From: Candidatus Multivorans sp.
GTDB lineage: Bacteria; Acidobacteriota; Thermoanaerobaculia; Multivoradales; Multivoraceae
DNA length: 64,000 bases
Assembly: GCA_965247095.1 (NCBI GenBank)
Contig: OZ251997.1
Coordinates: forward strand, 832,001 to 896,000
Reading direction: 5' to 3'
The translations under genes were made by a program, and so were the position numbers. Positions 1-64,000 of the stretch are shown here, one piece after another; the first letter of the stretch is position 1; every line of letters starts with the position of its first letter. The notes under the pieces are model-generated. The model did not search any database and had not been told where the DNA came from. It was given only the letters and a program-made list of their open reading frames with translations.

Positions 1-92
1 TAGGGCGTGTTGAAGGCCAGGGCCTCGTTGTAGGCCTGCGCCTCCAGCTCGGCGGCGCTCTGGACCGGTCCGAACGTGAGACGTTTCGTCAC
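1..92 (-). CDS. 5' part of a gene running off the window edge (hypothetical protein)
   Basis: Open frame from GTG at 92 (MTKRLTFGPVQSAAELEAQAYNEALAFNTP...) with GC-rich third positions, divergent from the LLM gene. Too short to identify. Confidence 0.4.
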   Translation of the reverse strand, partial: MTKRLTFGPVQSAAELEAQAYNEALAFNTP

Positions 93-136
93 GGTGCGCG
101 AGTTTACCCGTGGTGCTTCGACTACACTCCGCCGTC

Positions 137-973
137 ATGGACATCGGCATCTTCATGTTTCCCACCGGCGACTCGATCCGGCCGGACGAACTCGGCGTGG
201 AGGTCGAGGCCCGCGGCTTCGAGTCTCTGTGGTTTCCGGAGCACACGCACATCCCCACCTCGCGGCGGACGCCCTTCCCGGGCGGCGGTGAGTTGCCGCC
301 GGAGTACTCGCGCTCTCTCGATCCCTTTGTCGCGCTCACCGCGGCGGCGATGAGCACGAGCAAGATCAAGCTCGGCACCGGCATCTGCCTGATCATCGAG
401 CGCGACACGATCACCACCGCCAAGGCGGTGGCAAGCCTTGACGTGCTTTCGGGCGGCCGCTTCGTCTTCGGTATCGGCGGCGGCTGGAACCGGGAGGAGA
501 TGGAGCACCACGGCACGGACTACGACACCCGCTTCGCCAAGCTGGAGGAGCAGGTGGCCGCGTTCAAGACGATCTGGACCGAGGACGAGGCGGAGTTCCA
601 CGGCCGCCACGTCGACTTCGAGCCGATCTGGTCGTGGCCGAAGCCGGATCAGAAGCCCCACCCGCCGATCGTGCTCGGCGGCGGCACCGGCTACACCCGC
701 CAGCGGGTGGTCGATCTCTGCGACGGCTGGCTGCCGATCGGGCGCCAGGCGGAGGCCGTGCTGACGGGCATCAAGGACCTGAAGCGGCGCGCCGAGCGCG
801 CCGGCCGTGCCATGGAGACGATCCACGTAAACGTCTTCGGCGCGGTGCCGCAGCAGGACGTGCTCGACGCCTACGCCGAGGCCGGCGTCGACCGGGTCAT
901 TCTGCCGGTGCCTCCCCAGGGCAGGGACCAGACGCTGCCGCGGCTCGACCGCTACGCGGCGCTGCAGGCCTGA
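137..973 (+). CDS. LLM-class (luciferase-like, probably F420-dependent) oxidoreductase
   Basis: GFESLWFPEHTHIP, LDPFVALTAAA, LGTGICL, LDVLSGGRFVFGIGGGWNREE and PKPxQKPHPPI motifs; ATG at 137. Confidence 0.9.
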   Translation: MDIGIFMFPTGDSIRPDELGVEVEARGFESLWFPEHTHIPTSRRTPFPGGGELPPEYSRSLDPFVALTAAAMSTSKIKLGTGICLIIERDTITTAKAVASLDVLSGGRFVFGIGGGWNREEMEHHGTDYDTRFAKLEEQVAAFKTIWTEDEAEFHGRHVDFEPIWSWPKPDQKPHPPIVLGGGTGYTRQRVVDLCDGWLPIGRQAEAVLTGIKDLKRRAERAGRAMETIHVNVFGAVPQQDVLDAYAEAGVDRVILPVPPQGRDQTLPRLDRYAALQA

Positions 974-1004
974 TCGGCGGCAGGGGTCCAGGCAGGGGGC
1001 TAGT

Positions 1005-1041
1005 AGTGGCGGAGGCGCCCCTTCGGGCCGCGCCCGCCACT
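1005..1041. terminator. GC hairpin between convergent genes, possible bidirectional terminator
   Basis: AGTGGCGG...CCGCCACT arms around an inner stem with a CTTCGG loop; no strong U-tract. Confidence 0.35.
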
Positions 1042-2259
1042 TCAGTAATTGAGTTCTTCGCCTTCGGACTTGGCGATCACCGCCGCGCCGACCGAGTCGG
1101 AGGTGATGTTGACCATGGTCCGGAACATGTCGAGCGGACGGTCGACCGAGAGCATCAGGCCGGCGAGGGCGTATGCCTCAGGCGTGCTCAGGTTGATCGC
1201 CTCGAGCACGATGAAGATCATGACCAGGCCGGCCGAGGGGATCGCGGCCGCGCCGACGGAGGCCAGCAGAGCGGTGAGGACGACCAGCAACTGGGTGCTG
1301 AACGCCAGATCGGCGCCGAGGGCCTGGGCGATGAACAGGGCGCCGGCGCATTCGAACAGCGCCGTGCCGTCCATGTTGACCGTTGCGCCCATGGGCAGGA
1401 CGAAGCTGGTGACCTTGTTCGAGGCGCCGACCTTCTCCTTGACGCATTTCATCGTCATCGGCAGGGTCGCCGCGGACGAACTGGTGGAGAAGGCCATGGC
1501 CATGGCGGAAGCCATCGCACGGTAGTGGTGGAGCGGGTTCTTGCGCGTGAGCAGGAAGAACAGGAGCGGCAGCACGACCAGGAGGTGGATCGTCAACCCG
1601 GCTGCGATGGTCAGCATGTACTTGCCGACCTGGAGGAAGACCTCGGGGCCCATCTCGGCCACCGCCCGGGCGAGGAGGGCGAAGACTCCGATCGGCAACA
1701 GTTTGATGACCGCGGTGGTCAGCTTCATCATCACCTGGAAGCCGGCGTCGAAACCCTGGCGGAGCAGGTCGGCCTTGGGACCGGTCATCACGCCGAGCGC
1801 AGCGCCCAAGCAGATCGAGAAGAAGATCAGCCCGAGGATGTCGAAGTTGGCGGCCGCCCCGATTGGATTGTCCGGGATCAGTCGCTGGATGATGTCCATG
1901 AACGAACTCGGAGTCTCCAGGGTTGCGGGATCGACCGGTTCGATGTTCTCCGGCAGCTCCAGTCCGTCGCCCGGGCGTATGCTGTTTGCCAAGGTGAGGC
2001 CGACGAGAATTGCGGCGAGACTGCTCAACCCGTACCAACCGAGGGTCTTTGCCCCCAGCCGACCGATCGACTTGCCGTCGCCGATCCCGGCAACGCCATG
2101 GACGATCGAGGTGAAGATCAAGGGCACGATGACCATTCTGAGCAGCCGCATGAAGGTCTCCGCCACCCATGCGATCCAAGTCACTTCGCCGAAGACCAGC
2201 GCAAAGCACAGGCCAAGCGCCATTCCGATCAAGACCTGCCAGTGAAGAGCGAGTTTCAT
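1042..2259 (-). CDS. Dicarboxylate/amino acid:cation symporter (DAACS, GltP-like)
   Basis: FMRLLRMVIVPLIF, AFSTSSSAATLP, FVLPMGATVNMDGTAL and DRPLDMFRTMVN signatures; likely start MKLALHWQ. Confidence 0.95.
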   Translation of the reverse strand: MKLALHWQVLIGMALGLCFALVFGEVTWIAWVAETFMRLLRMVIVPLIFTSIVHGVAGIGDGKSIGRLGAKTLGWYGLSSLAAILVGLTLANSIRPGDGLELPENIEPVDPATLETPSSFMDIIQRLIPDNPIGAAANFDILGLIFFSICLGAALGVMTGPKADLLRQGFDAGFQVMMKLTTAVIKLLPIGVFALLARAVAEMGPEVFLQVGKYMLTIAAGLTIHLLVVLPLLFFLLTRKNPLHHYRAMASAMAMAFSTSSSAATLPMTMKCVKEKVGASNKVTSFVLPMGATVNMDGTALFECAGALFIAQALGADLAFSTQLLVVLTALLASVGAAAIPSAGLVMIFIVLEAINLSTPEAYALAGLMLSVDRPLDMFRTMVNITSDSVGAAVIAKSEGEELNY

Positions 2260-3478
2260 GGCTAGGCAGGGTAACACGCGGGATTTGGGGGCGCGCCGCA
2301 CTCGCGGGCGCGTACTCGGGCTCCTTGCCGCCCTCGTTCTCGCGGTGCTGGCGGCAAGCTGCGGCAGCGTCCGCTACTACTCCCAGGCGGTCTGGGGCGG
2401 CGCCGGCGTGCTGGTCAAGCGCCGGTCGATCGACCGTCTGCTGGAGCCGGGGCGCGCGGAAGTGCTCGCGGCGGCCACCCGGGAGCGGCTGCGGCTGGCA
2501 GTGGACATCCGGGACTTCGCCAGCCGGGAGCTCGCCCTGCCGGACAACAGGAGCTATCGGAGCTTCGCCGACCTGGGCCGCCCGTACGCGGTGTGGAACG
2601 TGGTCGCCGCGCCGCACTTGAGCCTGGAACCGAAGACCTGGTGCTATCCGTTTGCCGGCTGTGCCGCCTACCGCGGCTACTTCGACGAGCGCACGGCCCG
2701 GCGCTACGGCGACCGTCTGGCCGCTCAGGGCTATGACGTGCGCGTCGGCGGTGTGGCCGCGTACTCGACCCTGGGCTGGTTCGCCGATCCGGTCCTGAAC
2801 ACGTTTCTCGACTACGCCGATGCCGACCTGGCGGCTCTGATCTTCCACGAACTCGCGCACCAGGTCGCGTACGTCAAGGACGACAGCGCCTTCAACGAGT
2901 CGTTCGCGACCGCGGTCGAGGTCGCCGGCGTGCGCCGGTGGCTGCGCTCCCAGGGCCGGAGCGACGAACTGGCTGCCTTCGAGCGAGGCCGGGAGCGCCG
3001 GCGCGACCTGAACCGGTTCCTGGTGGAGGTGCGGGAGGAACTGGCGGCGATCTACCGGAGCGAGGACGGCGACGAGCGGAAGCTGGCGCTGAAGGCCGAA
3101 GGGTTCCGGTCGCTTGCCGCGCGCTATCGGCGCGAGCTGGTCCCGGTCTGGCGCGCTGCCGGTAACGGCGCCGCCGTCGGTGGCGAGTCGGATATGGGCG
3201 GATGGTTGTCGCGCCTGAACAACGCCGACCTGGTCTCGGTCGCCACCTACAACGATCTCGTGTCGGTCTTCCAGGTTCTGCTGGAGGCTTCCGGCGAGAA
3301 CTTCCCGGCCTTCTACGCCGAAGTCGAGCGCTTGGCAACGCTGGAGCCGGAGGAGCGCGAGATTGAACTCGACTCGTTGGGGCCGGACGCCCAGGTCCGC
3401 ACGCCGCGAGAACGCTCCGACCCTGGGAACGCGGGCATCCTGCCCGCATCCGGCGCGAAGCGCCGGCCGGATCGTTAG
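2258..3478 (+). CDS. Putative zinc aminopeptidase lipoprotein (DUF2265/Aminopep family)
   Basis: Lipobox-like LAASC, YSTLGWFADP, HELAH (HExxH) and FNESFAT motifs. True start may be slightly downstream. Confidence 0.85.
   Translation: MARQGNTRDLGARRTRGRVLGLLAALVLAVLAASCGSVRYYSQAVWGGAGVLVKRRSIDRLLEPGRAEVLAAATRERLRLAVDIRDFASRELALPDNRSYRSFADLGRPYAVWNVVAAPHLSLEPKTWCYPFAGCAAYRGYFDERTARRYGDRLAAQGYDVRVGGVAAYSTLGWFADPVLNTFLDYADADLAALIFHELAHQVAYVKDDSAFNESFATAVEVAGVRRWLRSQGRSDELAAFERGRERRRDLNRFLVEVREELAAIYRSEDGDERKLALKAEGFRSLAARYRRELVPVWRAAGNGAAVGGESDMGGWLSRLNNADLVSVATYNDLVSVFQVLLEASGENFPAFYAEVERLATLEPEEREIELDSLGPDAQVRTPRERSDPGNAGILPASGAKRRPDR
3421..3470. repeat. REP-like palindromic repeat inside the 3' end of the aminopeptidase gene
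   Basis: CCCTGGGAAC-GCGGGCA-TCC-TGCCCGC-AT-CCGGCGC-GAA-GCGCCGG; same unit as at 29133, 35477, 44333, 57259 and 61118. Confidence 0.85.
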
Positions 3479-4446
3479 CGATCCACCACCGCTCGCGCCC
3501 GATCCGCAAAGTCGGTGAACACGCCGTCGACGCCGAGGTCGAACAGGTAACGGCGGAGTTCCGCCTCGTGACTGTCGTCGCGGTCGGGCACCTGGTCGGC
3601 CCGGAAGGTGTAGGGATGGACGAGGAGGCCGGCGTCGTGGGCCCAGCCGATCAGTTCCGGCTGCCGCTCCAGCATCGTCTTCGCCGGTCCGATGCCGGTG
3701 GCGAAGTCGGTGATGCCGGCCATGCCCTCGGCGCTCAGGAAGGGCAGGTACTGGTCGACCTCGGCCATCAGGAACACCTGGGGCAGCTCGGAACCGAGCT
3801 CCCGCAGGCGCCGCAGGCTCTCCTCCTCGAAGCTCTGGACGAAGACCGGCGCGTCGTCTTCGAGGTAACCGTAGCGGCCGAGAACTTCGAGCAGCGCTTC
3901 CTCGATCGGCAGCCCCTCCGCGCGGTGCCAGGCCGGGGCCTTGATCTCGGGGTAGATCCCCACGGCGCGGCCGGTGCGCTCGTTCAGGCCCTGGACCAGC
4001 TCGATCATCTCGGTGAAGGCGGGCACGGCGAAGCGGCTGGCGCCCTTCGGGAACCGGCCGTCGAGGCGCTCGTCCGCCTGGAGCCGCCGGATCTCGTCGA
4101 GCGTGAAGTCGGCGGCGTACCAGCGACCGTCGTCGCGCGCGCGGTCGAGGAAGAGCTGCTCGACGTTGGTGGTCGCTTCCAGGTAGATGTCGTGGAGGCA
4201 GATGAGGTGGCCGTCCCGGGTGAGCACCAGGTCCGGCTCGACGAAGTCGGCGCCCATGCCGTGGGCGAGGGCATAGGCCGGCAGGGTGTGCTCCGGCAGG
4301 TAGCCGCTCGCGCCGCGGTGGGCGATGACGATCTTGGAGGGCGTGCTCACGGGGTCGCCTGCTGCTCCTTCATCGGCGGCCTCGACGGTGGGTACTGCCG
4401 GGACGCAGACGAGGATGCCGGCTGCGCGCAGGACTCTGGAAGCCAC
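3475..4446 (-). CDS. glpQ: Glycerophosphodiester phosphodiesterase (GlpQ-like, exported)
   Basis: IAHRGASGYLPEHTL, EPDLVLTRDG, IYPEIK, VHPYTFR and GVDGVFTDF motifs. Confidence 0.92.
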   Translation of the reverse strand: MASRVLRAAGILVCVPAVPTVEAADEGAAGDPVSTPSKIVIAHRGASGYLPEHTLPAYALAHGMGADFVEPDLVLTRDGHLICLHDIYLEATTNVEQLFLDRARDDGRWYAADFTLDEIRRLQADERLDGRFPKGASRFAVPAFTEMIELVQGLNERTGRAVGIYPEIKAPAWHRAEGLPIEEALLEVLGRYGYLEDDAPVFVQSFEEESLRRLRELGSELPQVFLMAEVDQYLPFLSAEGMAGITDFATGIGPAKTMLERQPELIGWAHDAGLLVHPYTFRADQVPDRDDSHEAELRRYLFDLGVDGVFTDFADRARAVVDR

Positions 4447-4454
4447 GTTTCGGC

Positions 4455-4976
4455 TCAGTCAACCAGCGCCCCGACGTCGACCCGGGCGTCGTTGAAGCAG
4501 GCGCCGGCGCCGACGTCGGTCAGCGTGTCCGGGGCCAGAGCGCAGGCGTTGGCGCCGGACTCGGTGCTGCGGAACCACACGCCCTTGGGCAGCAGGGCGA
4601 CGCCGGCGTCCGGGTCGGTCAGCACCCGGCCGACATGGTTCATGTTCACGATCCGGGTGCCCGGCGAGGGCTCGCGCCGGCCGACGTCGCGGAAGGCGCC
4701 GCTGTTGCTCATCGTGTAGCCGCCGGCGCGTACCTTGAACTTGCCGGCCACCGCCGGCAGCGCGAGGATCGCCGCCACCGCCGAGCCGCCGTTGCGGTTG
4801 CGCTCGACCCCCCAGCCGCAGCGGATGACCGCCGGCGACGCCGCCCGGACCTTGGCGACCCGGCCGTCCTCGACCTCGACCTCGAGCGAGCAGGAGTCGG
4901 GGCAGTCGAGCGTGCAGGCGGTGTGGTGGAGGGTGGCCTGCGGCGCCTGGGTTGGAGTCGGATCGGCGACTGTCAC
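4455..4976 (-). pseudogene. Internally deleted molybdopterin oxidoreductase (N-terminal, middle and C-terminal pieces fused in frame)
   Basis: CTLDCPDSC Fe-S motif, then RCGWGVERNRNGGSAVAAILALPAVAGKF, then C-terminal PKGVW...LTDVGAGACFNDARVDV, all in only 173 aa. Family members are several hundred aa longer. Confidence 0.8.
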
Positions 4977-4993
4977 GCGTGGAAGCGTACACG

Positions 4994-5033
4994 CCCCTGG
5001 GAACCCGGGTTGGCCGATCCGCCCCGCATCCGG
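4994..5033. repeat. Degenerate REP-like copy
   Basis: CCCCTGGGAAC...CCGCATCCGG ends match the 3421 unit; the central stem has decayed. Confidence 0.5.
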
Positions 5034-5095
5034 GTTACGATTCGCGCTCCCTGACCGGCTCCACCGCACGGCCGGCAACCACACGGACCGCACCC

Positions 5096-6232
5096 ATGAC
5101 CCTGACCCTCGATCGAGAGACCTCCAACCCACCCGCACTCGACCGCCGGGTCTTCAACTTCTCGCCGGGACCGGCGGTGCTTCCAGTACCGGTCCTGGAG
5201 GAGATTCAGCGCGACTTGCTCGCGCTTCCGGGCGCCGGCAGTTCTGTTCTGGAGATGAGTCACCGCTCGCCGGCGTTCGACGCGATCCTGGCCGAAGCGG
5301 AGGCCAACCTGCGCGAGCTGCTTGCGGTTCCGGACGACTACCAGGTGCTGTTTCTGCAGGGCGGCGCTTCGCTGCAGTTCTCGATGATCCCGATCAACCT
5401 GCTGCGCGGTCAGGACCTGCCGGCGAGCTACATCCTGACCGGCGCCTGGGGCAGCAAAGCAGCGGTCGAGGCGGCGCGCGAGGGCGAGGTCCACGTGGCC
5501 TGGGACGGCAAGGGCGACAACTTCGTTCGCGTGCCTGATGACGCGGAACTCGATCTGCCAGCGGCCTCGGCCTATCTCCACTACACGTCGAACGAGACGA
5601 TCCAGGGCGTCCAGTTCCGGCGTCCACCGGCGGTGGGCGCCGCGCCGCTCGTGTGCGATGTGTCGTCGGACTTCCTGTCGCGCCCGGTCGCCGTAGGGGA
5701 GTTCGGCCTGCTCTACGCCTCCGCCCAGAAGAACGCCGGGCCCTCGGGGCTGACTGTAGTCGTCGTCTCGGACCGGGTGCTCGAACGGTGCGGCGACGAC
5801 CTGCACTCGATGCTCAGCTACCGTCGCCACGCGGAGAAGGGGTCGCGGCTCAACACGCCGAACGTCTTCGGCGTATACGTGTTGCTCCTCGTGACGCGCT
5901 GGCTGCGTGACCAGGTCGGCGGCCTGGAGGCGGCGGCCGCCCGGGCGGCCGCGAAGAGCGCGATGATCTACGACGTGCTGGACCGGGACGGCGGGGACTT
6001 CTTCGTTGCGCACGCCGAACGCGAGAGCCGCTCCCACATGAACGTCACCTTCCGGCTGCGGCGCCCCGAGCTGAAGGAGGCGTTCGTCGCCGGCGCGGCC
6101 GAGCGGGATCTGATGTCGATCAAGGGCCACCGCTCGGTCGGCGGCTTCCGCATCTCCTCCTACAACGCGATGCCCAAGGAAGGCGTCGAGCGCCTGCGCG
6201 AGTACATGCTGGAGTTCCGCGCCGCCCACTAA
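5096..6232 (+). CDS. serC: Phosphoserine aminotransferase
   Basis: FNFSPGPAVLP, EMSHRS, LFLQGGASLQF, SNETIQG, ASAQKNAGPSG and GHRSVGGFRISSYNA motifs. Confidence 0.97.
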   Translation: MTLTLDRETSNPPALDRRVFNFSPGPAVLPVPVLEEIQRDLLALPGAGSSVLEMSHRSPAFDAILAEAEANLRELLAVPDDYQVLFLQGGASLQFSMIPINLLRGQDLPASYILTGAWGSKAAVEAAREGEVHVAWDGKGDNFVRVPDDAELDLPAASAYLHYTSNETIQGVQFRRPPAVGAAPLVCDVSSDFLSRPVAVGEFGLLYASAQKNAGPSGLTVVVVSDRVLERCGDDLHSMLSYRRHAEKGSRLNTPNVFGVYVLLLVTRWLRDQVGGLEAAAARAAAKSAMIYDVLDRDGGDFFVAHAERESRSHMNVTFRLRRPELKEAFVAGAAERDLMSIKGHRSVGGFRISSYNAMPKEGVERLREYMLEFRAAH

Positions 6233-6242
6233 GGGGGCGCTC

Positions 6243-7313
6243 CTACCGCCGACTGGTCAGCAGCGCCGCCCCCACAAGCACCAGCAACAGCAGCACGCCT
6301 CCCACCCCCAACAGGATCGGCGAGGTCTCCTTCTCGACGTTCTCCGAAACCTCCTCGTACTCCGGGTCGTCGAAGAGCGAAGAGTAGTCCTCCGCGGCTG
6401 CCGCCGCGGCCGCCATCGCCGCCTCGTCCTCGGGCTGACCCAGACCGCCCTCGGCGATGATCCGCTGCACGGTGTGGACCAGATCCCAGATCTCGTCCGT
6501 GCCGTAAGCATCCCGGTAGCCCGGCATCGCGGTGCCGTCCATGCCGAGATAGAGGCGGCTGTAGATCGCGCCGCTGCCGGCGCCGCCCTTGAAGACACCG
6601 CCTGTGATGTTGGTCGGCAGGGTGTGGTTGCCCTCGAAGTCGGGCATCGGGTCGTTGCGGAGCCGCCGGCCGTTCGGGCCATGGCAGGAGGCGCAGGCTT
6701 CCAGGTAGAGGCGCTCGCCCCGGGCGCGCCGCTCATCGTCGAACGGCGGCGCCGGTGGCGCCTCGATCGGCGGGCCGGGTGTGGTGCGCCGCGCGAACTC
6801 GGCATCGGCCTCGGTTTCGCCCAGTTCGCCGGCTGCAACCTCGGCGTCGAGTTCCTCTCGCAGCGCCTCCAGGCTGAAACTGCGCGTGTAGCGCGCCACC
6901 GCCTCGATCTCGGCGTCCGGGAGTTGTGCCCAGGCCGACATCCCGGTACCTGGCATGCCGCGCCGGATCGTGTCCTCGAGGTCCCGGTCCGAGGGGATCA
7001 GGTTTCCGGTCGTCGCCAGCTTGAAGCGGCCCGACTGGAAACTGCGCGGCCGTTCGCCGGTGGTGTAGCTGAACTTGCCGAGACCGTCGCCCTCCTCGCC
7101 GTGGCATTCCCGGCAGTACCGGAGGAAGACCTGCCGTCCGAGGTCGTCGTCGAGAACGGGCGAGTCGCCTGAGGTCGGGTCCTGAGCGCCGGTGGCCATG
7201 GCGCCGGTTGCCAGGATGAACGTGAAGATGAACGACAACGCGACCCTCGGAGGAACGCCGGATGGCCTGCAATAGACTGGTCTACAGGTCTGGTCTACCC
7301 GGGGGGACATCAT
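6243..7313 (-). CDS. Diheme c-type cytochrome with signal peptide and C-terminal membrane anchor
   Basis: Two CxxCH motifs (CRECH, CASCH), RGMPGTGMSAW and GMDGTAMP, hydrophobic C-terminus. Real start is probably downstream of 7313 (~7240). Confidence 0.85.
   Translation of the reverse strand: MMSPRVDQTCRPVYCRPSGVPPRVALSFIFTFILATGAMATGAQDPTSGDSPVLDDDLGRQVFLRYCRECHGEEGDGLGKFSYTTGERPRSFQSGRFKLATTGNLIPSDRDLEDTIRRGMPGTGMSAWAQLPDAEIEAVARYTRSFSLEALREELDAEVAAGELGETEADAEFARRTTPGPPIEAPPAPPFDDERRARGERLYLEACASCHGPNGRRLRNDPMPDFEGNHTLPTNITGGVFKGGAGSGAIYSRLYLGMDGTAMPGYRDAYGTDEIWDLVHTVQRIIAEGGLGQPEDEAAMAAAAAAAEDYSSLFDDPEYEEVSENVEKETSPILLGVGGVLLLLVLVGAALLTSRR
7273..7297 (+). promoter_or_regulatory. Putative antitoxin operator
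   Basis: TAGAC-TG-GTCTA inverted repeat and a second CTGGTCTA half-site just upstream of the antitoxin RBS and ATG. Confidence 0.55.
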
Positions 7314-7557
7314 GACGACTGTCGGATCCTACGAGGCAAAGACGCGGTTACCCGAACTCTTGCGTGCCGTGGAACAGGGCGAGGTCGTGACGATCACGCG
7401 GCGCGGCGAGCCTATCGCTCGAATCGTCGGCGTGGAGGGCGGAGTTGGCGAGGCGACAGCGGCTGTGATCGACCGGCTAGAGGCCGCGCGCTGCAGGCGT
7501 CCTTCGCTCTCGGGGGAGGAAATCCTGGCTTCCCGTGACGAGGGGCGGCGTCTCTGA
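7312..7557 (+). CDS. Type II TA antitoxin, Phd/YefM family
   Basis: MTTVGSYEAKTRLPELLRAVEQGEVVTITRRGEPIARI and C-terminal EILASRDEGRR. Confidence 0.92.
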   Translation: MTTVGSYEAKTRLPELLRAVEQGEVVTITRRGEPIARIVGVEGGVGEATAAVIDRLEAARCRRPSLSGEEILASRDEGRRL

Positions 7558-7637
7558 TGCCCTTCGTCCTCGACGCCTCGGTATTCCTCAGTGACCTGCT
7601 CCTTGTTCGCCGGCAAACTTGCCGGCAACATGGTTGA
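7557..7637 (+). pseudogene. vapC: Truncated VapC/PIN toxin (N-terminus only)
   Basis: ATG overlaps the antitoxin stop (TGATG). MPFVLDASV is a typical PIN N-terminus; it continues into unrelated sequence and stops after 26 aa. Confidence 0.75.
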
Positions 7638-7670
7638 CGACCTGAGGCCGTTTCTGTAGGGTCGGCAACC

Positions 7671-8456
7671 GTGCCGACCGAACCCATGCCCGCCGCCTCC
7701 GCGGCCGACCTCGAAAGGGCGGGATTCCGTCTCGGGGCGCGCGGAACCCACACGAGCCGGACAATCATGCTGAGGGACCTGGAAGATCTCCTTGCCTCCG
7801 TGCCCGCAGATGCGGACCGGAGGGCCTACACCGAGGCGATAGTCGAGGACAACGTGCTCGGCAAGCAGACCGCGGCGACGCGGCGCCTCAGTTTCCAGAG
7901 ACTGCGGGAGCTATACGGCCTCGACCCGCGGATTCCTCTCTTCCGGGTGCTCCGGCGCCTCTGGGACAGCGACCGCGCCGGTCGCCCGCGGCTGGCGTTG
8001 CTCGCTGCCACGGCCCGAGACCCCCTGCTGAAGGCGACGGCGCCGGTTGTGGTCCTACTGACGGCTGGCGACGAGATGATGCGCTCGGCTCTCCTGGCCC
8101 AACTCCGCGAGACCGTCGACGACCGGCTGAATGACGCGGTGCTCGACAAGGTCGCCCGCAACGCCGCCAGTTCGTGGGCCCAGGCTGGCTTTCTGCAGGG
8201 CCGGGTGCGAAAGGTCAGGTGTCGTGTCCAACCGACGCCCGGAACCGTTGCGCTGGCCCTTTGGCTCGGCTGGTTGGAGCGCTATCCGGTCGGCCGATTG
8301 CTCGATTCGCCATGGGCTCGAATCTGCGGCGGCAGTGGCCAGGAGCTGCTCCCGTTCGCTCTCAAGGCGGGCCAACTCGGCTACATCCGAGCGCGGGCCG
8401 CGGCGGGAATCGTCTCGATTGATCCGACCATCCTCGACCCCGCGGTGCGAAGATGA
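7671..8456 (+). CDS. brxA: BREX BrxA-like protein
   Basis: First gene, overlapping brxB. HTSRTIML...DNVLGKxTxxTR...RLRELYGLDP...ARDPLL pattern recalled from genes in this position; assignment is largely positional. Confidence 0.65.
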   Translation: MPTEPMPAASAADLERAGFRLGARGTHTSRTIMLRDLEDLLASVPADADRRAYTEAIVEDNVLGKQTAATRRLSFQRLRELYGLDPRIPLFRVLRRLWDSDRAGRPRLALLAATARDPLLKATAPVVVLLTAGDEMMRSALLAQLRETVDDRLNDAVLDKVARNAASSWAQAGFLQGRVRKVRCRVQPTPGTVALALWLGWLERYPVGRLLDSPWARICGGSGQELLPFALKAGQLGYIRARAAAGIVSIDPTILDPAVRR

Positions 8457-9037
8457 GTCTGAGCCGGATCGAGAAACTGACGCGCGCCTACGAGCGTCAT
8501 ATCGGGACGCCCTGGCAGCGCACGCTGGCCGGCGCCCAGAGGGTGGTCTTCGTCGTGTACGAGAAGGAGCTGGAGCGTACGCTTCGATCGCGGGTGAGGG
8601 ATTTCGCAGCGGCAACCCGCGACGCCGGGCATGGTTGGACCCTGGTCGACTGCACGTCCTGGTTCGCCGATTGGATGGCGGACGACGACTACCGCGAGGC
8701 CTACTTCGAGGATCCGTCCCTGCTCGACCTGAAGCTCGAGGGCGAGTTTCGTTCCAAGTCCGCCCAGATGCTCTGCGCGGCACTGGAAGAGGCGGGCCAC
8801 GACGACGTGGTCGCGCTGCTAGGTGTCGCTTCGCTCTACGGCTTCCTTCGCGTGTCGGATCTGATTCGTTCCGTCGAACCGGCAATCAAGGGGCGTCTCG
8901 TGGTCTTCTTCCCCGGCAGCAGGACCGAGAACAACTTCCGGCTGCTCGACGCGAGGGACGGCTGGAACTACCTGGCGCAACCCATTACCTGGCATGACGC
9001 GGTCGCCCTGCGCGACGAACGGGCGCCCCTGCGATGA
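8453..9037 (+). CDS. brxB: BREX BrxB (DUF1788)
   Basis: 194 aa; GVASLYGFLRVS, GRLVVFFPGS and LLDARDGWNYLA; directly before brxC. Confidence 0.88.
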   Translation: MSLSRIEKLTRAYERHIGTPWQRTLAGAQRVVFVVYEKELERTLRSRVRDFAAATRDAGHGWTLVDCTSWFADWMADDDYREAYFEDPSLLDLKLEGEFRSKSAQMLCAALEEAGHDDVVALLGVASLYGFLRVSDLIRSVEPAIKGRLVVFFPGSRTENNFRLLDARDGWNYLAQPITWHDAVALRDERAPLR

Positions 9038-12000
9038 AGATCCACGACCTCCTCGACCGCGACCCGCGTGGCGCGCGCCTTGCGAACAACGGTCAGGCCC
9101 GGATCGACGGCGACGATGACCAGGGGACGCGCGTGCTGCGGGAGGAGCTCGCGACCTTCGTCTGCGACGGGAAGTTCGGCGACGCGCTTCGGCGCATCCT
9201 GGACCGCTATCTGAGCAATCTCGGTTCGGCGCGCCAGGATGCGGCCTGGGTCAGCGGCTTCTTCGGCAGCGGCAAGTCCCATCTGTTGAAGATGGCGGCG
9301 CACCTCTGGCGCAACACCGAGTTCGCCGACGGCGCCACCGCGCGCGGTCTGGCGGCTGCCTCGCTTCCCGATGACGTCGTCGCATCGCTGCGTGAATTGG
9401 ACACGCAGGCGAGACGGGTCGGTCAGATGCCGGTGGCGGCGGCGGGGACTCTGCTCGGCGGCAACGAGTGGGTCCGGCGCACGGTGCTGGAGATCATTCT
9501 CCGCGCGCGGGATTGGCCGGCGCAGTACGCGCAGGCTCGGTTCTGCTCGTGGCTGCTGGACGAGGGACGGCTTGACGCCGTACGGGCCGCGGTCGAAACC
9601 GCCGGCAAGGACTGGCGCCGTGAACTGAACAACCTCTACGTCAGCCCCTTTCTCGCTCGAGCGGTGATCGACGCCGTACCCGGCTTTGCGGGCGACGTGC
9701 CGGGCGCCAGACAGGCGATCCATAGCCAGTTCCCGCCGACCCGCGTAGACATCACGACCGAAGAGTTCGTCGACATCGCGCGCCGGGCGCTCTCGGGCGG
9801 CGGCGAGCTCCCGCACACCGTGCTCGTGCTGGACGAAGTGCAGCAGTACATCGGTGACGACGAGGCCCGGTCGTCCGCGATCACCGAACTCGCGGAGGCT
9901 GTCCAGACCCGCTTCGACGGTCGGGTCATGCTGATCGGCGCCGGACAGTCGGCGCTCTCAGCCGACACGCCGTACCTTGCGAAGCTGCGCGACCGGTTCG
10001 TTATCCGCGTCGAACTGACGGACGCCGACGTGGAGGCCGTGACTCGGAAGGTGCTGCTCCGCAAGAAGCCGAGCGCTGTTCCGGCGATCGAAAAGCTGTT
10101 CGAGACCCACGCCGGCGAGGTCGCGCGGCACCTCCAGAACACGCGAATCGGGGCGAGGGCGGAGGACGAGAGTCACCGGGTCGACGACTACCCCTTGCTG
10201 CCGACCCGGCGCCGGTTCTGGGAGGCGTGTTTCCAAGCGGTGGACGCGGGCGGCGGGCACAGTCAGCTCCGGTCGCAGTTGCGGATCCTCCACGACTCGC
10301 TGGAGGTTGTCGCCGGGCGCGGGCTGGGCGCCGCGATACCCGCCTCCGACCTCTTTGGTGCTCTGGCGCCCGACATGGTCAGCACGGGAGTGCTGCTGGG
10401 CGAACTGAACACCCGGATTCAGCGACTCGACAGCGGCCCGGAGCACGGCCGGCTGCGGCGCGACCTCTGCGGCCTCGCGTTTCTGATCGGAAAGCTGCCG
10501 CGCGAAGCGGCCGTCGACCTCGGAATGCGCGCGACGCCTGCGGCCATCGCCGACCTGATGGTGAGCGACATCGCCGAAGACGCCTCCGGATTCCGCGGTC
10601 TCGTGGCCGAGCAACTCGAGTTCCTCGCCGCCGACGGCGTGCTCCTGAAAGTCGGCGAGGAGTACCGCCTTCAGACGACCGAAGGGGCCGAGTGGGACCG
10701 CGCCTACCGCGAGCAGGTCAGCGCGCTCCGGCAGGATGAAGTCGAGGTCGCACGGGTTCGTAACCAGCTCTTCGGTCGGGCCCTTGAGGAGGCCATCTCA
10801 TCTCTCCGCGTCACCCAAGGGGCGTCGAAGATGCGCCGCACCGTCAAGCTGCATGCCTCGAGCGAAGCGCCGTCGCTGGACCAGGAAGCGGTAATCGTCT
10901 GGCTGCGGGACGGCTGGTCGTGCAACCGGAGGGCGGTGGAGAACGAGGCCCGTCGCGCGGGGGTCGAGAGTCCTACGCTCTTCGTGTTCCTGCCGCGGCG
11001 GCACGCGGATGCGCTGAAGGACCGCATCCTCTCGGTGGAAGCGGCACAGCGGGTGCTCAACCTGAAGGGAAGCCCGGCCTCCGCCGAGGGGCAGGACGCG
11101 AAGGCCGGCATGGAGAGCCGGCGCGAAGACGCGTTGCGAGGGCGCGCCGAACTCGTTCTCGACACACTGCGGGCGGCGAGTGTCTACCAGGGAGGCGGGA
11201 CGGAGGTCCACGGCGAAGATCTGCGCCAGAGAATCGAAGCCGGCGCCAAGGCTTCCGTGGCGAGACTGTTCCCGGACTTCGACAAGGGAGACCACCGAGC
11301 CTGGGAGGTCGCGCTGCGGCGGGCCCGTAACGGCTCCGACACGCCGTTGCAGGTCGTCGGCTGGGACCGTGCCACCGCCGATCATCCGGTCGCCCGCGAA
11401 GTGCTGGCGAAGATGGGCGCTGGCGCCCGGGGTACCGAACTGCACCGCGCCATGAAGGCCGCGCCCTTCGGCTGGCCGCAAGATGCTGTGGACGCTGTGC
11501 TGGTGGCCCTGCACCGGAGCGGCCACGTGCGGGTTACGCGCAACGGGGCACCAGTTCCGGCCGGAACGCTCGACCAGACTGGAATCAAGAGCGCCGAGTT
11601 CCGACCGGAGAAGGTCGTGCTCACGGCCAGCCAGCGGATCGATCTGCGCGAGCTGTTCCAGGAGTTGGGAATCCGTTCGCGGAGCGGCGAAGAGGGCTCA
11701 GCCGCGCGCGCCTTCCTCGACAGCCTCCAGGCGCTCGCCGTTTCCGCCGGCGGCGAGGCGCCGCTCCCGCCGGCGCCGGGGACCGTGTTCATCGACGAAC
11801 TCTCGCGACTGGTTGGGGCCGAGCAGTTGGCCGCGATCCACGCGCGGCGGGAGGGCATCCGCGAATCGATTGCCGAGTGGAAGGCGCTCTGCGAGCGAAG
11901 CGGCGAGCGGCTGCCTGTCTGGCGCAGGTTGACCGGCTTGCTGCGGCACGCCGCGAATCTCCCCGAGGCCGGGTCGGTGAGCGAGGAGGTCAGTGCCATC

Positions 12001-12501
12001 CAGGCGCAGCGCTCGCTTCTGGCCGAGACCGACCCTGCGGCGCCCCTAGCCGCACGGCTCGCCTCCGACCTGCGGGCGGCCGTCACCCAACGGCGGGTCA
12101 GGCTCGCGGACGCCCTGGCGGCCGCTGTGAGCGAACTCGCCGTGGACGCCACATGGCAGCGGCTCGACGGCGAGGCACAGCAGGAGATTCGCCGCGAGTG
12201 CCACCTGGAGCCGCCCGAGGATCTTCGGGTCGCGACGGACGACGAACTCCTTGCGAGCCTCGACGACCGACCGCTCTCCGCCTGGCAGTCCAACATCGAC
12301 GCTGTCCGCGAGCGAACGTCCCAGGCCCTGGCCGAGGCCGTCAGGCGTTTGCACGCGGAGGGCGAGAGTGCTGTTGCGCCCACGAGCGTCACGCTTCGCC
12401 GTGGAACGCTGGCCGACGAGGCGGCGGTGCGCGACTGGCTGCGGGAGCAGGAGGAGCGGTTGCTGGAGGCGGTGCGGAAGGGGCCGGTGGTGTTGCGGTG
12501 A
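9034..12501 (+). CDS. brxC: BREX P-loop ATPase BrxC
   Basis: WVSGFFGSGKSHLLK Walker A, VLDEVQQYIG Walker B, KLRDRF, YPLLP and PFGWPQDAVD; 1155 aa. Confidence 0.95.
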   Translation: MKIHDLLDRDPRGARLANNGQARIDGDDDQGTRVLREELATFVCDGKFGDALRRILDRYLSNLGSARQDAAWVSGFFGSGKSHLLKMAAHLWRNTEFADGATARGLAAASLPDDVVASLRELDTQARRVGQMPVAAAGTLLGGNEWVRRTVLEIILRARDWPAQYAQARFCSWLLDEGRLDAVRAAVETAGKDWRRELNNLYVSPFLARAVIDAVPGFAGDVPGARQAIHSQFPPTRVDITTEEFVDIARRALSGGGELPHTVLVLDEVQQYIGDDEARSSAITELAEAVQTRFDGRVMLIGAGQSALSADTPYLAKLRDRFVIRVELTDADVEAVTRKVLLRKKPSAVPAIEKLFETHAGEVARHLQNTRIGARAEDESHRVDDYPLLPTRRRFWEACFQAVDAGGGHSQLRSQLRILHDSLEVVAGRGLGAAIPASDLFGALAPDMVSTGVLLGELNTRIQRLDSGPEHGRLRRDLCGLAFLIGKLPREAAVDLGMRATPAAIADLMVSDIAEDASGFRGLVAEQLEFLAADGVLLKVGEEYRLQTTEGAEWDRAYREQVSALRQDEVEVARVRNQLFGRALEEAISSLRVTQGASKMRRTVKLHASSEAPSLDQEAVIVWLRDGWSCNRRAVENEARRAGVESPTLFVFLPRRHADALKDRILSVEAAQRVLNLKGSPASAEGQDAKAGMESRREDALRGRAELVLDTLRAASVYQGGGTEVHGEDLRQRIEAGAKASVARLFPDFDKGDHRAWEVALRRARNGSDTPLQVVGWDRATADHPVAREVLAKMGAGARGTELHRAMKAAPFGWPQDAVDAVLVALHRSGHVRVTRNGAPVPAGTLDQTGIKSAEFRPEKVVLTASQRIDLRELFQELGIRSRSGEEGSAARAFLDSLQALAVSAGGEAPLPPAPGTVFIDELSRLVGAEQLAAIHARREGIRESIAEWKALCERSGERLPVWRRLTGLLRHAANLPEAGSVSEEVSAIQAQRSLLAETDPAAPLAARLASDLRAAVTQRRVRLADALAAAVSELAVDATWQRLDGEAQQEIRRECHLEPPEDLRVATDDELLASLDDRPLSAWQSNIDAVRERTSQALAEAVRRLHAEGESAVAPTSVTLRRGTLADEAAVRDWLREQEERLLEAVRKGPVVLR

Positions 12502-12665
12502 GGGGCGGTTCTTCGAAGGTGCCTGAAGCGACAGGTGTTCGGCTGTGAAGGTGGAGTGCTCTACCTGCCGCGTGTGCCTGCGCAGGACCGGCTCGACTGG
12601 CGCAGCGTCGGCTGGCCGCTTCCAGAGTCCGGCACGGGTACCGCGGTGACTTGGGAGGTTTCAGA

Positions 12666-13844
12666 ATGACGTGCATTGACAGCATTCGACTTGACGGGTT
12701 CCTCTCGTTCCCACCCGGGTCGCCCGCGTTCGAGCTGCAGCCGCTGAACGTCCTGATCGGCCCCAACGGATCGGGGAAGTCGAACTTCATTGACGCGTTC
12801 GGGCTCCTGGCGGCTACTCCGCATGACTTCGCGGCGGCCGCTCGGGCTGGTGGGGCGGAAGAGTGGCTTTGGAAGGGAGACGGAGGTTCAGACCGGGCAC
12901 GGATCGAGATCGTGCTTGGCGACGGGACGCCGACGCGCAGGCCGCTCCGGTACGGGCTGGAGTTCGGGGTGGTCGGGAGGCGCGTGGAGGTTCTGGATGA
13001 GATGGTGGAGGAGGTCGAGCGGCTGCCCGGCAAGGACGATGTCTTTTTCTACTATCGGTTCCAGAAGGGGCGCCCGGCGATCAACGTTCGGCAGGCGGAT
13101 GGCGATTCCGTCAAGAGATTGCTCAAGCGGGAAAGCCTGCTGCCGGACCAGTCGGTCTTGGCCCAACGGAAGGACCCGGACCGGTATCCCGAAGTCACCT
13201 GGGTCGGGCGACGGCTGCCTTCGTTCGTGACCTTCCGCGAATGGACCTTCGGGCAGGACGCTCCCTTGCGTAGACCTCAGCCTGCTGACCTGCCGGACGA
13301 CTTGCTGTTGCGGGACAACCGGAATCTCGCTTTGGTGCTGAACTACATCAAGCACTCGGGCGAAACGCGGCTCGAAGAGCGGATGCGGGAGTTCTTCCCG
13401 CGGTTCGAGCGGCTGTCCACGCGCGTTGCCGGGGGCGCGGTGCAGTTCTACCTGCACGAGACGGGGTTCGCTTCGCCGATACCGGCCACTCGCCTTTCGG
13501 ACGGCACAGTCCGGTTCATGGCCCTGCTCGTCACACTGCTCAATCCCGTGCCGCCGCCGTTGGTGTGCATCGAAGAGCCGGAACTTGGGCTTCACCCCGA
13601 CGCCGTGTCGTCGGTGGCCGCAATGCTCGTCGAGGCCTCCGAACGCATGCAGTTGGTCGTCACGACGCACTCGGAGAGCTTGGTGAGTTCTCTGAGTAGT
13701 CGCCCCGAGGCGGTCGTGACTTGCGCACGGCCGGGCGCAGGAACCGAGTTACAGCGCCTTGATCCCGACGAGCTTGCAAGCTGGCTTGACGAGTATGGGC
13801 TCGACGACCTTTGGGCGAGGGGCGTGTTGGGAGCGAATCCGTGA
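12666..13844 (+). CDS. ABC-type ATPase (AAA_21/AAA_15-like)
   Basis: LIGPNGSGKSN, signature LSDGTVRF, Walker B IEEPELGLHPD and H-loop VTTHS; GGAGG RBS before ATG 12666. Confidence 0.92.
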   Translation: MTCIDSIRLDGFLSFPPGSPAFELQPLNVLIGPNGSGKSNFIDAFGLLAATPHDFAAAARAGGAEEWLWKGDGGSDRARIEIVLGDGTPTRRPLRYGLEFGVVGRRVEVLDEMVEEVERLPGKDDVFFYYRFQKGRPAINVRQADGDSVKRLLKRESLLPDQSVLAQRKDPDRYPEVTWVGRRLPSFVTFREWTFGQDAPLRRPQPADLPDDLLLRDNRNLALVLNYIKHSGETRLEERMREFFPRFERLSTRVAGGAVQFYLHETGFASPIPATRLSDGTVRFMALLVTLLNPVPPPLVCIEEPELGLHPDAVSSVAAMLVEASERMQLVVTTHSESLVSSLSSRPEAVVTCARPGAGTELQRLDPDELASWLDEYGLDDLWARGVLGANP

Positions 13845-14464
13845 GAGGTGTCCGGCTGTTCGTGGAAGGAGGAGGCGATACACGCGGAGGAGGTCGGGCC
13901 CTGCGGATCGGGTTCCAAGGGTTCCTTGGAGAGGTTCGGGAACGAGCCAGAGATAGGCGCAAGCGGTGGAATGTGGTGATGTGCGGCTCGCGGCGCAAGG
14001 CGTACGAGCGCTTTGTGAGAGAGGCTTCGGCTGCGAGGGAGGACTTCATCGTTCTCCTGGTCGATTCCGAAGAGGAAGTGACCAGGGCGCCGAAGGCGCA
14101 CTTGGCTGCAAGAAGCGGAGATGGGTGGACCGATTGGAATCAAACGCTGGAGAGTCAGGTCCACTTGATGGTCCAGACGATGGAGACCTGGTTGATCGCG
14201 GATATTGAGACTCTTCGTTCCTACTACGGCAGCCGCTTCAACGGCAATTCGCTGCCTAGGCGGCAGGACCTGGAGAAGGTCCCGAAAGAGAACGTCAGTT
14301 CGGCGCTCGCTCGGGCGACCCAGAAGACTCAGAAGGGCGAGTACCACAAGATCCGCCACGCCAGCGAGCTCCTGGCCCTGGTGGACCCTGAGAAAGCCAA
14401 GGAGCGTTGCCGGAATTGCAAGCGGCTGTTCGAAACTCTGACCTCGGTGATCGAGGCCGCCTGA
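13841..14464 (+). CDS. DUF4276 family protein (TOPRIM-like)
   Basis: LFVEGGG, LLVDSE, HLMVQTMETWLIAD and YHKIRHA; GTGA overlap with the ATPase stop. Confidence 0.8.
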   Translation: MRGVRLFVEGGGDTRGGGRALRIGFQGFLGEVRERARDRRKRWNVVMCGSRRKAYERFVREASAAREDFIVLLVDSEEEVTRAPKAHLAARSGDGWTDWNQTLESQVHLMVQTMETWLIADIETLRSYYGSRFNGNSLPRRQDLEKVPKENVSSALARATQKTQKGEYHKIRHASELLALVDPEKAKERCRNCKRLFETLTSVIEAA

Positions 14465-14465
14465 C

Positions 14466-17400
14466 GTGACCGAACCCCTCGCCCCGGAACTGCGCAAGCA
14501 GTTGGAGAAGGCCGTGCGCGACGCCCGGCGCCTTGGCGAAGCCGGCGCTCGCGCCGCGTTGCGGGCGTTGGCGGTGCACGAGTCACGGCCCTACGAGGGG
14601 GTGTCGGAGGACGAGCGTGCGCTGCGGCGGCGGCTTCGGGCCCACGGTCGCCAGTTGGGCGACGAGCCGAACCGGCAGAGGGGAACGCAGGCGATCGGGC
14701 GACTGGTCCACGAGGTGGCCTACGAGCACTGGCACCGGATGCTCTTCGCGCGGTTTCTGGCGGAGAACGGCCTGCTTGTGGAGCCCGAGTCCGGGGTTCC
14801 GGTGTCGCTTGAGGAGTGCGCCGAGTTGGCGCGGGAAGGGCGGGGCACGGATGGTTGGCAAGTTGCGGAGAGCTTTGCCGCCCGGATGCTGCCGCAGATC
14901 TTTCGGCCGGAAGACCCGGCGCTCGCGGTCACTCTGGCCCCGGAGACGCGGCAAGCACTGGAAAAGCTGGTCGCCGAACTGCCGGCGGCGGTGTTCACCG
15001 CGAGCGACTCGCTGGGTTGGACCTACCAGTTCTGGCAGACGGACCGGAAGGACGAGGTGAAGCGGTCGGGTGCGAAGATCGGTGCCGACGAGTTGCCGGC
15101 GGTGACACAGTTGTTCACCGAGAACTACATGGTCCGGTTCCTGTTCCAGAACACCATCGGTGCCTGGCGGGCCGGCAAGGTGCTGGCGGAGCGGCCCGAA
15201 GTGGCCGAGGGCGCCGCGAGCGAAGCGGAACTCGCGGAAGCGGTGCGCATCGAGCCGAGGGGCGGTCTGGAGGGGTACGACTTCGAGTACCTGCGGTTCG
15301 TCCGCGAACCGGCTGGCGGCGACGGCAAGGATGGGGACGAGGAACGTGCCGGGCCGCCCTGGCGGCCGGCAGCGGGTACTTTGTCTGGCTGGCCCCGCCG
15401 GGTCGCCGAACTGCGGGTGCTCGACCCGTGCTGCGGCAGCGGTCACTTCCTCGCCGAGGGTCTTGAACTCCTGGTTCGCCTCCGCATGGAGGAGGAAGAT
15501 CTCGGAGTCGAGGCGGCGGTGGGGGTCGTCCTTCGGGACAACCTCTTCGGCCTAGAGATCGACGAGCGCTGTACCCAGATTGCGGCCTTCAGCGTGGCCT
15601 TCGCCGCTTGGAAGCTCGTGGGCCGTCCGGTTGAGTTGCCTCCGCCTCAAATCGCGTGTTCTGGTCTCGCGCCGAGCGCTTCCAAGGAGGAGTGGCTGAG
15701 TCTGGCTGCCGGTCACCAGGAGTTGGAGGGTGCACTAGAGGAGCTTTGGAACTTGTTTCGGCAGGCTCCGACGCTCGGCTCCCTGCTCGACCCCGCAGGC
15801 GTAGACAGAGGGTTGTTCCGAGCAGACTACAAGGCAGTGGAGCAGTTGCTGGCTTCGGCGATGGCGAAGGAGAACTCAGGAGCAGAACAGAGGGAGCGGT
15901 CGGTGGCGGCGCGAGGCATGAACTACGCCAGGAAGCTGCTTGCTGGCGAGTACGATCTCGTCATCACCAACGTGCCGTACCTGGCCCGCGGAAAGCAAGA
16001 CGCCACGATGCAGGAGTTCGGAGACCGGGAGTACCCCGACGCGAAGAAGGAACTTGCCACGATGTTCGTGGCACGGATCAACCGGTGGCTGGGCGCGAGC
16101 GGCGTTCAAGCTGTCGTCGCCCAACAGTATTGGCTGTTTCTGACCAGCTATAGGGAGCTGCGTGGACGATTCCTACGAGCGCACACCTGGCGGCTATGGT
16201 CTCGTCTGGGTGCAGGGGCCTTTGAGGCGATCAGCGGAGAAGTTGTCAATGTCGCACTTACGGTCCTTTCTACCGAGAGGCCCAGCGATGAATGGCGCAT
16301 GGTCGGAATCGATGTGTCAACGCCGCGAGGCCAGAGGCCGATTCGGCCACGTGGCAAAGCGAGGCTGCTGCGAAGCGGCACGGCCCCGCCGGTCCTAGCA
16401 CTACAGTGCGACCAAACGCTCAACCCTGGAAGCCGCGTCCTTATGCGGCCGTTCCCAGGTGTGCCACTGCTGCGGACCGTTAGTTACGGCCATCAGGGCA
16501 TCGCTACGGCGGACTACGCGTGCTTTGGCAGGAAGTTCTGGGAGCTTCCGGAACTAGGCTCGAGCTGGGAGTTCCAGCAAAGCACTGTCCGGGAAACCAG
16601 TGATTTTGGAGGGCGTGAGCATGTCTTGCATTGGGAAGAAGGCGAAGGTCCGCTTCAACGCAGCGAAGGCGTACGTATACAGGGGGGGGGAGCATGGAGT
16701 AGAGAAGGCGTAGCCGTCTCTCAGATGGGCGCTCTGCCCGTCACGCGCTATACGGGAGAGTACTTCGACAACAACGTTGCCGTCTTGACGGTCAATGATC
16801 AGCGGTATCTTCCGGCCGTCTGGTGCTTTTGTTCAGCCAGTGACTACGCTGCGCGGATCGGCGAGATAGACCAAGCGCCCAAGGTCACCAACGCCAATCT
16901 CGTCGAGGTCCCGTTCGATCTCTCGTACTGGCAGGAGGTTGCGACAGAGGAGTATCCCAACGGCTTCCCCGAGCCCTACTCCGACGACCCGACCCAGTGG
17001 CTGTTCCACGGCCACCCTTGCGGCTCCGTGGTCTGGGACGAGGAGTCGAAATGGACCGCCCACGGTCCGCTCCGGGCAGACGCCTCCGTGCTCCAAGTCG
17101 CGGTGGCGCGGCTGCTCGGCTACCGCTGGCCGGCGGAGCTGGACCCCGACATGCGTCTGGCGGCGGAGTCGAGAGCGTGGGTCGAGCGGGGCCGGGAACT
17201 CGACGGCTTCGCCGACGCGGACGGCATCGTGTGCATTCAGGCCGCGGCAGGTGAACTGCCCGCAGCAGACCGCCTGCGGCGCCTGCTCGCGGCTGCCTAC
17301 GGTGAGGAGTGGTCGGCGGCGAAGGAGCAGGAACTCCTGGCGGCCGCTGCGGACGGCAAGAGGCCGGCCAAGTCACTCGATGAATGGCTGCGCGACCAGT

Positions 17401-18080
17401 TCTTCGCCGAGCACTGCAAGCTCTTGCACAACCGGCCATTCATCTGCCACATCTGGGACGGCCGCAGCGACGGCTTTCACGCTCTGGTCAACTACCACCG
17501 CCTCTGTGGCCCGGACGGCGAAGGGCGCCGAACCCTCGAGGCGCTCGCCTACCGCCACTTGGGCGAGTGGATCGACCGTCAGCGGGCAGCGCAGAGCCAG
17601 GGCGAGGAAGGCGCCGACGCGCGGCTTGCGGCGGCCCAGGACCTGCAACGCCAGTTGGCGCTCCTCCTGGAGGGCGAACCGCCCTACGACCTCTTCGTCC
17701 GCTGGCGGCCGCTCCACGAACAGCCGCGGGGCTGGGCGCCGAACCTCGACGATGGCGTGAGGCTCAACATCCGCCCCTTCATGCGCGCCGAACTCCAAGC
17801 CGGCGGGAGGAAGGGCGCCGGGATTCTCCGCGCCAAGCCGAACATCAAGTGGGGCAAGGACCGCGGCAAGGAGCCCGAGAGTCTCCGCCCCAGAGAGGAC
17901 TTCCCCTGGTTCTACTCTTGCCCCGGACAAGGTTCCGAGGCCGACCGCACGGACTACGCAGCGCCTGCGGAGGCCGCATACGATGGCAACCGCTGGAACG
18001 ACCTTCACTACACGCGGGCCGCCAAGGAAATGGCGCGTGCCCGGGCGGCCACGGGCGATGCGAGAGAACTAGGGCGATGA
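14466..18080 (+). CDS. pglX: BREX N6-adenine DNA methyltransferase PglX (BrxX)
   Basis: ELPAVTQLFTENYMV, VLDPCCGSGHFL (motif I), ITNVPY (motif IV variant), RPFICHIWDG and PNLDDGVRLNIRPF; 1204 aa. Confidence 0.95.
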   Translation: MTEPLAPELRKQLEKAVRDARRLGEAGARAALRALAVHESRPYEGVSEDERALRRRLRAHGRQLGDEPNRQRGTQAIGRLVHEVAYEHWHRMLFARFLAENGLLVEPESGVPVSLEECAELAREGRGTDGWQVAESFAARMLPQIFRPEDPALAVTLAPETRQALEKLVAELPAAVFTASDSLGWTYQFWQTDRKDEVKRSGAKIGADELPAVTQLFTENYMVRFLFQNTIGAWRAGKVLAERPEVAEGAASEAELAEAVRIEPRGGLEGYDFEYLRFVREPAGGDGKDGDEERAGPPWRPAAGTLSGWPRRVAELRVLDPCCGSGHFLAEGLELLVRLRMEEEDLGVEAAVGVVLRDNLFGLEIDERCTQIAAFSVAFAAWKLVGRPVELPPPQIACSGLAPSASKEEWLSLAAGHQELEGALEELWNLFRQAPTLGSLLDPAGVDRGLFRADYKAVEQLLASAMAKENSGAEQRERSVAARGMNYARKLLAGEYDLVITNVPYLARGKQDATMQEFGDREYPDAKKELATMFVARINRWLGASGVQAVVAQQYWLFLTSYRELRGRFLRAHTWRLWSRLGAGAFEAISGEVVNVALTVLSTERPSDEWRMVGIDVSTPRGQRPIRPRGKARLLRSGTAPPVLALQCDQTLNPGSRVLMRPFPGVPLLRTVSYGHQGIATADYACFGRKFWELPELGSSWEFQQSTVRETSDFGGREHVLHWEEGEGPLQRSEGVRIQGGGAWSREGVAVSQMGALPVTRYTGEYFDNNVAVLTVNDQRYLPAVWCFCSASDYAARIGEIDQAPKVTNANLVEVPFDLSYWQEVATEEYPNGFPEPYSDDPTQWLFHGHPCGSVVWDEESKWTAHGPLRADASVLQVAVARLLGYRWPAELDPDMRLAAESRAWVERGRELDGFADADGIVCIQAAAGELPAADRLRRLLAAAYGEEWSAAKEQELLAAAADGKRPAKSLDEWLRDQFFAEHCKLLHNRPFICHIWDGRSDGFHALVNYHRLCGPDGEGRRTLEALAYRHLGEWIDRQRAAQSQGEEGADARLAAAQDLQRQLALLLEGEPPYDLFVRWRPLHEQPRGWAPNLDDGVRLNIRPFMRAELQAGGRKGAGILRAKPNIKWGKDRGKEPESLRPREDFPWFYSCPGQGSEADRTDYAAPAEAAYDGNRWNDLHYTRAAKEMARARAATGDARELGR
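16682..16690 (+). repeat. G9 homopolymer inside pglX, currently in frame
   Basis: ATA CAG GGG GGG GGA GCA (IQGGGA); longest homopolymer I noticed in the window. Confidence 0.9.
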
Positions 18081-18502
18081 GTCGACTGAAGCAGGACAAT
18101 GGCGACGACTACCCTGAGGCTGCGCGCAAGCACCTCCTGGACGCGGCCGCACTTCTCTCGGCTGGGCGGCCGGATGGCTCGGCATACTTGGCCGGCTACG
18201 TCGTGGAGTGCTCCCTGAAGACTCTCCTGCAGATTGAGAAGGGGAGCGCAGATCGCATTCACATGCTCGCGGCCCTCCGCCGACAAGTGGCTGCTCTGGC
18301 GGTACAGGCGAACGTGACGACTGGGCGCTATTGCCTTGTGGCTGACAGACTTCTCTGCAATGCGGTGATCCTGAAGTGGAGACCGGAAATCCGCTATCGA
18401 GAACCGAGCACGTCGGCCGCAGACGCCCAAGCTTGGCAGCGAGAAGCTGCGGCGGTGTATTCCCGAGTCGTGGGCGCACTCATCCTTGATGGGAGGATCT
18501 GA
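18077..18502 (+). CDS. HEPN-like small protein
   Basis: 141 aa from ATG 18077 (ATGA overlap with the pglX stop): AARKHLLDAAALL...AYLAGYVVECSLK...HxLxxL...WRPEIRY, the helical HEPN pattern. Confidence 0.75.
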   Translation: MSRLKQDNGDDYPEAARKHLLDAAALLSAGRPDGSAYLAGYVVECSLKTLLQIEKGSADRIHMLAALRRQVAALAVQANVTTGRYCLVADRLLCNAVILKWRPEIRYREPSTSAADAQAWQREAAAVYSRVVGALILDGRI

Positions 18503-19839
18503 TGCTGCATCTTGACGAGGCCCAGGATCGGGTCGTGGATTGCCTCCGAGACTTCCTGCGCGAAAGGAGCCGCTCCTGGCGCGTTCTGCTCGTGTCGGAC
18601 GTCATGGCGCGGCAGCGCGTGGTCCTCTGGTGCCCGAAGACAAAGCGGCATTCCGCCACGGATGAGATCCAGAGGCGCCTCGCCGACGCGGGTGGGCCGT
18701 ACTGGTCCGGCGATGTCCTACTAGGGCAGGGCCCCGACGAGATGCCGGATGGCCCTTGGCAGGAAACAGCCTGGGACGAGGCGAGCGACGTCGGTGATGT
18801 GCCGGGCCTCCGTCTCCTGGAGCGGCATCTCTCCAAGGCAGGGTGGTTTGACGCTCCGGCCGAGCCGCCGTGGCTCCTGGGAAGGCGCAAGCGGGGCGGC
18901 GCCACCATCTGCGGGTTCTACTCGTTCAAGGGCGGCGTGGGCCGGTCCACGGCCCTGGCTGCTACGGCGCTGCAGTTTGCGGCCCGCGGTGATCGGGTGG
19001 CGGTACTGGACGCGGACCTCGATTCGCCAGGCGTTGGATCCCTGCTGCATGGCCACGACGGAGTCATTGCTGACGTGGGTTTGGTGGACTATCTCCTGGA
19101 AGCGCCGCTGATCGGAAACGCGGGAGCTTGTCGCCTGGATGACTTTCATCACCGTTGCCCTCCCGACCTTCATCACGGTCGAGGCGAGATCCTCGTCTTT
19201 CCTGCAGGGCGGATGAACCGCCGCTACATCGAGAAGTTGGCTCGGCTCGACTATGGCGCGAACAGTGCGGAACGTGCGTCGCATCCACTCGTCGACCTGC
19301 TGGAACAGATTCGAGCAGAACTGGATCCGCAGTGGATCCTGGTCGATGCGCGTGCCGGACTGGGCGAAGTATCCGGGTTTCTGACCGGGGGCGTTTGCCA
19401 TCTATATGTCCTGCTGGGAACTCTGGCGGACGCCAGTTGGCAAGGGTTGGAACTGGTCCTCGATCGCCTCGGCGGGCATCGCTTGCGTTCCGACCTGTCG
19501 CAGTGCGAGTGTCTCCTTGCCGCCGCGATGATTCCGCGAGGTCAGGGGGGCCAGTACGACCGCTTGATCGCCGGGTTCACAGATCGTGCGCGCGACATGT
19601 TCAGCAGGTCCTACTATGCGGAGTCGGGCGAGCGCGATTCGGCCTGGACCGTAGACGACCTCGCCAACGACAGTGACGCTCCGCACGTGCCGACAGGTCT
19701 TCCCTACGATCCCCAGTTGGCCGTGTTCACCGACTTGAGGGAGGTTGCTTCCGATGTCCTCTTGGGGTCCGGGTCCCCGTATCAGCGGCTTGCAGACCGG
19801 ATCCGAATGAGTGCAGAGCAACTGAGGGGAGGTAGGTAG
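18502..19839 (+). CDS. ParA/MinD-like ATPase with KGGVGR variant Walker A and an N-terminal extension
   Basis: FYSFKGGVGRSTAL, VAVLDADLDSPG, GLVDYL and ILVDARAGL; ~130-aa unknown N-terminal domain. Confidence 0.88.
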   Translation: MLHLDEAQDRVVDCLRDFLRERSRSWRVLLVSDVMARQRVVLWCPKTKRHSATDEIQRRLADAGGPYWSGDVLLGQGPDEMPDGPWQETAWDEASDVGDVPGLRLLERHLSKAGWFDAPAEPPWLLGRRKRGGATICGFYSFKGGVGRSTALAATALQFAARGDRVAVLDADLDSPGVGSLLHGHDGVIADVGLVDYLLEAPLIGNAGACRLDDFHHRCPPDLHHGRGEILVFPAGRMNRRYIEKLARLDYGANSAERASHPLVDLLEQIRAELDPQWILVDARAGLGEVSGFLTGGVCHLYVLLGTLADASWQGLELVLDRLGGHRLRSDLSQCECLLAAAMIPRGQGGQYDRLIAGFTDRARDMFSRSYYAESGERDSAWTVDDLANDSDAPHVPTGLPYDPQLAVFTDLREVASDVLLGSGSPYQRLADRIRMSAEQLRGGR

Positions 19840-21360
19840 GTGACGACGGGACGTTTGACGAAGGCGGCCTGCGCGGGCCTGCGTGCCGAACTGCGGGACC
19901 TCGGCTACGGGCAGGCCGAAACCGAGGCGGCGCACAGCTTCAGGCGGCGGCTGCACCCGGTTCCGCAGCATCTGCGAGCACTCGACCCCACGGTCGTGCT
20001 GGTCGTGGGTCCTCGTGGCGCCGGCAAGAGCGAGTTGTTTCGCGCCTTTTTCAAGGAAGATGAGTCAGGAGATCTGGCGGCCGCCATCCTGGCGCGTGTG
20101 GCCGACCAAGTCCGAATCTCCGCATCCCCGGAGCGGTCGACCTGGGTTGACGCGTTTCCAGCCGGAACGGACTTCCCAGACACTGGGGCCATCGCCCGGG
20201 AGATCCGCACCGAGGAGCGTGCGAAGGAGCTATGGCGCTTGATGCTGTTGCGGCGTCTCGGGTCTCATCTGAACCCGGAACGACGGCTCGCTCTGGAGCC
20301 GATGCTCCGGCATATGGCAGCTGACTTGGGTGAGGTGTTTGAAGCCGCCGACGGCCTCGATGTCAATCCGACCGCCGCTTTGGACGAGTTGGAGATGAGG
20401 CTCGAGGGGGATGATCGCTGGCTGTTTGTCGGCTACGACGAACTCGACACCCTGGGTGGTTTCGACTGGGAACTGACCGCGCGCTTGGTTCGCGGTCTCG
20501 TGTCCTTCTGGTCGGACTACAGCCGTCGATGGCGACGCATCCGCGCGAAGGTGTTTCTCCGCTCGGACCTGTTTCGACGCCATGCCGGGATGGGGACGGC
20601 AGACTTCGCCAAATTGGCGGCGAATCGAGTCGAGCTCGGCTGGCCGGACGCTGCGATTCTGGGGATGCTGATTAAGCGCATCGCGAACACTTCGGCCGGG
20701 TTGGCCGACTATTGCCGGAATGCCAGGATCGAGTTCGATGAAGACGAGGAACTCGGGCTCGTTCCCAGGATCGACCGCCCCGGTCAGGCTCATCGCCTGA
20801 TCGAGCGAATGGCCGGCGAGTTCATGGGCGCCAATCGGAAGAAGGGGCTGGTCAGGAACTGGGTCTTCGACCACCTGCGGGACGGAGTCGGCGCTGTTTC
20901 GCCGAGGAACTTCGTTCGCTTGTTCGAGCTTGCCGCGGGCAAGGAGGCAGCGAATCAGGCGCTTCGGCCCCCGCGGCTATTGCACCCGACGGCGTTGCGC
21001 CAAGCCTTGGACGACATGTCGGATGATCACGTTCGGCAGGGCGCGACCAGCGAGTGGCCCTGGCTCGATGGTGTTGGCAGGCGGCTTCGCTTGGACCCGT
21101 TGGCACCGTGGACGCGACGCCGGATGATCGGACTGCTCGAGTCGGATGAGGTGGAGGGCTGGGGAGCTCCCGGGCTCGGGGAGGTACAGCCTCCCGAGGA
21201 GGATCCCTCAGCCCTCCTGGAGTACCTGGTCGAACTCGGCATTCTGCGGCGTCGGGCAGATGATCGGCTCGATGTTCCGGACCCCTACCTGTACGGCCTG
21301 GGTCTCCGGCGAAAGGGAGGTGTGAAGGTCGGCAGGCGCACTAGGCGGCGCGCTCGATGA
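19840..21360 (+). CDS. P-loop NTPase (Sll1717-like) with probable C-terminal winged helix
   Basis: VVGPRGAGKSEL Walker A, FVGYDELD Walker B, KVFLRSDLF, SPRNF and LVELGILRRRADDRLDVPDPYLYGLGLRRKGG. Confidence 0.8.
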   Translation: MTTGRLTKAACAGLRAELRDLGYGQAETEAAHSFRRRLHPVPQHLRALDPTVVLVVGPRGAGKSELFRAFFKEDESGDLAAAILARVADQVRISASPERSTWVDAFPAGTDFPDTGAIAREIRTEERAKELWRLMLLRRLGSHLNPERRLALEPMLRHMAADLGEVFEAADGLDVNPTAALDELEMRLEGDDRWLFVGYDELDTLGGFDWELTARLVRGLVSFWSDYSRRWRRIRAKVFLRSDLFRRHAGMGTADFAKLAANRVELGWPDAAILGMLIKRIANTSAGLADYCRNARIEFDEDEELGLVPRIDRPGQAHRLIERMAGEFMGANRKKGLVRNWVFDHLRDGVGAVSPRNFVRLFELAAGKEAANQALRPPRLLHPTALRQALDDMSDDHVRQGATSEWPWLDGVGRRLRLDPLAPWTRRRMIGLLESDEVEGWGAPGLGEVQPPEEDPSALLEYLVELGILRRRADDRLDVPDPYLYGLGLRRKGGVKVGRRTRRRAR

Positions 21361-21498
21361 TGACGGAGGACCCTCGTCGGCACAAATGTGCACAGAGCCG
21401 AGTCGCAGCCTATGCGGGAACTGGTTCGGGGCCGGCGTTGACTGACTACGGCGGCTCGCCGTACGGCGAACGCCGCCGAGTCGAGCTTCGCCTGAAGC

Positions 21499-23871
21499 GT
21501 GCCTGAGACCAGGGAGATGGCATCGGGAGCTGCGGCCGTCACGTCTGCCATCGCCGACACCGCCCTTGACCGCCTGATCGCCAGCCTGCGCGACAAGGCG
21601 GCCGGCCTGGACGGCCAGGAACCGCCGGCCGCCGTGCTCTGGCCCGACCCGCAGGGCGAGTGGCGCTCGCTCATCGGTGCACTTCGTGAGCGGCTGCCTG
21701 AGCTGTTCGTGCTGGGCGACTTCGACGAGAAGGCGCGCAGGGGGCCGGCGATCTGGCTGCGGGCATTGATCGAGGGAGCGCTTGACGCGCCCTCACGGCC
21801 CGAGGGCGCGACACCGATCCTCTACCTGCCCGAGGTGTCTCGCCAGCAACTCCGGGCGGGCGACGACTGCCCGAACCGTTTGAAGCCCCTCGTGGAACTG
21901 CTCTACCGGGGCACCGTGTGGGTTCACCCGAACGGCCGCGAGTGGACGGTGCGCGGGTTCCTCGGTTCGCCGAAGTCGCTCGGCCTCGATGTGGCGGACG
22001 ACAACGCAACGAGGTTGGCGCTGCTGCAGGCTCTGCCCGAGGTTGCTGCTGTGCCCCTGTCCCGGCTCGGTGGAAGGCGCTTGGACGCGGATTACTTCCA
22101 CCGCTTGCTGACCCCCGATCTGCCGCGCGATGTCCTCCGGTGGATGGTGGAAGGTGGCGCGATGGCGGCTCGGCTCGGCGCAGAGAAGTGGGATGCCTTC
22201 CGCAGCCGTTGCCGCTCCGAACTCGGCCTCGACCCACAGACGGAACCGGATGTTGTGGCCGGGGAGCGGCTGGGCGCCGGTTCGGGTGAGTGGGCCCGGG
22301 TCTGGGGCCGGTTCCTGGAGTCGCCGGAGAACTACGCGCCCGTCGCGGACGTGCTGCTCCGAAGCCGGCCCGCATCCGTGCCGCTGTTCGATCGCGAGCG
22401 CTGGCCCCATCTGAACGCCGCCGACGAGGAGAGTCTGCGCCGGAGGCTTGGCGAGGCGGCCGGACTGAATCACGAGGCCGCCTGTGACCGGGTGATCGAG
22501 CTCGAAGAGGAACACGGCGCCCGGCGAGGCTGGGTCTGGGCGCGCCTGGGCCGATCCCCGATGGCGGCTGTGATCGGGCCGCTGGCGCAGCTCGGCCGTG
22601 AAGCCCGGACGACACTGGGAGGCGCCACGCCCGGCGAGATTGCTTCGGCCTATGTCGAGCACGGCTGGAGAGCGGATGCCGCGGCCCGGGAGGCTCTGGC
22701 AGCCGCTCGAACCGGGGAACAGGAACTTGTAGCCGGGATCGTAGGGCGCTTGGCTCTCCCATGGCTCGAGGACTCGGCTCACGCCTTCCAAAGTGCCGTC
22801 GAGCGCGAGGCATTGCCGGCGCGGGGCGATCAGCCGTTGATCGAAGCGCAGGATGATGTCTGCCTGCTGTTCGTGGACGGCCTTCGCTACGAACTGGCTC
22901 GGGCCTTGGCGGAACGGCTCGAACCGAGAGGCTTCGGCACGGACCTACAGCATCGCTGGGCGGCGCTTCCGACTCTGACGGCGACGGGGAAGCCCGCGGC
23001 GACCCCGGTGGCCGGGGACATCGGCGGGGGAATGCTCGGCGGCGACTTCGAACCGAGCTTCGTAGCCACCGGCAAGCGGGCCGATGCCCAGGCGCTCCGA
23101 GCCGCGATGGAGCGGCGCGGCTATCGGATTCTCGGCGCCGGGACGTTTGATGCGCCAATGGGCACTCAGGCCCGGGGTTGGGCGGAGTGGGGCAAGATCG
23201 ACACCCTCGGACACGAGCTTGACGCGGTGGACTTCGCTCGGAAGATCGAGGATGAACTGGAGAGCTTGAGGGAGCGCATCGCGCGGCTGCTGGCGGTCGG
23301 CTGGAGGGCCGTTCGGGTGACTACCGATCATGGTTGGCTGCTGATGCCGGGAGGCTTGCCCAGAGTGGATCTGCCGCAGCACCTGACGGTTTCGAGGGGA
23401 GCTCGTTGTGCCGCGATTGCCGGTGAATCGAGACCGGACGCGCTGATCGCGCCGTGGCATTGGAACGCGAACGAGTCGTTCGCCACGGCCAGGGGCATCG
23501 GCGCGTTCCGCCGATCGGTGGAGTACGCCCACGGCGGCTTGAGCATCCAGGAGTGCCTGATACCGGATCTCCTGGTGAGGGCAACCGGCCGGGTCGAAGC
23601 TGTGGCTAGCATCACGACGATTACTTGGCGAGGATTCCGGTGCCTGGCTGAAGCTACCGTCGGTGGCGCCGAAGTGACGGCGGACCTACGTTTGCGGGAC
23701 GACCTGAGCCGGTCCGTAGCCGGTTCCGGCAAGCCGGTGGAGGCCGACGGCCTGGTGAGCCTGCTGCTCGCCGACGACGATCACGAACATTCGCGGCTGG
23801 TTCTCGTCCTGGTCGATGACGAGGATCGAATTCTCGACCGCCGCGAGACTGCCGTGGGAGAGGACTCGTGA
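21499..23871 (+). CDS. pglZ: BREX PglZ (alkaline-phosphatase-superfamily domain, type B-like)
   Basis: AAVLWPDP, GPAIWLR, LFVDGLRYE, LPTLTATGK, VTTDHGWLL and YAHGGLSIQEC. Start may be ATG 21517. Confidence 0.95.
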   Translation: MPETREMASGAAAVTSAIADTALDRLIASLRDKAAGLDGQEPPAAVLWPDPQGEWRSLIGALRERLPELFVLGDFDEKARRGPAIWLRALIEGALDAPSRPEGATPILYLPEVSRQQLRAGDDCPNRLKPLVELLYRGTVWVHPNGREWTVRGFLGSPKSLGLDVADDNATRLALLQALPEVAAVPLSRLGGRRLDADYFHRLLTPDLPRDVLRWMVEGGAMAARLGAEKWDAFRSRCRSELGLDPQTEPDVVAGERLGAGSGEWARVWGRFLESPENYAPVADVLLRSRPASVPLFDRERWPHLNAADEESLRRRLGEAAGLNHEAACDRVIELEEEHGARRGWVWARLGRSPMAAVIGPLAQLGREARTTLGGATPGEIASAYVEHGWRADAAAREALAAARTGEQELVAGIVGRLALPWLEDSAHAFQSAVEREALPARGDQPLIEAQDDVCLLFVDGLRYELARALAERLEPRGFGTDLQHRWAALPTLTATGKPAATPVAGDIGGGMLGGDFEPSFVATGKRADAQALRAAMERRGYRILGAGTFDAPMGTQARGWAEWGKIDTLGHELDAVDFARKIEDELESLRERIARLLAVGWRAVRVTTDHGWLLMPGGLPRVDLPQHLTVSRGARCAAIAGESRPDALIAPWHWNANESFATARGIGAFRRSVEYAHGGLSIQECLIPDLLVRATGRVEAVASITTITWRGFRCLAEATVGGAEVTADLRLRDDLSRSVAGSGKPVEADGLVSLLLADDDHEHSRLVLVLVDDEDRILDRRETAVGEDS

Positions 23872-25931
23872 ACTCACTGAACCTCGAAATGGACCGTCTT
23901 GACGAACTCGCCGCGGAGGCGTTTCCGGGCTACCTGGTGCGGAAGGACTTGGTGCGGCGTTACGCCCGAACGTATCCGGTGCCGACCTACGTGGTCGAGT
24001 TCCTTCTCGGGCGCTACTGCGCGAGCGTGGACGAGGACGAGATCACCGAAGGCCTGGTCATCGTCGAGAAGCAACTCGAAGGGCGGACGGTACGGCCGAG
24101 CGAGCAGGAGATGTTCAAGTCGCGCGCCCGGGAGAAGGGCTCCGTCAAACTGATCGACATCGTCCGCGCCCGGCTCGATGCTCGCAACGATCGCTACCTT
24201 GCCGAACTGCCGAGCCTCGGCTTGAGGGACATCGATGTCGCGGACGCGATCGTCAAAGACAACCAGCGGATGCTGACCGACGGCTTCTACGCCGAGGTGA
24301 CGCTCGAGTACGACGCGGTCGTCGCAGTGGACGAGCGCGGCAACCCGTTCCGCATCTCGTCCCTCCGGCCGATTCAGATGTCGGAACCGCGGGTGCTCGA
24401 CGTGTTCGCGCGCGGGCGCGGTCACTTCACGACAGGCGAGTGGTGTGACTTTCTGATGCGGTCCGTGGGCCTGGAACCAGGGGCGTTGGACGATCGCGCG
24501 AAGCGCGTGGCCCTACTCCGAATGGTCCCGTTCGTGGAGCGGAACTACGACCTTGTGGAACTCGGCCCTCGCGGCACGGGGAAGAGTCACATCTTCCAGC
24601 AAATATCGCCGTACTCACACCTGCTCTCGGGCGGCAAGGCGACCGTCGCCAAGATGTTCGTGAACATGGCCAACGGCCAGCGCGGCTTGGTGTGCCAGTA
24701 CGACGTCGTGTGTTTCGACGAGGTCTCCGGCGTCTCTTTCGATCAGAAGGACGGCGTGAACATCATGAAGGGCTACATGGCCTCGGGCGAGTTCAGCCGC
24801 GGGAAGGAGAGCATCCGGGCTGACGGTGGCATCGTCATGGTGGGCAACTTCGATGTCGACGTGGAGCAGCAGCAGCGCATCGGGCACCTGCTCAGCCCGC
24901 TGCCGAAGGAAATGCGGGACGACACCGCCTTCCACGACCGGATCCACGCTTACGCTCCGGGCTGGGACTTCCCGAAGCTGAATCCCGAGAACCACCTGAC
25001 GAATCACTTCGGGCTGGTCTGTGACTTCCTGAGCGAGTGCTGGAATCAGTCCCGGCAGTCGAGCCGGTTGAGTGCCCTGCAGAACCGAGTCTTTTGGGGC
25101 GGCGCCCTTAGCGGCCGGGACATCGAAGCAGTCAACAAGACGTGCTCGGGCCTCTTGAAACTCCTGTACCCCGACCAGGAGATGCCAGTAGAAGATGAGG
25201 ATCTGGAGTGGATCGTGCGGCTGGCCCTGGAGTCACGGCGGCGCGTGAAGGAGCAGCAGAAGCGTTGTCTCAGGAGCGAGTTCAGCAACACGCACTTTTC
25301 CTTCACTCTGGGCGTTGATGGAGTGGAGCAGTTCGTCGCTACGCCGGAGCTTCACAGCGATGAGGCGATCGATAGCGATCCGCTACCGCCCGGACAGGTC
25401 TGGGCGATTGGTCCGGGAACCGGCGAGACGGGCGCCGGGCTGTACCGGATCGAAGTTGCGATCGGCCCTGGCAGTGGCGTGAAGATCCTCAACCATCCGG
25501 TACCGCCGGCCTTTCGCCAGGGTGTCAAGGTTGGTGAGCAGAACTTGTACCGTGCGGCGAAGGGACTCGTGGGCCATCGTGACCCGCGGGGCTATGAGTA
25601 CTCGGTTCAACTTCGGCCCTTCGATGCCGACAGGTCCGGTGTTGGACTCGGTATGCCGGTGCTGGCCGCTTTCGTCGGAGCACTCCTCGATCGCGGAACG
25701 CGCGGCGGCGCGATCGTTGTCGGCCCCTTGAATCTCGGAGGGAGCACAGACCTCATCGCGGATCCCGTCGGCATCGCCGAGCTGGCCGTGGACAAGCGGG
25801 CAACGACGCTGCTGATGCCCGTCAGCGCCCGGCGCGCGCTCAATGATCTGCCGGACGATCTCTGGACCAAGGTCAATATCGAGTACTACAGCGACCCGAC
25901 GGACGGCGTCTTCAAGGCTTTGCTGCCTTGA
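23868..25931 (+). CDS. brxL: BREX Lon-like AAA+ protein BrxL
   Basis: VPTYVVEFLLGRYC, ELGPRGTGKSH, VVCFDEV, MKGYMASGEFSRG, DTAFHDRIH and a C-terminal Lon-like domain. Confidence 0.95.
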   Translation: MNSLNLEMDRLDELAAEAFPGYLVRKDLVRRYARTYPVPTYVVEFLLGRYCASVDEDEITEGLVIVEKQLEGRTVRPSEQEMFKSRAREKGSVKLIDIVRARLDARNDRYLAELPSLGLRDIDVADAIVKDNQRMLTDGFYAEVTLEYDAVVAVDERGNPFRISSLRPIQMSEPRVLDVFARGRGHFTTGEWCDFLMRSVGLEPGALDDRAKRVALLRMVPFVERNYDLVELGPRGTGKSHIFQQISPYSHLLSGGKATVAKMFVNMANGQRGLVCQYDVVCFDEVSGVSFDQKDGVNIMKGYMASGEFSRGKESIRADGGIVMVGNFDVDVEQQQRIGHLLSPLPKEMRDDTAFHDRIHAYAPGWDFPKLNPENHLTNHFGLVCDFLSECWNQSRQSSRLSALQNRVFWGGALSGRDIEAVNKTCSGLLKLLYPDQEMPVEDEDLEWIVRLALESRRRVKEQQKRCLRSEFSNTHFSFTLGVDGVEQFVATPELHSDEAIDSDPLPPGQVWAIGPGTGETGAGLYRIEVAIGPGSGVKILNHPVPPAFRQGVKVGEQNLYRAAKGLVGHRDPRGYEYSVQLRPFDADRSGVGLGMPVLAAFVGALLDRGTRGGAIVVGPLNLGGSTDLIADPVGIAELAVDKRATTLLMPVSARRALNDLPDDLWTKVNIEYYSDPTDGVFKALLP

Positions 25932-25956
25932 TGCCGATGGCCGCGGCTGGAGCGTC

Positions 25957-27990
25957 TTGAACTACGACGGGCCCCGGGCGCTGGAGCTTCTCCGGCTTGG
26001 AACCGCGTTGCCTCGGGCGGCGTTCCGGCGCGGCCAAGAGGAGGCTGTCCAACATGTCGTCGAGGGGCGAGGCCGGCTCCTGGTTGTGCAGCGCACGGGA
26101 TGGGGCAAGAGCTTCGTCTACTTTGTCGCCGTCAAGCTCCTGCGCGAGGCCGGTATGGGACCGGCCCTTCTCGTGTCGCCGCTCCTGGCTTTGATGCGGA
26201 ACCAGATCGCCGCGGCGGAGCGGATGGGCGTCCAGGCGGCGACGATCAACTCCGACAACAAGGAGGTCTGGGAGCGCGTTGAGGGGGCGGTTCTCCGCGA
26301 CGAGGTCGACATCCTGCTCATCTCACCAGAGCGGCTTGGGAATCAACGCTTCGTTGAACGGGTCCTCGCTGCGGTTGGCGATCGGATCTCGCTGCTCGTT
26401 ATCGACGAGGCGCACTGCATCTCCGATTGGGGGCATGACTTCCGGCCGGACTACCGGCGTATCGGGAGGATCGTTGAGGCCCTGCCGCCCAATCTTCGTC
26501 TACTCGCGACCACGGCGACGGCGAACGACCGGGTCGTCCAGGACCTTCAGGCAGTGCTTGGGCCGAGTCTCGCCATCTCACGGGGCAGCCTGGACAGGCC
26601 TTCGCTGGCGCTGTGGACCATCCGGCTTCGCAGTCAGGCCGAACGGCTCGCCTGGTTGGCAGAGCAAGTGCCGGCGATGCCTGGCAGCGGCATCATCTAC
26701 ACGCTGACGGTTCGGGACGCGGAGCAGGTTGCGGATTGGCTCCGGAGCCGGGAGATGGTCGTCGAGGCCTATACAGGGGAGAGCGGCGATTGCCGCCCGG
26801 CACTTGAGCAGGCGCTGCTCGACAACGAGGTGAAGGCCCTCGTCGCAACTACCGCGTTGGGGATGGGCTTCGACAAACCGGACCTGGCCTTCGTCATCCA
26901 CTACCAGGCGCCCGGTTCGGTCGTGGCCTACTATCAGCAGGTGGGGCGAGCGGGCCGGGCTCTGGAATCGGCCCATGGCGTCTTGCTTGGCGGTGAGGAG
27001 GATACGGATATCACCGACTTCTTCATCAACACGGCTTTTCCAGAGCGCTGGCGGGTAGATGAAGTGATTGCGGCGCTGGAGGCGGCGCCGGACGGCCTTA
27101 CCGAGGCTCAAATCCTGGCGCAGGTGAACATCCGGCAGGGCCGATTGAAGCAGTTGTTGAAGATCCTCTCGCTTGAGGCACCGGCGCCTGTGGTGAAGGA
27201 GGGTTCCAGGTGGCAGTTGACGGCGGCGGAACTCAGCGAGGAGTTCTGGCAGCGAGTGGAGCGCTTGACCGCGCTACGGCGACAGGAACAGGAGCAGATG
27301 CAGGAGTATGTCGACCTGGACTCCGGGCATATGGAGTTCCTGATTCGGGCACTGGACGGAGATCCAGGCGACGTGACGGCCCAAACGCGTGTTGTCCTTC
27401 CGGTTGAGCCGAGCCGTAGCGCGGTGCTTGATGCGGTTGCCTTTCTCAAGGGCGCTTTCCGCGAGATCGCGCCGCGAAAGAGGGGCCCAAGAAAGATGAT
27501 CCCCCTGAAGAACAGAGCGGAGACTGGACGAGCGCTGTGTCACTGGAAGGATGCCGGGTGGGGGCGTCTCGTTCAGAGAGGGAAGTACGAAGAAGGCCGT
27601 TTCGCGGACGAACTGGTCGAGGCCTGCGTCGAACTGTTGCGGAACTGGAATCAGGAACCCGCGCCGCAGTGGGTAGCCTGCATCCCGTCACTCCGCCATC
27701 CGGAGTTGGTGCGCGATTTCGCCGAGCGGCTCGCCGTGGCGGCGGGCCTGCCGTTCCGGTCCTTGCTGGTGAAGGTGGAAGACCGCCCCGAACAGAAGAC
27801 CATGGAGAACAGCGCTCAGCAGGCAGCGAATGTCTGGGGCTCACTCGAAGTGGACGGTCGACCGCCGGCCGAACCGGTCTTGTTGGTAGACGACATCGTC
27901 GATTCCCGCTGGACGTGCACTGTCGCTGCATGGGTGCTAAGAAACGAGGGCAGCGGCGAGGTTTGGCCCTTGGCGCTGGCTCAGGCTTGA
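25957..27990 (+). CDS. psyrT: RecQ-family helicase with C-terminal PRTase-like domain (PsyrT/RqlH-like)
   Basis: QRTGWGKS, DEAHCISDWGHDFRPDY, TATAN, ALGMGFDKPD and YYQQVGRAGR, then VLLVDDIVDSRWT; TTG start behind GGAG. Confidence 0.88.
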   Translation: MNYDGPRALELLRLGTALPRAAFRRGQEEAVQHVVEGRGRLLVVQRTGWGKSFVYFVAVKLLREAGMGPALLVSPLLALMRNQIAAAERMGVQAATINSDNKEVWERVEGAVLRDEVDILLISPERLGNQRFVERVLAAVGDRISLLVIDEAHCISDWGHDFRPDYRRIGRIVEALPPNLRLLATTATANDRVVQDLQAVLGPSLAISRGSLDRPSLALWTIRLRSQAERLAWLAEQVPAMPGSGIIYTLTVRDAEQVADWLRSREMVVEAYTGESGDCRPALEQALLDNEVKALVATTALGMGFDKPDLAFVIHYQAPGSVVAYYQQVGRAGRALESAHGVLLGGEEDTDITDFFINTAFPERWRVDEVIAALEAAPDGLTEAQILAQVNIRQGRLKQLLKILSLEAPAPVVKEGSRWQLTAAELSEEFWQRVERLTALRRQEQEQMQEYVDLDSGHMEFLIRALDGDPGDVTAQTRVVLPVEPSRSAVLDAVAFLKGAFREIAPRKRGPRKMIPLKNRAETGRALCHWKDAGWGRLVQRGKYEEGRFADELVEACVELLRNWNQEPAPQWVACIPSLRHPELVRDFAERLAVAAGLPFRSLLVKVEDRPEQKTMENSAQQAANVWGSLEVDGRPPAEPVLLVDDIVDSRWTCTVAAWVLRNEGSGEVWPLALAQA

Positions 27991-27998
27991 GTGCAACG

Positions 27999-29108
27999 AT
28001 GACTGAGTCGCTTTCACCCAACGCAAAGGCCATCCTGCTGCTGACGGCGCCGTTGATTGTGGGCCGCGGGACGCCTAGGGACACGGTCGAGAGACCGCTC
28101 TCGCCGAAACGCGAGTACTCCGAGCTGGTGAGGCGTCTGCGCGAGATCGGGCGCGAGCCTGCGGACCTCATCGGCGTTGACGCGCTGCCCGTGCTCGACG
28201 AGTGTCTGGGGACCGCCGGACCCCGAATCGACCAGCACCGGATCGAGTTCCTGCTGGGGCGGGGAGTCCAGTTGAGTCTTGCCGTAGAACGGTGGCAGGC
28301 CCGGGCGATCTGGGTCTTGAGCCGGGCCGACGATGGGTACCCCAGGCGGCTGAAGGCGCGGCTTCGTGAGAAGACGCCTCCCATTCTCTATGGCTGCGGC
28401 GACCGGTCTTTAGTGGATAGGGGCGGCCTGGCAGTCGTCGGCCCGCGGGACGTCGGAACAAACCTGATCGACTACGCGCAGGCCGTCGGTGTACTTGCAG
28501 CCAGGTCAGGCCGGGCTGTCATCTCGGGAGCAGCCAGGGGGGTGGACCGGGCGGCGATGGCCGGTGCGCTCACTGCCGGTGGTTGGGCAGTGGGCGTGCT
28601 CGCCAACGACCTCGCTCGGGCCTCAACGCACCGGGAGAACAGGGATGCTTTGCTCGATGGGAGACTCGTGCTGGTCTCGCCGTACGATCCCACGGCGCGG
28701 TTCTTTGCCGGCCACGCGATGGAAAGAAACCACTCCGTCTACGGCCTCGCCGACGCATCGCTGGTCGTTGAGGCGCTAGTGGACCGGGGCGGTACTTGGG
28801 CTGGCGCCACAGCGCAGCTCGACAGGCGTTCAGCCTGTCCGGTCTATGTACGGTCGACCTTGGGCCACTCCGAAGGGCTTGCTGCATTGGAGGCTCAAGG
28901 AGCTCTACCGTGGCCGAATCCTCAGGACGCTGAGGAGTTCGGAGCGGCTCTCGACCAGGGCGTGGTCGAGACTGTGCTTCCCGGCGGGCAGCAGGCCTTG
29001 ATCGCGGAGCCCGCACCGCCGACCCTTGCGGAACCTCGTCGGGTCGCCGGCGCTGGGCGGTCGGGTGATTCTGGAGAAGGGCCGGGCGGCGGCAAAGACC
29101 GCAACTGA
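27999..29108 (+). CDS. psyrA: DprA/SMF-like protein (PsyrA/RqlI-like)
   Basis: AILLLTAPL N-terminal domain, YPRRLK, PPILYGCG, LAVVGPR, ISGAARGVDRAAM, AMERN and GGTWAGA. Confidence 0.88.
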   Translation: MTESLSPNAKAILLLTAPLIVGRGTPRDTVERPLSPKREYSELVRRLREIGREPADLIGVDALPVLDECLGTAGPRIDQHRIEFLLGRGVQLSLAVERWQARAIWVLSRADDGYPRRLKARLREKTPPILYGCGDRSLVDRGGLAVVGPRDVGTNLIDYAQAVGVLAARSGRAVISGAARGVDRAAMAGALTAGGWAVGVLANDLARASTHRENRDALLDGRLVLVSPYDPTARFFAGHAMERNHSVYGLADASLVVEALVDRGGTWAGATAQLDRRSACPVYVRSTLGHSEGLAALEAQGALPWPNPQDAEEFGAALDQGVVETVLPGGQQALIAEPAPPTLAEPRRVAGAGRSGDSGEGPGGGKDRN

Positions 29109-29113
29109 CCCTA

Positions 29114-29266
29114 GCGCGGCAGAACTACCGGAGGCCGGCGCTTCGCGCCGGATGCGGGCAGGATGCCCGCGTGCCATCCGTGCGCCCGATGACGGGCGCA
29201 CGGAGTGGTTCGCGTGTGGCGCGGGTCGCGCCACACGGGTTCCCAGGCCAGATCGTTCTGCCGCGC
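29114..29266. mobile_element. 153-bp MITE/REP composite element, copy 1
   Basis: 12-bp terminal inverted repeats GCGCGGCAGAAC/GTTCTGCCGCGC enclosing four hairpins; near-identical to 35458-35610. Confidence 0.85.
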
Positions 29267-29332
29267 AGTCTCCTGGGACGGAAGAGGCTATCGAAGGCGC
29301 GACGAAGCCATCTCGTCACCTACTCCCCGCAC

Positions 29333-30907
29333 CTACTCCCCGCCGACCCGCTCCAGGTACACCGCCTCCAGCAGGTCGAGCTTGTCCTTGAGCACTCCCT
29401 CCGTGGCCTGCGGTTCCGGGGCGTCGAGAACCATCCAGGTGTCGCTGTCTCCGTCGTACCCGGGCCACTCCGGGGCGCCGTCGCCGTTCGGGTCGCCGGT
29501 GGCGGCGAAGCGGGTCCAGTAGCCGGCCATCGCATCGCCGAGGGCGGCGCCGTCGGCGCCGGGGTAGCGCTCGGACTCCGGGTTGTTCGTGTCGCCGAAG
29601 GCGTAGGCGACCTCGGAACCGTGGGGGGCCCCGGGGAACGTCTCGCGCTGGGCTTCGGGAACGAACTGGAAGTAGTAGGCCCATCCCGGCGAGGAGACGG
29701 TCTTCATCTGCTCCACGAGGTAGCGCGCCGAGATGACGTAGCGCTGGTCGCCGAAGAGGGTCGCCGCGGCGACGCGCTCGGCGTCGTCGTCGGTTCCTTC
29801 GTCCGCGCCGTAGAGACTTCGGGCCTGCTGTTCGCGGTCGCCGAAGGCGGCGAAGTAGTCATCGGGCGCCATCGCGAAGGCGCGGAAGATGGTCCCTTCG
29901 AAGCTGTTGCCGCCGGTGATGTAGGGCACGTCGTGCTGCTCGCCGCGGGCGAAGACGATGCCGGGCTCGTCGGGTAGCACGGTGCCCACAATCGGCACCC
30001 AGAAGCTTCCGCGCTGTGCGATGAGTTCCTCGAACGGAATCGCCCGCAGGCCGGCGCCGGAAGGGGCCTCGCCGAGATCGAAACCATCGTCGATCAGCTC
30101 GGCGCCCTGGTCGCGCGCCGAGGGCAGGCCCCACCTGGCTTCACTGATGTGGGGCAGGGACCAGGCGCCGTAGCCGCTCTCGGCGATCGCGCGGTGAAAC
30201 AGCCCTTCGGCGGCAGGGGCGCTCATCAGGGTGTTCACCGCCATCCCGCCCGCCGAGACGCCGAAGATCGTCACGCGCTCCGGGTCGCCTCCGAAGGCCG
30301 CGGCGTTGCGCTGGACCCACTCGAGAGCGGCCACCATGTCGAGCACGCCGTGGTTCGCCTCGGGTTCGCCGGCGGCCTCGGCCTCCGCGGCCAGGGCCGG
30401 ATGGGCAAAGAAGCCGAGCACGCCCAGCCGGTACTGGATGCTGACCACGACGACATCGCGCCGCGCCAGGCCGGCGCCGCGGCCTGTGACGGGCGCCTCG
30501 CCGAGCCGGCCGTTGCCGCCGACGAAGCCGCCGCCGTGAATCCACACCATGACCGGCAGCGGTTCGCTATCCGCGCGATCGGTTGGGGTCCAGACGTTCA
30601 GGTACAGGCAGTCCTCGCTGTGAGGGAGCTGGGCGCGGGGTTGCGGGCAGATGGGGGTGTGGTCGGAGGCTACGAGCGGCTCGGTCCAGGGGTCGGCAGG
30701 TTGGGGCGGACGCCAGCGCAGCTCGCCGTCCGGCGGTTGGGCGAATGGGATGCCCAGGAAGGCGGCGATGTCGGCGCTGCCTTCCGGAGCGAACCCCTGG
30801 ACCGGGCCGGCGTCGGTCTGGACCAGGAAGGGGTCGGCGGGCTCGCCGGTGCAGGCGAGGAGGGCGATGAGGGCGAGGAGGAAGGCGATGGAGGATGGAC
30901 GTTTCAT
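29333..30907 (-). CDS. Type-B carboxylesterase (lipoprotein)
   Basis: FLGIPFAQPP, SEDCLYLNVW, WIHGGGF, FGVSAGG nucleophile elbow and GAPHGSE; lipobox LLAC. Confidence 0.93.
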   Translation of the reverse strand: MKRPSSIAFLLALIALLACTGEPADPFLVQTDAGPVQGFAPEGSADIAAFLGIPFAQPPDGELRWRPPQPADPWTEPLVASDHTPICPQPRAQLPHSEDCLYLNVWTPTDRADSEPLPVMVWIHGGGFVGGNGRLGEAPVTGRGAGLARRDVVVVSIQYRLGVLGFFAHPALAAEAEAAGEPEANHGVLDMVAALEWVQRNAAAFGGDPERVTIFGVSAGGMAVNTLMSAPAAEGLFHRAIAESGYGAWSLPHISEARWGLPSARDQGAELIDDGFDLGEAPSGAGLRAIPFEELIAQRGSFWVPIVGTVLPDEPGIVFARGEQHDVPYITGGNSFEGTIFRAFAMAPDDYFAAFGDREQQARSLYGADEGTDDDAERVAAATLFGDQRYVISARYLVEQMKTVSSPGWAYYFQFVPEAQRETFPGAPHGSEVAYAFGDTNNPESERYPGADGAALGDAMAGYWTRFAATGDPNGDGAPEWPGYDGDSDTWMVLDAPEPQATEGVLKDKLDLLEAVYLERVGGE

Positions 30908-30920
30908 GGTTGGAGATCCA

Positions 30921-32369
30921 TCAGCGGGCGTCGCCGCCGGCGGTGGGCGGAATCCCGGTTGCCGCTGCCGGCCGGCGGTCGGGTGTGACCGCGATGATCT
31001 GCAGCAGGTCGAGCATCGTCTGCCACCCGCGCTCGACGTTCTGGACCGATATCCGCTCGTTGTTGCCGTGCACTCCGCCCTGATCGGAGCTCGGGATGAC
31101 GACCGGCGAGAAGCCGTAGGCGACGATCCCGAGGTCGCGGAAGAAGTGGCTGTCGGTGAAGCCGGCGGTGACGGCGGGCAAGACCGTCGAACCGGGGTAG
31201 CGGCGTGCCGTGACGTTCTCGATGGCGCGGTAGAGCTCGGTATCGGTCGAGGAGACGGCCGGCGTGAAGGACATGAGGACCTCGATCGAGACCGACGGCT
31301 GGTCGAGGCTGGCTCTCAGGTCGCGGATGAAAAGGCGCGGGCTCTGATCGGGCAACAGGCGACAGTCGAGTTCGGCGCTTGCGGCGGGGGCCACGACGTT
31401 GATCTTGCTCGACGCTTCGAGCCGCGTGACCGCGCAGGTGTTCCTGGTCAGGGCGTGCAGCATCGGGTTCGTCCGGTGCAGGGCGGCGAGCCGCTCCGGC
31501 GCCGCGATCAGCCGTTCGGGATCGGCAAGATCGGCTGCCGCGGCCTCCAGGTCAGCCAGACTTCGGAAGAAGTCGCCCACAGCGGGCACGATACGAGGCG
31601 CGAAGGGGTTCCGACCCAGACGCTCCAGCGCTTCGACCAGGTCGGTTACCGCGCTTCGTGGGGACGGACTCGAGCCGTGGCCGGCGGGACCCACCGCGTT
31701 CAGCCTCAGCCAGAGCGGCACCTTCTGCGTCACCTCGACGCTGAACGCCACGCGGTTGCCCAGAATGCGCCCACTGCCGCCCTCGTTCAGGAGCAGACCG
31801 ACACCTTCGAGAAGGTCCGGCCGGTTGCGGACGAGCCAGCCGGCGCCCTTCAGACCCCCGGCCTCTTCGTCCGCCGTGGCGAGGAAGATGACGTCTCGGT
31901 TGAGGGGCTTGCCGGAGCGGGCGAGGGCGAGGAACGCCTCCAGGTGCATGATGCCCAGACCCTTGGTATCCAGGGCCCCCCGACCGTAGAGGTAGCCCTC
32001 GTCGTAGGCGCCGGAGAGCGGGCCGTGCTTCCAGAAGCGGCCGTCCGCCGGCACCACGTCCGTGTGGTGGAGCAGGATGATGCCCGGCGCCGAACCGCCC
32101 GTAAGACGCGCCCAGATGCTGCCCCGGCCGGGCGCCGGCTCGACGGTCTCGTAGGCGATCCCCTCGCGCTCGAAGATGTCCTCGAAGAAGGCGACGGCGC
32201 GACTCTCGTTGCCGGGCGGGTTGGTCGTGTCGATCCGCAGGTACTGCTGCAGCCGTTCGGATGCCCGCGGCAGAGCCGGATCGTCGGTCTGGTCCTCCAG
32301 GGGCGAACCGGCGGCGCCCATGGCCGCGAGAACTGCCATGGCCAGCGCGATCGTGGCCGGCGTGAGCAT
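30921..32369 (-). CDS. M20/M25/M40 family metallopeptidase
   Basis: HHTDVVP, GRGALDTKG, ADEEAGG, LNEGG, GFTDSHFFR and VHGNNERI. Confidence 0.93.
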   Translation of the reverse strand: MLTPATIALAMAVLAAMGAAGSPLEDQTDDPALPRASERLQQYLRIDTTNPPGNESRAVAFFEDIFEREGIAYETVEPAPGRGSIWARLTGGSAPGIILLHHTDVVPADGRFWKHGPLSGAYDEGYLYGRGALDTKGLGIMHLEAFLALARSGKPLNRDVIFLATADEEAGGLKGAGWLVRNRPDLLEGVGLLLNEGGSGRILGNRVAFSVEVTQKVPLWLRLNAVGPAGHGSSPSPRSAVTDLVEALERLGRNPFAPRIVPAVGDFFRSLADLEAAAADLADPERLIAAPERLAALHRTNPMLHALTRNTCAVTRLEASSKINVVAPAASAELDCRLLPDQSPRLFIRDLRASLDQPSVSIEVLMSFTPAVSSTDTELYRAIENVTARRYPGSTVLPAVTAGFTDSHFFRDLGIVAYGFSPVVIPSSDQGGVHGNNERISVQNVERGWQTMLDLLQIIAVTPDRRPAAATGIPPTAGGDAR

Positions 32370-32615
32370 TCTTGATTGTCGGGGTCGGAAGGGAATGCGA
32401 ATCTACACCCGGGACGTCTGGCTGTTGCCTGCGACAGACGACCCGTGGGTCGCGGATCGTGTGGTTGGGAAGAGGAGGGCAAGCATATGGCAACTGGGAG
32501 CGGATTCGCGGTGCGTCGTGTGGCGGAGAAGGAAGCTCAGGCGCCGAAGCGCCGTATCCCGCCTTGCCGCCGGTATGATCGCGCGGCCGCGCACCCACTT
32601 GGAGGAGAAACCGCA

Positions 32616-34577
32616 TTGACCAGACCAAACGGAGCACTCAGGCCGTCGATCATCCTTGCCGCGCTGGTGCTGGCGGCGCCCGCATCCCGGGCACAGCACG
32701 GCGTCGGCGCCGGCGACTGGCCGTCCTACGGCGGCGACTACGGCAGCACGAAGTACACCGCGCTCGATCAGATCGACCGCGACAACGTCGCCGACCTCGA
32801 GGTGGCTTGGCGCTGGGCGTCTCCCGACAACGCCGAGGCCGAGACCAGGCACGCGATGCTCAAGCCGGGGCCCTACAAGGTGACGCCGCTGATGGTCGAC
32901 GGCGTGCTCTACGTATCGACGTCATATGGCCAGGTGGCCGCGATCGACGGCGAGACCGGGGAGTCGAAGTGGGTCTTCGACACCGAGGACTGGCGCACGA
33001 GTCGGCCGACGAACCTGGGTTACAACCACCGCGGCGTCGGCTACTGGACGGACGGTGAGCAGGCGCGGATCCTGATGCCGACGAACCAGGCCTACCTGTG
33101 GGCGATCGACGCCCATACCGGCGAACCGGTCGGCGGCTTCGGGACGGAGGGCAAGGTCGATCTGACTGAGGGACTCGGCCGGACGGTGCCGCGCCGCGTG
33201 TACTCGGTGATCTCGGCGCCGATGGTCATCGGCGACACGGTGGTCGTCGGGTCGTCGATCTTCGACGGTCCGATCCGCAAGGAGATGCCCCCCGGCCATG
33301 TGCGCGGATTCGACGTGCGCACCGGCGAGCAGAAGTGGATCTTCCACACCATTCCCCAGGGCGACGAACCGGGAGTCGAGACCTGGGAGAACGAGTCGTG
33401 GACCTACAGCGGCAACACGAACGTCTGGTCCGTGATGAGCGGCGACCCGGAGCTGGGCTACGTCTACCTGCCCATCAGCACGCCGACGAACGACTGGTAT
33501 GGCGGCCACCGCCTGGGCGACAACCTCTACGCCGAGAGCCTGGTCTGCGTCGACGCGGACACCGGCGAAAAGGTGTGGCACTTCCAGTTCGTCCACCACG
33601 GCCTGTGGGACTACGACGTGCCGGCGGCGCCGAACCTGGTCGACATCGTGGTAGACGGCAAGGAGATCAAGGCCGTCGCCCAGATCACGAAGCAGGGCTT
33701 CATCTACGTCTTCGATCGCGAGACCGGCGAACCCGTGTGGCCGATCGAGGAGCGGCCGGTGCCGCAGACCGACGTGCCCGGCGAGCGCACATCGGAGACC
33801 CAGCCTTTCCCGACCAAGCCGGCGCCCTACGAGCACCAGGGGTTCGTCGGCGACGACATGCTGATTGCGTTCACTCCCGAACTGCACAAGGCGGCGAAGA
33901 AGATCCGGGACAAGTGGGTCTACGGGCCGCTGTTCACGCCGCCTTCGCTTCAGGGCACCGTGCTGCTCCCGGGTTGGGGCGGCGGCGCGAACTGGTACGG
34001 CGCGGCGGTCGATCCCGAGACCTCGACGATCTACATCCCGTCGTTCACCATGCCGATGGTCGTCAAGCTGACCGAGCCGGACGGCGCCCGCTCGAACTTC
34101 CGTTACATCCGCGGCATGAGCGGCATCGAGAGCTTCTTCCTCCCGGGTCCGATGGGCCTGCCCCTGACCAGGCCGCCCTATGGCCGGATGACTGCGATCG
34201 ATCTGAACACGGGCGAGCACGCCTGGATGAAGCCTCTCGGTGACGGCCCGCGAGCGCAGATCGAGCGGATTACCGGTGAGGATCCAGGTCCGCTTGGCGG
34301 ACCGCCCGCCGCCGGGCCGCTGCTGACCACCACCCTGCTGTTCCAGGCTCAGGGCGGCGCGCCGGGCATGGGCGGCGGTGGCGGTGGCGACGAGGTGTCC
34401 GTGCTGCGAGCATTCGACAAGAGGACCGGCGACGTGATCCACGAAGTGAACCTCGATCTGGCGCCGAGCGGTACGCCGATGTCCTACGAGATCGGCGGCC
34501 GTCAGTACATCGCCCTAGCGGCCGGCGGCGAGGGCCAGGCGGAGATCATTGCCCTGGCGTTGCCGGAAGCAGAGTAG
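32616..34577 (+). CDS. PQQ-dependent dehydrogenase (quinoprotein glucose dehydrogenase-like)
   Basis: DWPSYGGD, TPLMVDGVLY, GHVRGFDVRTG, WHFQFVHHGLWDYD, GGANWYG and PMSYEIGGRQYI; TTG start behind GGAGGAG. Confidence 0.92.
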   Translation: MTRPNGALRPSIILAALVLAAPASRAQHGVGAGDWPSYGGDYGSTKYTALDQIDRDNVADLEVAWRWASPDNAEAETRHAMLKPGPYKVTPLMVDGVLYVSTSYGQVAAIDGETGESKWVFDTEDWRTSRPTNLGYNHRGVGYWTDGEQARILMPTNQAYLWAIDAHTGEPVGGFGTEGKVDLTEGLGRTVPRRVYSVISAPMVIGDTVVVGSSIFDGPIRKEMPPGHVRGFDVRTGEQKWIFHTIPQGDEPGVETWENESWTYSGNTNVWSVMSGDPELGYVYLPISTPTNDWYGGHRLGDNLYAESLVCVDADTGEKVWHFQFVHHGLWDYDVPAAPNLVDIVVDGKEIKAVAQITKQGFIYVFDRETGEPVWPIEERPVPQTDVPGERTSETQPFPTKPAPYEHQGFVGDDMLIAFTPELHKAAKKIRDKWVYGPLFTPPSLQGTVLLPGWGGGANWYGAAVDPETSTIYIPSFTMPMVVKLTEPDGARSNFRYIRGMSGIESFFLPGPMGLPLTRPPYGRMTAIDLNTGEHAWMKPLGDGPRAQIERITGEDPGPLGGPPAAGPLLTTTLLFQAQGGAPGMGGGGGGDEVSVLRAFDKRTGDVIHEVNLDLAPSGTPMSYEIGGRQYIALAAGGEGQAEIIALALPEAE

Positions 34578-34590
34578 GGAGAACGGACGA

Positions 34591-35451
34591 ATGAAACTCC
34601 TTTCCCTGGTGCGAGACGGCCGATCCGCGATCGGCGTGCTGGCGGACGAGCAGACCGTCGTCGACCTGAGCATTGCTTTGCCGGACCTGCCGCGCGGCAT
34701 GTGCCGGTTCCTGGCTGCCGGCGAGGGAGCGATGGAGGCGGCTCGTCGCGCCCTGGACTCGGGCGCCGGCCGCGCGTCCCTGGCCGATCAGAAACTGCTG
34801 GCCCCGGTGCCGCGGCCGCGGAAGTTCCTCGCCATCGGCCTGAACTACGCCGACCACGCGGCCGAGACCGGGCAGAAGCCGCCGTCGTTCCCGACGGTCT
34901 TTAACAAGCAGGTCACCTGCATCAACAGGCCGGGTGGCGACATCCACATCCCGCGGGCATCCTCCGCGGTCGACTACGAAGGCGAGTTCGCCTTCGTCAT
35001 CGGCCGCCGTTGCCGTGGCGTGGCGGCAGCCGACGCCGACTCGGTCATCGCCGGTTACACGATCGTCAACGACGTCTCCGTCCGCGACTGGCAGCGACGG
35101 TCTCCGACGATGATCCTGGGCAAGGGCTGGGACACCCACGGTCCGATGGGGCCGTTCCTGGTTACGGCCGACGAGGTCGAGGATCCGCACTCGCTCGGCA
35201 TCCGCACCTGGGTCAACGGCGAGCTGCGGCAGGACTCGAACACGCGCGAGCTGGTCTTCGACTGTCCGAAGCTGGTCGAGACGATCTCGACGATGTGTAC
35301 GCTCGAGCCCGGTGACGTGGTGACCACGGGCACGCCGGCGGGCGTCGGTTTGGGCCACAAACCGCCGAAGTTCCTGGTTCCCGGCGATGTGGTGCGGATC
35401 GAGATCGACGGCCTCGGGGCGCTGGAGAACCCCGTAATCGCCGAGCCGTAG
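34591..35451 (+). CDS. Fumarylacetoacetate hydrolase family protein
   Basis: AIGLNYADH, VDYEGE, NDVSVRDWQ, GKGWDTHGPMGP and TGTPAGVG. Confidence 0.95.
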   Translation: MKLLSLVRDGRSAIGVLADEQTVVDLSIALPDLPRGMCRFLAAGEGAMEAARRALDSGAGRASLADQKLLAPVPRPRKFLAIGLNYADHAAETGQKPPSFPTVFNKQVTCINRPGGDIHIPRASSAVDYEGEFAFVIGRRCRGVAAADADSVIAGYTIVNDVSVRDWQRRSPTMILGKGWDTHGPMGPFLVTADEVEDPHSLGIRTWVNGELRQDSNTRELVFDCPKLVETISTMCTLEPGDVVTTGTPAGVGLGHKPPKFLVPGDVVRIEIDGLGALENPVIAEP

Positions 35452-35457
35452 CGGCTA

Positions 35458-35610
35458 GCGCGGCAGAACTCCCAGAGGCCGGCGCTTCGCGCCGGATGCG
35501 GGCAGGATGCCCGCGTGCCATCCGTGCGCCCGATGACGGGCGCACGGAGTGGTTCGCGTGTGGCGCGGGTCGCGCCACACGGGTTCCCAGGTCAGATCGT
35601 TCTGCCGCGC
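35458..35610. mobile_element. 153-bp MITE/REP composite element, copy 2
   Basis: Same orientation, length and terminal repeats as 29114-29266; both are preceded by CTA and lie between convergent genes. Confidence 0.85.
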
Positions 35611-35617
35611 ACGCCCG

Positions 35618-38600
35618 CTAGCCGCGTCCGCGGCCGACCGCCATGCGCACTTCGCGATCGGGCTGTTTGGACTTCAGCTCGACCTTGATCGACTGGACTT
35701 CACTCGAAGTCAGGGGCGCGCTCGTCGAGTACCCGAGCATGTACTGGCTGCGGAGTTCAGTGCCGATGTGCTCGTAGGCCCCGAGCACGGCGTCCATGCT
35801 GCCGACGTAGTAGACCCGGCCGCCGCTGGCCTTGGAGATCGCCTCCATGTCGAGCTTGCGGGGGCCGCGTCCCCGCGGGTCTTCACCCTGGATCATGTTG
35901 ATCACGTAGATCGGCACGCCCGTGTTGCCGGCGGTCCTGAACGTCCTGCGGTAGCTGCTCTGGCTGCCGAAGTCGTCGCCGTCCGTGAGCAGGACCAGGG
36001 CCCGTCGGCCCTGGTCCCGGGCGAGGTGGACGAGGCTGAACTCCATCGCGTCGTACAGCGCGGTCTGACCGTCGGCCCGCAGGTCCTTCAGACTGCCGAT
36101 CAGGTCCCTCACGTCGGCCGTCGTGTCGGAGATCAGCCGGGGGCGGGTATCGAAGTCGACGAGGAAGGCCTGATCGATCCTGGTCAGGGTGTTGCCGAGG
36201 AAGCGGGCGGCCGCCTTGCGGACGTCCGCCATCAGGAAATCCATGCTCCGGGAGCTGTCGACCGCGAGTCCCAGCACCAGGGGCACGTCCTCGGCGACCG
36301 CGAAGCGCTCGATCGGGATCTGGTCGCGGCCGCCGAGCAGGACGAAGTCCTCCTGGCCCAGCGTGGTGATCGGCTTGCCCTCCTCGTCGTTGACGACGAC
36401 GTACACCTCGACCAGGTTGACGATCGTCGCGGCCACGGGTGCGTCGGAGGACAGGAACTCCACGTCCTCGATCATCGTGCCGTCGTCGAGGTAAACCGCG
36501 ATGCGGGCGAAGTCGACGCCCGGCATGGCGGGCCCCGGCAGGACGGTGCGGAAGGGTGGCCGGGTCATGGTCACCGCGAGCCGGCCGTTGCGGTAGAACT
36601 CGACCCGGTCGAGCCTCCGTCCAGCGACCAGTTCGACCTGCGCTTCGATGGCGTAGTTTCCTCCCGCCTGCGCCTCGACCGAGGCGATGCCGATCTCGGT
36701 GTTCCTCCGCGGCTGGTTGATCGGCAGTTCGTCGTCGTCCAGCCGCCGGTCCGCGCGGTCGTAGCCGACGATGCGGATGACGTGGGGAACCGCCTCCGGT
36801 CCGAGGTCGATCCGGGTTTCGAAGGGCTTCCGCTTGTCGTCGAAGACCAGTTCGCCGTCGAGGTAGAACTCGACCCGGCGCACGATGTCGCTCGTCGTCA
36901 CCGTGCCAAAGGACTTCTTGCCTCGCAGTCCCGAGCGCTCGCCGCGGGGGGGCAGCAGGCGCACCCAGTTCCGCTGCGGTGCGGCATCCGGTTCGCCGGG
37001 AGCGGCGCCGCCGCGCCAGCCGGCGCGCCGGGCGACGGACCGCGCCGCCGCAAGGAGGCCGGCTTCGGTGGTCTCGGCCGGATCGCCTCCACCGGCGCCG
37101 TCCGGAGTCAGCAACTCGACGTCGCTCCGCTTGTCGAGGGGGTTGGAACCCTGTTCGAGGAAGATGGCATGCCACCGGTCGTTTCGCAGATCCTCGACCA
37201 TCAGGACCAGCTCGTCGATCGCCGTCGGCAGATCGAACAGGGTTCGGAACCGAAAGATCCCGCGGTCGAGTTCGGCCCCCGAGCCGGTGCGGTGGATCAG
37301 CAGGGGAGGGGCGTCCAGACCGCGGCCGTAGATCGTGATCCGCAGGGCTTCGCTGGACGTTGGCGGCAGGCTGCCGACGGTGGCGAGGCCGTCGATCGTG
37401 GCCAGTTCGGCGGGCGCTCCGTCGGCGATCGACTCGATGCCCTGCGGCAGCAGGACGCCGCGGAGGGCGAGTTCGGCGTTGCCGGCGATTGCGGCATCGC
37501 CACCGCCCCGGGTCATGCTCTCCAGCGCCCGGTTCGCGCGCAGGGCGACCAGGTCCGTCGGCGCCGCGACCGTGGCCCAGCGGCGAGCGGCGAGGTCCGG
37601 CGGCGGGCCGCCGGAGGAGGACGCGACGCGCACGTCGACCGGGTGTGGCGCCCCGTCACGATGGCCGGCCGAGCCGTAGCGCACGCGCCACGATTCGCCG
37701 AGCTGAAGGGTCGCGGCGGTGACCTCCTCGGAACTGGTCAGCACTTGACCGCCGCTGGCCTGAGCGAACTCCTCCGAGTGCTGCCGGCGTCCGGGCAGGA
37801 GGTCGTCGATCGCCTCTGCCGGAGGCGCCACATGAAGCGGGTAGACACGCCAGCCCAGGGCGGCAACGGCCCGCGCCAGACTCCGTTGCCGGCGCCGTTC
37901 ACTGACTGCCGCACGCTCGAAGGCCGGAGTCGGTGCGCCGAGCAGCCGCTGCGCGAAGGCGTCGGCGTTCAGGTCCATGCCGTCGCGCACCAGGAGCAGG
38001 GTCCTTGGCGGCCCCCGCGCCCAGGAGGCCGTGCCCAGCGACTCGAGCAGGTTCGCCCGCTGCCGGTTCAGGGTGTCCAGTTCCTGCAGAAAGCCCTCCA
38101 GGAGGTCGGCCGTGCGCAGACCGTCGGCATCCGGGTCGCCGGAGCGCGCGTCGGCCGCGGCCTTCATTTGCCTTCGCAGCGCAAGCACGCCGCCTGCCTC
38201 GTGCGCGTGTCCCGCGACCCCGGCCGCGGCTTCACGCACTTCGTCTGCGTCCGCGGTCGGTTCCAGGACGACCTCGACGATCCGGTCGGCGGTGATCATC
38301 TCCACTTCGCCGAGCGCCACCAGCCGGTCGGCTGCCGCGCCGACCGCGGCCGCCGCGGCCTCGATGCCTGCCGGGGTCGATGCGCGCAGGTCGAAGTAGA
38401 CGACGATGCGCCAGCGGTCGGTGACCCGGTCGACGGTAGACACCTCTCGCGGCTCGCCGTTTTCCAGGATCTCGACCGCCTTGGCGTCCAGCCGCCGGTT
38501 GGGCTGGGAGGGAACCTGAAAGATGAGGTCACTCTCCCGGCTCAGCACCTGCGCGTCCGCCGGAGCGGGATGGATCCCGGCCGGCACCCCGAGTGCGGTC

Positions 38601-38644
38601 AGGACGAGTACCAGCAGCCGACACCGGGAGTGCGAGGCGGTCAT
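35618..38644 (-). CDS. Secreted VWA-domain protein (acidobacterial VWFA-related type, with Ig-like repeats)
   Basis: Signal peptide; two VEFY..G...PF Ig-like units; C-terminal VWA with DSSRSM, TALYDA, LLTDGDD and ELRSQYMLGY. Confidence 0.85.
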   Translation of the reverse strand: MTASHSRCRLLVLVLTALGVPAGIHPAPADAQVLSRESDLIFQVPSQPNRRLDAKAVEILENGEPREVSTVDRVTDRWRIVVYFDLRASTPAGIEAAAAAVGAAADRLVALGEVEMITADRIVEVVLEPTADADEVREAAAGVAGHAHEAGGVLALRRQMKAAADARSGDPDADGLRTADLLEGFLQELDTLNRQRANLLESLGTASWARGPPRTLLLVRDGMDLNADAFAQRLLGAPTPAFERAAVSERRRQRSLARAVAALGWRVYPLHVAPPAEAIDDLLPGRRQHSEEFAQASGGQVLTSSEEVTAATLQLGESWRVRYGSAGHRDGAPHPVDVRVASSSGGPPPDLAARRWATVAAPTDLVALRANRALESMTRGGGDAAIAGNAELALRGVLLPQGIESIADGAPAELATIDGLATVGSLPPTSSEALRITIYGRGLDAPPLLIHRTGSGAELDRGIFRFRTLFDLPTAIDELVLMVEDLRNDRWHAIFLEQGSNPLDKRSDVELLTPDGAGGGDPAETTEAGLLAAARSVARRAGWRGGAAPGEPDAAPQRNWVRLLPPRGERSGLRGKKSFGTVTTSDIVRRVEFYLDGELVFDDKRKPFETRIDLGPEAVPHVIRIVGYDRADRRLDDDELPINQPRRNTEIGIASVEAQAGGNYAIEAQVELVAGRRLDRVEFYRNGRLAVTMTRPPFRTVLPGPAMPGVDFARIAVYLDDGTMIEDVEFLSSDAPVAATIVNLVEVYVVVNDEEGKPITTLGQEDFVLLGGRDQIPIERFAVAEDVPLVLGLAVDSSRSMDFLMADVRKAAARFLGNTLTRIDQAFLVDFDTRPRLISDTTADVRDLIGSLKDLRADGQTALYDAMEFSLVHLARDQGRRALVLLTDGDDFGSQSSYRRTFRTAGNTGVPIYVINMIQGEDPRGRGPRKLDMEAISKASGGRVYYVGSMDAVLGAYEHIGTELRSQYMLGYSTSAPLTSSEVQSIKVELKSKQPDREVRMAVGRGRG

Positions 38645-38651
38645 CGCGTTT

Positions 38652-41600
38652 CTACCTGACCTCGCGGCCCTCGATCGTCCTCGCCGTCACTCCACTGCGG
38701 TCGAGCTCCACGTTGACCTGGCGCCAGTTCGGTCCTCCCGGCTCCTCCTTCGGATAGTAGGTGAGCAGGTAGTGGCTCCGGAGCTCGCGACTGATCGCCT
38801 CGAAGATCGGCGCCAAGTCCTGGTTGTGCCGCACGTAGTAGACGCGGCCGCCGCCGGCCTTCGCCATCCGTTCGAGTTTGCTGACGAAGGTGCGGGTACT
38901 GAAGCTGCGCCCGTCCGTGCGCGCCGCCTCGTCGTTCATCAGCACGAGGTAGACGGGAACGCGGGCGTGCCGGGCCTGCTCCAGGCTTTGCCTGAAGGCG
39001 GCGTCGGAGTCCTGGTCGTCTCCGTCGTAGAAGACGACCAGGGCCTTGCGGCCCCGCAGGCCCTCGAGCTGGTCCAGAGCCAGCGAAAGCGCTCCCCACA
39101 CCGCGGTGCGGCCTCGCGGCCGGAGCGAACCGATGCCGCCGCGCACCGCGTTCAGGTTGTACGTGGCGGCGCGAACCAGCCGCGGTTCGGTGCCGAAGCC
39201 GACCAGGAAGGCCCGATCCCGGCTGGTCTCGAGCGAATCGAGGAACGCCGTCGCGGCGCGCTTCACGTCGGGCATGCGCAGAAACAGGCTGCTCGAGGTG
39301 TCGATCGCCAGGCCCAGGGTCAGGGGGAGGTCGAAGGCGACCCGGAACGACTCCAGTTCCTGGGCGCGGTCGTCCTCGAAGACGGAGAAGTCCGCGGCCG
39401 ACAGATCCCGCACGGGTAGTCCGGACCGGTCCGTGGCGACGACGTAGAGCTGCACCAGTTCGACGCCGATACGGGCCGAGAGGCCGGGTCGGCTGAGAAA
39501 GATGACGTCCTCCGCGATGCGGCCGTCCAGCAAATGGGCCTCGACCCGCAGGAAGTTCTCCGGGTCGCCCACCGGCACCAGCACTTCCCGGCGGAACGGC
39601 TCTTCCCGGACCGTCGTCGCCAGCCTGTCCTTGACGAAGAAGCGCATCTCGGCGAGGCGGCTGCCGCGCGGCACCTTGACTTCCGCGGCAACGTCGACGG
39701 GGCCGGCGTGGGGACCGCCCTCCGGTTCGGTGATGCGCACCCAGAACGCGTGCGGCGGCTGGTTGACGAGCAGTTCGTGGCGGTCGAGTTCCCGGTCCTC
39801 GGCGTCGAAGGCCACTGCCTCGACCCGGCCGAGGCGGTCGCCCCGCCCGAGGTCGATGCGAGCACGGTACGGCGCCCGGTTGCGGGCGGCGACGCGCCGG
39901 CCGTTGTAGTAGAAGACGACCCGCTGCACCCGGTCGGTGAAACCTTTCTGGACTTCGGCTACGAAGGCGACCCGACCGCGCCGGTCGGTCGGATCCTCGG
40001 GTCTCAGGTTGATCGCGCGCGAAAGCGTACGGACTTCGGCCTCCGTTCTCAGGTCCGCCACGTCGACGAAGTCGACCAGCGCATAGCCCCAGCGTCCGGA
40101 GGCGAGGTTTTCGGCCAGCACGATCGCGGAGTCGGTGCCGGGCGGGAGTTGGAGCGGCCGCTCGAAGGACAGGTGTTCGGCGCCGGGCGGTGCAAAGGGG
40201 CGGCCGTGACTGGCGACCACGCTGCCGTCCTCGCGGTGGAGTCCGGTGCTGACCCGCCACGATGCGGCCTCGCCTGGTGGCGCGCCCGCGGGCGGCACGA
40301 TGGTGCTGGTCAGACGTCCAACCGTGCGCTCGGGCGACGTGGACTCGATCTGGATCGAGGCGACGACTTCGATACCGCTATTGCCTCCGCCCTCGAACTC
40401 GCTGTCCAGATCGCCCTCGAAGGCGCGCCGCAGCCGCATCTCGGCAACGTCGTCCGGCGAGCCCGCGCCGGCAACCAAGGTCGGCGCACGGAGTTCGTGA
40501 TCTTGGTTTCGTGACCGCAGCTCGAACGGACCGGCGGCGGCCGCACCGTCCGGAAGCTGGAACCTGGCCTCGAAACGGCGGGGAAGCCGCTCGATCCACC
40601 CGGCGATCTCCAGACTGTTCGAGAGCACCTCGCCGCCCGTGGCCGCGGCGGCCACGTCCCAGTCCGATGGCTGGACGAAGAGCCGGAGTTCCTCCTCGAC
40701 GGTTTGCTGCGCACCGGACCGCCGGCGGCCGAAACGGAGCGTGAAGCCGACCGTCACTTCGTTCGAGCTGAGGTCGACGCCGTCGTCCTCGTCCTCGGAT
40801 ACGAAGGCGATCGGCGCCGCGGTCCAGCCGAAGGCCGCCGCGGTGCGGGCCACGGGCCGAAGGCTCGGCATGGCCGCCGACTCCACCGCGAGCGAGCCGG
40901 CGGTCGGTACCAGTTCCAGGTAGTAGCTCAGCGGATCGGTGACCAGGCCATCGCTGAGCAGAACCAGATGCCGCCGTGCGCCTTGCTCTTCCCCTGGATC
41001 GAGGGTGTCGTCATCGAGCGACGCCACGGCCTGCGGCGCCTCACGCCTCAGATCCTCGCGGTCGGCGAGAAACGCGACGAGTCCGTCGATCTGGTTGCGG
41101 CGCATGGCCGCCTCCTCACGGAGCGCGTCGGTCGCCATCTGCTGCAGCAGGGTATCGAGCTCGGTCGCCCACTCGTCCCCGGAAGCGGCCTGGCTTCGTC
41201 GCGCACGGGAGATCTCGATCTGCCGCTCGCTGGCGAACAGGCGCCGCCTTTCGACCAGCGCGCTCGCGGCCTCCTCGCTGGTGGCCAGCCGGCTCAGCGC
41301 GGCTTCGGCCAGCTCGAGGTCCCGGGTCGGCGGCAGGATCGTGCGAGCGGCCGGGTCCGCCACCACGATTTCCAGGCTGCCGAGCGCCAGCAGCGCGTCG
41401 AGCTGTTCGAGCAGCGAGTTCGCCAGTTGATGAACGGAGCTTGGCGTGGTCAGCGCGAAGTCGATGTAGACGAGGGTCTGCCAGCCGTCTTCGGCCGTCG
41501 TGACGCCCTCGATCTCGACCGGCGTTCCGTCGACCCGAAGTTCCAGTTGCCCGTTCAGGTCCGCCTGAGACGCCCCCTCCGCCTCGAACGTGACGGTCTG

Positions 41601-41672
41601 CTGTGCCAGTGCCGCACTCGCCGCGCACACCCACAACAGAGCCGCCGCCGGCCATCTCCTTCGCGTCAACAT
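38652..41672 (-). CDS. Secreted VWA-domain protein, paralogue of the downstream gene
   Basis: Start MLTRRRW with signal peptide; DTSSSL, TAVWGA, FYDGDD and ELRSHYLLTYYP. Confidence 0.85.
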   Translation of the reverse strand: MLTRRRWPAAALLWVCAASAALAQQTVTFEAEGASQADLNGQLELRVDGTPVEIEGVTTAEDGWQTLVYIDFALTTPSSVHQLANSLLEQLDALLALGSLEIVVADPAARTILPPTRDLELAEAALSRLATSEEAASALVERRRLFASERQIEISRARRSQAASGDEWATELDTLLQQMATDALREEAAMRRNQIDGLVAFLADREDLRREAPQAVASLDDDTLDPGEEQGARRHLVLLSDGLVTDPLSYYLELVPTAGSLAVESAAMPSLRPVARTAAAFGWTAAPIAFVSEDEDDGVDLSSNEVTVGFTLRFGRRRSGAQQTVEEELRLFVQPSDWDVAAAATGGEVLSNSLEIAGWIERLPRRFEARFQLPDGAAAAGPFELRSRNQDHELRAPTLVAGAGSPDDVAEMRLRRAFEGDLDSEFEGGGNSGIEVVASIQIESTSPERTVGRLTSTIVPPAGAPPGEAASWRVSTGLHREDGSVVASHGRPFAPPGAEHLSFERPLQLPPGTDSAIVLAENLASGRWGYALVDFVDVADLRTEAEVRTLSRAINLRPEDPTDRRGRVAFVAEVQKGFTDRVQRVVFYYNGRRVAARNRAPYRARIDLGRGDRLGRVEAVAFDAEDRELDRHELLVNQPPHAFWVRITEPEGGPHAGPVDVAAEVKVPRGSRLAEMRFFVKDRLATTVREEPFRREVLVPVGDPENFLRVEAHLLDGRIAEDVIFLSRPGLSARIGVELVQLYVVATDRSGLPVRDLSAADFSVFEDDRAQELESFRVAFDLPLTLGLAIDTSSSLFLRMPDVKRAATAFLDSLETSRDRAFLVGFGTEPRLVRAATYNLNAVRGGIGSLRPRGRTAVWGALSLALDQLEGLRGRKALVVFYDGDDQDSDAAFRQSLEQARHARVPVYLVLMNDEAARTDGRSFSTRTFVSKLERMAKAGGGRVYYVRHNQDLAPIFEAISRELRSHYLLTYYPKEEPGGPNWRQVNVELDRSGVTARTIEGREVR

Positions 41673-41719
41673 CGGTCCGGCCTTTATCCTTGCAAGACCG
41701 ACGCCACCGACGCCACAGC

Positions 41720-43198
41720 CTACGCGACGATCTGGTGGATCGGCTTCGCGCCTTCGACGCCGACGAGCTTCTGGTCGAGGCCGGCGTGGAAGTACGACAG
41801 GGCGTTGGGGTCGAGACCGAGTTGCTGCAGGACGGTGGCGTGCAGGTTCTTGACGTGGAAGCGGTCGACCTCGGCCCGGTTGCCGAGTTCGTCCGTCTCG
41901 CCGACGCTGGCGCCGCCCGCAATACCGCCGCCGGCCATCCACATCGTGAAGCCGTAGGCGTTGTGATCGCGGCCGGTGCCCTCGGCGTACTCAGCGGTGG
42001 GCTGACGGCCGAACTCGCCGCCCCAGATAACCAGCGTGCTGTCGAGCAGGCCACGCTGCTTCAGGTCGCGCAGCAGGCCGGCGATCGGCCGGTCGGTCGC
42101 GCCGGCGTGGTACTCGTGGTTCTTGACCAGATCGCCGTGGGCGTCCCAGTTGTTGTCGTTGTGGTTGCCGCCGGAGTAGACCTGCACGAAGCGCACGCCG
42201 CGCTCGACCAGGCGGCGCGCCAGCAGGCAGCGGCTGCCGAAGTCCTTCGTGCGGTCCTGGTCGAGACCGTAGAGGTTCCGGATGTTCTCCGACTCGCCCG
42301 ACAGATCGACTGCTTCGGGCGCGTGCTGCTGCATCCGGTAGGCGAGTTCGTAGCTCGCGATGCGGGCCGCGAGTTCACTGTTCTCGGAGCGCGGCGCGGC
42401 ATGCTCGTCGTTGTACTCGCGCAGGCGGTCGAGCAGCCGGCGCTGCGCCTGGCGCGACATGCCCGGCGGCGGGTCGAGCGCCAGGATCGGCGTGCCGCTC
42501 GAGCGGATCACGGTGCCCTGGTAGCTGGCCGGCATGTAGCCGCTGGACCAGTTCTTGGCGCCGCTGATCGGGCCGCCGGTGGGGTCGAGCATGACGACGA
42601 AGCCGGGCAGGTTCTCGTTCTCGGTGCCGAGGCCGTAGTTCACCCAGGAACCGATGGCGGGGCTGCCGGAGAGGATGCGGCCGCTGTTCATCTGCAGCAT
42701 CGCGGAGCCGTGGAGCGGCGCGTCCGCGGTCATCGAGTGGATGAAGGCTATGTCGTCGACGCAGCCGCCGATGTTCGGGAACAGGTCGGAGACCCACTTG
42801 CCGCACTCCCCGTACTGCTTGAACTTCCACTTCGGGCCGACCACCCGGCCCTGGCTCCGCGAGCCGCCGCGACCCTTGGTGCTGATCTCGATCGTCTTAC
42901 CGTCGAGGGGGTAGAGCTTCGGCTTGTAGTCGAAGGTGTCGACCTGGCTGGGTCCGCCGTACATGAACAGGAAGATCACCGCCTTGGCCGGGCCGTCGAA
43001 GTGGGGCGGCTTGGGGGCCAGGGGGTTCTTCCACTCGGTGGCGCCGTCGGCGGCGACGGTCTGGGCGGCGAGGAAGTTGTCGTTGGACAGCATGCTCGCC
43101 AGAGCCACGGAGGTGAAGGTGCCTCCGGCTTCCCACAGGAACTCCCGCCGGGTCTGACCGCAGAAGGTGTTGCGAGGTCGATCAGCGTCGTGGGTCAT
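41720..43198 (-). CDS. DUF1501 domain protein (Tat signal)
   Basis: TRREFL, FLFMYGGPSQVDTFDYKP, LARRLVERGVRFVQ, WDAH, WGGEFGR and GRDHN. Confidence 0.93.
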   Translation of the reverse strand: MTHDADRPRNTFCGQTRREFLWEAGGTFTSVALASMLSNDNFLAAQTVAADGATEWKNPLAPKPPHFDGPAKAVIFLFMYGGPSQVDTFDYKPKLYPLDGKTIEISTKGRGGSRSQGRVVGPKWKFKQYGECGKWVSDLFPNIGGCVDDIAFIHSMTADAPLHGSAMLQMNSGRILSGSPAIGSWVNYGLGTENENLPGFVVMLDPTGGPISGAKNWSSGYMPASYQGTVIRSSGTPILALDPPPGMSRQAQRRLLDRLREYNDEHAAPRSENSELAARIASYELAYRMQQHAPEAVDLSGESENIRNLYGLDQDRTKDFGSRCLLARRLVERGVRFVQVYSGGNHNDNNWDAHGDLVKNHEYHAGATDRPIAGLLRDLKQRGLLDSTLVIWGGEFGRQPTAEYAEGTGRDHNAYGFTMWMAGGGIAGGASVGETDELGNRAEVDRFHVKNLHATVLQQLGLDPNALSYFHAGLDQKLVGVEGAKPIHQIVA

Positions 43199-43214
43199 CG
43201 TTCTACTCCTCAGC

Positions 43215-46200
43215 TTAGTCGAGGTAGACGAACTCGTTCAGATTCAACAGCAGAAGGGAGAGACTGGCGAACGCGGCAGAGGAGTCGAAACCCTCTTCCC
43301 GCTCGAGCTCCTCGATCAGGCCGACGCCGCGGGCGATCTCCGCGGTCCTCGGCTGGCGTGCGAGCACAACCCGGAGCGCTTCGGCAACCCGGTCCTCGAT
43401 CGATCCGCCGGCGCCGCCTGTGCGATCCGCCAGAGCCGCCGCCTGCTCGCCCATGAAGGCCCCGTTGAGCATCATCAGCGCCTGGGTCGGCTGGGTGGTC
43501 GTGAAGCGGACGGGGCAGGTGGAGTCGGTGTCTGCGAAGTCCAGGCTCTCGAGCAACGGATGCAGCAGGGAACGCTTGACGTGGATGTAGATGCTGCGCC
43601 GCGAGGCCTGTTCGGGCGTCGCGTCGCCCCAGGCCTGGTCGGGCTGCGAAGCGGTGGCGAGAACCGCTGCCGGCATGGGCGGATAGACGCTGGGGCCGCC
43701 GAACTCGAGGTTGAGACGCCCGGTCGCGGCCAGGACGGAGTCCCGGATTTCCTCGGCAGTCAACCGTCTCATGTTGAAGCGGCTGAACAGGTCGTTGCCG
43801 GGATCGGCTTCGAGCGCTCCCTCGGGCGGGCGCGAGGACATCTGGTAGGCCCGGCTGGTCATCATGAAGCGGTGCATCGACTTGAGGCGCCAGTCCCGGG
43901 CCACGAACTCGGTCGCCAGCCAGTCGAGCAGATCGGGGTGGGTTGCCCCTTGCCCGAAGCGGCCGAAGTCGTTCGGGGTCGGCGACAGCCCGCGGCCGAA
44001 GTGGTACTGCCACAGGCGGTTCGCCATCACGCGGGAGGTGCGCAGGTTGCCGTCGTCGGCGATCCAGCGGGCCAGGGAGCGGCGGCGGCCGGTGGTGGGC
44101 GAGTCGGCCGGGCGCTCGGCAAGGCCCGGATCCGCGTTGCCGAGGATGAGCGGGAACCCGGGCTCGACCCGTTCCGCCGGCGCGTGCGGGTTGCCGCGGA
44201 TGAGCACGTGGGTAGGCGGCGCCTCGGGTCCGATCTCCTTGACCCGCAGCACCTCGACGTAGTTGCGCGGGTTGGGGGCATGGTCGGCGAGAGCCTGGAC
44301 CGCGTCGTTGTAGGCGCTTGCCGGCTCTGTTGCTGGGAACGCGGGCGTCTCGCCCGCCCCCGGGACCGCGGGCGTCTCGCCCGCCCCTGGGAACGCGGGC
44401 GTCTCGCCCGCATCCGGCCGCAGGCCGGCAGCCAGGACTAGCGCCGCCCCACCCGTAGCCGGATCGAGGGCCAGACCGAGGATTTCTTGCGGCGACAGCG
44501 CCCGATCGTAGAACCTCACCTCGTCCATCGAACCCGCGAAGTGGTCGCCGGCGCCGCGCCGTCCAAGGTCGAGGAACGGGGCCTGTCCCAGATCGTTCCC
44601 GTCCCCCTTGGCCTCATCGGCCGGCAGACCGTCGACGAAGAGCGCGATGGCGCCGGAGTTCCCATCGCGTGTGAACGCGGCGTGGCGCCAGTGCCCGTCG
44701 TTGTAGCTGGGTCCGGACGAGACGCTCGTCCGCATGGGGAAGCCGTCCGTCTTCTCGGAGACGTAGGCAACGACGTAGCCGTTGCCGACCATCGAAAGGC
44801 CGAAGCCCAGCAGTTGTTCCACGGAATTGACGAGAGCTCTTCCCTTCGCCCATTCGAACTGAACGCCGCCCGGCGCGCCGTCCGTGGTCCTGAACCACAG
44901 ACTGACGGTGAAGTCGTCCGCCACCGGGCGCGGCAAGCGTACCGAGTCGTTCTCGCCGTCGAAGGTGTAGGCGCCGCCGGCGACCCCGTCCGCGCCCACC
45001 TGCGCCTCCTCGACCCGGCCGTGGAAGCGGCCCCTTCGGTCGCCCGCGACCAGGGAAACCTGTTCGTCGAGCGGAAGATGGGCAACCAACCCCGTTTCCG
45101 CGGTCTTCCTGGCCGCTTCGAGTTCTTCGGCCGTGGCGGCGTCGATGAGGGACGCGGCCGACGAGCGTGCTGCCTGGATGAGCTGCCGCCGTTCGGCGCG
45201 CCAGCGCTCTGCCTCTGCTTCGGCCTCGGCGGAGCCGAGATCCTCGGGGATGAGGTCGCGGTAGTTCTCGGGCGTCGGCTGGTTGCCCCCGCCGACCTTG
45301 TAGGGCGCGATGCCCCGGAAGAACGACAGCATCCGGTAGTAGTCGGTCTGGGGAATCGGATCGCCGCGGTGGTTGTGGCAGCGGGCGCAGCCGATCGACA
45401 TGCCGAGCATGACCCGGGACGTCGTATCGAGGACCGAGTCGAGATCGTCGTACTGGGCGAGCGCGGTGTCCGTCGGCTCGTCGTCCCAGATGCCCAGTCG
45501 CAGATAGCCGGTGGCGACGATCGACGCGGCGGTGGGGTGGTCGATCTCGTCGCCGGCGAGCTGGTGGGTCAGAAACTCGTTGTACGGCATGTCCGCGTTC
45601 AGAGCGTCGATCACCCAGTCGCGGTAGCGCCAGGCCGATGGCTTCTTGCGGTCCCGCTCGTAGCCGTCGGTCTCGGCGTAGCGGACGAGATCGAGCCAGT
45701 GCCGGCCCCAGCGCTCGCCGTAGTGGGGCGATGCCAGGAGGCGGTCGATGAGGCGTTCCCAGGCGTCGGGGCGCTCGTCCTGCTCGAAGGCCTCGACCTC
45801 CTCGAGGGTCGGTGGCAGCCCGGTCAGGTCGTAGCTCGCGCGCCGGATCAGGGCCCGGCGGTCGGCGGTCGGCGGCGGCTCGAGGTCGGCCGCCTCGATC
45901 CGGGCGAGCAGGTAGTTGTCGATCGGGTTGAGCGGCCAGTCCGGGTCCGCCACCGCGGGGACGTCGGGGCGCACGAGCGGTCGGACGGACCACCATGCCC
46001 GGTCGGCATCGGTGATCTGGAACTCGTCGCCGGCCGCCGCTACTTCCGCGATGTCGTCCTCGTCGCCGCCGAAGGGCGCACCGAGCTGGACCCATTGCCG
46101 GATCGCCTCGATGTCCGCGTCGGCGAGCCTTCCTGTGGGCGGCATCTGCAACTGCTCGTCGTGGTACCCGACCGCCTGGAGCAACAGGCTCAGGCTGGGC

Positions 46201-46487
46201 TCGGAGGTGGAGATCGCCGGGCCGCGTTCGCCCCCGCGCAGGAGTCCAGCCCTGGTGGTGAGCAGCAGGCCGTTCTCGGCCCGGTCCGGGTCCGAGTGGC
46301 ACATGAAGCAGTTTTGCTCCAGCACCGGCCGCACGTTGTCTTCGAACAGCTTGATGCCGTCCGCCGGGGTTTGCGCGGTCTGGGCGCCGGCTGACGCTGA
46401 AGTCAGGAGGAGCAACACCAGTGCCGAACCCGTGCCGGAGACGGGCCGCATCCGCTGCGCCGATGCATGCATGGTGGCGGTGATCAT
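43215..46487 (-). CDS. Planctomycete-type cytochrome c / DUF1549 / DUF1553 (PSD1) protein with an inserted LamG domain
   Basis: CFMCH, YGERWGRHWLDLVRYAET, CARCHNH, LamG-like DGHWRHAAF...MDEVRFYDRAL, ANRLWQYHFGRG and QALMMLN. Confidence 0.92.
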   Translation of the reverse strand: MITATMHASAQRMRPVSGTGSALVLLLLTSASAGAQTAQTPADGIKLFEDNVRPVLEQNCFMCHSDPDRAENGLLLTTRAGLLRGGERGPAISTSEPSLSLLLQAVGYHDEQLQMPPTGRLADADIEAIRQWVQLGAPFGGDEDDIAEVAAAGDEFQITDADRAWWSVRPLVRPDVPAVADPDWPLNPIDNYLLARIEAADLEPPPTADRRALIRRASYDLTGLPPTLEEVEAFEQDERPDAWERLIDRLLASPHYGERWGRHWLDLVRYAETDGYERDRKKPSAWRYRDWVIDALNADMPYNEFLTHQLAGDEIDHPTAASIVATGYLRLGIWDDEPTDTALAQYDDLDSVLDTTSRVMLGMSIGCARCHNHRGDPIPQTDYYRMLSFFRGIAPYKVGGGNQPTPENYRDLIPEDLGSAEAEAEAERWRAERRQLIQAARSSAASLIDAATAEELEAARKTAETGLVAHLPLDEQVSLVAGDRRGRFHGRVEEAQVGADGVAGGAYTFDGENDSVRLPRPVADDFTVSLWFRTTDGAPGGVQFEWAKGRALVNSVEQLLGFGLSMVGNGYVVAYVSEKTDGFPMRTSVSSGPSYNDGHWRHAAFTRDGNSGAIALFVDGLPADEAKGDGNDLGQAPFLDLGRRGAGDHFAGSMDEVRFYDRALSPQEILGLALDPATGGAALVLAAGLRPDAGETPAFPGAGETPAVPGAGETPAFPATEPASAYNDAVQALADHAPNPRNYVEVLRVKEIGPEAPPTHVLIRGNPHAPAERVEPGFPLILGNADPGLAERPADSPTTGRRRSLARWIADDGNLRTSRVMANRLWQYHFGRGLSPTPNDFGRFGQGATHPDLLDWLATEFVARDWRLKSMHRFMMTSRAYQMSSRPPEGALEADPGNDLFSRFNMRRLTAEEIRDSVLAATGRLNLEFGGPSVYPPMPAAVLATASQPDQAWGDATPEQASRRSIYIHVKRSLLHPLLESLDFADTDSTCPVRFTTTQPTQALMMLNGAFMGEQAAALADRTGGAGGSIEDRVAEALRVVLARQPRTAEIARGVGLIEELEREEGFDSSAAFASLSLLLLNLNEFVYLD
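44333..44428. repeat. Three tandem 27-bp REP units plus a hairpin, read in frame within the PSD1 gene
   Basis: (CTGGGAACGCGGGCGTCTCGCCCGCCC)x3 encodes AGETPAFPG-AGETPAVPG-AGETPAFPA on the minus strand. Confidence 0.92.
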
Positions 46488-46491
46488 ACCG

Positions 46492-46593
46492 CTCCTGGAG
46501 TGCTACCCGAACCGGGTGATCAACATCCACCACTCCTTCCTGCCGGCCTTCCCGGGTGGCAGCCCGGACCGGCAGGCCTACCTGCGCGGCGTC
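46492..46593 (+). pseudogene. purU: Isolated internal fragment of formyltetrahydrofolate deformylase
   Basis: Translates to LLECYPNRVINIHHSFLPAFPGGSPDRQAYLRGV, containing the PurU INIHHSFLP signature; no start or flanking homology. Confidence 0.8.
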
Positions 46594-48358
46594 AGCGCTC
46601 CGCGCAGACGCTCCGCAGTTGTCGCCGCGCCTGGGCCAACGACGGGTCGCCTCCGGCGAAGCGTCGGCCGTCTTCGAGGAGTGCCAAAGCCTCGCCACAG
46701 CGGTCGGTCTGGGCCAGGATGGACGCGAGGCGGACACGGGCCGCCGTAAGATCCGGACGGACCGCGAGCGCGGCGGCGAATGCCCGGGCGGCTTGTTCGG
46801 GGCGGCGCAGGTCGAGGAGGATCATGCCGAGCACGAAGCTGGTCTGGGGCTCTGCGGGATCGAGCTGCTGGGCGGTCTCAAGCTCCCGCGCCGCCTCCCG
46901 CAGCCGTCCCTGGATGGCGAAGATGCCCCCGAGTTCGGTCCGCAGTCGCACCTCGTCGGGGGCGGCAAACGACGCGGATGCGAGGCCGCGCTCCAGGGCA
47001 GTGCGCGCTTCCGGGAGCCGGTCCTGCTGCCGGAGGACGACGCTCAGGGCGTGCAGGGCCGCGGCGTCCGAGGGGGCCTCGGCGACCCGGGCTTCCAGGA
47101 TCTCCAGAGCCTCGGCGGGGCGGCCGGCGGCGGCGAGGGCGCCGGCGCGCCGGGTCGACGCCTCGGCGTAGCTCGGGTCGAGCGACAGCACCCGGTCGTA
47201 TCGCTCCAGCGCTTCGCGGGGTCGGCCGGCGCGTTCGAGGACCAGGGCGAGCTGGTAGTGGGCCTGTTTGTAGTCGGGCGCCAGTTCAGTTGCCGCGGTC
47301 AGGCGCCGGATCGCCTCCAGCGGACGACCGAGGCCGGCGTGGAGTTGGGCCAACTCGAAGTGGGCCGAAGCCGAGGTGGGATCGAGCGCCAGGAGCTCTT
47401 CGTAGGCGGTCTGGGCCTGGTCGAAGTGGCCGGCGTCCATGTGAGCCAGAGCCAGGTGTTGCCGCGCCTCGAGGTTCGTGGGATCGGCTTCGACGGCGCG
47501 GCCGAAGAGCGTCGCCGCGGCAGCGAACTCTCCCGCCTGGATCGCGATCAAGCCCTGCTGGACCAGGGCGGTGCTGCCGGTGGGCAGGTAGGGGAGTTCG
47601 CGGACGAGGGGATCGTCCAGAGTGAAGTCCATGTGGCTCGCCTGTGCCAGGTGGGTGGCTGCTCGCTCCTCGTCGCCCAAGCCGCGGTACGCCATGCCGA
47701 GCGAGTAGTGACCGCGGCCCGCGGCGGGTTCGGCGGCGAGCGCTCGCTCCAGGAAGCCGGTTGCGGTCTCGGCGTCGCCGCGATCGAGCGCCAGGGCGCC
47801 GAGGCCGTAGAGCGCGGGGGCGAACTCGGACTGGACTTTGAGCGCCCGGTTCCAGAGCGCGGCGGCTGCCTCGGGACGGCCGCGCGCGGTCTCGGTTTCG
47901 GCAAGGCGGTGCAGGGCCGGGATCAGGTCGGGCTCGATCGCGATCGTCGCGCGATAGGCCGAGGCTGCCGCTTCGAGATCGCCGGCGGTCTGGCTGGCGA
48001 AGGCGGTCAGGTACGGCCAGCGATGATCGGTCGGTTCGAGGCGGCTCGCTTCCCGGTAGCAATCTTCGGCGGCCTGCAGCGCGGTGAACGCATGGCTGTC
48101 GAGCAGTTGGAGGCCGTGGTAGAGCTTGCCGAGTTCGCCGACCGCGGCTGCCAGTTCGGTGTCGGTCGCTCCGTTCGTTTCGAGGGTGCGGACGCGCCGC
48201 TCGAGGCTGGCGATCTGGGCGCGGACGGCCGGGTCGTGCGGTTCGTAGCTGGAGGGCAGCGAGAGCTGCTCGCTGCCGTCTGTGCAGGCCAGCAGGGCGA
48301 CGGCGATCGTGGCGAGTGCCCCCCGGAGCGCCCGGTATCGGGTCGGTGCGGCAGTCAT
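46592..48358 (-). CDS. Tetratricopeptide repeat lipoprotein
   Basis: Lipobox LLAC and many TPR helices; start MTAAPTR overlaps the CRTAC1 stop. Confidence 0.88.
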   Translation of the reverse strand: MTAAPTRYRALRGALATIAVALLACTDGSEQLSLPSSYEPHDPAVRAQIASLERRVRTLETNGATDTELAAAVGELGKLYHGLQLLDSHAFTALQAAEDCYREASRLEPTDHRWPYLTAFASQTAGDLEAAASAYRATIAIEPDLIPALHRLAETETARGRPEAAAALWNRALKVQSEFAPALYGLGALALDRGDAETATGFLERALAAEPAAGRGHYSLGMAYRGLGDEERAATHLAQASHMDFTLDDPLVRELPYLPTGSTALVQQGLIAIQAGEFAAAATLFGRAVEADPTNLEARQHLALAHMDAGHFDQAQTAYEELLALDPTSASAHFELAQLHAGLGRPLEAIRRLTAATELAPDYKQAHYQLALVLERAGRPREALERYDRVLSLDPSYAEASTRRAGALAAAGRPAEALEILEARVAEAPSDAAALHALSVVLRQQDRLPEARTALERGLASASFAAPDEVRLRTELGGIFAIQGRLREAARELETAQQLDPAEPQTSFVLGMILLDLRRPEQAARAFAAALAVRPDLTAARVRLASILAQTDRCGEALALLEDGRRFAGGDPSLAQARRQLRSVCAER

Positions 48359-50109
48359 TGTTCGCCTCGTCCCTGGCGCAGTTCGTGGTAAGTCCGGGGT
48401 GAGAGCGGGCCGAACGACTCCTCGCCGCCGCCGAGCCAGGTCACCCGGACATCCTCGATGGCGGCGGCGCCGAGTCCGACCAGGACTCTCGGGTCGCTGG
48501 AGGAGGCGTAGCTCCACTGCGCGCGGACGCGGCGGGTGATCATCCGGCCGTCATCCAGTGCGACTCTGACCAGGCTGCCGAGAGCGTCCCGCCTACCGTC
48601 CGCGGTGACGAGCCGTAGACCGATCCAGCCGCTGTCCTGGCCGACGACGTTCACCAGCAGCCGGACCGGTCCGTTGTTGTTCGAGATCAGGACGTCCGTA
48701 TCGCCGTCGTTGTCCACATCGCCGAAGGCGGCGCCGCGGGAGACTTCGTAGGTCCCGAAGGAAGCGCCTCCCAACGCTGAGACGTCCTCGAAGCGGCCGT
48801 CCCCGAGGTTGCGAAAGAGTTGATTCGGCTGTCCGAAGCGGCGTTCGTGGTCGGTGGCCGCGGCCGCCCGCGCGGCGGCCTCAGCGCCGGCGCGGGCCCG
48901 GTCGAGGCGACGCACGGCGCCGTTGACGGCCAGCACGTCCAGGTCGCCGTCGTTGTCGAAGTCGAACCAGCCGGTGCCGAAGCCGGTCATTGCCAAGCTG
49001 GGTGTGTCGAGTCCCGCGACCATGCCGGCGTCCGAGAACAGACCGCTGCCGTCGTTCAGGTAGAGAGTGCTCGTCTCGCCGGTGATGTGGGTCACGTAGA
49101 GGTCCTCGTCGCCGTCGCCGTCCAGGTCGCCGGCATCGACGCCCATCCCGGCTTCGGCTTCGCCCCTGCCGTTGACCGCCGAGCCTGCGAACAGAGCCCG
49201 GTTCTCGAAGCGGCCGCCGCCAAGGTTCATCCACATCTGGTTCGGCGTGCCGTCGTTGGCGACGTAGAGGTCGAGCCGGCCGTCGAGATCGAGATCGGCG
49301 GGCACGGCGCCGAGGCCGTTGCCGTACTCGGATGCGATGCCAGCCCGTTTCGTTGCGTCCTGGAAGCTCCCGTCGCCGAGGTTGCGGAGCAGGCGGTCCG
49401 GTTCAGCCCGGTACGTCTTCGGGCTGCAGTAGTCCGGTTCGCCGCTGCCGAAGGTGCACACCGTGTGGCTGCCGAGATTGAAGTCCACGTAGTTGGCGAA
49501 GAACAGGTCCAGCGCGCCGTCGCCGTCGTAGTCGAAGAAGGCCGCGGGGACGCTCCACCTGGGATCGTCGGCGCCGGCCGCCTGCGTTGCGTCCTCGAAC
49601 CGCCCTCCGCCCAGGTTGCGCCAGAGGCGGTTTGGCCCGAAGTTCGTCACGTACAGGTCGGCCTGGCCGTCGCCGTCGTAGTCCGCGGCGGCCACGCCCA
49701 TGCCGTAGCCGGTGGAGTTGAGGCCCGAGTCCGCGGTGACGTCGATGAAGCGGAGTTCGCCGCTTTCCGCCAGTTCGTTCCGGAACAGGCGGTCGCGGGC
49801 GGGGGCGCCGTCGGTAGGGGCCGCGGCGCCCGGCTCCAGGTCGGAGCCCTGCACCAGGTACGCGTCCAGATCGCCGTCGCCATCGAAGTCGAAGAGCGCC
49901 GCGCCGGAGCCCATGATCTCGGGCAGCAGGAACCGTCCCGCGCCGCCGTTCCGGTGCTGGAAGGCGAGGCCGACCTCAGCGGCGCGCTCTTCGAAGGCGG
50001 GGGGAAAAGGATGGTCCGCCGGCGGCGGTTCGGGGTTGGGTTCCACCCCGGGGCCTTCCGCGCAGCTCGCGGCGGCGAGCGACAACAGGGCGATGCGTGC
50101 ACCGACCAT
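48355..50109 (-). CDS. CRTAC1 / ASPIC-UnbV family protein (FG-GAP/VCBS repeats)
   Basis: EIMGSGAALFDFDGDGDLD, repeated DxDGDGxxD, SRGAAFGDVDNDGDTD and SYASSSDPRVLVGLG. Confidence 0.92.
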   Translation of the reverse strand: MVGARIALLSLAAASCAEGPGVEPNPEPPPADHPFPPAFEERAAEVGLAFQHRNGGAGRFLLPEIMGSGAALFDFDGDGDLDAYLVQGSDLEPGAAAPTDGAPARDRLFRNELAESGELRFIDVTADSGLNSTGYGMGVAAADYDGDGQADLYVTNFGPNRLWRNLGGGRFEDATQAAGADDPRWSVPAAFFDYDGDGALDLFFANYVDFNLGSHTVCTFGSGEPDYCSPKTYRAEPDRLLRNLGDGSFQDATKRAGIASEYGNGLGAVPADLDLDGRLDLYVANDGTPNQMWMNLGGGRFENRALFAGSAVNGRGEAEAGMGVDAGDLDGDGDEDLYVTHITGETSTLYLNDGSGLFSDAGMVAGLDTPSLAMTGFGTGWFDFDNDGDLDVLAVNGAVRRLDRARAGAEAAARAAAATDHERRFGQPNQLFRNLGDGRFEDVSALGGASFGTYEVSRGAAFGDVDNDGDTDVLISNNNGPVRLLVNVVGQDSGWIGLRLVTADGRRDALGSLVRVALDDGRMITRRVRAQWSYASSSDPRVLVGLGAAAIEDVRVTWLGGGEESFGPLSPRTYHELRQGRGEQ

Positions 50110-50198
50110 CGCTCGGTGAAGAGCTAGGCCGACAGTTCGTGGTGGGGCCAGTTCTCGAACCACCCAGACCTCAGGGGAAGCGATCCGTTCAGCCAGCC

Positions 50199-51194
50199 TT
50201 ACCGGCGTGTGAACGCTGCACAGAGCTCCAAGAACGCCGCCTCGCTCTCGCACCTGAGCGCGGCGCGGATCAAATCGGCTTCGGGTATCTCGCCGAGTTC
50301 CGCAAGTCGCGTTTCCAAGGCCGGCGTGATCGGGAGGCCACGTTGCTCAAGGAGCGCAACCACCGCCGCGGCTCGACCTTGCGCCAAACCCTGGGCTCGG
50401 CCCTCGGCTCTGCCCTCGTCGCGGTGGTGGCGCAACCAGGAATCGTCGTCCGGCCCGGTGCCTTGGGCTGCGCCCAGCGCGATTCCGATGCGGTGCAGCG
50501 CCGCCTCGGTCCCGGCCGAAATGACGCTCTCGTTCAGTGCTCCGTGGATCTGCTCCGCAGTCCAGCCGCGGAAGGCGCGGCTGCTCCCCGCCTCTCTGAA
50601 ACGGCCGCCTTCCAGGACGTGGATCGTCAGCCCCGAGATCCGGGACTTGGGGCGGCTCGGGGAGCGTGCGTCCGGCACGTCGACCCAGACCTCGGGGAAG
50701 CCCCAGGACTCGTAGAGCGGCAGCTTGCGCACCCGGACATCGGTCGAGTAGTCGACCTCGAGGACGACATCGGGGAGGGCGCCGCCGTCCACGTCGACCC
50801 TCGGCGTCAGTTCATCAGCGGGTGACGGATGGAGGTAGAGGATCTGGTCCGCCTGCATCAACACGCGTGGCCTGGGACCGCTGCTGAACCGCACCAGGTC
50901 GGCCGCCCCGAAGGTTTCGATCGGCGACCCCCTGGAAGCTGCAATCCGTTCAGCCAGCCTTGCCAGCCGTTGTGAGGGCTGCTCGTGATGGGTCGTGGTC
51001 GGCTCGCAGACAACCATCGCGGTCGCGGTGCGTGCCTCCCAATATTCGACGCGGCCGTCGTAGTCCTCTATTTCGTGGAGCGGTATGTGAACCGCCTTGC
51101 AGCCGGGGAAGTCGACCGGGTCTAGTGGAGCTTTCTCCGGGTCGCGCCGCTCGTTCCGAGAGGACCATTCCGGTGCGTGAGCAGGCTCGACCAT
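50199..51194 (-). CDS. Uma2/DUF820-like PD-(D/E)xK endonuclease-fold protein
   Basis: HEQPS, MQADQILY, PDVVLEVDYST and KLPLYESWGFPEVWV; C-terminal EGRAEGRAQG tail. Confidence 0.8.
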   Translation of the reverse strand: MVEPAHAPEWSSRNERRDPEKAPLDPVDFPGCKAVHIPLHEIEDYDGRVEYWEARTATAMVVCEPTTTHHEQPSQRLARLAERIAASRGSPIETFGAADLVRFSSGPRPRVLMQADQILYLHPSPADELTPRVDVDGGALPDVVLEVDYSTDVRVRKLPLYESWGFPEVWVDVPDARSPSRPKSRISGLTIHVLEGGRFREAGSSRAFRGWTAEQIHGALNESVISAGTEAALHRIGIALGAAQGTGPDDDSWLRHHRDEGRAEGRAQGLAQGRAAAVVALLEQRGLPITPALETRLAELGEIPEADLIRAALRCESEAAFLELCAAFTRR

Positions 51195-51274
51195 GGCGCG
51201 GATCCTACATCGGCGAAGAGCTGCGATGCCTCTAGCCGGTTCGGCGCCGCGATGCGCCGCGGTTCGAGTAGCCC

Positions 51275-51700
51275 TTGTATCTCCTCGACACGAACGTCGT
51301 TTCCGAGTTGCGCCGCCCGCGACCGCACCAGTCGGTTCTGCGCTGGTTTCGGGGCGTACCGGCTGAACGGCTCCACGTGTCCGCCGTCACGATCGGCGAG
51401 ATTCAGGCAGGCATCGAGATCACCAGGGAGCAGGATCCGGTCAAGGCGACCGAACTTGAGAGGTGGCTCGACAGTGTGCTCGGCGCGTACAGCGTCCTGC
51501 CGGTGGACGCCGACGTGTTCCGCGAGTGGGCCAAGCTGATGCACAAGCGATCGGACACGCTGATGCAGGACGGCATGATCGCGGCCGTCGCCGTTGTCCA
51601 CCGGTTGACGGTAGCGACCCGCAACGTCCGCGACTTCGAGGTGTTCGGCGTGGACACGGTCGATCCGTTCGCCAAGTCGGTTGGGGACGGTTTGCGCTGA
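51275..51700 (+). CDS. vapC: VapC/FitB-like PIN toxin with no upstream antitoxin
   Basis: YLLDTNVVSE, TIGEI, DGMIAA and TRNVRDF; TTG start without a clear RBS. Confidence 0.88.
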   Translation: MYLLDTNVVSELRRPRPHQSVLRWFRGVPAERLHVSAVTIGEIQAGIEITREQDPVKATELERWLDSVLGAYSVLPVDADVFREWAKLMHKRSDTLMQDGMIAAVAVVHRLTVATRNVRDFEVFGVDTVDPFAKSVGDGLR

Positions 51701-51758
51701 TCTCCGTCTGCGCGCGAGTCCTCGACTCGCAGTCTCCTGTACTGAGCCACACAGAGTG

Positions 51759-51787
51759 TTGCTGCATTGGTGCGGCAGCGTTATGCT
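51759..51787 (+). promoter_or_regulatory. Putative sigma70 promoter of the antitoxin
   Basis: TTGCTG-17 nt-TATGCT ending 10 nt before ATG 51797; overlapped by an imperfect inverted repeat GCTGCA-TTGG-TGCGGC. Confidence 0.45.
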
Positions 51788-51796
51788 CTTCACACC

Positions 51797-52045
51797 ATGA
51801 GAACGACGATCTCGCTTGAAGACAGGCTAGCCATGCAGGTACGGCACGAAGCTGCGGCCCGGGGACTCAGCGTGAGCCGCTTCATTACCAAGACCCTGGA
51901 CGATGCGATCAAACGGCCTGAACCCGCGGCGTCGCGTCCGTTCCGGCTGCTGACCGTCGGCGGCGGTGGTCCCCGCTCGGGGGTTGACCTCGACCGGCCC
52001 CGCGCACTTGAAGTGGCCGAGGACGAGGTCCGTCTGCGGAACTGA
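51797..52045 (+). CDS. Ribbon-helix-helix (VapB/CopG-like) antitoxin
   Basis: MRTTISLEDRL...AAARGLSVSRFI...PFRLLTVGGGG..GVDLD. Confidence 0.82.
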   Translation: MRTTISLEDRLAMQVRHEAAARGLSVSRFITKTLDDAIKRPEPAASRPFRLLTVGGGGPRSGVDLDRPRALEVAEDEVRLRN

Positions 52046-52047
52046 CG

Positions 52048-52275
52048 GAGTGTCCGAACGCGCGGGTTGTCGGTCCCGGTCCCGATCACCTTGCCGTTAT
52101 CGAGCGGGTCTGCCGAGGGTCCGCCGCCACTGGGAAGCTGGTGGCGGACGCCCAGCATGCGGCGGTAGCCATCGAGCATGGCTGCACGCTCGTCTCCACA
52201 GATGCCGATTTCGATCGGTTCCCAGACCTGCGCTGGCTACATCCGTTGCGGCCCGCCGCCGCCCGCGGTCGCTGA
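52048..52275 (+). pseudogene. vapC: C-terminal half of a VapC/PIN toxin, N-terminus deleted
   Basis: ECPNARVVGPGPDH...GKLVADAQHAAVAIEHGCTLVSTDADFDRFPDLRWLHPL with no start codon and no DxN motif. Confidence 0.8.
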
Positions 52276-52368
52276 ACGTAGCTACGCCGCTCAGACACCA
52301 AGCTCGCTAGAGGCGCCGAGGGCCCGTGCAGGTCGAAGTCGAAAACGCCGGCCTGAACCGCGTTCTGC

Positions 52369-52875
52369 CTAGCCTTGGCCCAAGCGAAGGGCGATACCGA
52401 TGATGCCGCCGACCGTCGGGACCATCAGGGCGAAGATTCCACCAACAATCCACTTGATCGTTCGCATTTCGCCCCGCAGGCCTTCCATCTGGGCTGCAAT
52501 CTCCTGCCGGAAGCTCTCGAAGCGATCCCTGACCTCCTGACGTAGAGCTTCCATGGCCCGTTCCAGGCCCTCGATCCGAGTCGTGTTCGTCGCCACGGTG
52601 GTCGCGAGCTGGTTCAAATCCACCCGGACCTCCGCGATGTCCTGCTTGACCTCAGTTCGGAGTTCCGCGATGTCCTGCTTCAGTTCGGTTCGGACGTCCG
52701 CGATGTCCTGCTTCAGAACGCATTGGGCATGGGCGAGATCTTCCTTCGTCGCGAGCCTCTCTTCCATGCCGACCATCATCTCGACCAGTGCCTCCATCTG
52801 GAGTCCCTTGAAACCAGCGTCCTCGAGCCGACGCCTTGTTTCGCGCACCACTGAGTGTACCGGATAGCTTCCCAT
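52369..52875 (-). CDS. Coiled-coil protein with C-terminal TM helix (DUF1640/CCDC90-like)
   Basis: LEDAGF, LATKEDL, KQDIA repeats and IKWIVGGIFAL; GGAGG upstream of ATG 52875. Confidence 0.75.
   Translation of the reverse strand: MGSYPVHSVVRETRRRLEDAGFKGLQMEALVEMMVGMEERLATKEDLAHAQCVLKQDIADVRTELKQDIAELRTEVKQDIAEVRVDLNQLATTVATNTTRIEGLERAMEALRQEVRDRFESFRQEIAAQMEGLRGEMRTIKWIVGGIFALMVPTVGGIIGIALRLGQG
52631..52717 (-). repeat. 33-bp (11-aa) tandem coding repeat, about 3 copies
   Basis: TCCGCGATGTCCTGCTT recurs at 33-bp spacing (KQDIADVRTEL / KQDIAELRTEV / KQDIAEV). Confidence 0.85.
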
Positions 52876-53246
52876 CTCCTGATCCTCCTTGCCACCGTGC
52901 AGCCGCCGTGAACATCTGGTACATGCCTTCCCTCGCCAACTCGCACAGCGGCAATCGACGGACCGCGACCGGCGTACTTTCCGCTCGCCGGCCGCCTGAT
53001 GCGCGTAGAAGGCCGCCACTGACTAAGACGGATTGCGTGGCGTGAGTTGGGGCGCAGCCGCCTTCGCGAGCCTTGGCGCTTCCACGGCGCCGGCGTCATC
53101 GACCGGGTGTTTGGCAGCGACAGGCCGGAGGTGCGCGTTGAGCCTCGTGCCGGCACGGAGCTCGGCGGTTTCGCGAGCCGAGGGTGGCTCACTTTCTGCG
53201 CGTTGGGCGGCTCAGTTTCCGGGTTGCCTCCAGCTCGAGACAGTAG

Positions 53247-53279
53247 AAGGGGGAGAGAGCCGAAGCCCTCTCCCCCTTT
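53247..53279 (-). terminator. Intrinsic terminator hairpin after the TonB receptor gene
   Basis: Minus strand AAGGGGGAGAGGGC-TTCG-GCTCTCTCCCCCTT; weak U-tract. Confidence 0.7.
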
Positions 53280-53328
53280 GATTCCTGCGAATCCGGAGCC
53301 GAAGCCCCTGGGTTCTTCTTGATCCGGT

Positions 53329-56300
53329 CTAGAACCGGAACTTGATCGAGGCTCGCATCTGCCGCGGGCGCTGGAAGTACCGGCGTACGGGGTAGACCTC
53401 GCCCTGACCGTCCCAACGGCGGCGGCGCTGCTGGTTGGTCGCGTTGAGCACCTCGACGCGGAACTCGCCACGAACGTCCCGGTAGCCCATGGGGAAGCCC
53501 CAGGCGCCACTCAGGTTGATCGTGTACTCGTCCGAGGTCCGGCGCCCCTCCGCTCCCAGGGGGTGGAGGCGGACGCCGATGCCGGCGTTCGCCGTGCTGG
53601 GCCGCGCGTCGCTCGTCGGGTCGGAGGGAGTGATCGGCGGACAGGTGGCGAGACCATCCGGCCGCGCGCCCGGCGCGCAGGTCTTCGCGGCGCTGATGCC
53701 CGCGCCTTCACTCCGGGCCCAGGGGGTTCCGGTCTGGAAGGTGAGGTGGCCGCCGACGGTCAGGTCCTGCTTGCCGATGCGCCAGGTCTTGAACCCGAAG
53801 GAGTTGTAGATCCACGTGCGGTCGGCCACGCCGTTCGCGCCGCGCTGGTTGATCATGCTCCCCGGCTGGCCGATGAACTCAGTCAGACGCGCTGCGCAGT
53901 CTTCCGGATAGAGCCGGGTCCTGCCGGTCCGGCGGTCCGGATTGGTCTGGCTCGCCTGACAGGATGAAATGTGGCCCTCATCGAGGTTCACATGAACGAG
54001 TTCCAGGTACCCGCTGTCGGTGTTGTTCCACCAGACGCCTCCTCCCGTCGTGTCCGTCTCCGACCAGGCCACGTTGTTGTAGAGCGCCCAGCCGTCGGCG
54101 AAGCGACGGTTCAACTGGATCTGGAGGCCGCGGTAGGAGTTCATCGCCGGATCGGCGTTGGCCAGGGCCTCGCGATTCACCGTGCTGGGCCTGTCCGCCG
54201 GATCGAAGCCGGCCTCCGCCCACCTCTGCGCGCGCGCGTCATCGAACGCGAGCACGATCTTCTCCAGGTCGTGGTAGTTCTCGGTGACGCCGATCGCGCG
54301 GCCCCGATGATCGATCTGGTAGTTGGAGAACATCATGTCCTGCAGCTTCCAGTCGATGTACTTCACATCCAGGGCCCAATCCGGACGGAACTGCCACTCC
54401 AGGCCGAGGATCGCCTCCTGCTTGTAGTAGGTCTGGATGTCAAAGTCGTAGAGGCCTGCCTGGACGGCATCCCACATGAGGCCGGGTTGCGCCAGCTCCC
54501 AGGAGACGTTGTAGCCCGGAATGGCTGCCCCCACCGTGCCGTTGCGGATCGTGTCGCGCCGCGACGGGTGCCGGCAGTCGTAGCTGACGAAGCCTACCGA
54601 CCTCAGATAGTCCATGCCGGCGATGTCTCCCGGGTCGCAGAACAGGAAGACTTCCCTTCCCTCGTACCCGTTCCACAGGTCGTGCATGCTGGGCCGTGCC
54701 ACGTCGCCGCCGGAGATCCAGGCCTGGTTCAGCATCGCGTGGTACAGCCCCCAGGTGGCGTTGAACAGGAAGGCGCCGTCGCCCTTCACGTCGTAGGTGA
54801 TGTTGATCCGGGGATCGACGTAGGTGTCGTCGACGACCCGGCGCCGGACATCGTTCCATGCCTCCTGGTTCTCCGCTCGGAGCCCCAGGTTGATCGTCCA
54901 GTGATCACCGATCGTGAAGCGGTCGCGGATGTAGAAGCCGACGTCCCGAACCTCGGTGTCGCCGGTACCCGCGCCGACGCATGTGCCGGGCGTACGGACG
55001 ATCTCTCCGTTCACCCGTTCGATCTGTGTCGGACGGTGGGGCAAGCCGTCAGTGTGGAGCCCCTCGCAGGTGAGAAGCGGCGAGTTGTAGTCGACGAAGT
55101 AGCAGCTGCGGCCGCGCGTTGTACCACCGACGAACGTTGGGTTCGTTGGCGACGTGTCGTTGCCGCGGAGAAGGGAACACGTGTCGTGGCCGAGCGACCC
55201 GGCGCCGGCGTAGCCGAAGGGACTTGAGGCGTCGAAGCCCCAGCCGTTGAACAGCGGCACGCGGGCGTTCTCGCCTTCCCACTTCGTATCTTGGTAGTCG
55301 AGGCCGTACTTCAACTCGTGGTTGGCGCCCACGAACTGGGTCAGGCCAAGGTTCGCCTGCTCGCGCGGGAAGGCGTTGAAGCCGAAGCCGTCGGAGAGGA
55401 TCCAGCCGTTGTGCCAGGCCTGCAGGTTCTCGTTGTCGCGGTACACGTTGTAATTGTTGCCCGGGTAGAAGATGCCCAAGCTGGGGTTGAACGGGAACCG
55501 CAGCGGATAGCTCGTGTCGCCGCCCGAGGTGTTCGTCGCGCTATGGCCGGCGATCGGTCCGCGGTCGAGCGACTTCGCCTGCAGGCAGGTCTCCACCATG
55601 CGCGCAGGCGCATCGGGGAAGTTGTCCTGGGCCAGCCACTCGAGAAGGGGAATGCCGTCCGGGTTCAGAACCTCCGGGTTCTCCTGCTCCAGCGTGTCGT
55701 AGCAGGCGAGGTACTTGTTCTCCTGCGTTTCCTGCTGGGCGACCTTGGCTTCCAGGAACCAGTTGCCGGAAACCGCGTAGTTCCAGTTGATCGTCGACAG
55801 CACGCTGTCGTTTTCGTGCGGAGTCGGCGTCCAATAGTCGGACGACTGGTCGTTGAAGTAGTTACGGAACGCCGGCGTGTCGATTGCCGAAGCCGCAAGC
55901 GAATGGGAGGCCGTCGGCTGCATGTTCAGCTTGAAGATGCGCGCGTCGTTGAACAGGCTGACGTCGTACGGGTCACCGCCAAGCAGCCGCTCCGAGAAGG
56001 CATCGTCGAACTCACTCAGGCCCACGAAGAACCAGAACTTGTCCCGCCTGAGCGGACCGCCTGCCGAGAACTCGTAGCCATTCGAGGCGCCGGCCCATTC
56101 GTCACTGCCGGGCAGGCACGGTTCGCGGTTCGTGGTGAACACCTCCGAGGTGTCCGTGCCGCCGGGGATCAGGCCGCGCCCCGCGTCCCGGTCGTCGCCG
56201 TGGCAACGCCTGAACCAATCCGCGGGATACGGCTTGTTCTGGCGCTCGGTCAGAGACGGCTGGTCCTGGTAGTCGGAGCTCCACTTGAGTGCCTGACGCT

Positions 56301-57036
56301 GCCAGAGGACGTCGGTGTGCCACCGGTTGGTGCCCGACTTGACGATCACGTTGGTCGAGGAGCCGATGTAGCGGCCGTACTCGGCGGAGGATCCGCCGGC
56401 CTCCATGGAGACCTCGGTCACCGCCGTGGTGGGCAGGAAGACGCGGCTGCCGCCGAACTTGGCGAAGGTCGTGTCGACGCCGTCGATGTAGACACCCTGG
56501 TCGGCGAAGTGGGTTCCGTTGACCGATGGCCGCGTCTGCTGGATGTCGTCGTTCCGTGCGTCGGAGGTGACACCGGGCAGAGCGTTGATCACGCCGTAGT
56601 AGGTGCGCGTCGTGCCGGCGGTCTGTTCGCCGATCTCGGACGTCACGGTGGTGCCCGCGGTGACGTTGAACTTGTCGACCATGGGCGTGTCGGCCGTGAT
56701 CGTCAGCTCTTCGCCTTCGATGGCTGCGTGGAGCGTCAGGTCGACCGACTGGCGGTCACCTGCCGCGGCGTGGAAGGAGGTATTGGCTTCGCCAAGGCCC
56801 TGCAACTCCGTCTTCAGGCTGTAGTCGTCGGGGACGATGCCGACAAAGCGGAAATTGCCGTTGTCGTCGGTGATCGTGAATTTATCGCCACGGTCACTGG
56901 ACAGGGTCACGCTGACGCCCGGCAGGGGGGAGCCCCCAGGATCAACGATGGTGCCACTGACGGTGGCGGTCTCCGGGGCATCGGCGAAAAGGCCGACCGG
57001 AATGAGCAGTATCAGGGCCACTGCGAGTCGCTTCAC
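53329..57036 (-). CDS. TonB-dependent receptor with N-terminal carboxypeptidase-regulatory-like domain (Oar-like)
   Basis: Signal peptide, SGTIVDPGGSPLPGVSV, plug motifs LPGV...YIDGVD...SAEYG...VIVKSGTN, terminal KFRF; GAGGAGGAG RBS. Confidence 0.92.
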   Translation of the reverse strand: MKRLAVALILLIPVGLFADAPETATVSGTIVDPGGSPLPGVSVTLSSDRGDKFTITDDNGNFRFVGIVPDDYSLKTELQGLGEANTSFHAAAGDRQSVDLTLHAAIEGEELTITADTPMVDKFNVTAGTTVTSEIGEQTAGTTRTYYGVINALPGVTSDARNDDIQQTRPSVNGTHFADQGVYIDGVDTTFAKFGGSRVFLPTTAVTEVSMEAGGSSAEYGRYIGSSTNVIVKSGTNRWHTDVLWQRQALKWSSDYQDQPSLTERQNKPYPADWFRRCHGDDRDAGRGLIPGGTDTSEVFTTNREPCLPGSDEWAGASNGYEFSAGGPLRRDKFWFFVGLSEFDDAFSERLLGGDPYDVSLFNDARIFKLNMQPTASHSLAASAIDTPAFRNYFNDQSSDYWTPTPHENDSVLSTINWNYAVSGNWFLEAKVAQQETQENKYLACYDTLEQENPEVLNPDGIPLLEWLAQDNFPDAPARMVETCLQAKSLDRGPIAGHSATNTSGGDTSYPLRFPFNPSLGIFYPGNNYNVYRDNENLQAWHNGWILSDGFGFNAFPREQANLGLTQFVGANHELKYGLDYQDTKWEGENARVPLFNGWGFDASSPFGYAGAGSLGHDTCSLLRGNDTSPTNPTFVGGTTRGRSCYFVDYNSPLLTCEGLHTDGLPHRPTQIERVNGEIVRTPGTCVGAGTGDTEVRDVGFYIRDRFTIGDHWTINLGLRAENQEAWNDVRRRVVDDTYVDPRINITYDVKGDGAFLFNATWGLYHAMLNQAWISGGDVARPSMHDLWNGYEGREVFLFCDPGDIAGMDYLRSVGFVSYDCRHPSRRDTIRNGTVGAAIPGYNVSWELAQPGLMWDAVQAGLYDFDIQTYYKQEAILGLEWQFRPDWALDVKYIDWKLQDMMFSNYQIDHRGRAIGVTENYHDLEKIVLAFDDARAQRWAEAGFDPADRPSTVNREALANADPAMNSYRGLQIQLNRRFADGWALYNNVAWSETDTTGGGVWWNNTDSGYLELVHVNLDEGHISSCQASQTNPDRRTGRTRLYPEDCAARLTEFIGQPGSMINQRGANGVADRTWIYNSFGFKTWRIGKQDLTVGGHLTFQTGTPWARSEGAGISAAKTCAPGARPDGLATCPPITPSDPTSDARPSTANAGIGVRLHPLGAEGRRTSDEYTINLSGAWGFPMGYRDVRGEFRVEVLNATNQQRRRRWDGQGEVYPVRRYFQRPRQMRASIKFRF

Positions 57037-57080
57037 AAGCTCCTCCTCAGGATCAAGTTGTAGGGAATACGTTGAGAGGG

Positions 57081-57108
57081 ACTATATGACCGGCTAACCG
57101 GATGTCAA
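57081..57108 (-). promoter_or_regulatory. Near-consensus sigma70 promoter for the TonB receptor
   Basis: Minus strand TTGACA-16 nt-TATAGT about 45 nt upstream of the start; spacer contains CCGG-TTAG-CCGG. Confidence 0.65.
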
Positions 57109-57258
57109 GAAGCGGTCGATTTGGGCTTGTGGGGTATTGGGGATCCGGGATTCTGGATCGAACGGGCGCTTGGCGGCGTTGTTCGGCGTGCGGACGTACG
57201 CCGCGTCGTTCTGGCATCGCGCCTGATGCAGGCGAGGCGCCCGTGCTGCCTGGAACCA

Positions 57259-57374
57259 GATGCGGGCGAGACGCCCGCGTTCCCAGGGGCCGGATGCCGG
57301 CCGGAACCCGGGTGGCGCGATCCGCGCCACCCGTGAACCAGTCCGTGCGCCCGTCGTCGGGCGCACGGATGGCA
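57259..57374. repeat. Rearranged copy of the composite repeat: REP unit plus inverted two-hairpin module
   Basis: 57259-57289 is the REP unit; 57303-57374 is the reverse complement of the core of the 153-bp element with a few substitutions. Confidence 0.85.
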
Positions 57375-57432
57375 GGCCGGCGTACCCAGTGTGCGACGGA
57401 GGTCGGAGGGGCGGCGCATGCTCGCCAAAAGG

Positions 57433-57463
57433 AAAGGGGAGAGAGCCTAAGCCCTCTCCCCTT
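57433..57463 (-). terminator. Intrinsic terminator paralogous to 53247-53279
   Basis: Minus strand AAGGGGAGAGGGC-TTAG-GCTCTCTCCCCTTT followed by CCTTTT. Confidence 0.7.
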
Positions 57464-57515
57464 CTGATCCTGTGAACGCCTGAGCCGAAGCCCGGCGGTC
57501 TGTGCGGTCCGGCGC

Positions 57516-57989
57516 CTAGAAGCGGAACTTCATCGAGGCGCGCACCTGGCGCGGGCGCTGGAAGAAGCGCCGCACCGGGTAGACTTGGCCGTCGCCGCCC
57601 CAGGAGCGTCGCCGCTGCTGGTTGGTGACGTTCAGCACGTCGACCCGGAGTTCACGCCGCACGTCCCGGACGCCCATGGGGAAGCCCCAGGCGCCGTTCA
57701 GGTTGAGGGTGTACTCGTCCGAGGTGAAGCGCCCCTGCGTGCCCGGTGCATGCAGGTTGAAGCTGACACCGTCGTTCGGCGTGCCCGGCTTCGGGTCCTC
57801 CGGATTGCGCTGGACCCTTTCAAGGTCATCGAAGTCGATCGGCGTTCCTTCCGAGCGGACCCACGGTGTTCCGGTCTGGAAACTCAGGTGGCCGGAGAGG
57901 GTCAGGTCCTGGTTCCCCAGACGCCAGGTCTTGAACCCGAACGAGTTGTAGATCCACGTCCGGTCGTAGGCGCCGTTCAGACCGCGCCG
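57516..57989 (-). pseudogene. 3' remnant (~157 codons) of a second, paralogous TonB-dependent receptor
   Basis: RRGLNGAYDRTWIYNSFGFKTWR...SDEYTLNLNGAWGFPMG...YPVRRFFQRPRQVRASMKFRF aligns with the C-terminus of 53329-57036; no 5' part. Confidence 0.9.
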
Positions 57990-58627
57990 ACCGCTTCCCC
58001 GACCTCTACGTTTCGGTGCTGGGCGGGGCGAACCGTCTCTACCGGAACCGCGGGGACGGCAGCTTCGAGGACGTGGCGGCGGAACTCGACGTCACGGGGC
58101 CTAGCCAGAGCTTCGCGGCGTGGTTCTGGGACTTCGACAACGACGGCAACCTGGACCTGTTCGTGTCCAGCTATACCGGTGACCGGGGAGGCCTGGGCTT
58201 CGTGGCCGCGAGCTACCAGGGCTTCCCGGGTCCCTGGGAGTTGGCGCGGCTCTACCGGGGCACGGGCGGCGGGCGGTTCGAGGATGTCGCGGCCCGCGCC
58301 GGCCTGACCCGGCTCCATCTGCCGATGGGATCGAACTTCGGCGACCTGGACGCGGACGGTTTCCTCGACTTCTACCTCGGCACCGGCTACCCGGACTACG
58401 AGGCGGTGATGCCCAACGTCCTCTACCGCAGCCTGGGCGGCGAGCGGTTCGTCGACGTGAGCCTCGCCGCCGGCTTCGGCCACCTGCAGAAGGGACACGC
58501 GGTGGTGTTCGCCGAGGTCGAGGTCTACTGGCCGACCACGGACAGCACCCAGACGTTCACGGACGTCGGGATGGACCGGTTGTACCGGGTCGTCGAGGGT
58601 GTGGAGGCTTTGGAGGTGGTCGACTAG
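57989..58627 (+). pseudogene. 5'-truncated, probably internally deleted CRTAC1/ASPIC-UnbV gene
   Basis: Begins mid-repeat (DRFPDLYVS...NRLYRNRGDG). GHLQKGHAVVFA is joined directly to the terminal EVYWP..QTF segment. Confidence 0.8.
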
Positions 58628-61077
58628 CGGACCGGCGCCGTGCCGATGACGTGGTCGGCCTCCAGCGCGTCGAGTTCCGCCTCGCTCAGGCCAAGCAACC
58701 GCGTCAGCACGTCGCGGTTGTGCTCCCCGAGCGTCGGCGCGGGCCACTCGACGGCGTACGGGCGGTTCTTGCCGTCGCCGCCCACCGGCCGGTAGGGCGC
58801 GGAGGCGTTCGGCTGGTCGCCGACGAAGGCGCGTTCGCGCCACTGCCAGTAGCGGCGGGCTTCGAGATGCGGGTCGTAGAGCACGTCCAACGTGTTGCGC
58901 ACGACCGCCGACGGCGCCTCGGCAGCGGCCAGACGACGCTCCAGCGCCAGGCCGTCGTAGAGCCGGGTGCGGGCCGCGAGCTCGCGGTCGAGCTCGTCCT
59001 CGTGGCCCTTGCGGGCGGAGGCGGCGGCGAAGCGGGGGTGGGTGGCGTCCATTCCCACGGTGTCGCACAGCCGCTGCCACTGCTCGTCCGTCTCCACCGT
59101 GATCGTGATCCACGGTTCCGCGCCGATGCACGGGTAGACGCCCCAGGGCGCGTGCAGCGGGTGGCGTCCGCCGCAACGAGCAGGCGGCTTTCCGCGCATC
59201 GCTTGCTCGACGAGTCCGTGAGCCGCGAGCGGGAACATCGATTGGACGTGGGAGAGATCGACGTACTGGCCCTCACCCGTCCGCCGGCGGTGCCTGAGAG
59301 CAGTCAAGAGCGCGGCGGCGGCGTTGATCCCGGCGATCGGATCGCCGAAGGCGACGTGCTGCATGGTCGGCGGATCCTCCGCGCGGCCGTTCAGGTGAGG
59401 CAGGCCGGACGCCTGCTCGACGGTCGAGCCATAGGCGCGGTGGTTCATCCACTGACCGCTGGCGCCGAAGGGCGGCATGGACACCATGACCAGTTCGGGG
59501 TTCACCTCGCGCAGCCGCTCGTAGGCGAGCCCCAGCTTGGGCAGGACGCTGGCGGTGTAGTTCTCGATCACCGCGTCCGAGATCGCGACGAGTCGGAGGA
59601 GCAGATCGACGCCGCGGGGAATGGTCAAGTCGAGTGTGATCCCGAACTTGTTGCGGTTCGCGCTGTTGAAGGCGGTGGACTGCTCGTAGAGCTTCTGTTC
59701 GATCGACTCCGGGGTCGACTCCCAGCCCCGCCACCAGTCGAAGTACTGGCAGGACTCGACCTTGATCACTTCGGCGCCCATGTCGGCGAGTTGACGGGTG
59801 GCGAGCGGACCTGCCCAGCCCATGGTCAGGTCGACGATGCGGATGGCCCGGAGGAGGCCGGGGCGGCGAGGGGCGGCGCTGGCCGGCAATTCCGGCGCTC
59901 TGGCCAATCGCCGGCGAACGACCGGCGTTTCGGGGACGTGGCCACCGTGCTCGCCGAGCCGTGGCGCCCGGCCGCCCGCGACGGCCGGCGTGCGGTGGAG
60001 CCGAAACGGCGTGCCGGCGGTAAGGAAGCGCCCCTGGTCCGGGTGCTCGGCTTCCACCCAGGCGCCGCGGTCGCGGAACTGGTCGAGTTCGAACAGCTCG
60101 GCCGGCGTCGGCGCCAGCGCCAGGGGAACGCGGGCCGCTTGACCGGCCTCCACCCACTCCAGAGCGGTTCGTTCGAGGAAGCGGGGCCCGAGGGCTGCGT
60201 CGATTGCGTCGGCGTCTTCCAGGCGGTTGACCGATACCTGGTAGCGGGGGTCGGCGCCCAGCTCGGGAAGTCCCAGCAGCGAGCACAGGCTCCGCCACTG
60301 CGACGGGGTCACGGTGGTGACGCCGAGCCAGCCGTCACGGCAGGGGTAGATGCCGGTCGGGTAGGTGGGCCAGAAGCGGTTGATCCCTACGCGGGGCCGG
60401 ATCTCACCGGTCGCGAGGGTGCCGGGAGGGCCGGGCTCGGTGATGCACATCGCCGCTTCGAAGATGGACACGTCGATATGGCTCGTGGCGCCGAGGTTGC
60501 CGGATTCCCGCGCCAGCAGATGGCCGACACCGGCAACGTAGGCGAGCGTGCCGGCGACGATTTGCGGTGTGTGGCCCGTGGTCAGCATCGGCGGGCCCTC
60601 GGCCGGGCCCACGGCTCGGACTGCCCCGATGTGCGTGCTGATCACCTGATCGGTGGCGGCGCGACCGGCGTAGGGGCCCGCGGCGCCGAACCACGAGATC
60701 GAGAGCCGGATCTGATCGGCCTCGAGTGGCCGGTTGGGACCGGGGTCGGCGTCGAGGATGACGTCGGCGGCACGGAGGAACGCCCGGCTCGTTGCGTCGT
60801 CCGGGTTGGCGGCGACACTCCGTTTGCCGAGCGACAGGTAGGTGGCCAGCCCGCTCGCTTCAGGCGCAGGGGCTCCGGGATGGAACGGCGGCAGGCGCCG
60901 GATCGGGTGCCCTTCGCCGGGCGGCTCGAGGTTTGTGACCTCGCCGCCGAGGTCGCGGAAGAGCTTGCCGCAGTAGGCGGTGGCGACGGTGCCGGCGAGG
61001 TCGATGACGTGGATGCCGGCGAGGGCGCCGCCTCTTCGGGGTTCCGCGCCGCCGGGTGCTGCTTCGTGGTCGTTCAT
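58624..61077 (-). CDS. Family III CoA-transferase (CaiB/BaiF), tandem two-domain
   Basis: LAGIHVIDL...LGKRSV and a second domain IVDLTMGWAGP...ADMGAEVIKVE...NRNK; two APxLGEH motifs. Confidence 0.93.
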   Translation of the reverse strand: MNDHEAAPGGAEPRRGGALAGIHVIDLAGTVATAYCGKLFRDLGGEVTNLEPPGEGHPIRRLPPFHPGAPAPEASGLATYLSLGKRSVAANPDDATSRAFLRAADVILDADPGPNRPLEADQIRLSISWFGAAGPYAGRAATDQVISTHIGAVRAVGPAEGPPMLTTGHTPQIVAGTLAYVAGVGHLLARESGNLGATSHIDVSIFEAAMCITEPGPPGTLATGEIRPRVGINRFWPTYPTGIYPCRDGWLGVTTVTPSQWRSLCSLLGLPELGADPRYQVSVNRLEDADAIDAALGPRFLERTALEWVEAGQAARVPLALAPTPAELFELDQFRDRGAWVEAEHPDQGRFLTAGTPFRLHRTPAVAGGRAPRLGEHGGHVPETPVVRRRLARAPELPASAAPRRPGLLRAIRIVDLTMGWAGPLATRQLADMGAEVIKVESCQYFDWWRGWESTPESIEQKLYEQSTAFNSANRNKFGITLDLTIPRGVDLLLRLVAISDAVIENYTASVLPKLGLAYERLREVNPELVMVSMPPFGASGQWMNHRAYGSTVEQASGLPHLNGRAEDPPTMQHVAFGDPIAGINAAAALLTALRHRRRTGEGQYVDLSHVQSMFPLAAHGLVEQAMRGKPPARCGGRHPLHAPWGVYPCIGAEPWITITVETDEQWQRLCDTVGMDATHPRFAAASARKGHEDELDRELAARTRLYDGLALERRLAAAEAPSAVVRNTLDVLYDPHLEARRYWQWRERAFVGDQPNASAPYRPVGGDGKNRPYAVEWPAPTLGEHNRDVLTRLLGLSEAELDALEADHVIGTAPVR

Positions 61078-61117
61078 TGGACTGAGGTGGACGCGGGATT
61101 GTAGATCGTTCCAGGTT

Positions 61118-61158
61118 CCGCCTGCGGCGGATGCGGGCGAGACGCCCGGTGTGCCAGG
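61118..61158. repeat. Degenerate REP-like copy between divergent genes
   Basis: CCGCC-TGC-GGCGG-AT-GCGGGCG-AGA-CGCCCG...CCAGG. Confidence 0.7.
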
Positions 61159-61178
61159 CGTCGGCGTAGGATTCCCGC

Positions 61179-62453
61179 GTGAAACGACAGACATACCTGC
61201 GGCTCTCCGTGATGATGCTCCTGCAGTACGGGGTATGGGGCGTCTGGTTGCCGGTGCTGGCGCGCTACCTCCAGGCGGCGCCTTCGGAGGGGGGGCTCGG
61301 CTTCACTCCGGGCCAGATCGGATGGATCCTGGGGCTTGCGAGTTCGATCGGGGCCGTCACGGCGCCCTTCGTCGCCGGTCAGCTCGCGGACCGCGCGTTC
61401 TCCACCCAGCGTGTGCTGGCGGTGCTGTTGGTCGCCGGCGGCGTGGTCAAGATCATCACCGCCTACCAGACCAGCTTCGGCGCCTGGTTGTGGCTGTCGG
61501 TTCTCTATTCGGTGCTCTTCACGCCGACCCTGGCCCTCTCGAACTCGCTCGCCTTCGCCCACATTGACGACGGCGATCGGGAGTTCCCGCGGGTGCGGGT
61601 GTGGGGCACGATCGGCTGGATCGCTGCCAGTTGGGCGTTCCCGCTGTTCTGGCTGCTCTCGGACGTGCGGCTTTCCTGGCTGCCGCCGTTCTACGCCGGT
61701 GTGGAGGCCCCGGACGCGACGGCCCGCCTCGTGGATTCCCTGGTCTGGAGCGGCGTTCTCGCCTTCGGCTACGCGCTCTTCTGCCTCTTCCTGCCGTCGA
61801 CACCGCCGCGACGCGACGCCAAGGAGAAGCTGGCCTTCGCCAAGGCGTTCGGGCTCTTCCGGCATCGGTCCTTCGCGGTCCTGGTGGCGGCGAGCCTGCC
61901 GGTCGCGGTGATCCACCAGATCTACTTCATGCAGACGGCGCCGTTCATGAGCCAGGTGCTCGGTCTGCCGGACAGCCGCATCGGCCCGGCGATGAGCATT
62001 GGCCAGTTCGCGGAGATCGCGGTCATGGTGGCCGCGGGCTGGCTCCTGGCGCGGTTCGGTTTCCGCGGTGTGATCACGATCGGCGTGCTCGCCTACGCCG
62101 TCCGCTACGCGATCTTCGGCAGCGTGTTCCTGCCGTCACAGGTCATCATCGCGAGCCAGGCGCTGCACGGCCTGTGCTACGCGTGCTTCTTTGCCGCCGC
62201 CTTCATCTATGTCGACCGCATCGCGGAGGCTGATGTCCGTCACTCGGCGCAGACCGTGTTCGGCATCGTGATTCTGGGCCTGGGGCCGGTGCTGGCCGCA
62301 CCCGTGCTGCAGGTGCTGTCGATGCTCTTCACCAACGAGGCGGGCGTGCTCGACTACTCGGCGCTGTGGTACTCGCTTTCCGTCCTGGCGATGCTGACGA
62401 TGGTCGGGTTCGCGGCCCTGTTCCGGGACGAGACGCAGGCCGAGCGGAGCTAG
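61179..62453 (+). CDS. MFS transporter, nucleoside:H+ symporter-like
   Basis: LSVMMLLQYGVWGVW, GQLADR, PTLALSNSLAF, FPRVRVWGTIGWI, MSIGQFAE and LHGLCY. Confidence 0.9.
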   Translation: MKRQTYLRLSVMMLLQYGVWGVWLPVLARYLQAAPSEGGLGFTPGQIGWILGLASSIGAVTAPFVAGQLADRAFSTQRVLAVLLVAGGVVKIITAYQTSFGAWLWLSVLYSVLFTPTLALSNSLAFAHIDDGDREFPRVRVWGTIGWIAASWAFPLFWLLSDVRLSWLPPFYAGVEAPDATARLVDSLVWSGVLAFGYALFCLFLPSTPPRRDAKEKLAFAKAFGLFRHRSFAVLVAASLPVAVIHQIYFMQTAPFMSQVLGLPDSRIGPAMSIGQFAEIAVMVAAGWLLARFGFRGVITIGVLAYAVRYAIFGSVFLPSQVIIASQALHGLCYACFFAAAFIYVDRIAEADVRHSAQTVFGIVILGLGPVLAAPVLQVLSMLFTNEAGVLDYSALWYSLSVLAMLTMVGFAALFRDETQAERS

Positions 62454-62459
62454 AGCCCG

Positions 62460-63326
62460 TCAGACGTCGCAGACCTGCACGCCGTGGGCCAGGGCAGCGA
62501 GCTTGTCCTCGCCCTTGGGGATAAATTCTTGCCCCACGATCCCCGTGTAACCGGTCTCGAGGATCGCGCGCATGATTGCCGGGTAGTAGAGCTCCTGGTT
62601 GTCATCGAGCTCGTTGCGGCCCGGGTTGCCGGCCGTGTGGTAGTGGCCGATGTGCTGGTGATGGTCGCGGATCGTGCGGATGACGTCGCCTTCCATGATC
62701 TGCGCGTGGTAGATGTCGTAGAGGATCCTGAAGCGGTCGGAGCCGACCCGGTCAACGAGTTCGACCAGCCAGGGCACGTTGTCGGCCATGTAGTCGGCGT
62801 GGTTGACCTTGGAGTTGAGCAACTCCATGCAGATCGTGACCCCCTTGTTCTCGGCGTGGCCCACGATCTGCTTCAGCGCCTGCGCGCAGTTGTCGAGACC
62901 CTCGCTGTCGGCCATGCCGTTTCGGTTGCCGGAGAACGTGATCACGTTGGGGAAGCCGGCTTCGGCCGCGGCGTCGATGCTGGCGCGAATCGCTCCCAGG
63001 CAGGCTTCATGGTTGGCCGGGTCGTTAACCCCCTCGGTGATGCCATGGCTGTTCGTCATCGCGCAGCTCAAGCCGTACTTCTGGATGGTGGGGAAGTCGT
63101 CGGCGCCGATGATCTCGACCGACTCGAGGCCCATCGCCTTCGAGGCCGCCGCAAGCTCGTCGAGCGGCATGCGGCCATAGCACCAGCGGCACACCGACTG
63201 GCGGATCCGCCCGTTCCTGATCACCCGTTCCTGCTGGGCCGCGATTCCGGACGGTGCGGCCGAGGCCGCCGCGACCGCTGCGGCGCCTGCGATCAGGGTC
63301 CTGCGGGACAGAGGTTCTGCGTTCAT
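62460..63326 (-). CDS. Hydroxypyruvate isomerase-like TIM-barrel protein with Tat-like signal
   Basis: SRRTLI, QSVCRWCY, MELLNSKVNH, YDIYHAQIMEGD, HYHTAGNPGRNE and GQEFIP. Confidence 0.9.
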   Translation of the reverse strand: MNAEPLSRRTLIAGAAAVAAASAAPSGIAAQQERVIRNGRIRQSVCRWCYGRMPLDELAAASKAMGLESVEIIGADDFPTIQKYGLSCAMTNSHGITEGVNDPANHEACLGAIRASIDAAAEAGFPNVITFSGNRNGMADSEGLDNCAQALKQIVGHAENKGVTICMELLNSKVNHADYMADNVPWLVELVDRVGSDRFRILYDIYHAQIMEGDVIRTIRDHHQHIGHYHTAGNPGRNELDDNQELYYPAIMRAILETGYTGIVGQEFIPKGEDKLAALAHGVQVCDV

Positions 63327-63411
63327 GGGACGGTCCTCCGCTAGACGTTTGCGAGCCTGGGGGTTGAGGGGTCCGGCCATCTTAGCGCTCGCCACGCGCT
63401 ACGATCGCGGC

Positions 63412-64000
63412 ATGGAGACCAGGGTGGGGCGCAAACCGAGGTGGCGGCTGGCGGCGGTTCTGGCCGCGTCGACTCTGCTCCTGGCCTCCCTGCTGCCGGC
63501 CCAGTGGTGGCGCCGGGCGCCGGCGCGCTACCCGGAGGAGGGCCGCCAGTACCTGGAGGGGTTCGTCTTCTGCCGCGGCCAGTACCGGCAGGTGGTCGAC
63601 GAGTGGCTGGGACAGGGCTGGTTCACCGACTACCCCGACTCCGAGTACAACTTCATGACCCGGCTGTCCCAGTTGACGACGGTCGAGATCCAGCGCACGG
63701 CCTACGGCGATCCGGAACACCTGGTGCTGACCCTGGACGATCCCCGGCTGTTCGAGTTTCCCTTTCTCTTCATGTCGGACGTGGGCACGATCGGGCTCAA
63801 CGACGTCGAGGCGGGGAATCTGAGACGGTACCTGTTGGCCGGAGGCTTCCTGTACGTCGACGACTTCTGGGGGCCACGGGCCTGGGAGCACTGGTCGCGG
63901 CAGATCGGCCGGGTCTTGCCGCCGAGCGACTACCCGATCGTTGACATCCCGGTAACCCACCCGATCTTCAGGACCTTCTTTACTGTGGACGAGGTTCCCC
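63412..64000 (+). CDS. DUF4159 domain protein (partial, runs off the window)
   Basis: Open frame from ATG 63412: WFTDYPDSEYNF...LDDPRLFEFPFLFM...LRRYLLAGGFLYVDDFWG...HPIF. Confidence 0.85.
   Translation, partial: METRVGRKPRWRLAAVLAASTLLLASLLPAQWWRRAPARYPEEGRQYLEGFVFCRGQYRQVVDEWLGQGWFTDYPDSEYNFMTRLSQLTTVEIQRTAYGDPEHLVLTLDDPRLFEFPFLFMSDVGTIGLNDVEAGNLRRYLLAGGFLYVDDFWGPRAWEHWSRQIGRVLPPSDYPIVDIPVTHPIFRTFFTVDEVP

What the first reader, a model, noticed from the sequence alone, without database searches (positions are those of the whole stretch)
18077..21360. Candidate undescribed defence module: HEPN-like + ParA/MinD (KGGVGR) + second P-loop ATPase, nested between pglX and pglZ
Seen: three tightly coupled ORFs (ATGA overlap with pglX, TGATG overlap, then zero-gap TAG-GTG). 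They encode a 141-aa HEPN-fold protein, a MinD/ParA ATPase with Walker A KGGVGRS (Arg for the usual Lys) plus an unknown N-domain, and a 506-aa NTPase with a probable winged-helix end. Known: the interior of BREX loci hosts independent back-up defence systems, and HEPN domains are frequent RNase effectors. Inference: this is a self-contained sensor/switch/effector system covering BREX failure. I cannot match it to a named system. There is no parB beside it, so partitioning is unlikely. The HEPN protein lacks a canonical Rx4-6H and shows H..L and W....RY instead, so its effector chemistry is open.
Basis: partly seen in the sequence, partly recalled or inferred. Interest (0 to 1): 0.9.

Follow-up and report, generated by a model that had tools for sequence, protein, structure and literature searches.

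The report
HEPN–ParA–ORC cassette inside BREX
Three tightly packed genes nested in a BREX phage-defence locus form a real, widely conserved cassette, but it is already catalogued as a candidate defence system (PADLOC PDC-M28, also described as 'HINPO') and nobody appears to have tested its function.

Summary
Three coupled ORFs (141, 445 and 506 aa) lie between pglX and pglZ of a complete type 1 BREX locus. The claim that they are undescribed does not hold. All three proteins match the PADLOC candidate PDC-M28 over nearly their full length (A 6e-11, B 7e-53, C 2e-59). The architecture is the 'HINPO' system of a 2026 preprint by Li, Burroughs and Aravind: upstream HEPN, a ParA with Arg in Walker A plus an N-terminal domain, and a downstream ORC/Cdc6-like AAA+ ATPase.

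The cassette is therefore an autonomous mobile passenger in BREX and a predicted defence module, with no experimental test found. I could not test the reported nucleotidyltransferase fold of B's N-terminal domain. Novelty is low.

The parts
18077..18502 (+). Gene A: 141-aa HEPN-fold protein (PADLOC PDC-M28A; the 'PA-HEPN1' position of HINPO). Invariant L26, G40, E44, C45, K48, H62, W101, R106, Y107 and G139.
18502..19839 (+). Gene B: 445-aa ParA/MinD-clade protein with the variant Walker A motif KGGVGRS (PDC-M28B).
   Evidence: Translation. PDC-M28B 6.7e-53 over residues 3-414. NF047398 7.2e-44. 25-sequence alignment with invariant G144, G145, G147, S149, D170, D172, D174, P176, G177 and D282; K143 and R148 are conserved in at least 90%.
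18502..18894 (+). N-terminal domain of B (residues 1-131). It has no family hit here. Li et al. report it as an inactive Pol-beta-type nucleotidyltransferase (iNTase).
   Evidence: An N-terminal stretch ahead of the P-loop could be delimited in 77 of 80 homologues: 109-142 aa in 72 and 60-94 aa in 5, the shortest probably being start-codon miscalls. Alignment A6. The fold was not confirmed here. The claim was read.
18904..19470 (+). ParA-like P-loop core of B (residues 135-323): Walker A KGGVGRS at 143-149, LDADLDSPG at 169-177, VDARAG at 281-286.
   Evidence: NF047398 covers residues 135-323. A profile search of PDB sequences aligns only the P-loop stretch, to Mrp/NBP35, ArsA, ParA and MinD.
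19840..21360 (+). Gene C: 506-aa AAA+ ATPase of the ORC/Cdc6/BrxC-like kind (PDC-M28C; NCBIfam Sll1717 family). Walker A spans residues 57-64 and Walker B residues 199-203. The C-terminal helix/strand region at 409-491 is a probable winged helix.
   Evidence: Translation. PDC-M28C 1.6e-59 over residues 14-496. NF047389 3.4e-23. 41-sequence alignment. Model pLDDT 92.8. Foldseek top matches are BrxC 9zll/9zdx at 3.5e-7, Cdc6 1fnn, 2qen and Orc 1w5t/2qby.
14466..18080 (+). Context only: pglX of the host type 1 BREX locus. Its stop codon overlaps the start of A.
   Evidence: PADLOC PglX E 0. Sequence.
21499..23871 (+). Context only: pglZ of the host BREX locus, 138 nt after C.
   Evidence: PADLOC PglZ 3.7e-250. 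Sequence.

Best explanation
The three genes are one copy of a widespread, horizontally mobile three-gene cassette. [quoted passage not shown] In this genome it is a passenger embedded in a type 1 BREX operon, not a BREX component.

Shown here:
- the family memberships of the three proteins
- the conserved A-B-C gene order
- natural B-C fusions
- occurrence mostly outside BREX and on plasmids
- patchy distribution among close relatives

Inferred mechanism (not shown):
- C is an ORC/Cdc6/BrxC-like AAA+ ATPase with intact Walker A and B motifs and a probable winged-helix end. It senses invader DNA or a replication state.
- C acts together with B, and the B-C fusions argue for a physical partnership.
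- B is a ParA-type dimerising nucleotide switch. Its P-loop Lys is replaced by Arg while the 'signature' Lys is kept, which fits a slow switch or assembly scaffold better than a fast ATPase.
- B's N-terminal domain may add a second, small-molecule input.
- The activated B-C assembly then releases or activates A. A is a small HEPN-fold protein with an invariant His at the HEPN catalytic position. It would cut RNA and stop growth of the infected cell.
For: Identity:
- PADLOC PDC-M28A, B and C match at 6.3e-11, 6.7e-53 and 1.6e-59, each over nearly the whole model.
- NCBIfam KGGVGR-motif ATPase scores 150 bits against a cut-off of 90, and the Sll1717-family ATPase 82.5 bits against 75.
- The HINPO description (section 22 read in full) lists an upstream HEPN, a ConB2-clade ParA with Arg for the Walker A Lys and a PG motif after the sensor, an N-terminal fused domain, a downstream ORC-CDC6/STAND AAA+ ATPase, and occasional ParA-ORC fusion. 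I found each of these except the fold of the N-domain.

Conservation:
- Of 80 related loci, C follows B in 77, A precedes B in 71 by profile search, and B and C share one open frame in 16.

Autonomy and mobility:
- BREX genes lie nearby in only 6 of 80 loci.
- In L019 the A-B module (no C detected) sits between brxC and pglX on the opposite strand.
- Complete trios occur on an Enterobacter asburiae IncF conjugative plasmid, beside an integrase and a TIR protein, and on a Calothrix plasmid beside a type III restriction subunit.
- Among 36 other genomes of the same genus, a near-full-length orthologue was found in one (G026, 79%). G030 has a 73% match to residues 1-348 only, and G022 holds a remnant.

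Folds:
- H62 of A aligns with the His of the 1wol Rx5H stretch.
- The C model is closest to the BrxC ATPase and Cdc6/Orc1.
- The core of B aligns to Mrp, ArsA, ParA and MinD P-loops.
Against: - I found no experiment on this system. 'PDC-M28', 'KGGVGR' and 'Sll1717' return 0 papers, and 'HINPO' returns only the computational preprint. Tested PDCs have sometimes shown no activity.
- The neighbours of the non-BREX copies are mixed. 119 genes from 34 loci include H+-pyrophosphatase, CTP synthase and a tRNA synthetase alongside DruA, type I RM, HmaB, transposase and other PDCs. A defence-island setting is therefore not general.
- A lacks the canonical Rx4-6H arginine, both in the window protein and as a conserved feature of its family, so RNase activity is not assured.
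- A is absent or reduced to remnants in 6 loci where upstream DNA is present. B and C are still intact in L006 and L040. This argues against A being indispensable.
- I could not confirm the iNTase fold.
Confidence: 0.8

Rival explanations
1. Same family, different mechanism (the model of Li, Burroughs and Aravind). The ORC-like protein senses invader DNA and guides multimeric assembly of the ParA protein, and that assembly itself blocks the invader. The HEPN protein is only a backup suicide or dormancy effector, and the N-terminal inactive nucleotidyltransferase senses nucleotides.
For: Stated in section 22 and in the discussion passages of the preprint. B-C fusions in 16 of 80 loci show that B and C form the core. 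A is missing with B and C intact in L006 and L040, and is reduced to remnants in L013 and L020, with weaker traces in L010 and L029.
Against: A is kept in 71 of 80 loci with ten invariant residues, including His at the HEPN catalytic position. That is strong selection for a mere backup part. L013 and L020, which lost A, also have a truncated or missing C, so they may simply be decaying copies. There is no evidence that this ParA polymerises.
Confidence: 0.3
2. The trio is a dedicated accessory or regulator of BREX. It works only together with the BREX proteins, for instance by sensing BREX inhibition.
For: It is translationally coupled to pglX (ATGA overlap). No promoter- or terminator-like site above chance lies within the operon. 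Embedding in BREX recurs in at least four lineages: window/L006/L007, L011/L012, L019 and weakly L026. The closest solved fold to C is the BrxC ATPase.
Against: 74 of 80 related loci have no BREX gene in the DNA held. Complete trios lie on plasmids without BREX. In L019 the module is on the opposite strand. Other unrelated passengers (HEC-01, Ppl, pAgo/SIR2-like genes) occupy the same BREX interiors. BrxC belongs to the same broad ORC/STAND clade, so fold likeness is expected anyway (passage).
Confidence: 0.05
3. The cassette is not an anti-phage system. It is a maintenance or addiction module of mobile elements, with a toxin-like HEPN held in check by two ATPases, or it serves another cellular role.
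For: Copies lie on conjugative and large plasmids. ParA relatives classically serve partition. The neighbours of chromosomal copies are mixed and often housekeeping.
Against: There is no parB or centromere-binding partner: the adjacent genes here are pglX and pglZ. The canonical Walker A Lys is replaced. The cassette is repeatedly embedded in BREX beside other defence genes. No copy was found in 50,697 phage records. An addiction role and a defence role are not mutually exclusive.
Confidence: 0.1

Closest known systems
[quoted passage not shown]
   Same: Gene order HEPN, ParA with an N-terminal extra domain, ORC/Cdc6-like AAA+ ATPase. Arg in place of the Walker A Lys and a PG motif after the DxD sensor. 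ParA-ORC fusions in some genomes.
   Different: I found nothing that differs. The preprint's main text does not mention BREX embedding for HINPO ('BREX' occurs once, for another domain) and does not cite PADLOC candidates. I could not verify the inactive-NTase fold of the N-domain. The family's sequence definitions are in supplements I could not open.
PADLOC phage-defence candidate PDC-M28 (PADLOC-DB v2.0.0; candidates from Payne, Hughes, Fineran and Jackson, bioRxiv 10.1101/2024.01.29.577857)
   Same: All three proteins match the A, B and C models over nearly their full length. The candidate class was defined by embedding in BREX, DISARM or type I RM, which is exactly the setting here.
   Different: PDC-M28 is not named in the main text of the preprint (0 occurrences of 'PDC-M'). 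Its composition and counts are in closed supplementary tables. No test of it was found.
Classical ParA/MinD/Mrp (SIMIBI) ATPases, e.g. ParABS partition
   Same: Deviant Walker A motif with the signature Lys (K143), a DxD sensor and a Walker B Asp. The P-loop region aligns to Mrp/NBP35, ArsA, ParA and MinD structures.
   Different: The P-loop Lys is replaced by Arg (R148). There is a ~130-aa N-terminal domain and a C-terminal extension. There is no ParB partner. Only about 50 residues align to solved relatives at the sequence level.
HEPN RNase effectors and toxins (HepT of HEPN-MNT pairs, Csm6, AbiV; classical PF05168 HEPN domains such as 1wol and 1ufb)
   Different: There is no conserved Rx4-6H arginine; the window protein has R60-x-H62. 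A second invariant cluster, W101...R106-Y107, is not part of the canonical motif. The partner is a ParA/AAA+ pair, not an MNT antitoxin.
BrxC / ORC-Cdc6 / STAND-clade AAA+ ATPases
   Same: They are the best fold matches of C: 9zll and 9zdx BrxC at E 3.5e-7 to 4e-6, and 1fnn, 1w5t and 2qby Cdc6/Orc1. The Walker A and B motifs are intact.
   Different: TM-scores are low (0.27-0.36) over a multidomain model. C is much shorter than BrxC (506 aa against 1155 aa in this window). No Pfam family reaches its threshold (AAA_16 24.9 bits against 32.6).

Membership tests
HINPO system (Li, Burroughs and Aravind 2026) | An upstream gene encoding a HEPN-fold protein (PA-HEPN1) | tested here: met
HINPO system (Li, Burroughs and Aravind 2026) | A ParA of the ConB2 assemblage: Arg in place of the Walker A Lys, and a PG motif downstream of the sensor | tested here: met
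   KGGVGRS, with R148 conserved in at least 90% of 25 homologues. LDADLDSPG, with D170, D172, D174, P176 and G177 invariant. NF047398 scores 150 bits. Placement in the authors' tree was not tested.
HINPO system (Li, Burroughs and Aravind 2026) | An N-terminal domain fused to ParA with a Pol-beta nucleotidyltransferase fold and no catalytic residues | tested here: inconclusive
   An N-terminal stretch is present: it was delimited in 77 of 80 homologues, 109-142 aa in 72 and shorter in 5, probably through start-codon miscalls. Its fold was not shown. A profile search of PDB sequences found only designed proteins (E 0.037). hhalign against 22 PF01909 proteins gave probability 0.2%. Two Atlas searches were blank.
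HINPO system (Li, Burroughs and Aravind 2026) | [quoted passage not shown] | tested here: met
   The C model has pLDDT 92.8. There are 13 Foldseek matches with E <= 0.001, led by BrxC, Cdc6/Orc1 and 2qen. C follows B in 77 of 80 loci.
HINPO system (Li, Burroughs and Aravind 2026) | ParA and the ORC-like component fused in some members | tested here: met
   B and C share one open frame in 16 of 80 loci. One of these (L007) looks like a deletion-fusion.
PADLOC PDC-M28 | Matches to the three protein models PDC-M28A, B and C | tested here: met
   A: 6.3e-11, residues 10-132 on model positions 3-130 of 138. B: 6.7e-53, residues 3-414 on 4-407 of 438. C: 1.6e-59, residues 14-496 on 9-477 of 480.
PADLOC PDC-M28 | PADLOC's own system rule (required genes, maximum separation, score cut-offs) | not testable with these tools
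   Only the HMMs are on hand. The three genes are adjacent and co-oriented, which any such rule should accept.
ParABS-type partition system | A ParB or other centromere-binding partner beside ParA, and the canonical KGGxGK[ST] Walker A motif | tested here: not met
   The adjacent genes are pglX, the HEPN gene, the AAA+ gene and pglZ. The Walker A Lys is Arg.
Canonical HEPN RNase | A conserved Rx4-6H motif | tested here: not met
   H62 is invariant, but the Arg is not conserved in position. The window protein has R60-x-H62. The fold itself is met. This lowers the claim 'canonical HEPN RNase', not the claim 'HEPN-fold effector'.
Type 1 BREX (as a core component) | The trio genes co-occur with the BREX core genes | tested here: not met
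   The host locus has BrxA, BrxB, BrxC, PglX, PglZ and BrxL. But 74 of 80 trio loci show no BREX hit in the DNA held. Some of those contigs are short.

The most novel reading that the evidence does not exclude
In the BREX-embedded copies the cassette is functionally wired to BREX. Its ORC/BrxC-like ATPase, whose closest solved fold is BrxC itself, would monitor the BREX complex or its inhibition by phage proteins. When BREX is disarmed it would fire the HEPN protein, which would cut RNA with a non-canonical active site (invariant His62 with Arg106-Tyr107 supplied from another helix in place of Rx4-6H).
Probability: 0.08. Interest if true: 0.6.

Novelty: already known. Interest (0 to 1): 0.27.

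Why it matters
The finding adds no new kind of system. A standard PADLOC run would label this locus PDC-M28, and a recent preprint describes the architecture in detail.

What remains of value is modest:
- It ties two independent names (PDC-M28 and HINPO) to one cassette.
- It documents a BREX operon carrying two embedded passengers (HEC-01 and this trio), with a PsyrTA pair directly downstream of brxL.
- It gives residue-level targets for a first experiment: the invariant residues of the HEPN protein, the Arg-for-Lys P-loop of B and the Walker motifs of C.
- It points to an Enterobacter plasmid copy that should be easy to test in E. coli.

The system is widespread. I found no experimental test of it, so a first functional study would still be worthwhile.

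Tried and rejected
**Complex prediction.** I sent B, C residues 1-406 and A as the partner (collected). The verdict was 'no answer' (score 0.31, mark 0.32). I draw nothing from it.

**iNTase fold of B's N-domain.**
- A profile of 49 N-domains against PDB sequences gave only designed proteins.
- hhalign against 22 PF01909 nucleotidyltransferases from the window's genome and its relatives gave probability 0.2%.
- The Atlas returned no usable hit for P0002 residues 1-132 or P0114 residues 1-128.

**Expression.** No RNA run holds the stretch. Only DNA runs were listed, probably including the source sample.

**Promoter and terminator scan of 12400-29400.** It found 1 promoter-like and 10 terminator-like sites. 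Shuffled sequence gives 1.2 and 9.4, so this is chance level.

**Phage records.** P0002 had no match in them.

**Neighbourhood tally.**
- I scanned only 119 of the 241 neighbour genes I had picked. Set 1 lost 6 genes to the size limit, and set 2 (116 genes) was never scanned.
- The tool lists only the top 25 families, so I cannot say what share of neighbours are defence genes.

**Partition function.** Rejected: there is no ParB and the Walker A motif is variant.

**Named, validated systems.** No PADLOC model other than PDC-M28 matched the trio, apart from short P-loop hits to mad8 and PDC-S01 with E around 0.006-0.008.

**Supplements.** These were closed. They include Tables S3-8 of Payne et al. 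and Supplementary Figs S2Q, S6 and S7 of Li et al. They may hold the exact definition, counts and alignments of PDC-M28 and HINPO, and could bear on the HEPN catalytic status and the iNTase claim.

Full report
**1. What is in the sequence**

The window has about 68% G+C. On the + strand it carries a run of co-oriented genes that PADLOC models identify as a complete type 1 BREX system:
- BrxA, 7671-8456
- BrxB, 8453-9037
- BrxC, 9034-12501
- PglX, 14466-18080
- PglZ, 21499-23871
- BrxL, 23868-25931

The three ORFs of the finding lie between pglX and pglZ, at exactly the stated coordinates: A 18077-18502 (141 aa), B 18502-19839 (445 aa) and C 19840-21360 (506 aa). The junctions ATGA, TGATG and TAG-GTG read as described. 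A gap of 138 nt separates C from pglZ. A consensus scan finds no promoter- or terminator-like sites above the shuffled expectation anywhere in 12400-29400. That is compatible with one long operon but proves nothing.

**2. What the three proteins are**

A passes the Pfam HEPN threshold (24.3 bits against 22).
- Its AlphaFold model, built on 49 homologues, has pLDDT 94.5.
- Foldseek puts only classical HEPN domains in the top eight rows, at weak E-values of 0.016-0.1.
- Ten residues are invariant across the 49 sequences: L26, G40, E44, C45, K48, H62, W101, R106, Y107 and G139.
- A profile-to-PDB alignment (E 0.069) places H62 on the His of the R-x5-H stretch of 1wol, and E44/K48 on its E..K pair.
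- The Arg of Rx4-6H is not conserved in position. The window protein has R60-x-H62.

B is a ParA/MinD-clade P-loop protein.
- NCBIfam's 'KGGVGR-motif variant AAA ATPase' covers residues 135-323 at 150 bits against a cut-off of 90.
- In 25 homologues the signature Lys (K143) and the Arg that replaces the P-loop Lys (R148) are each conserved in at least 90%.
- LDxDLDxPG and VDARAG are invariant at their key positions.
- Only about 50 residues around the P-loop align to solved Mrp/NBP35, ArsA, ParA and MinD structures.
- An N-terminal stretch ahead of the P-loop could be delimited in 77 of 80 homologues. It measures 109-142 aa in 72 of them and 60-94 aa in 5, where the start codon was probably miscalled.

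C has intact Walker A (G57, G60, G62, K63) and Walker B (D200, D203) motifs in 41 homologues.
- It matches NCBIfam's 'P-loop ATPase, Sll1717 family'.
- Its model has pLDDT 92.8.
- The closest solved folds are the N-terminal ATPase of BrxC (9zll and 9zdx, E 3.5e-7 to 4e-6), archaeal Cdc6/Orc1 (1fnn, 1w5t, 2qby) and PABY2304 (2qen). TM-scores are low (0.27-0.36), as expected for a multidomain model.
- The independent VIA search for C never ran because the machine was busy.

**3. It is a conserved, autonomous cassette**

B has many full-length relatives: 551 hits among the 8000 candidates scored. They come from Acidobacteriota, Spirochaetia, Longimicrobiales, Planctomycetota, Elusimicrobia, Myxococcota, Chloroflexota, Cyanobacteria, Lachnospiraceae, Chryseobacterium, Comamonas and Sorangium.

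I searched the stop-to-stop frames of these loci with the window's proteins.
- C lies directly after B in 77 of 80 loci. The misses are L019 and L020, where no C was found, and L059, where the contig ends.
- A lies directly before B in 60 of 80 by single-sequence search and in 71 of 80 by profile search.
- Of the nine profile misses, three are contigs that start at B (L032, L036, L070).
- L013 and L020 keep recognisable remnants of A, L010 and L029 keep weaker traces, and L006 and L040 keep none.
- B and C share a single open frame in 16 of 80 loci. Fifteen of these frames are about 880-950 aa, and one (L007) is a deletion-fusion. This is classical Rosetta-stone evidence that B and C work as one unit.

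BREX genes occur near the trio in only 6 of 80 loci: L006, L007, L011, L012, L019 and, weakly, L026.
- In L019 the module lies between brxC and pglX on the opposite strand.
- In L006 and L012 it shares the BREX interior with Ppl and pAgo/SIR2-like genes.

Complete trios also lie on two plasmids. Local HMM E-values for A, B and C are 1e-18, 3e-50 and 6e-74 for the first and 4e-34, 4e-66 and 2e-141 for the second.
- One is an Enterobacter asburiae IncF conjugative plasmid, where the trio sits next to an integrase, a TIR-domain protein and a GNAT/DUF1778 pair.
- The other is a Calothrix plasmid, where it sits next to a type III restriction subunit.

No phage record holds a relative.

Among 36 other genomes of the window's genus, a near-full-length orthologue turned up in one (G026, 79%). 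G030 has a 73% match to residues 1-348 only, and G022 holds a remnant. This distribution is patchy and accessory.

The immediate neighbours of the non-BREX copies are heterogeneous. I scanned 119 genes from 34 loci, two on each side of the trio. They include H+-pyrophosphatase, CTP synthase and a tRNA synthetase alongside DruA, type I RM, HmaB, other PDCs and transposase domains. No fourth gene is conserved, and the setting is not uniformly a defence island.

**4. It is already described**

All three proteins match the PADLOC candidate PDC-M28 over nearly the full length of each model. [quoted passage not shown] I read the outline, section 10 and passages of bioRxiv 10.1101/2024.01.29.577857. 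PDC-M28 is not named in the main text, and its details are in supplements I could not open.

Independently, Li, Burroughs and Aravind describe the 'HINPO' system (bioRxiv 10.64898/2026.10.19.760177, 22 Oct 2026). I read section 22 in full, plus passages. Their description has these parts:
- a ParA of their ConB2 assemblage, with Arg for the Walker A Lys and a PG motif after the sensor
- an upstream 'PA-HEPN1' gene
- a downstream ORC-CDC6/STAND AAA+ gene, sometimes fused to the ParA

This is the cassette found here, feature for feature. That preprint does not mention PADLOC or PDCs (0 hits), so the equation PDC-M28 = HINPO is my own inference. It rests on the HMM matches and the matching architecture.

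Neither source reports an experiment on this system. Searches of the library gave the following:
- 'PDC-M28', 'KGGVGR' and 'Sll1717' gave 0 papers.
- 'HINPO' gave 10 papers, of which only the preprint is relevant.
- Other PDCs have been tested with mixed results. Passages of the cold-seep preprint report 4 of 8 candidates active. Passages of PMC12409345 report 2 of 2 inactive in their native host.

**5. How it most likely works (inferred)**

I take the B-C unit as the sensor and switch.
- C has a complete AAA+ catalytic set and belongs to a clade that loads on DNA or acts as a conformational switch.
- B keeps the ParA dimerisation lysine but has Arg in the P-loop. In P-loop NTPases generally this favours binding over fast hydrolysis (established knowledge, not tested here).
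- A is kept under strong constraint, with ten invariant residues including the HEPN His. It is always a separate small protein, and its gene is coupled to B's.

I therefore favour A as the RNase effector that the B-C unit controls, giving growth arrest or abortive infection. The authors of HINPO instead make ParA multimerisation the primary action and HEPN a backup. The B-C pairs that have lost A (L006, L040) fit their view. I give that variant about 0.3. A BREX-specific accessory role is unlikely (0.05), because most copies lie outside BREX. A pure plasmid-maintenance role (0.1) cannot be excluded.

**6. Verdict**

The functional guess is reasonable and shared by two published computational analyses. 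The one HINPO feature I could not confirm is the nucleotidyltransferase fold of B's N-domain. Interest is low to moderate: the system is catalogued, widespread and apparently untested.

Noticed in passing
window 12651-14464 (+): A second embedded system lies between brxC and pglX. It consists of a HEC-01A-like ABC ATPase (PADLOC 2e-144) followed by a DUF4276 protein (Pfam 4e-23). This is the two-gene HEC-01 layout that Payne et al. list among the Hma-embedded candidates they cloned for testing.
   Followed up: partly
window 25843-29108 (+): A PsyrT (E 6e-266) and PsyrA (E 4e-107) pair lies directly after brxL. The listed PsyrA ORF overlaps PsyrT by about 450 nt, and the model match starts at residue 159, so its true start is probably near 28010.
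   Followed up: no
own genome G000:C1 about 3048720-3051230; L003 316-2244 (-) and 2251-2820 (-): A second ParA-like protein matches the PDC-M28B model over its P-loop core (E 2.6e-18 and 5.7e-10). It is 642 aa, with the ParA domain at the N-terminus and a long unassigned C-terminal part. A gene for an HTH_31 protein precedes it. It is probably another ParA-based conflict system.
   Followed up: partly
L006 2635-9942 and L012 3419-9572: In two related BREX loci the genes just upstream of the trio are Ppl (E 1e-128 to 1e-139) and pAgo/SIR2-like pieces. The BREX interior there carries several stacked passengers. L006 has lost the HEPN gene.
   Followed up: partly
L013, L020 (clear); L010, L029 (weak): Short remnants of the HEPN gene lie directly upstream of B in loci that lack an intact A. 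L013 and L020 also have a truncated or missing C, so they look like decaying copies.
   Followed up: partly
L064 11047-13344; L043 11241-16964; L060 1682-4189: Some C homologues are extended. One is 766 aa with a TPR tail. One reads through to 1908 aa with a second P-loop or helicase-like region. One is 836 aa with no Pfam hit.
   Followed up: no
L122 (NZ_CP063442.1 78224-81560) and L123 (AP025020.1, trio at locus 4480-7810): Complete trios lie on an Enterobacter asburiae IncF conjugative plasmid, beside an integrase, a TIR-domain protein and a GNAT/DUF1778 pair, and on a Calothrix plasmid, beside a type III restriction subunit. The Enterobacter copy is a convenient candidate for tests in E. 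coli.
   Followed up: partly
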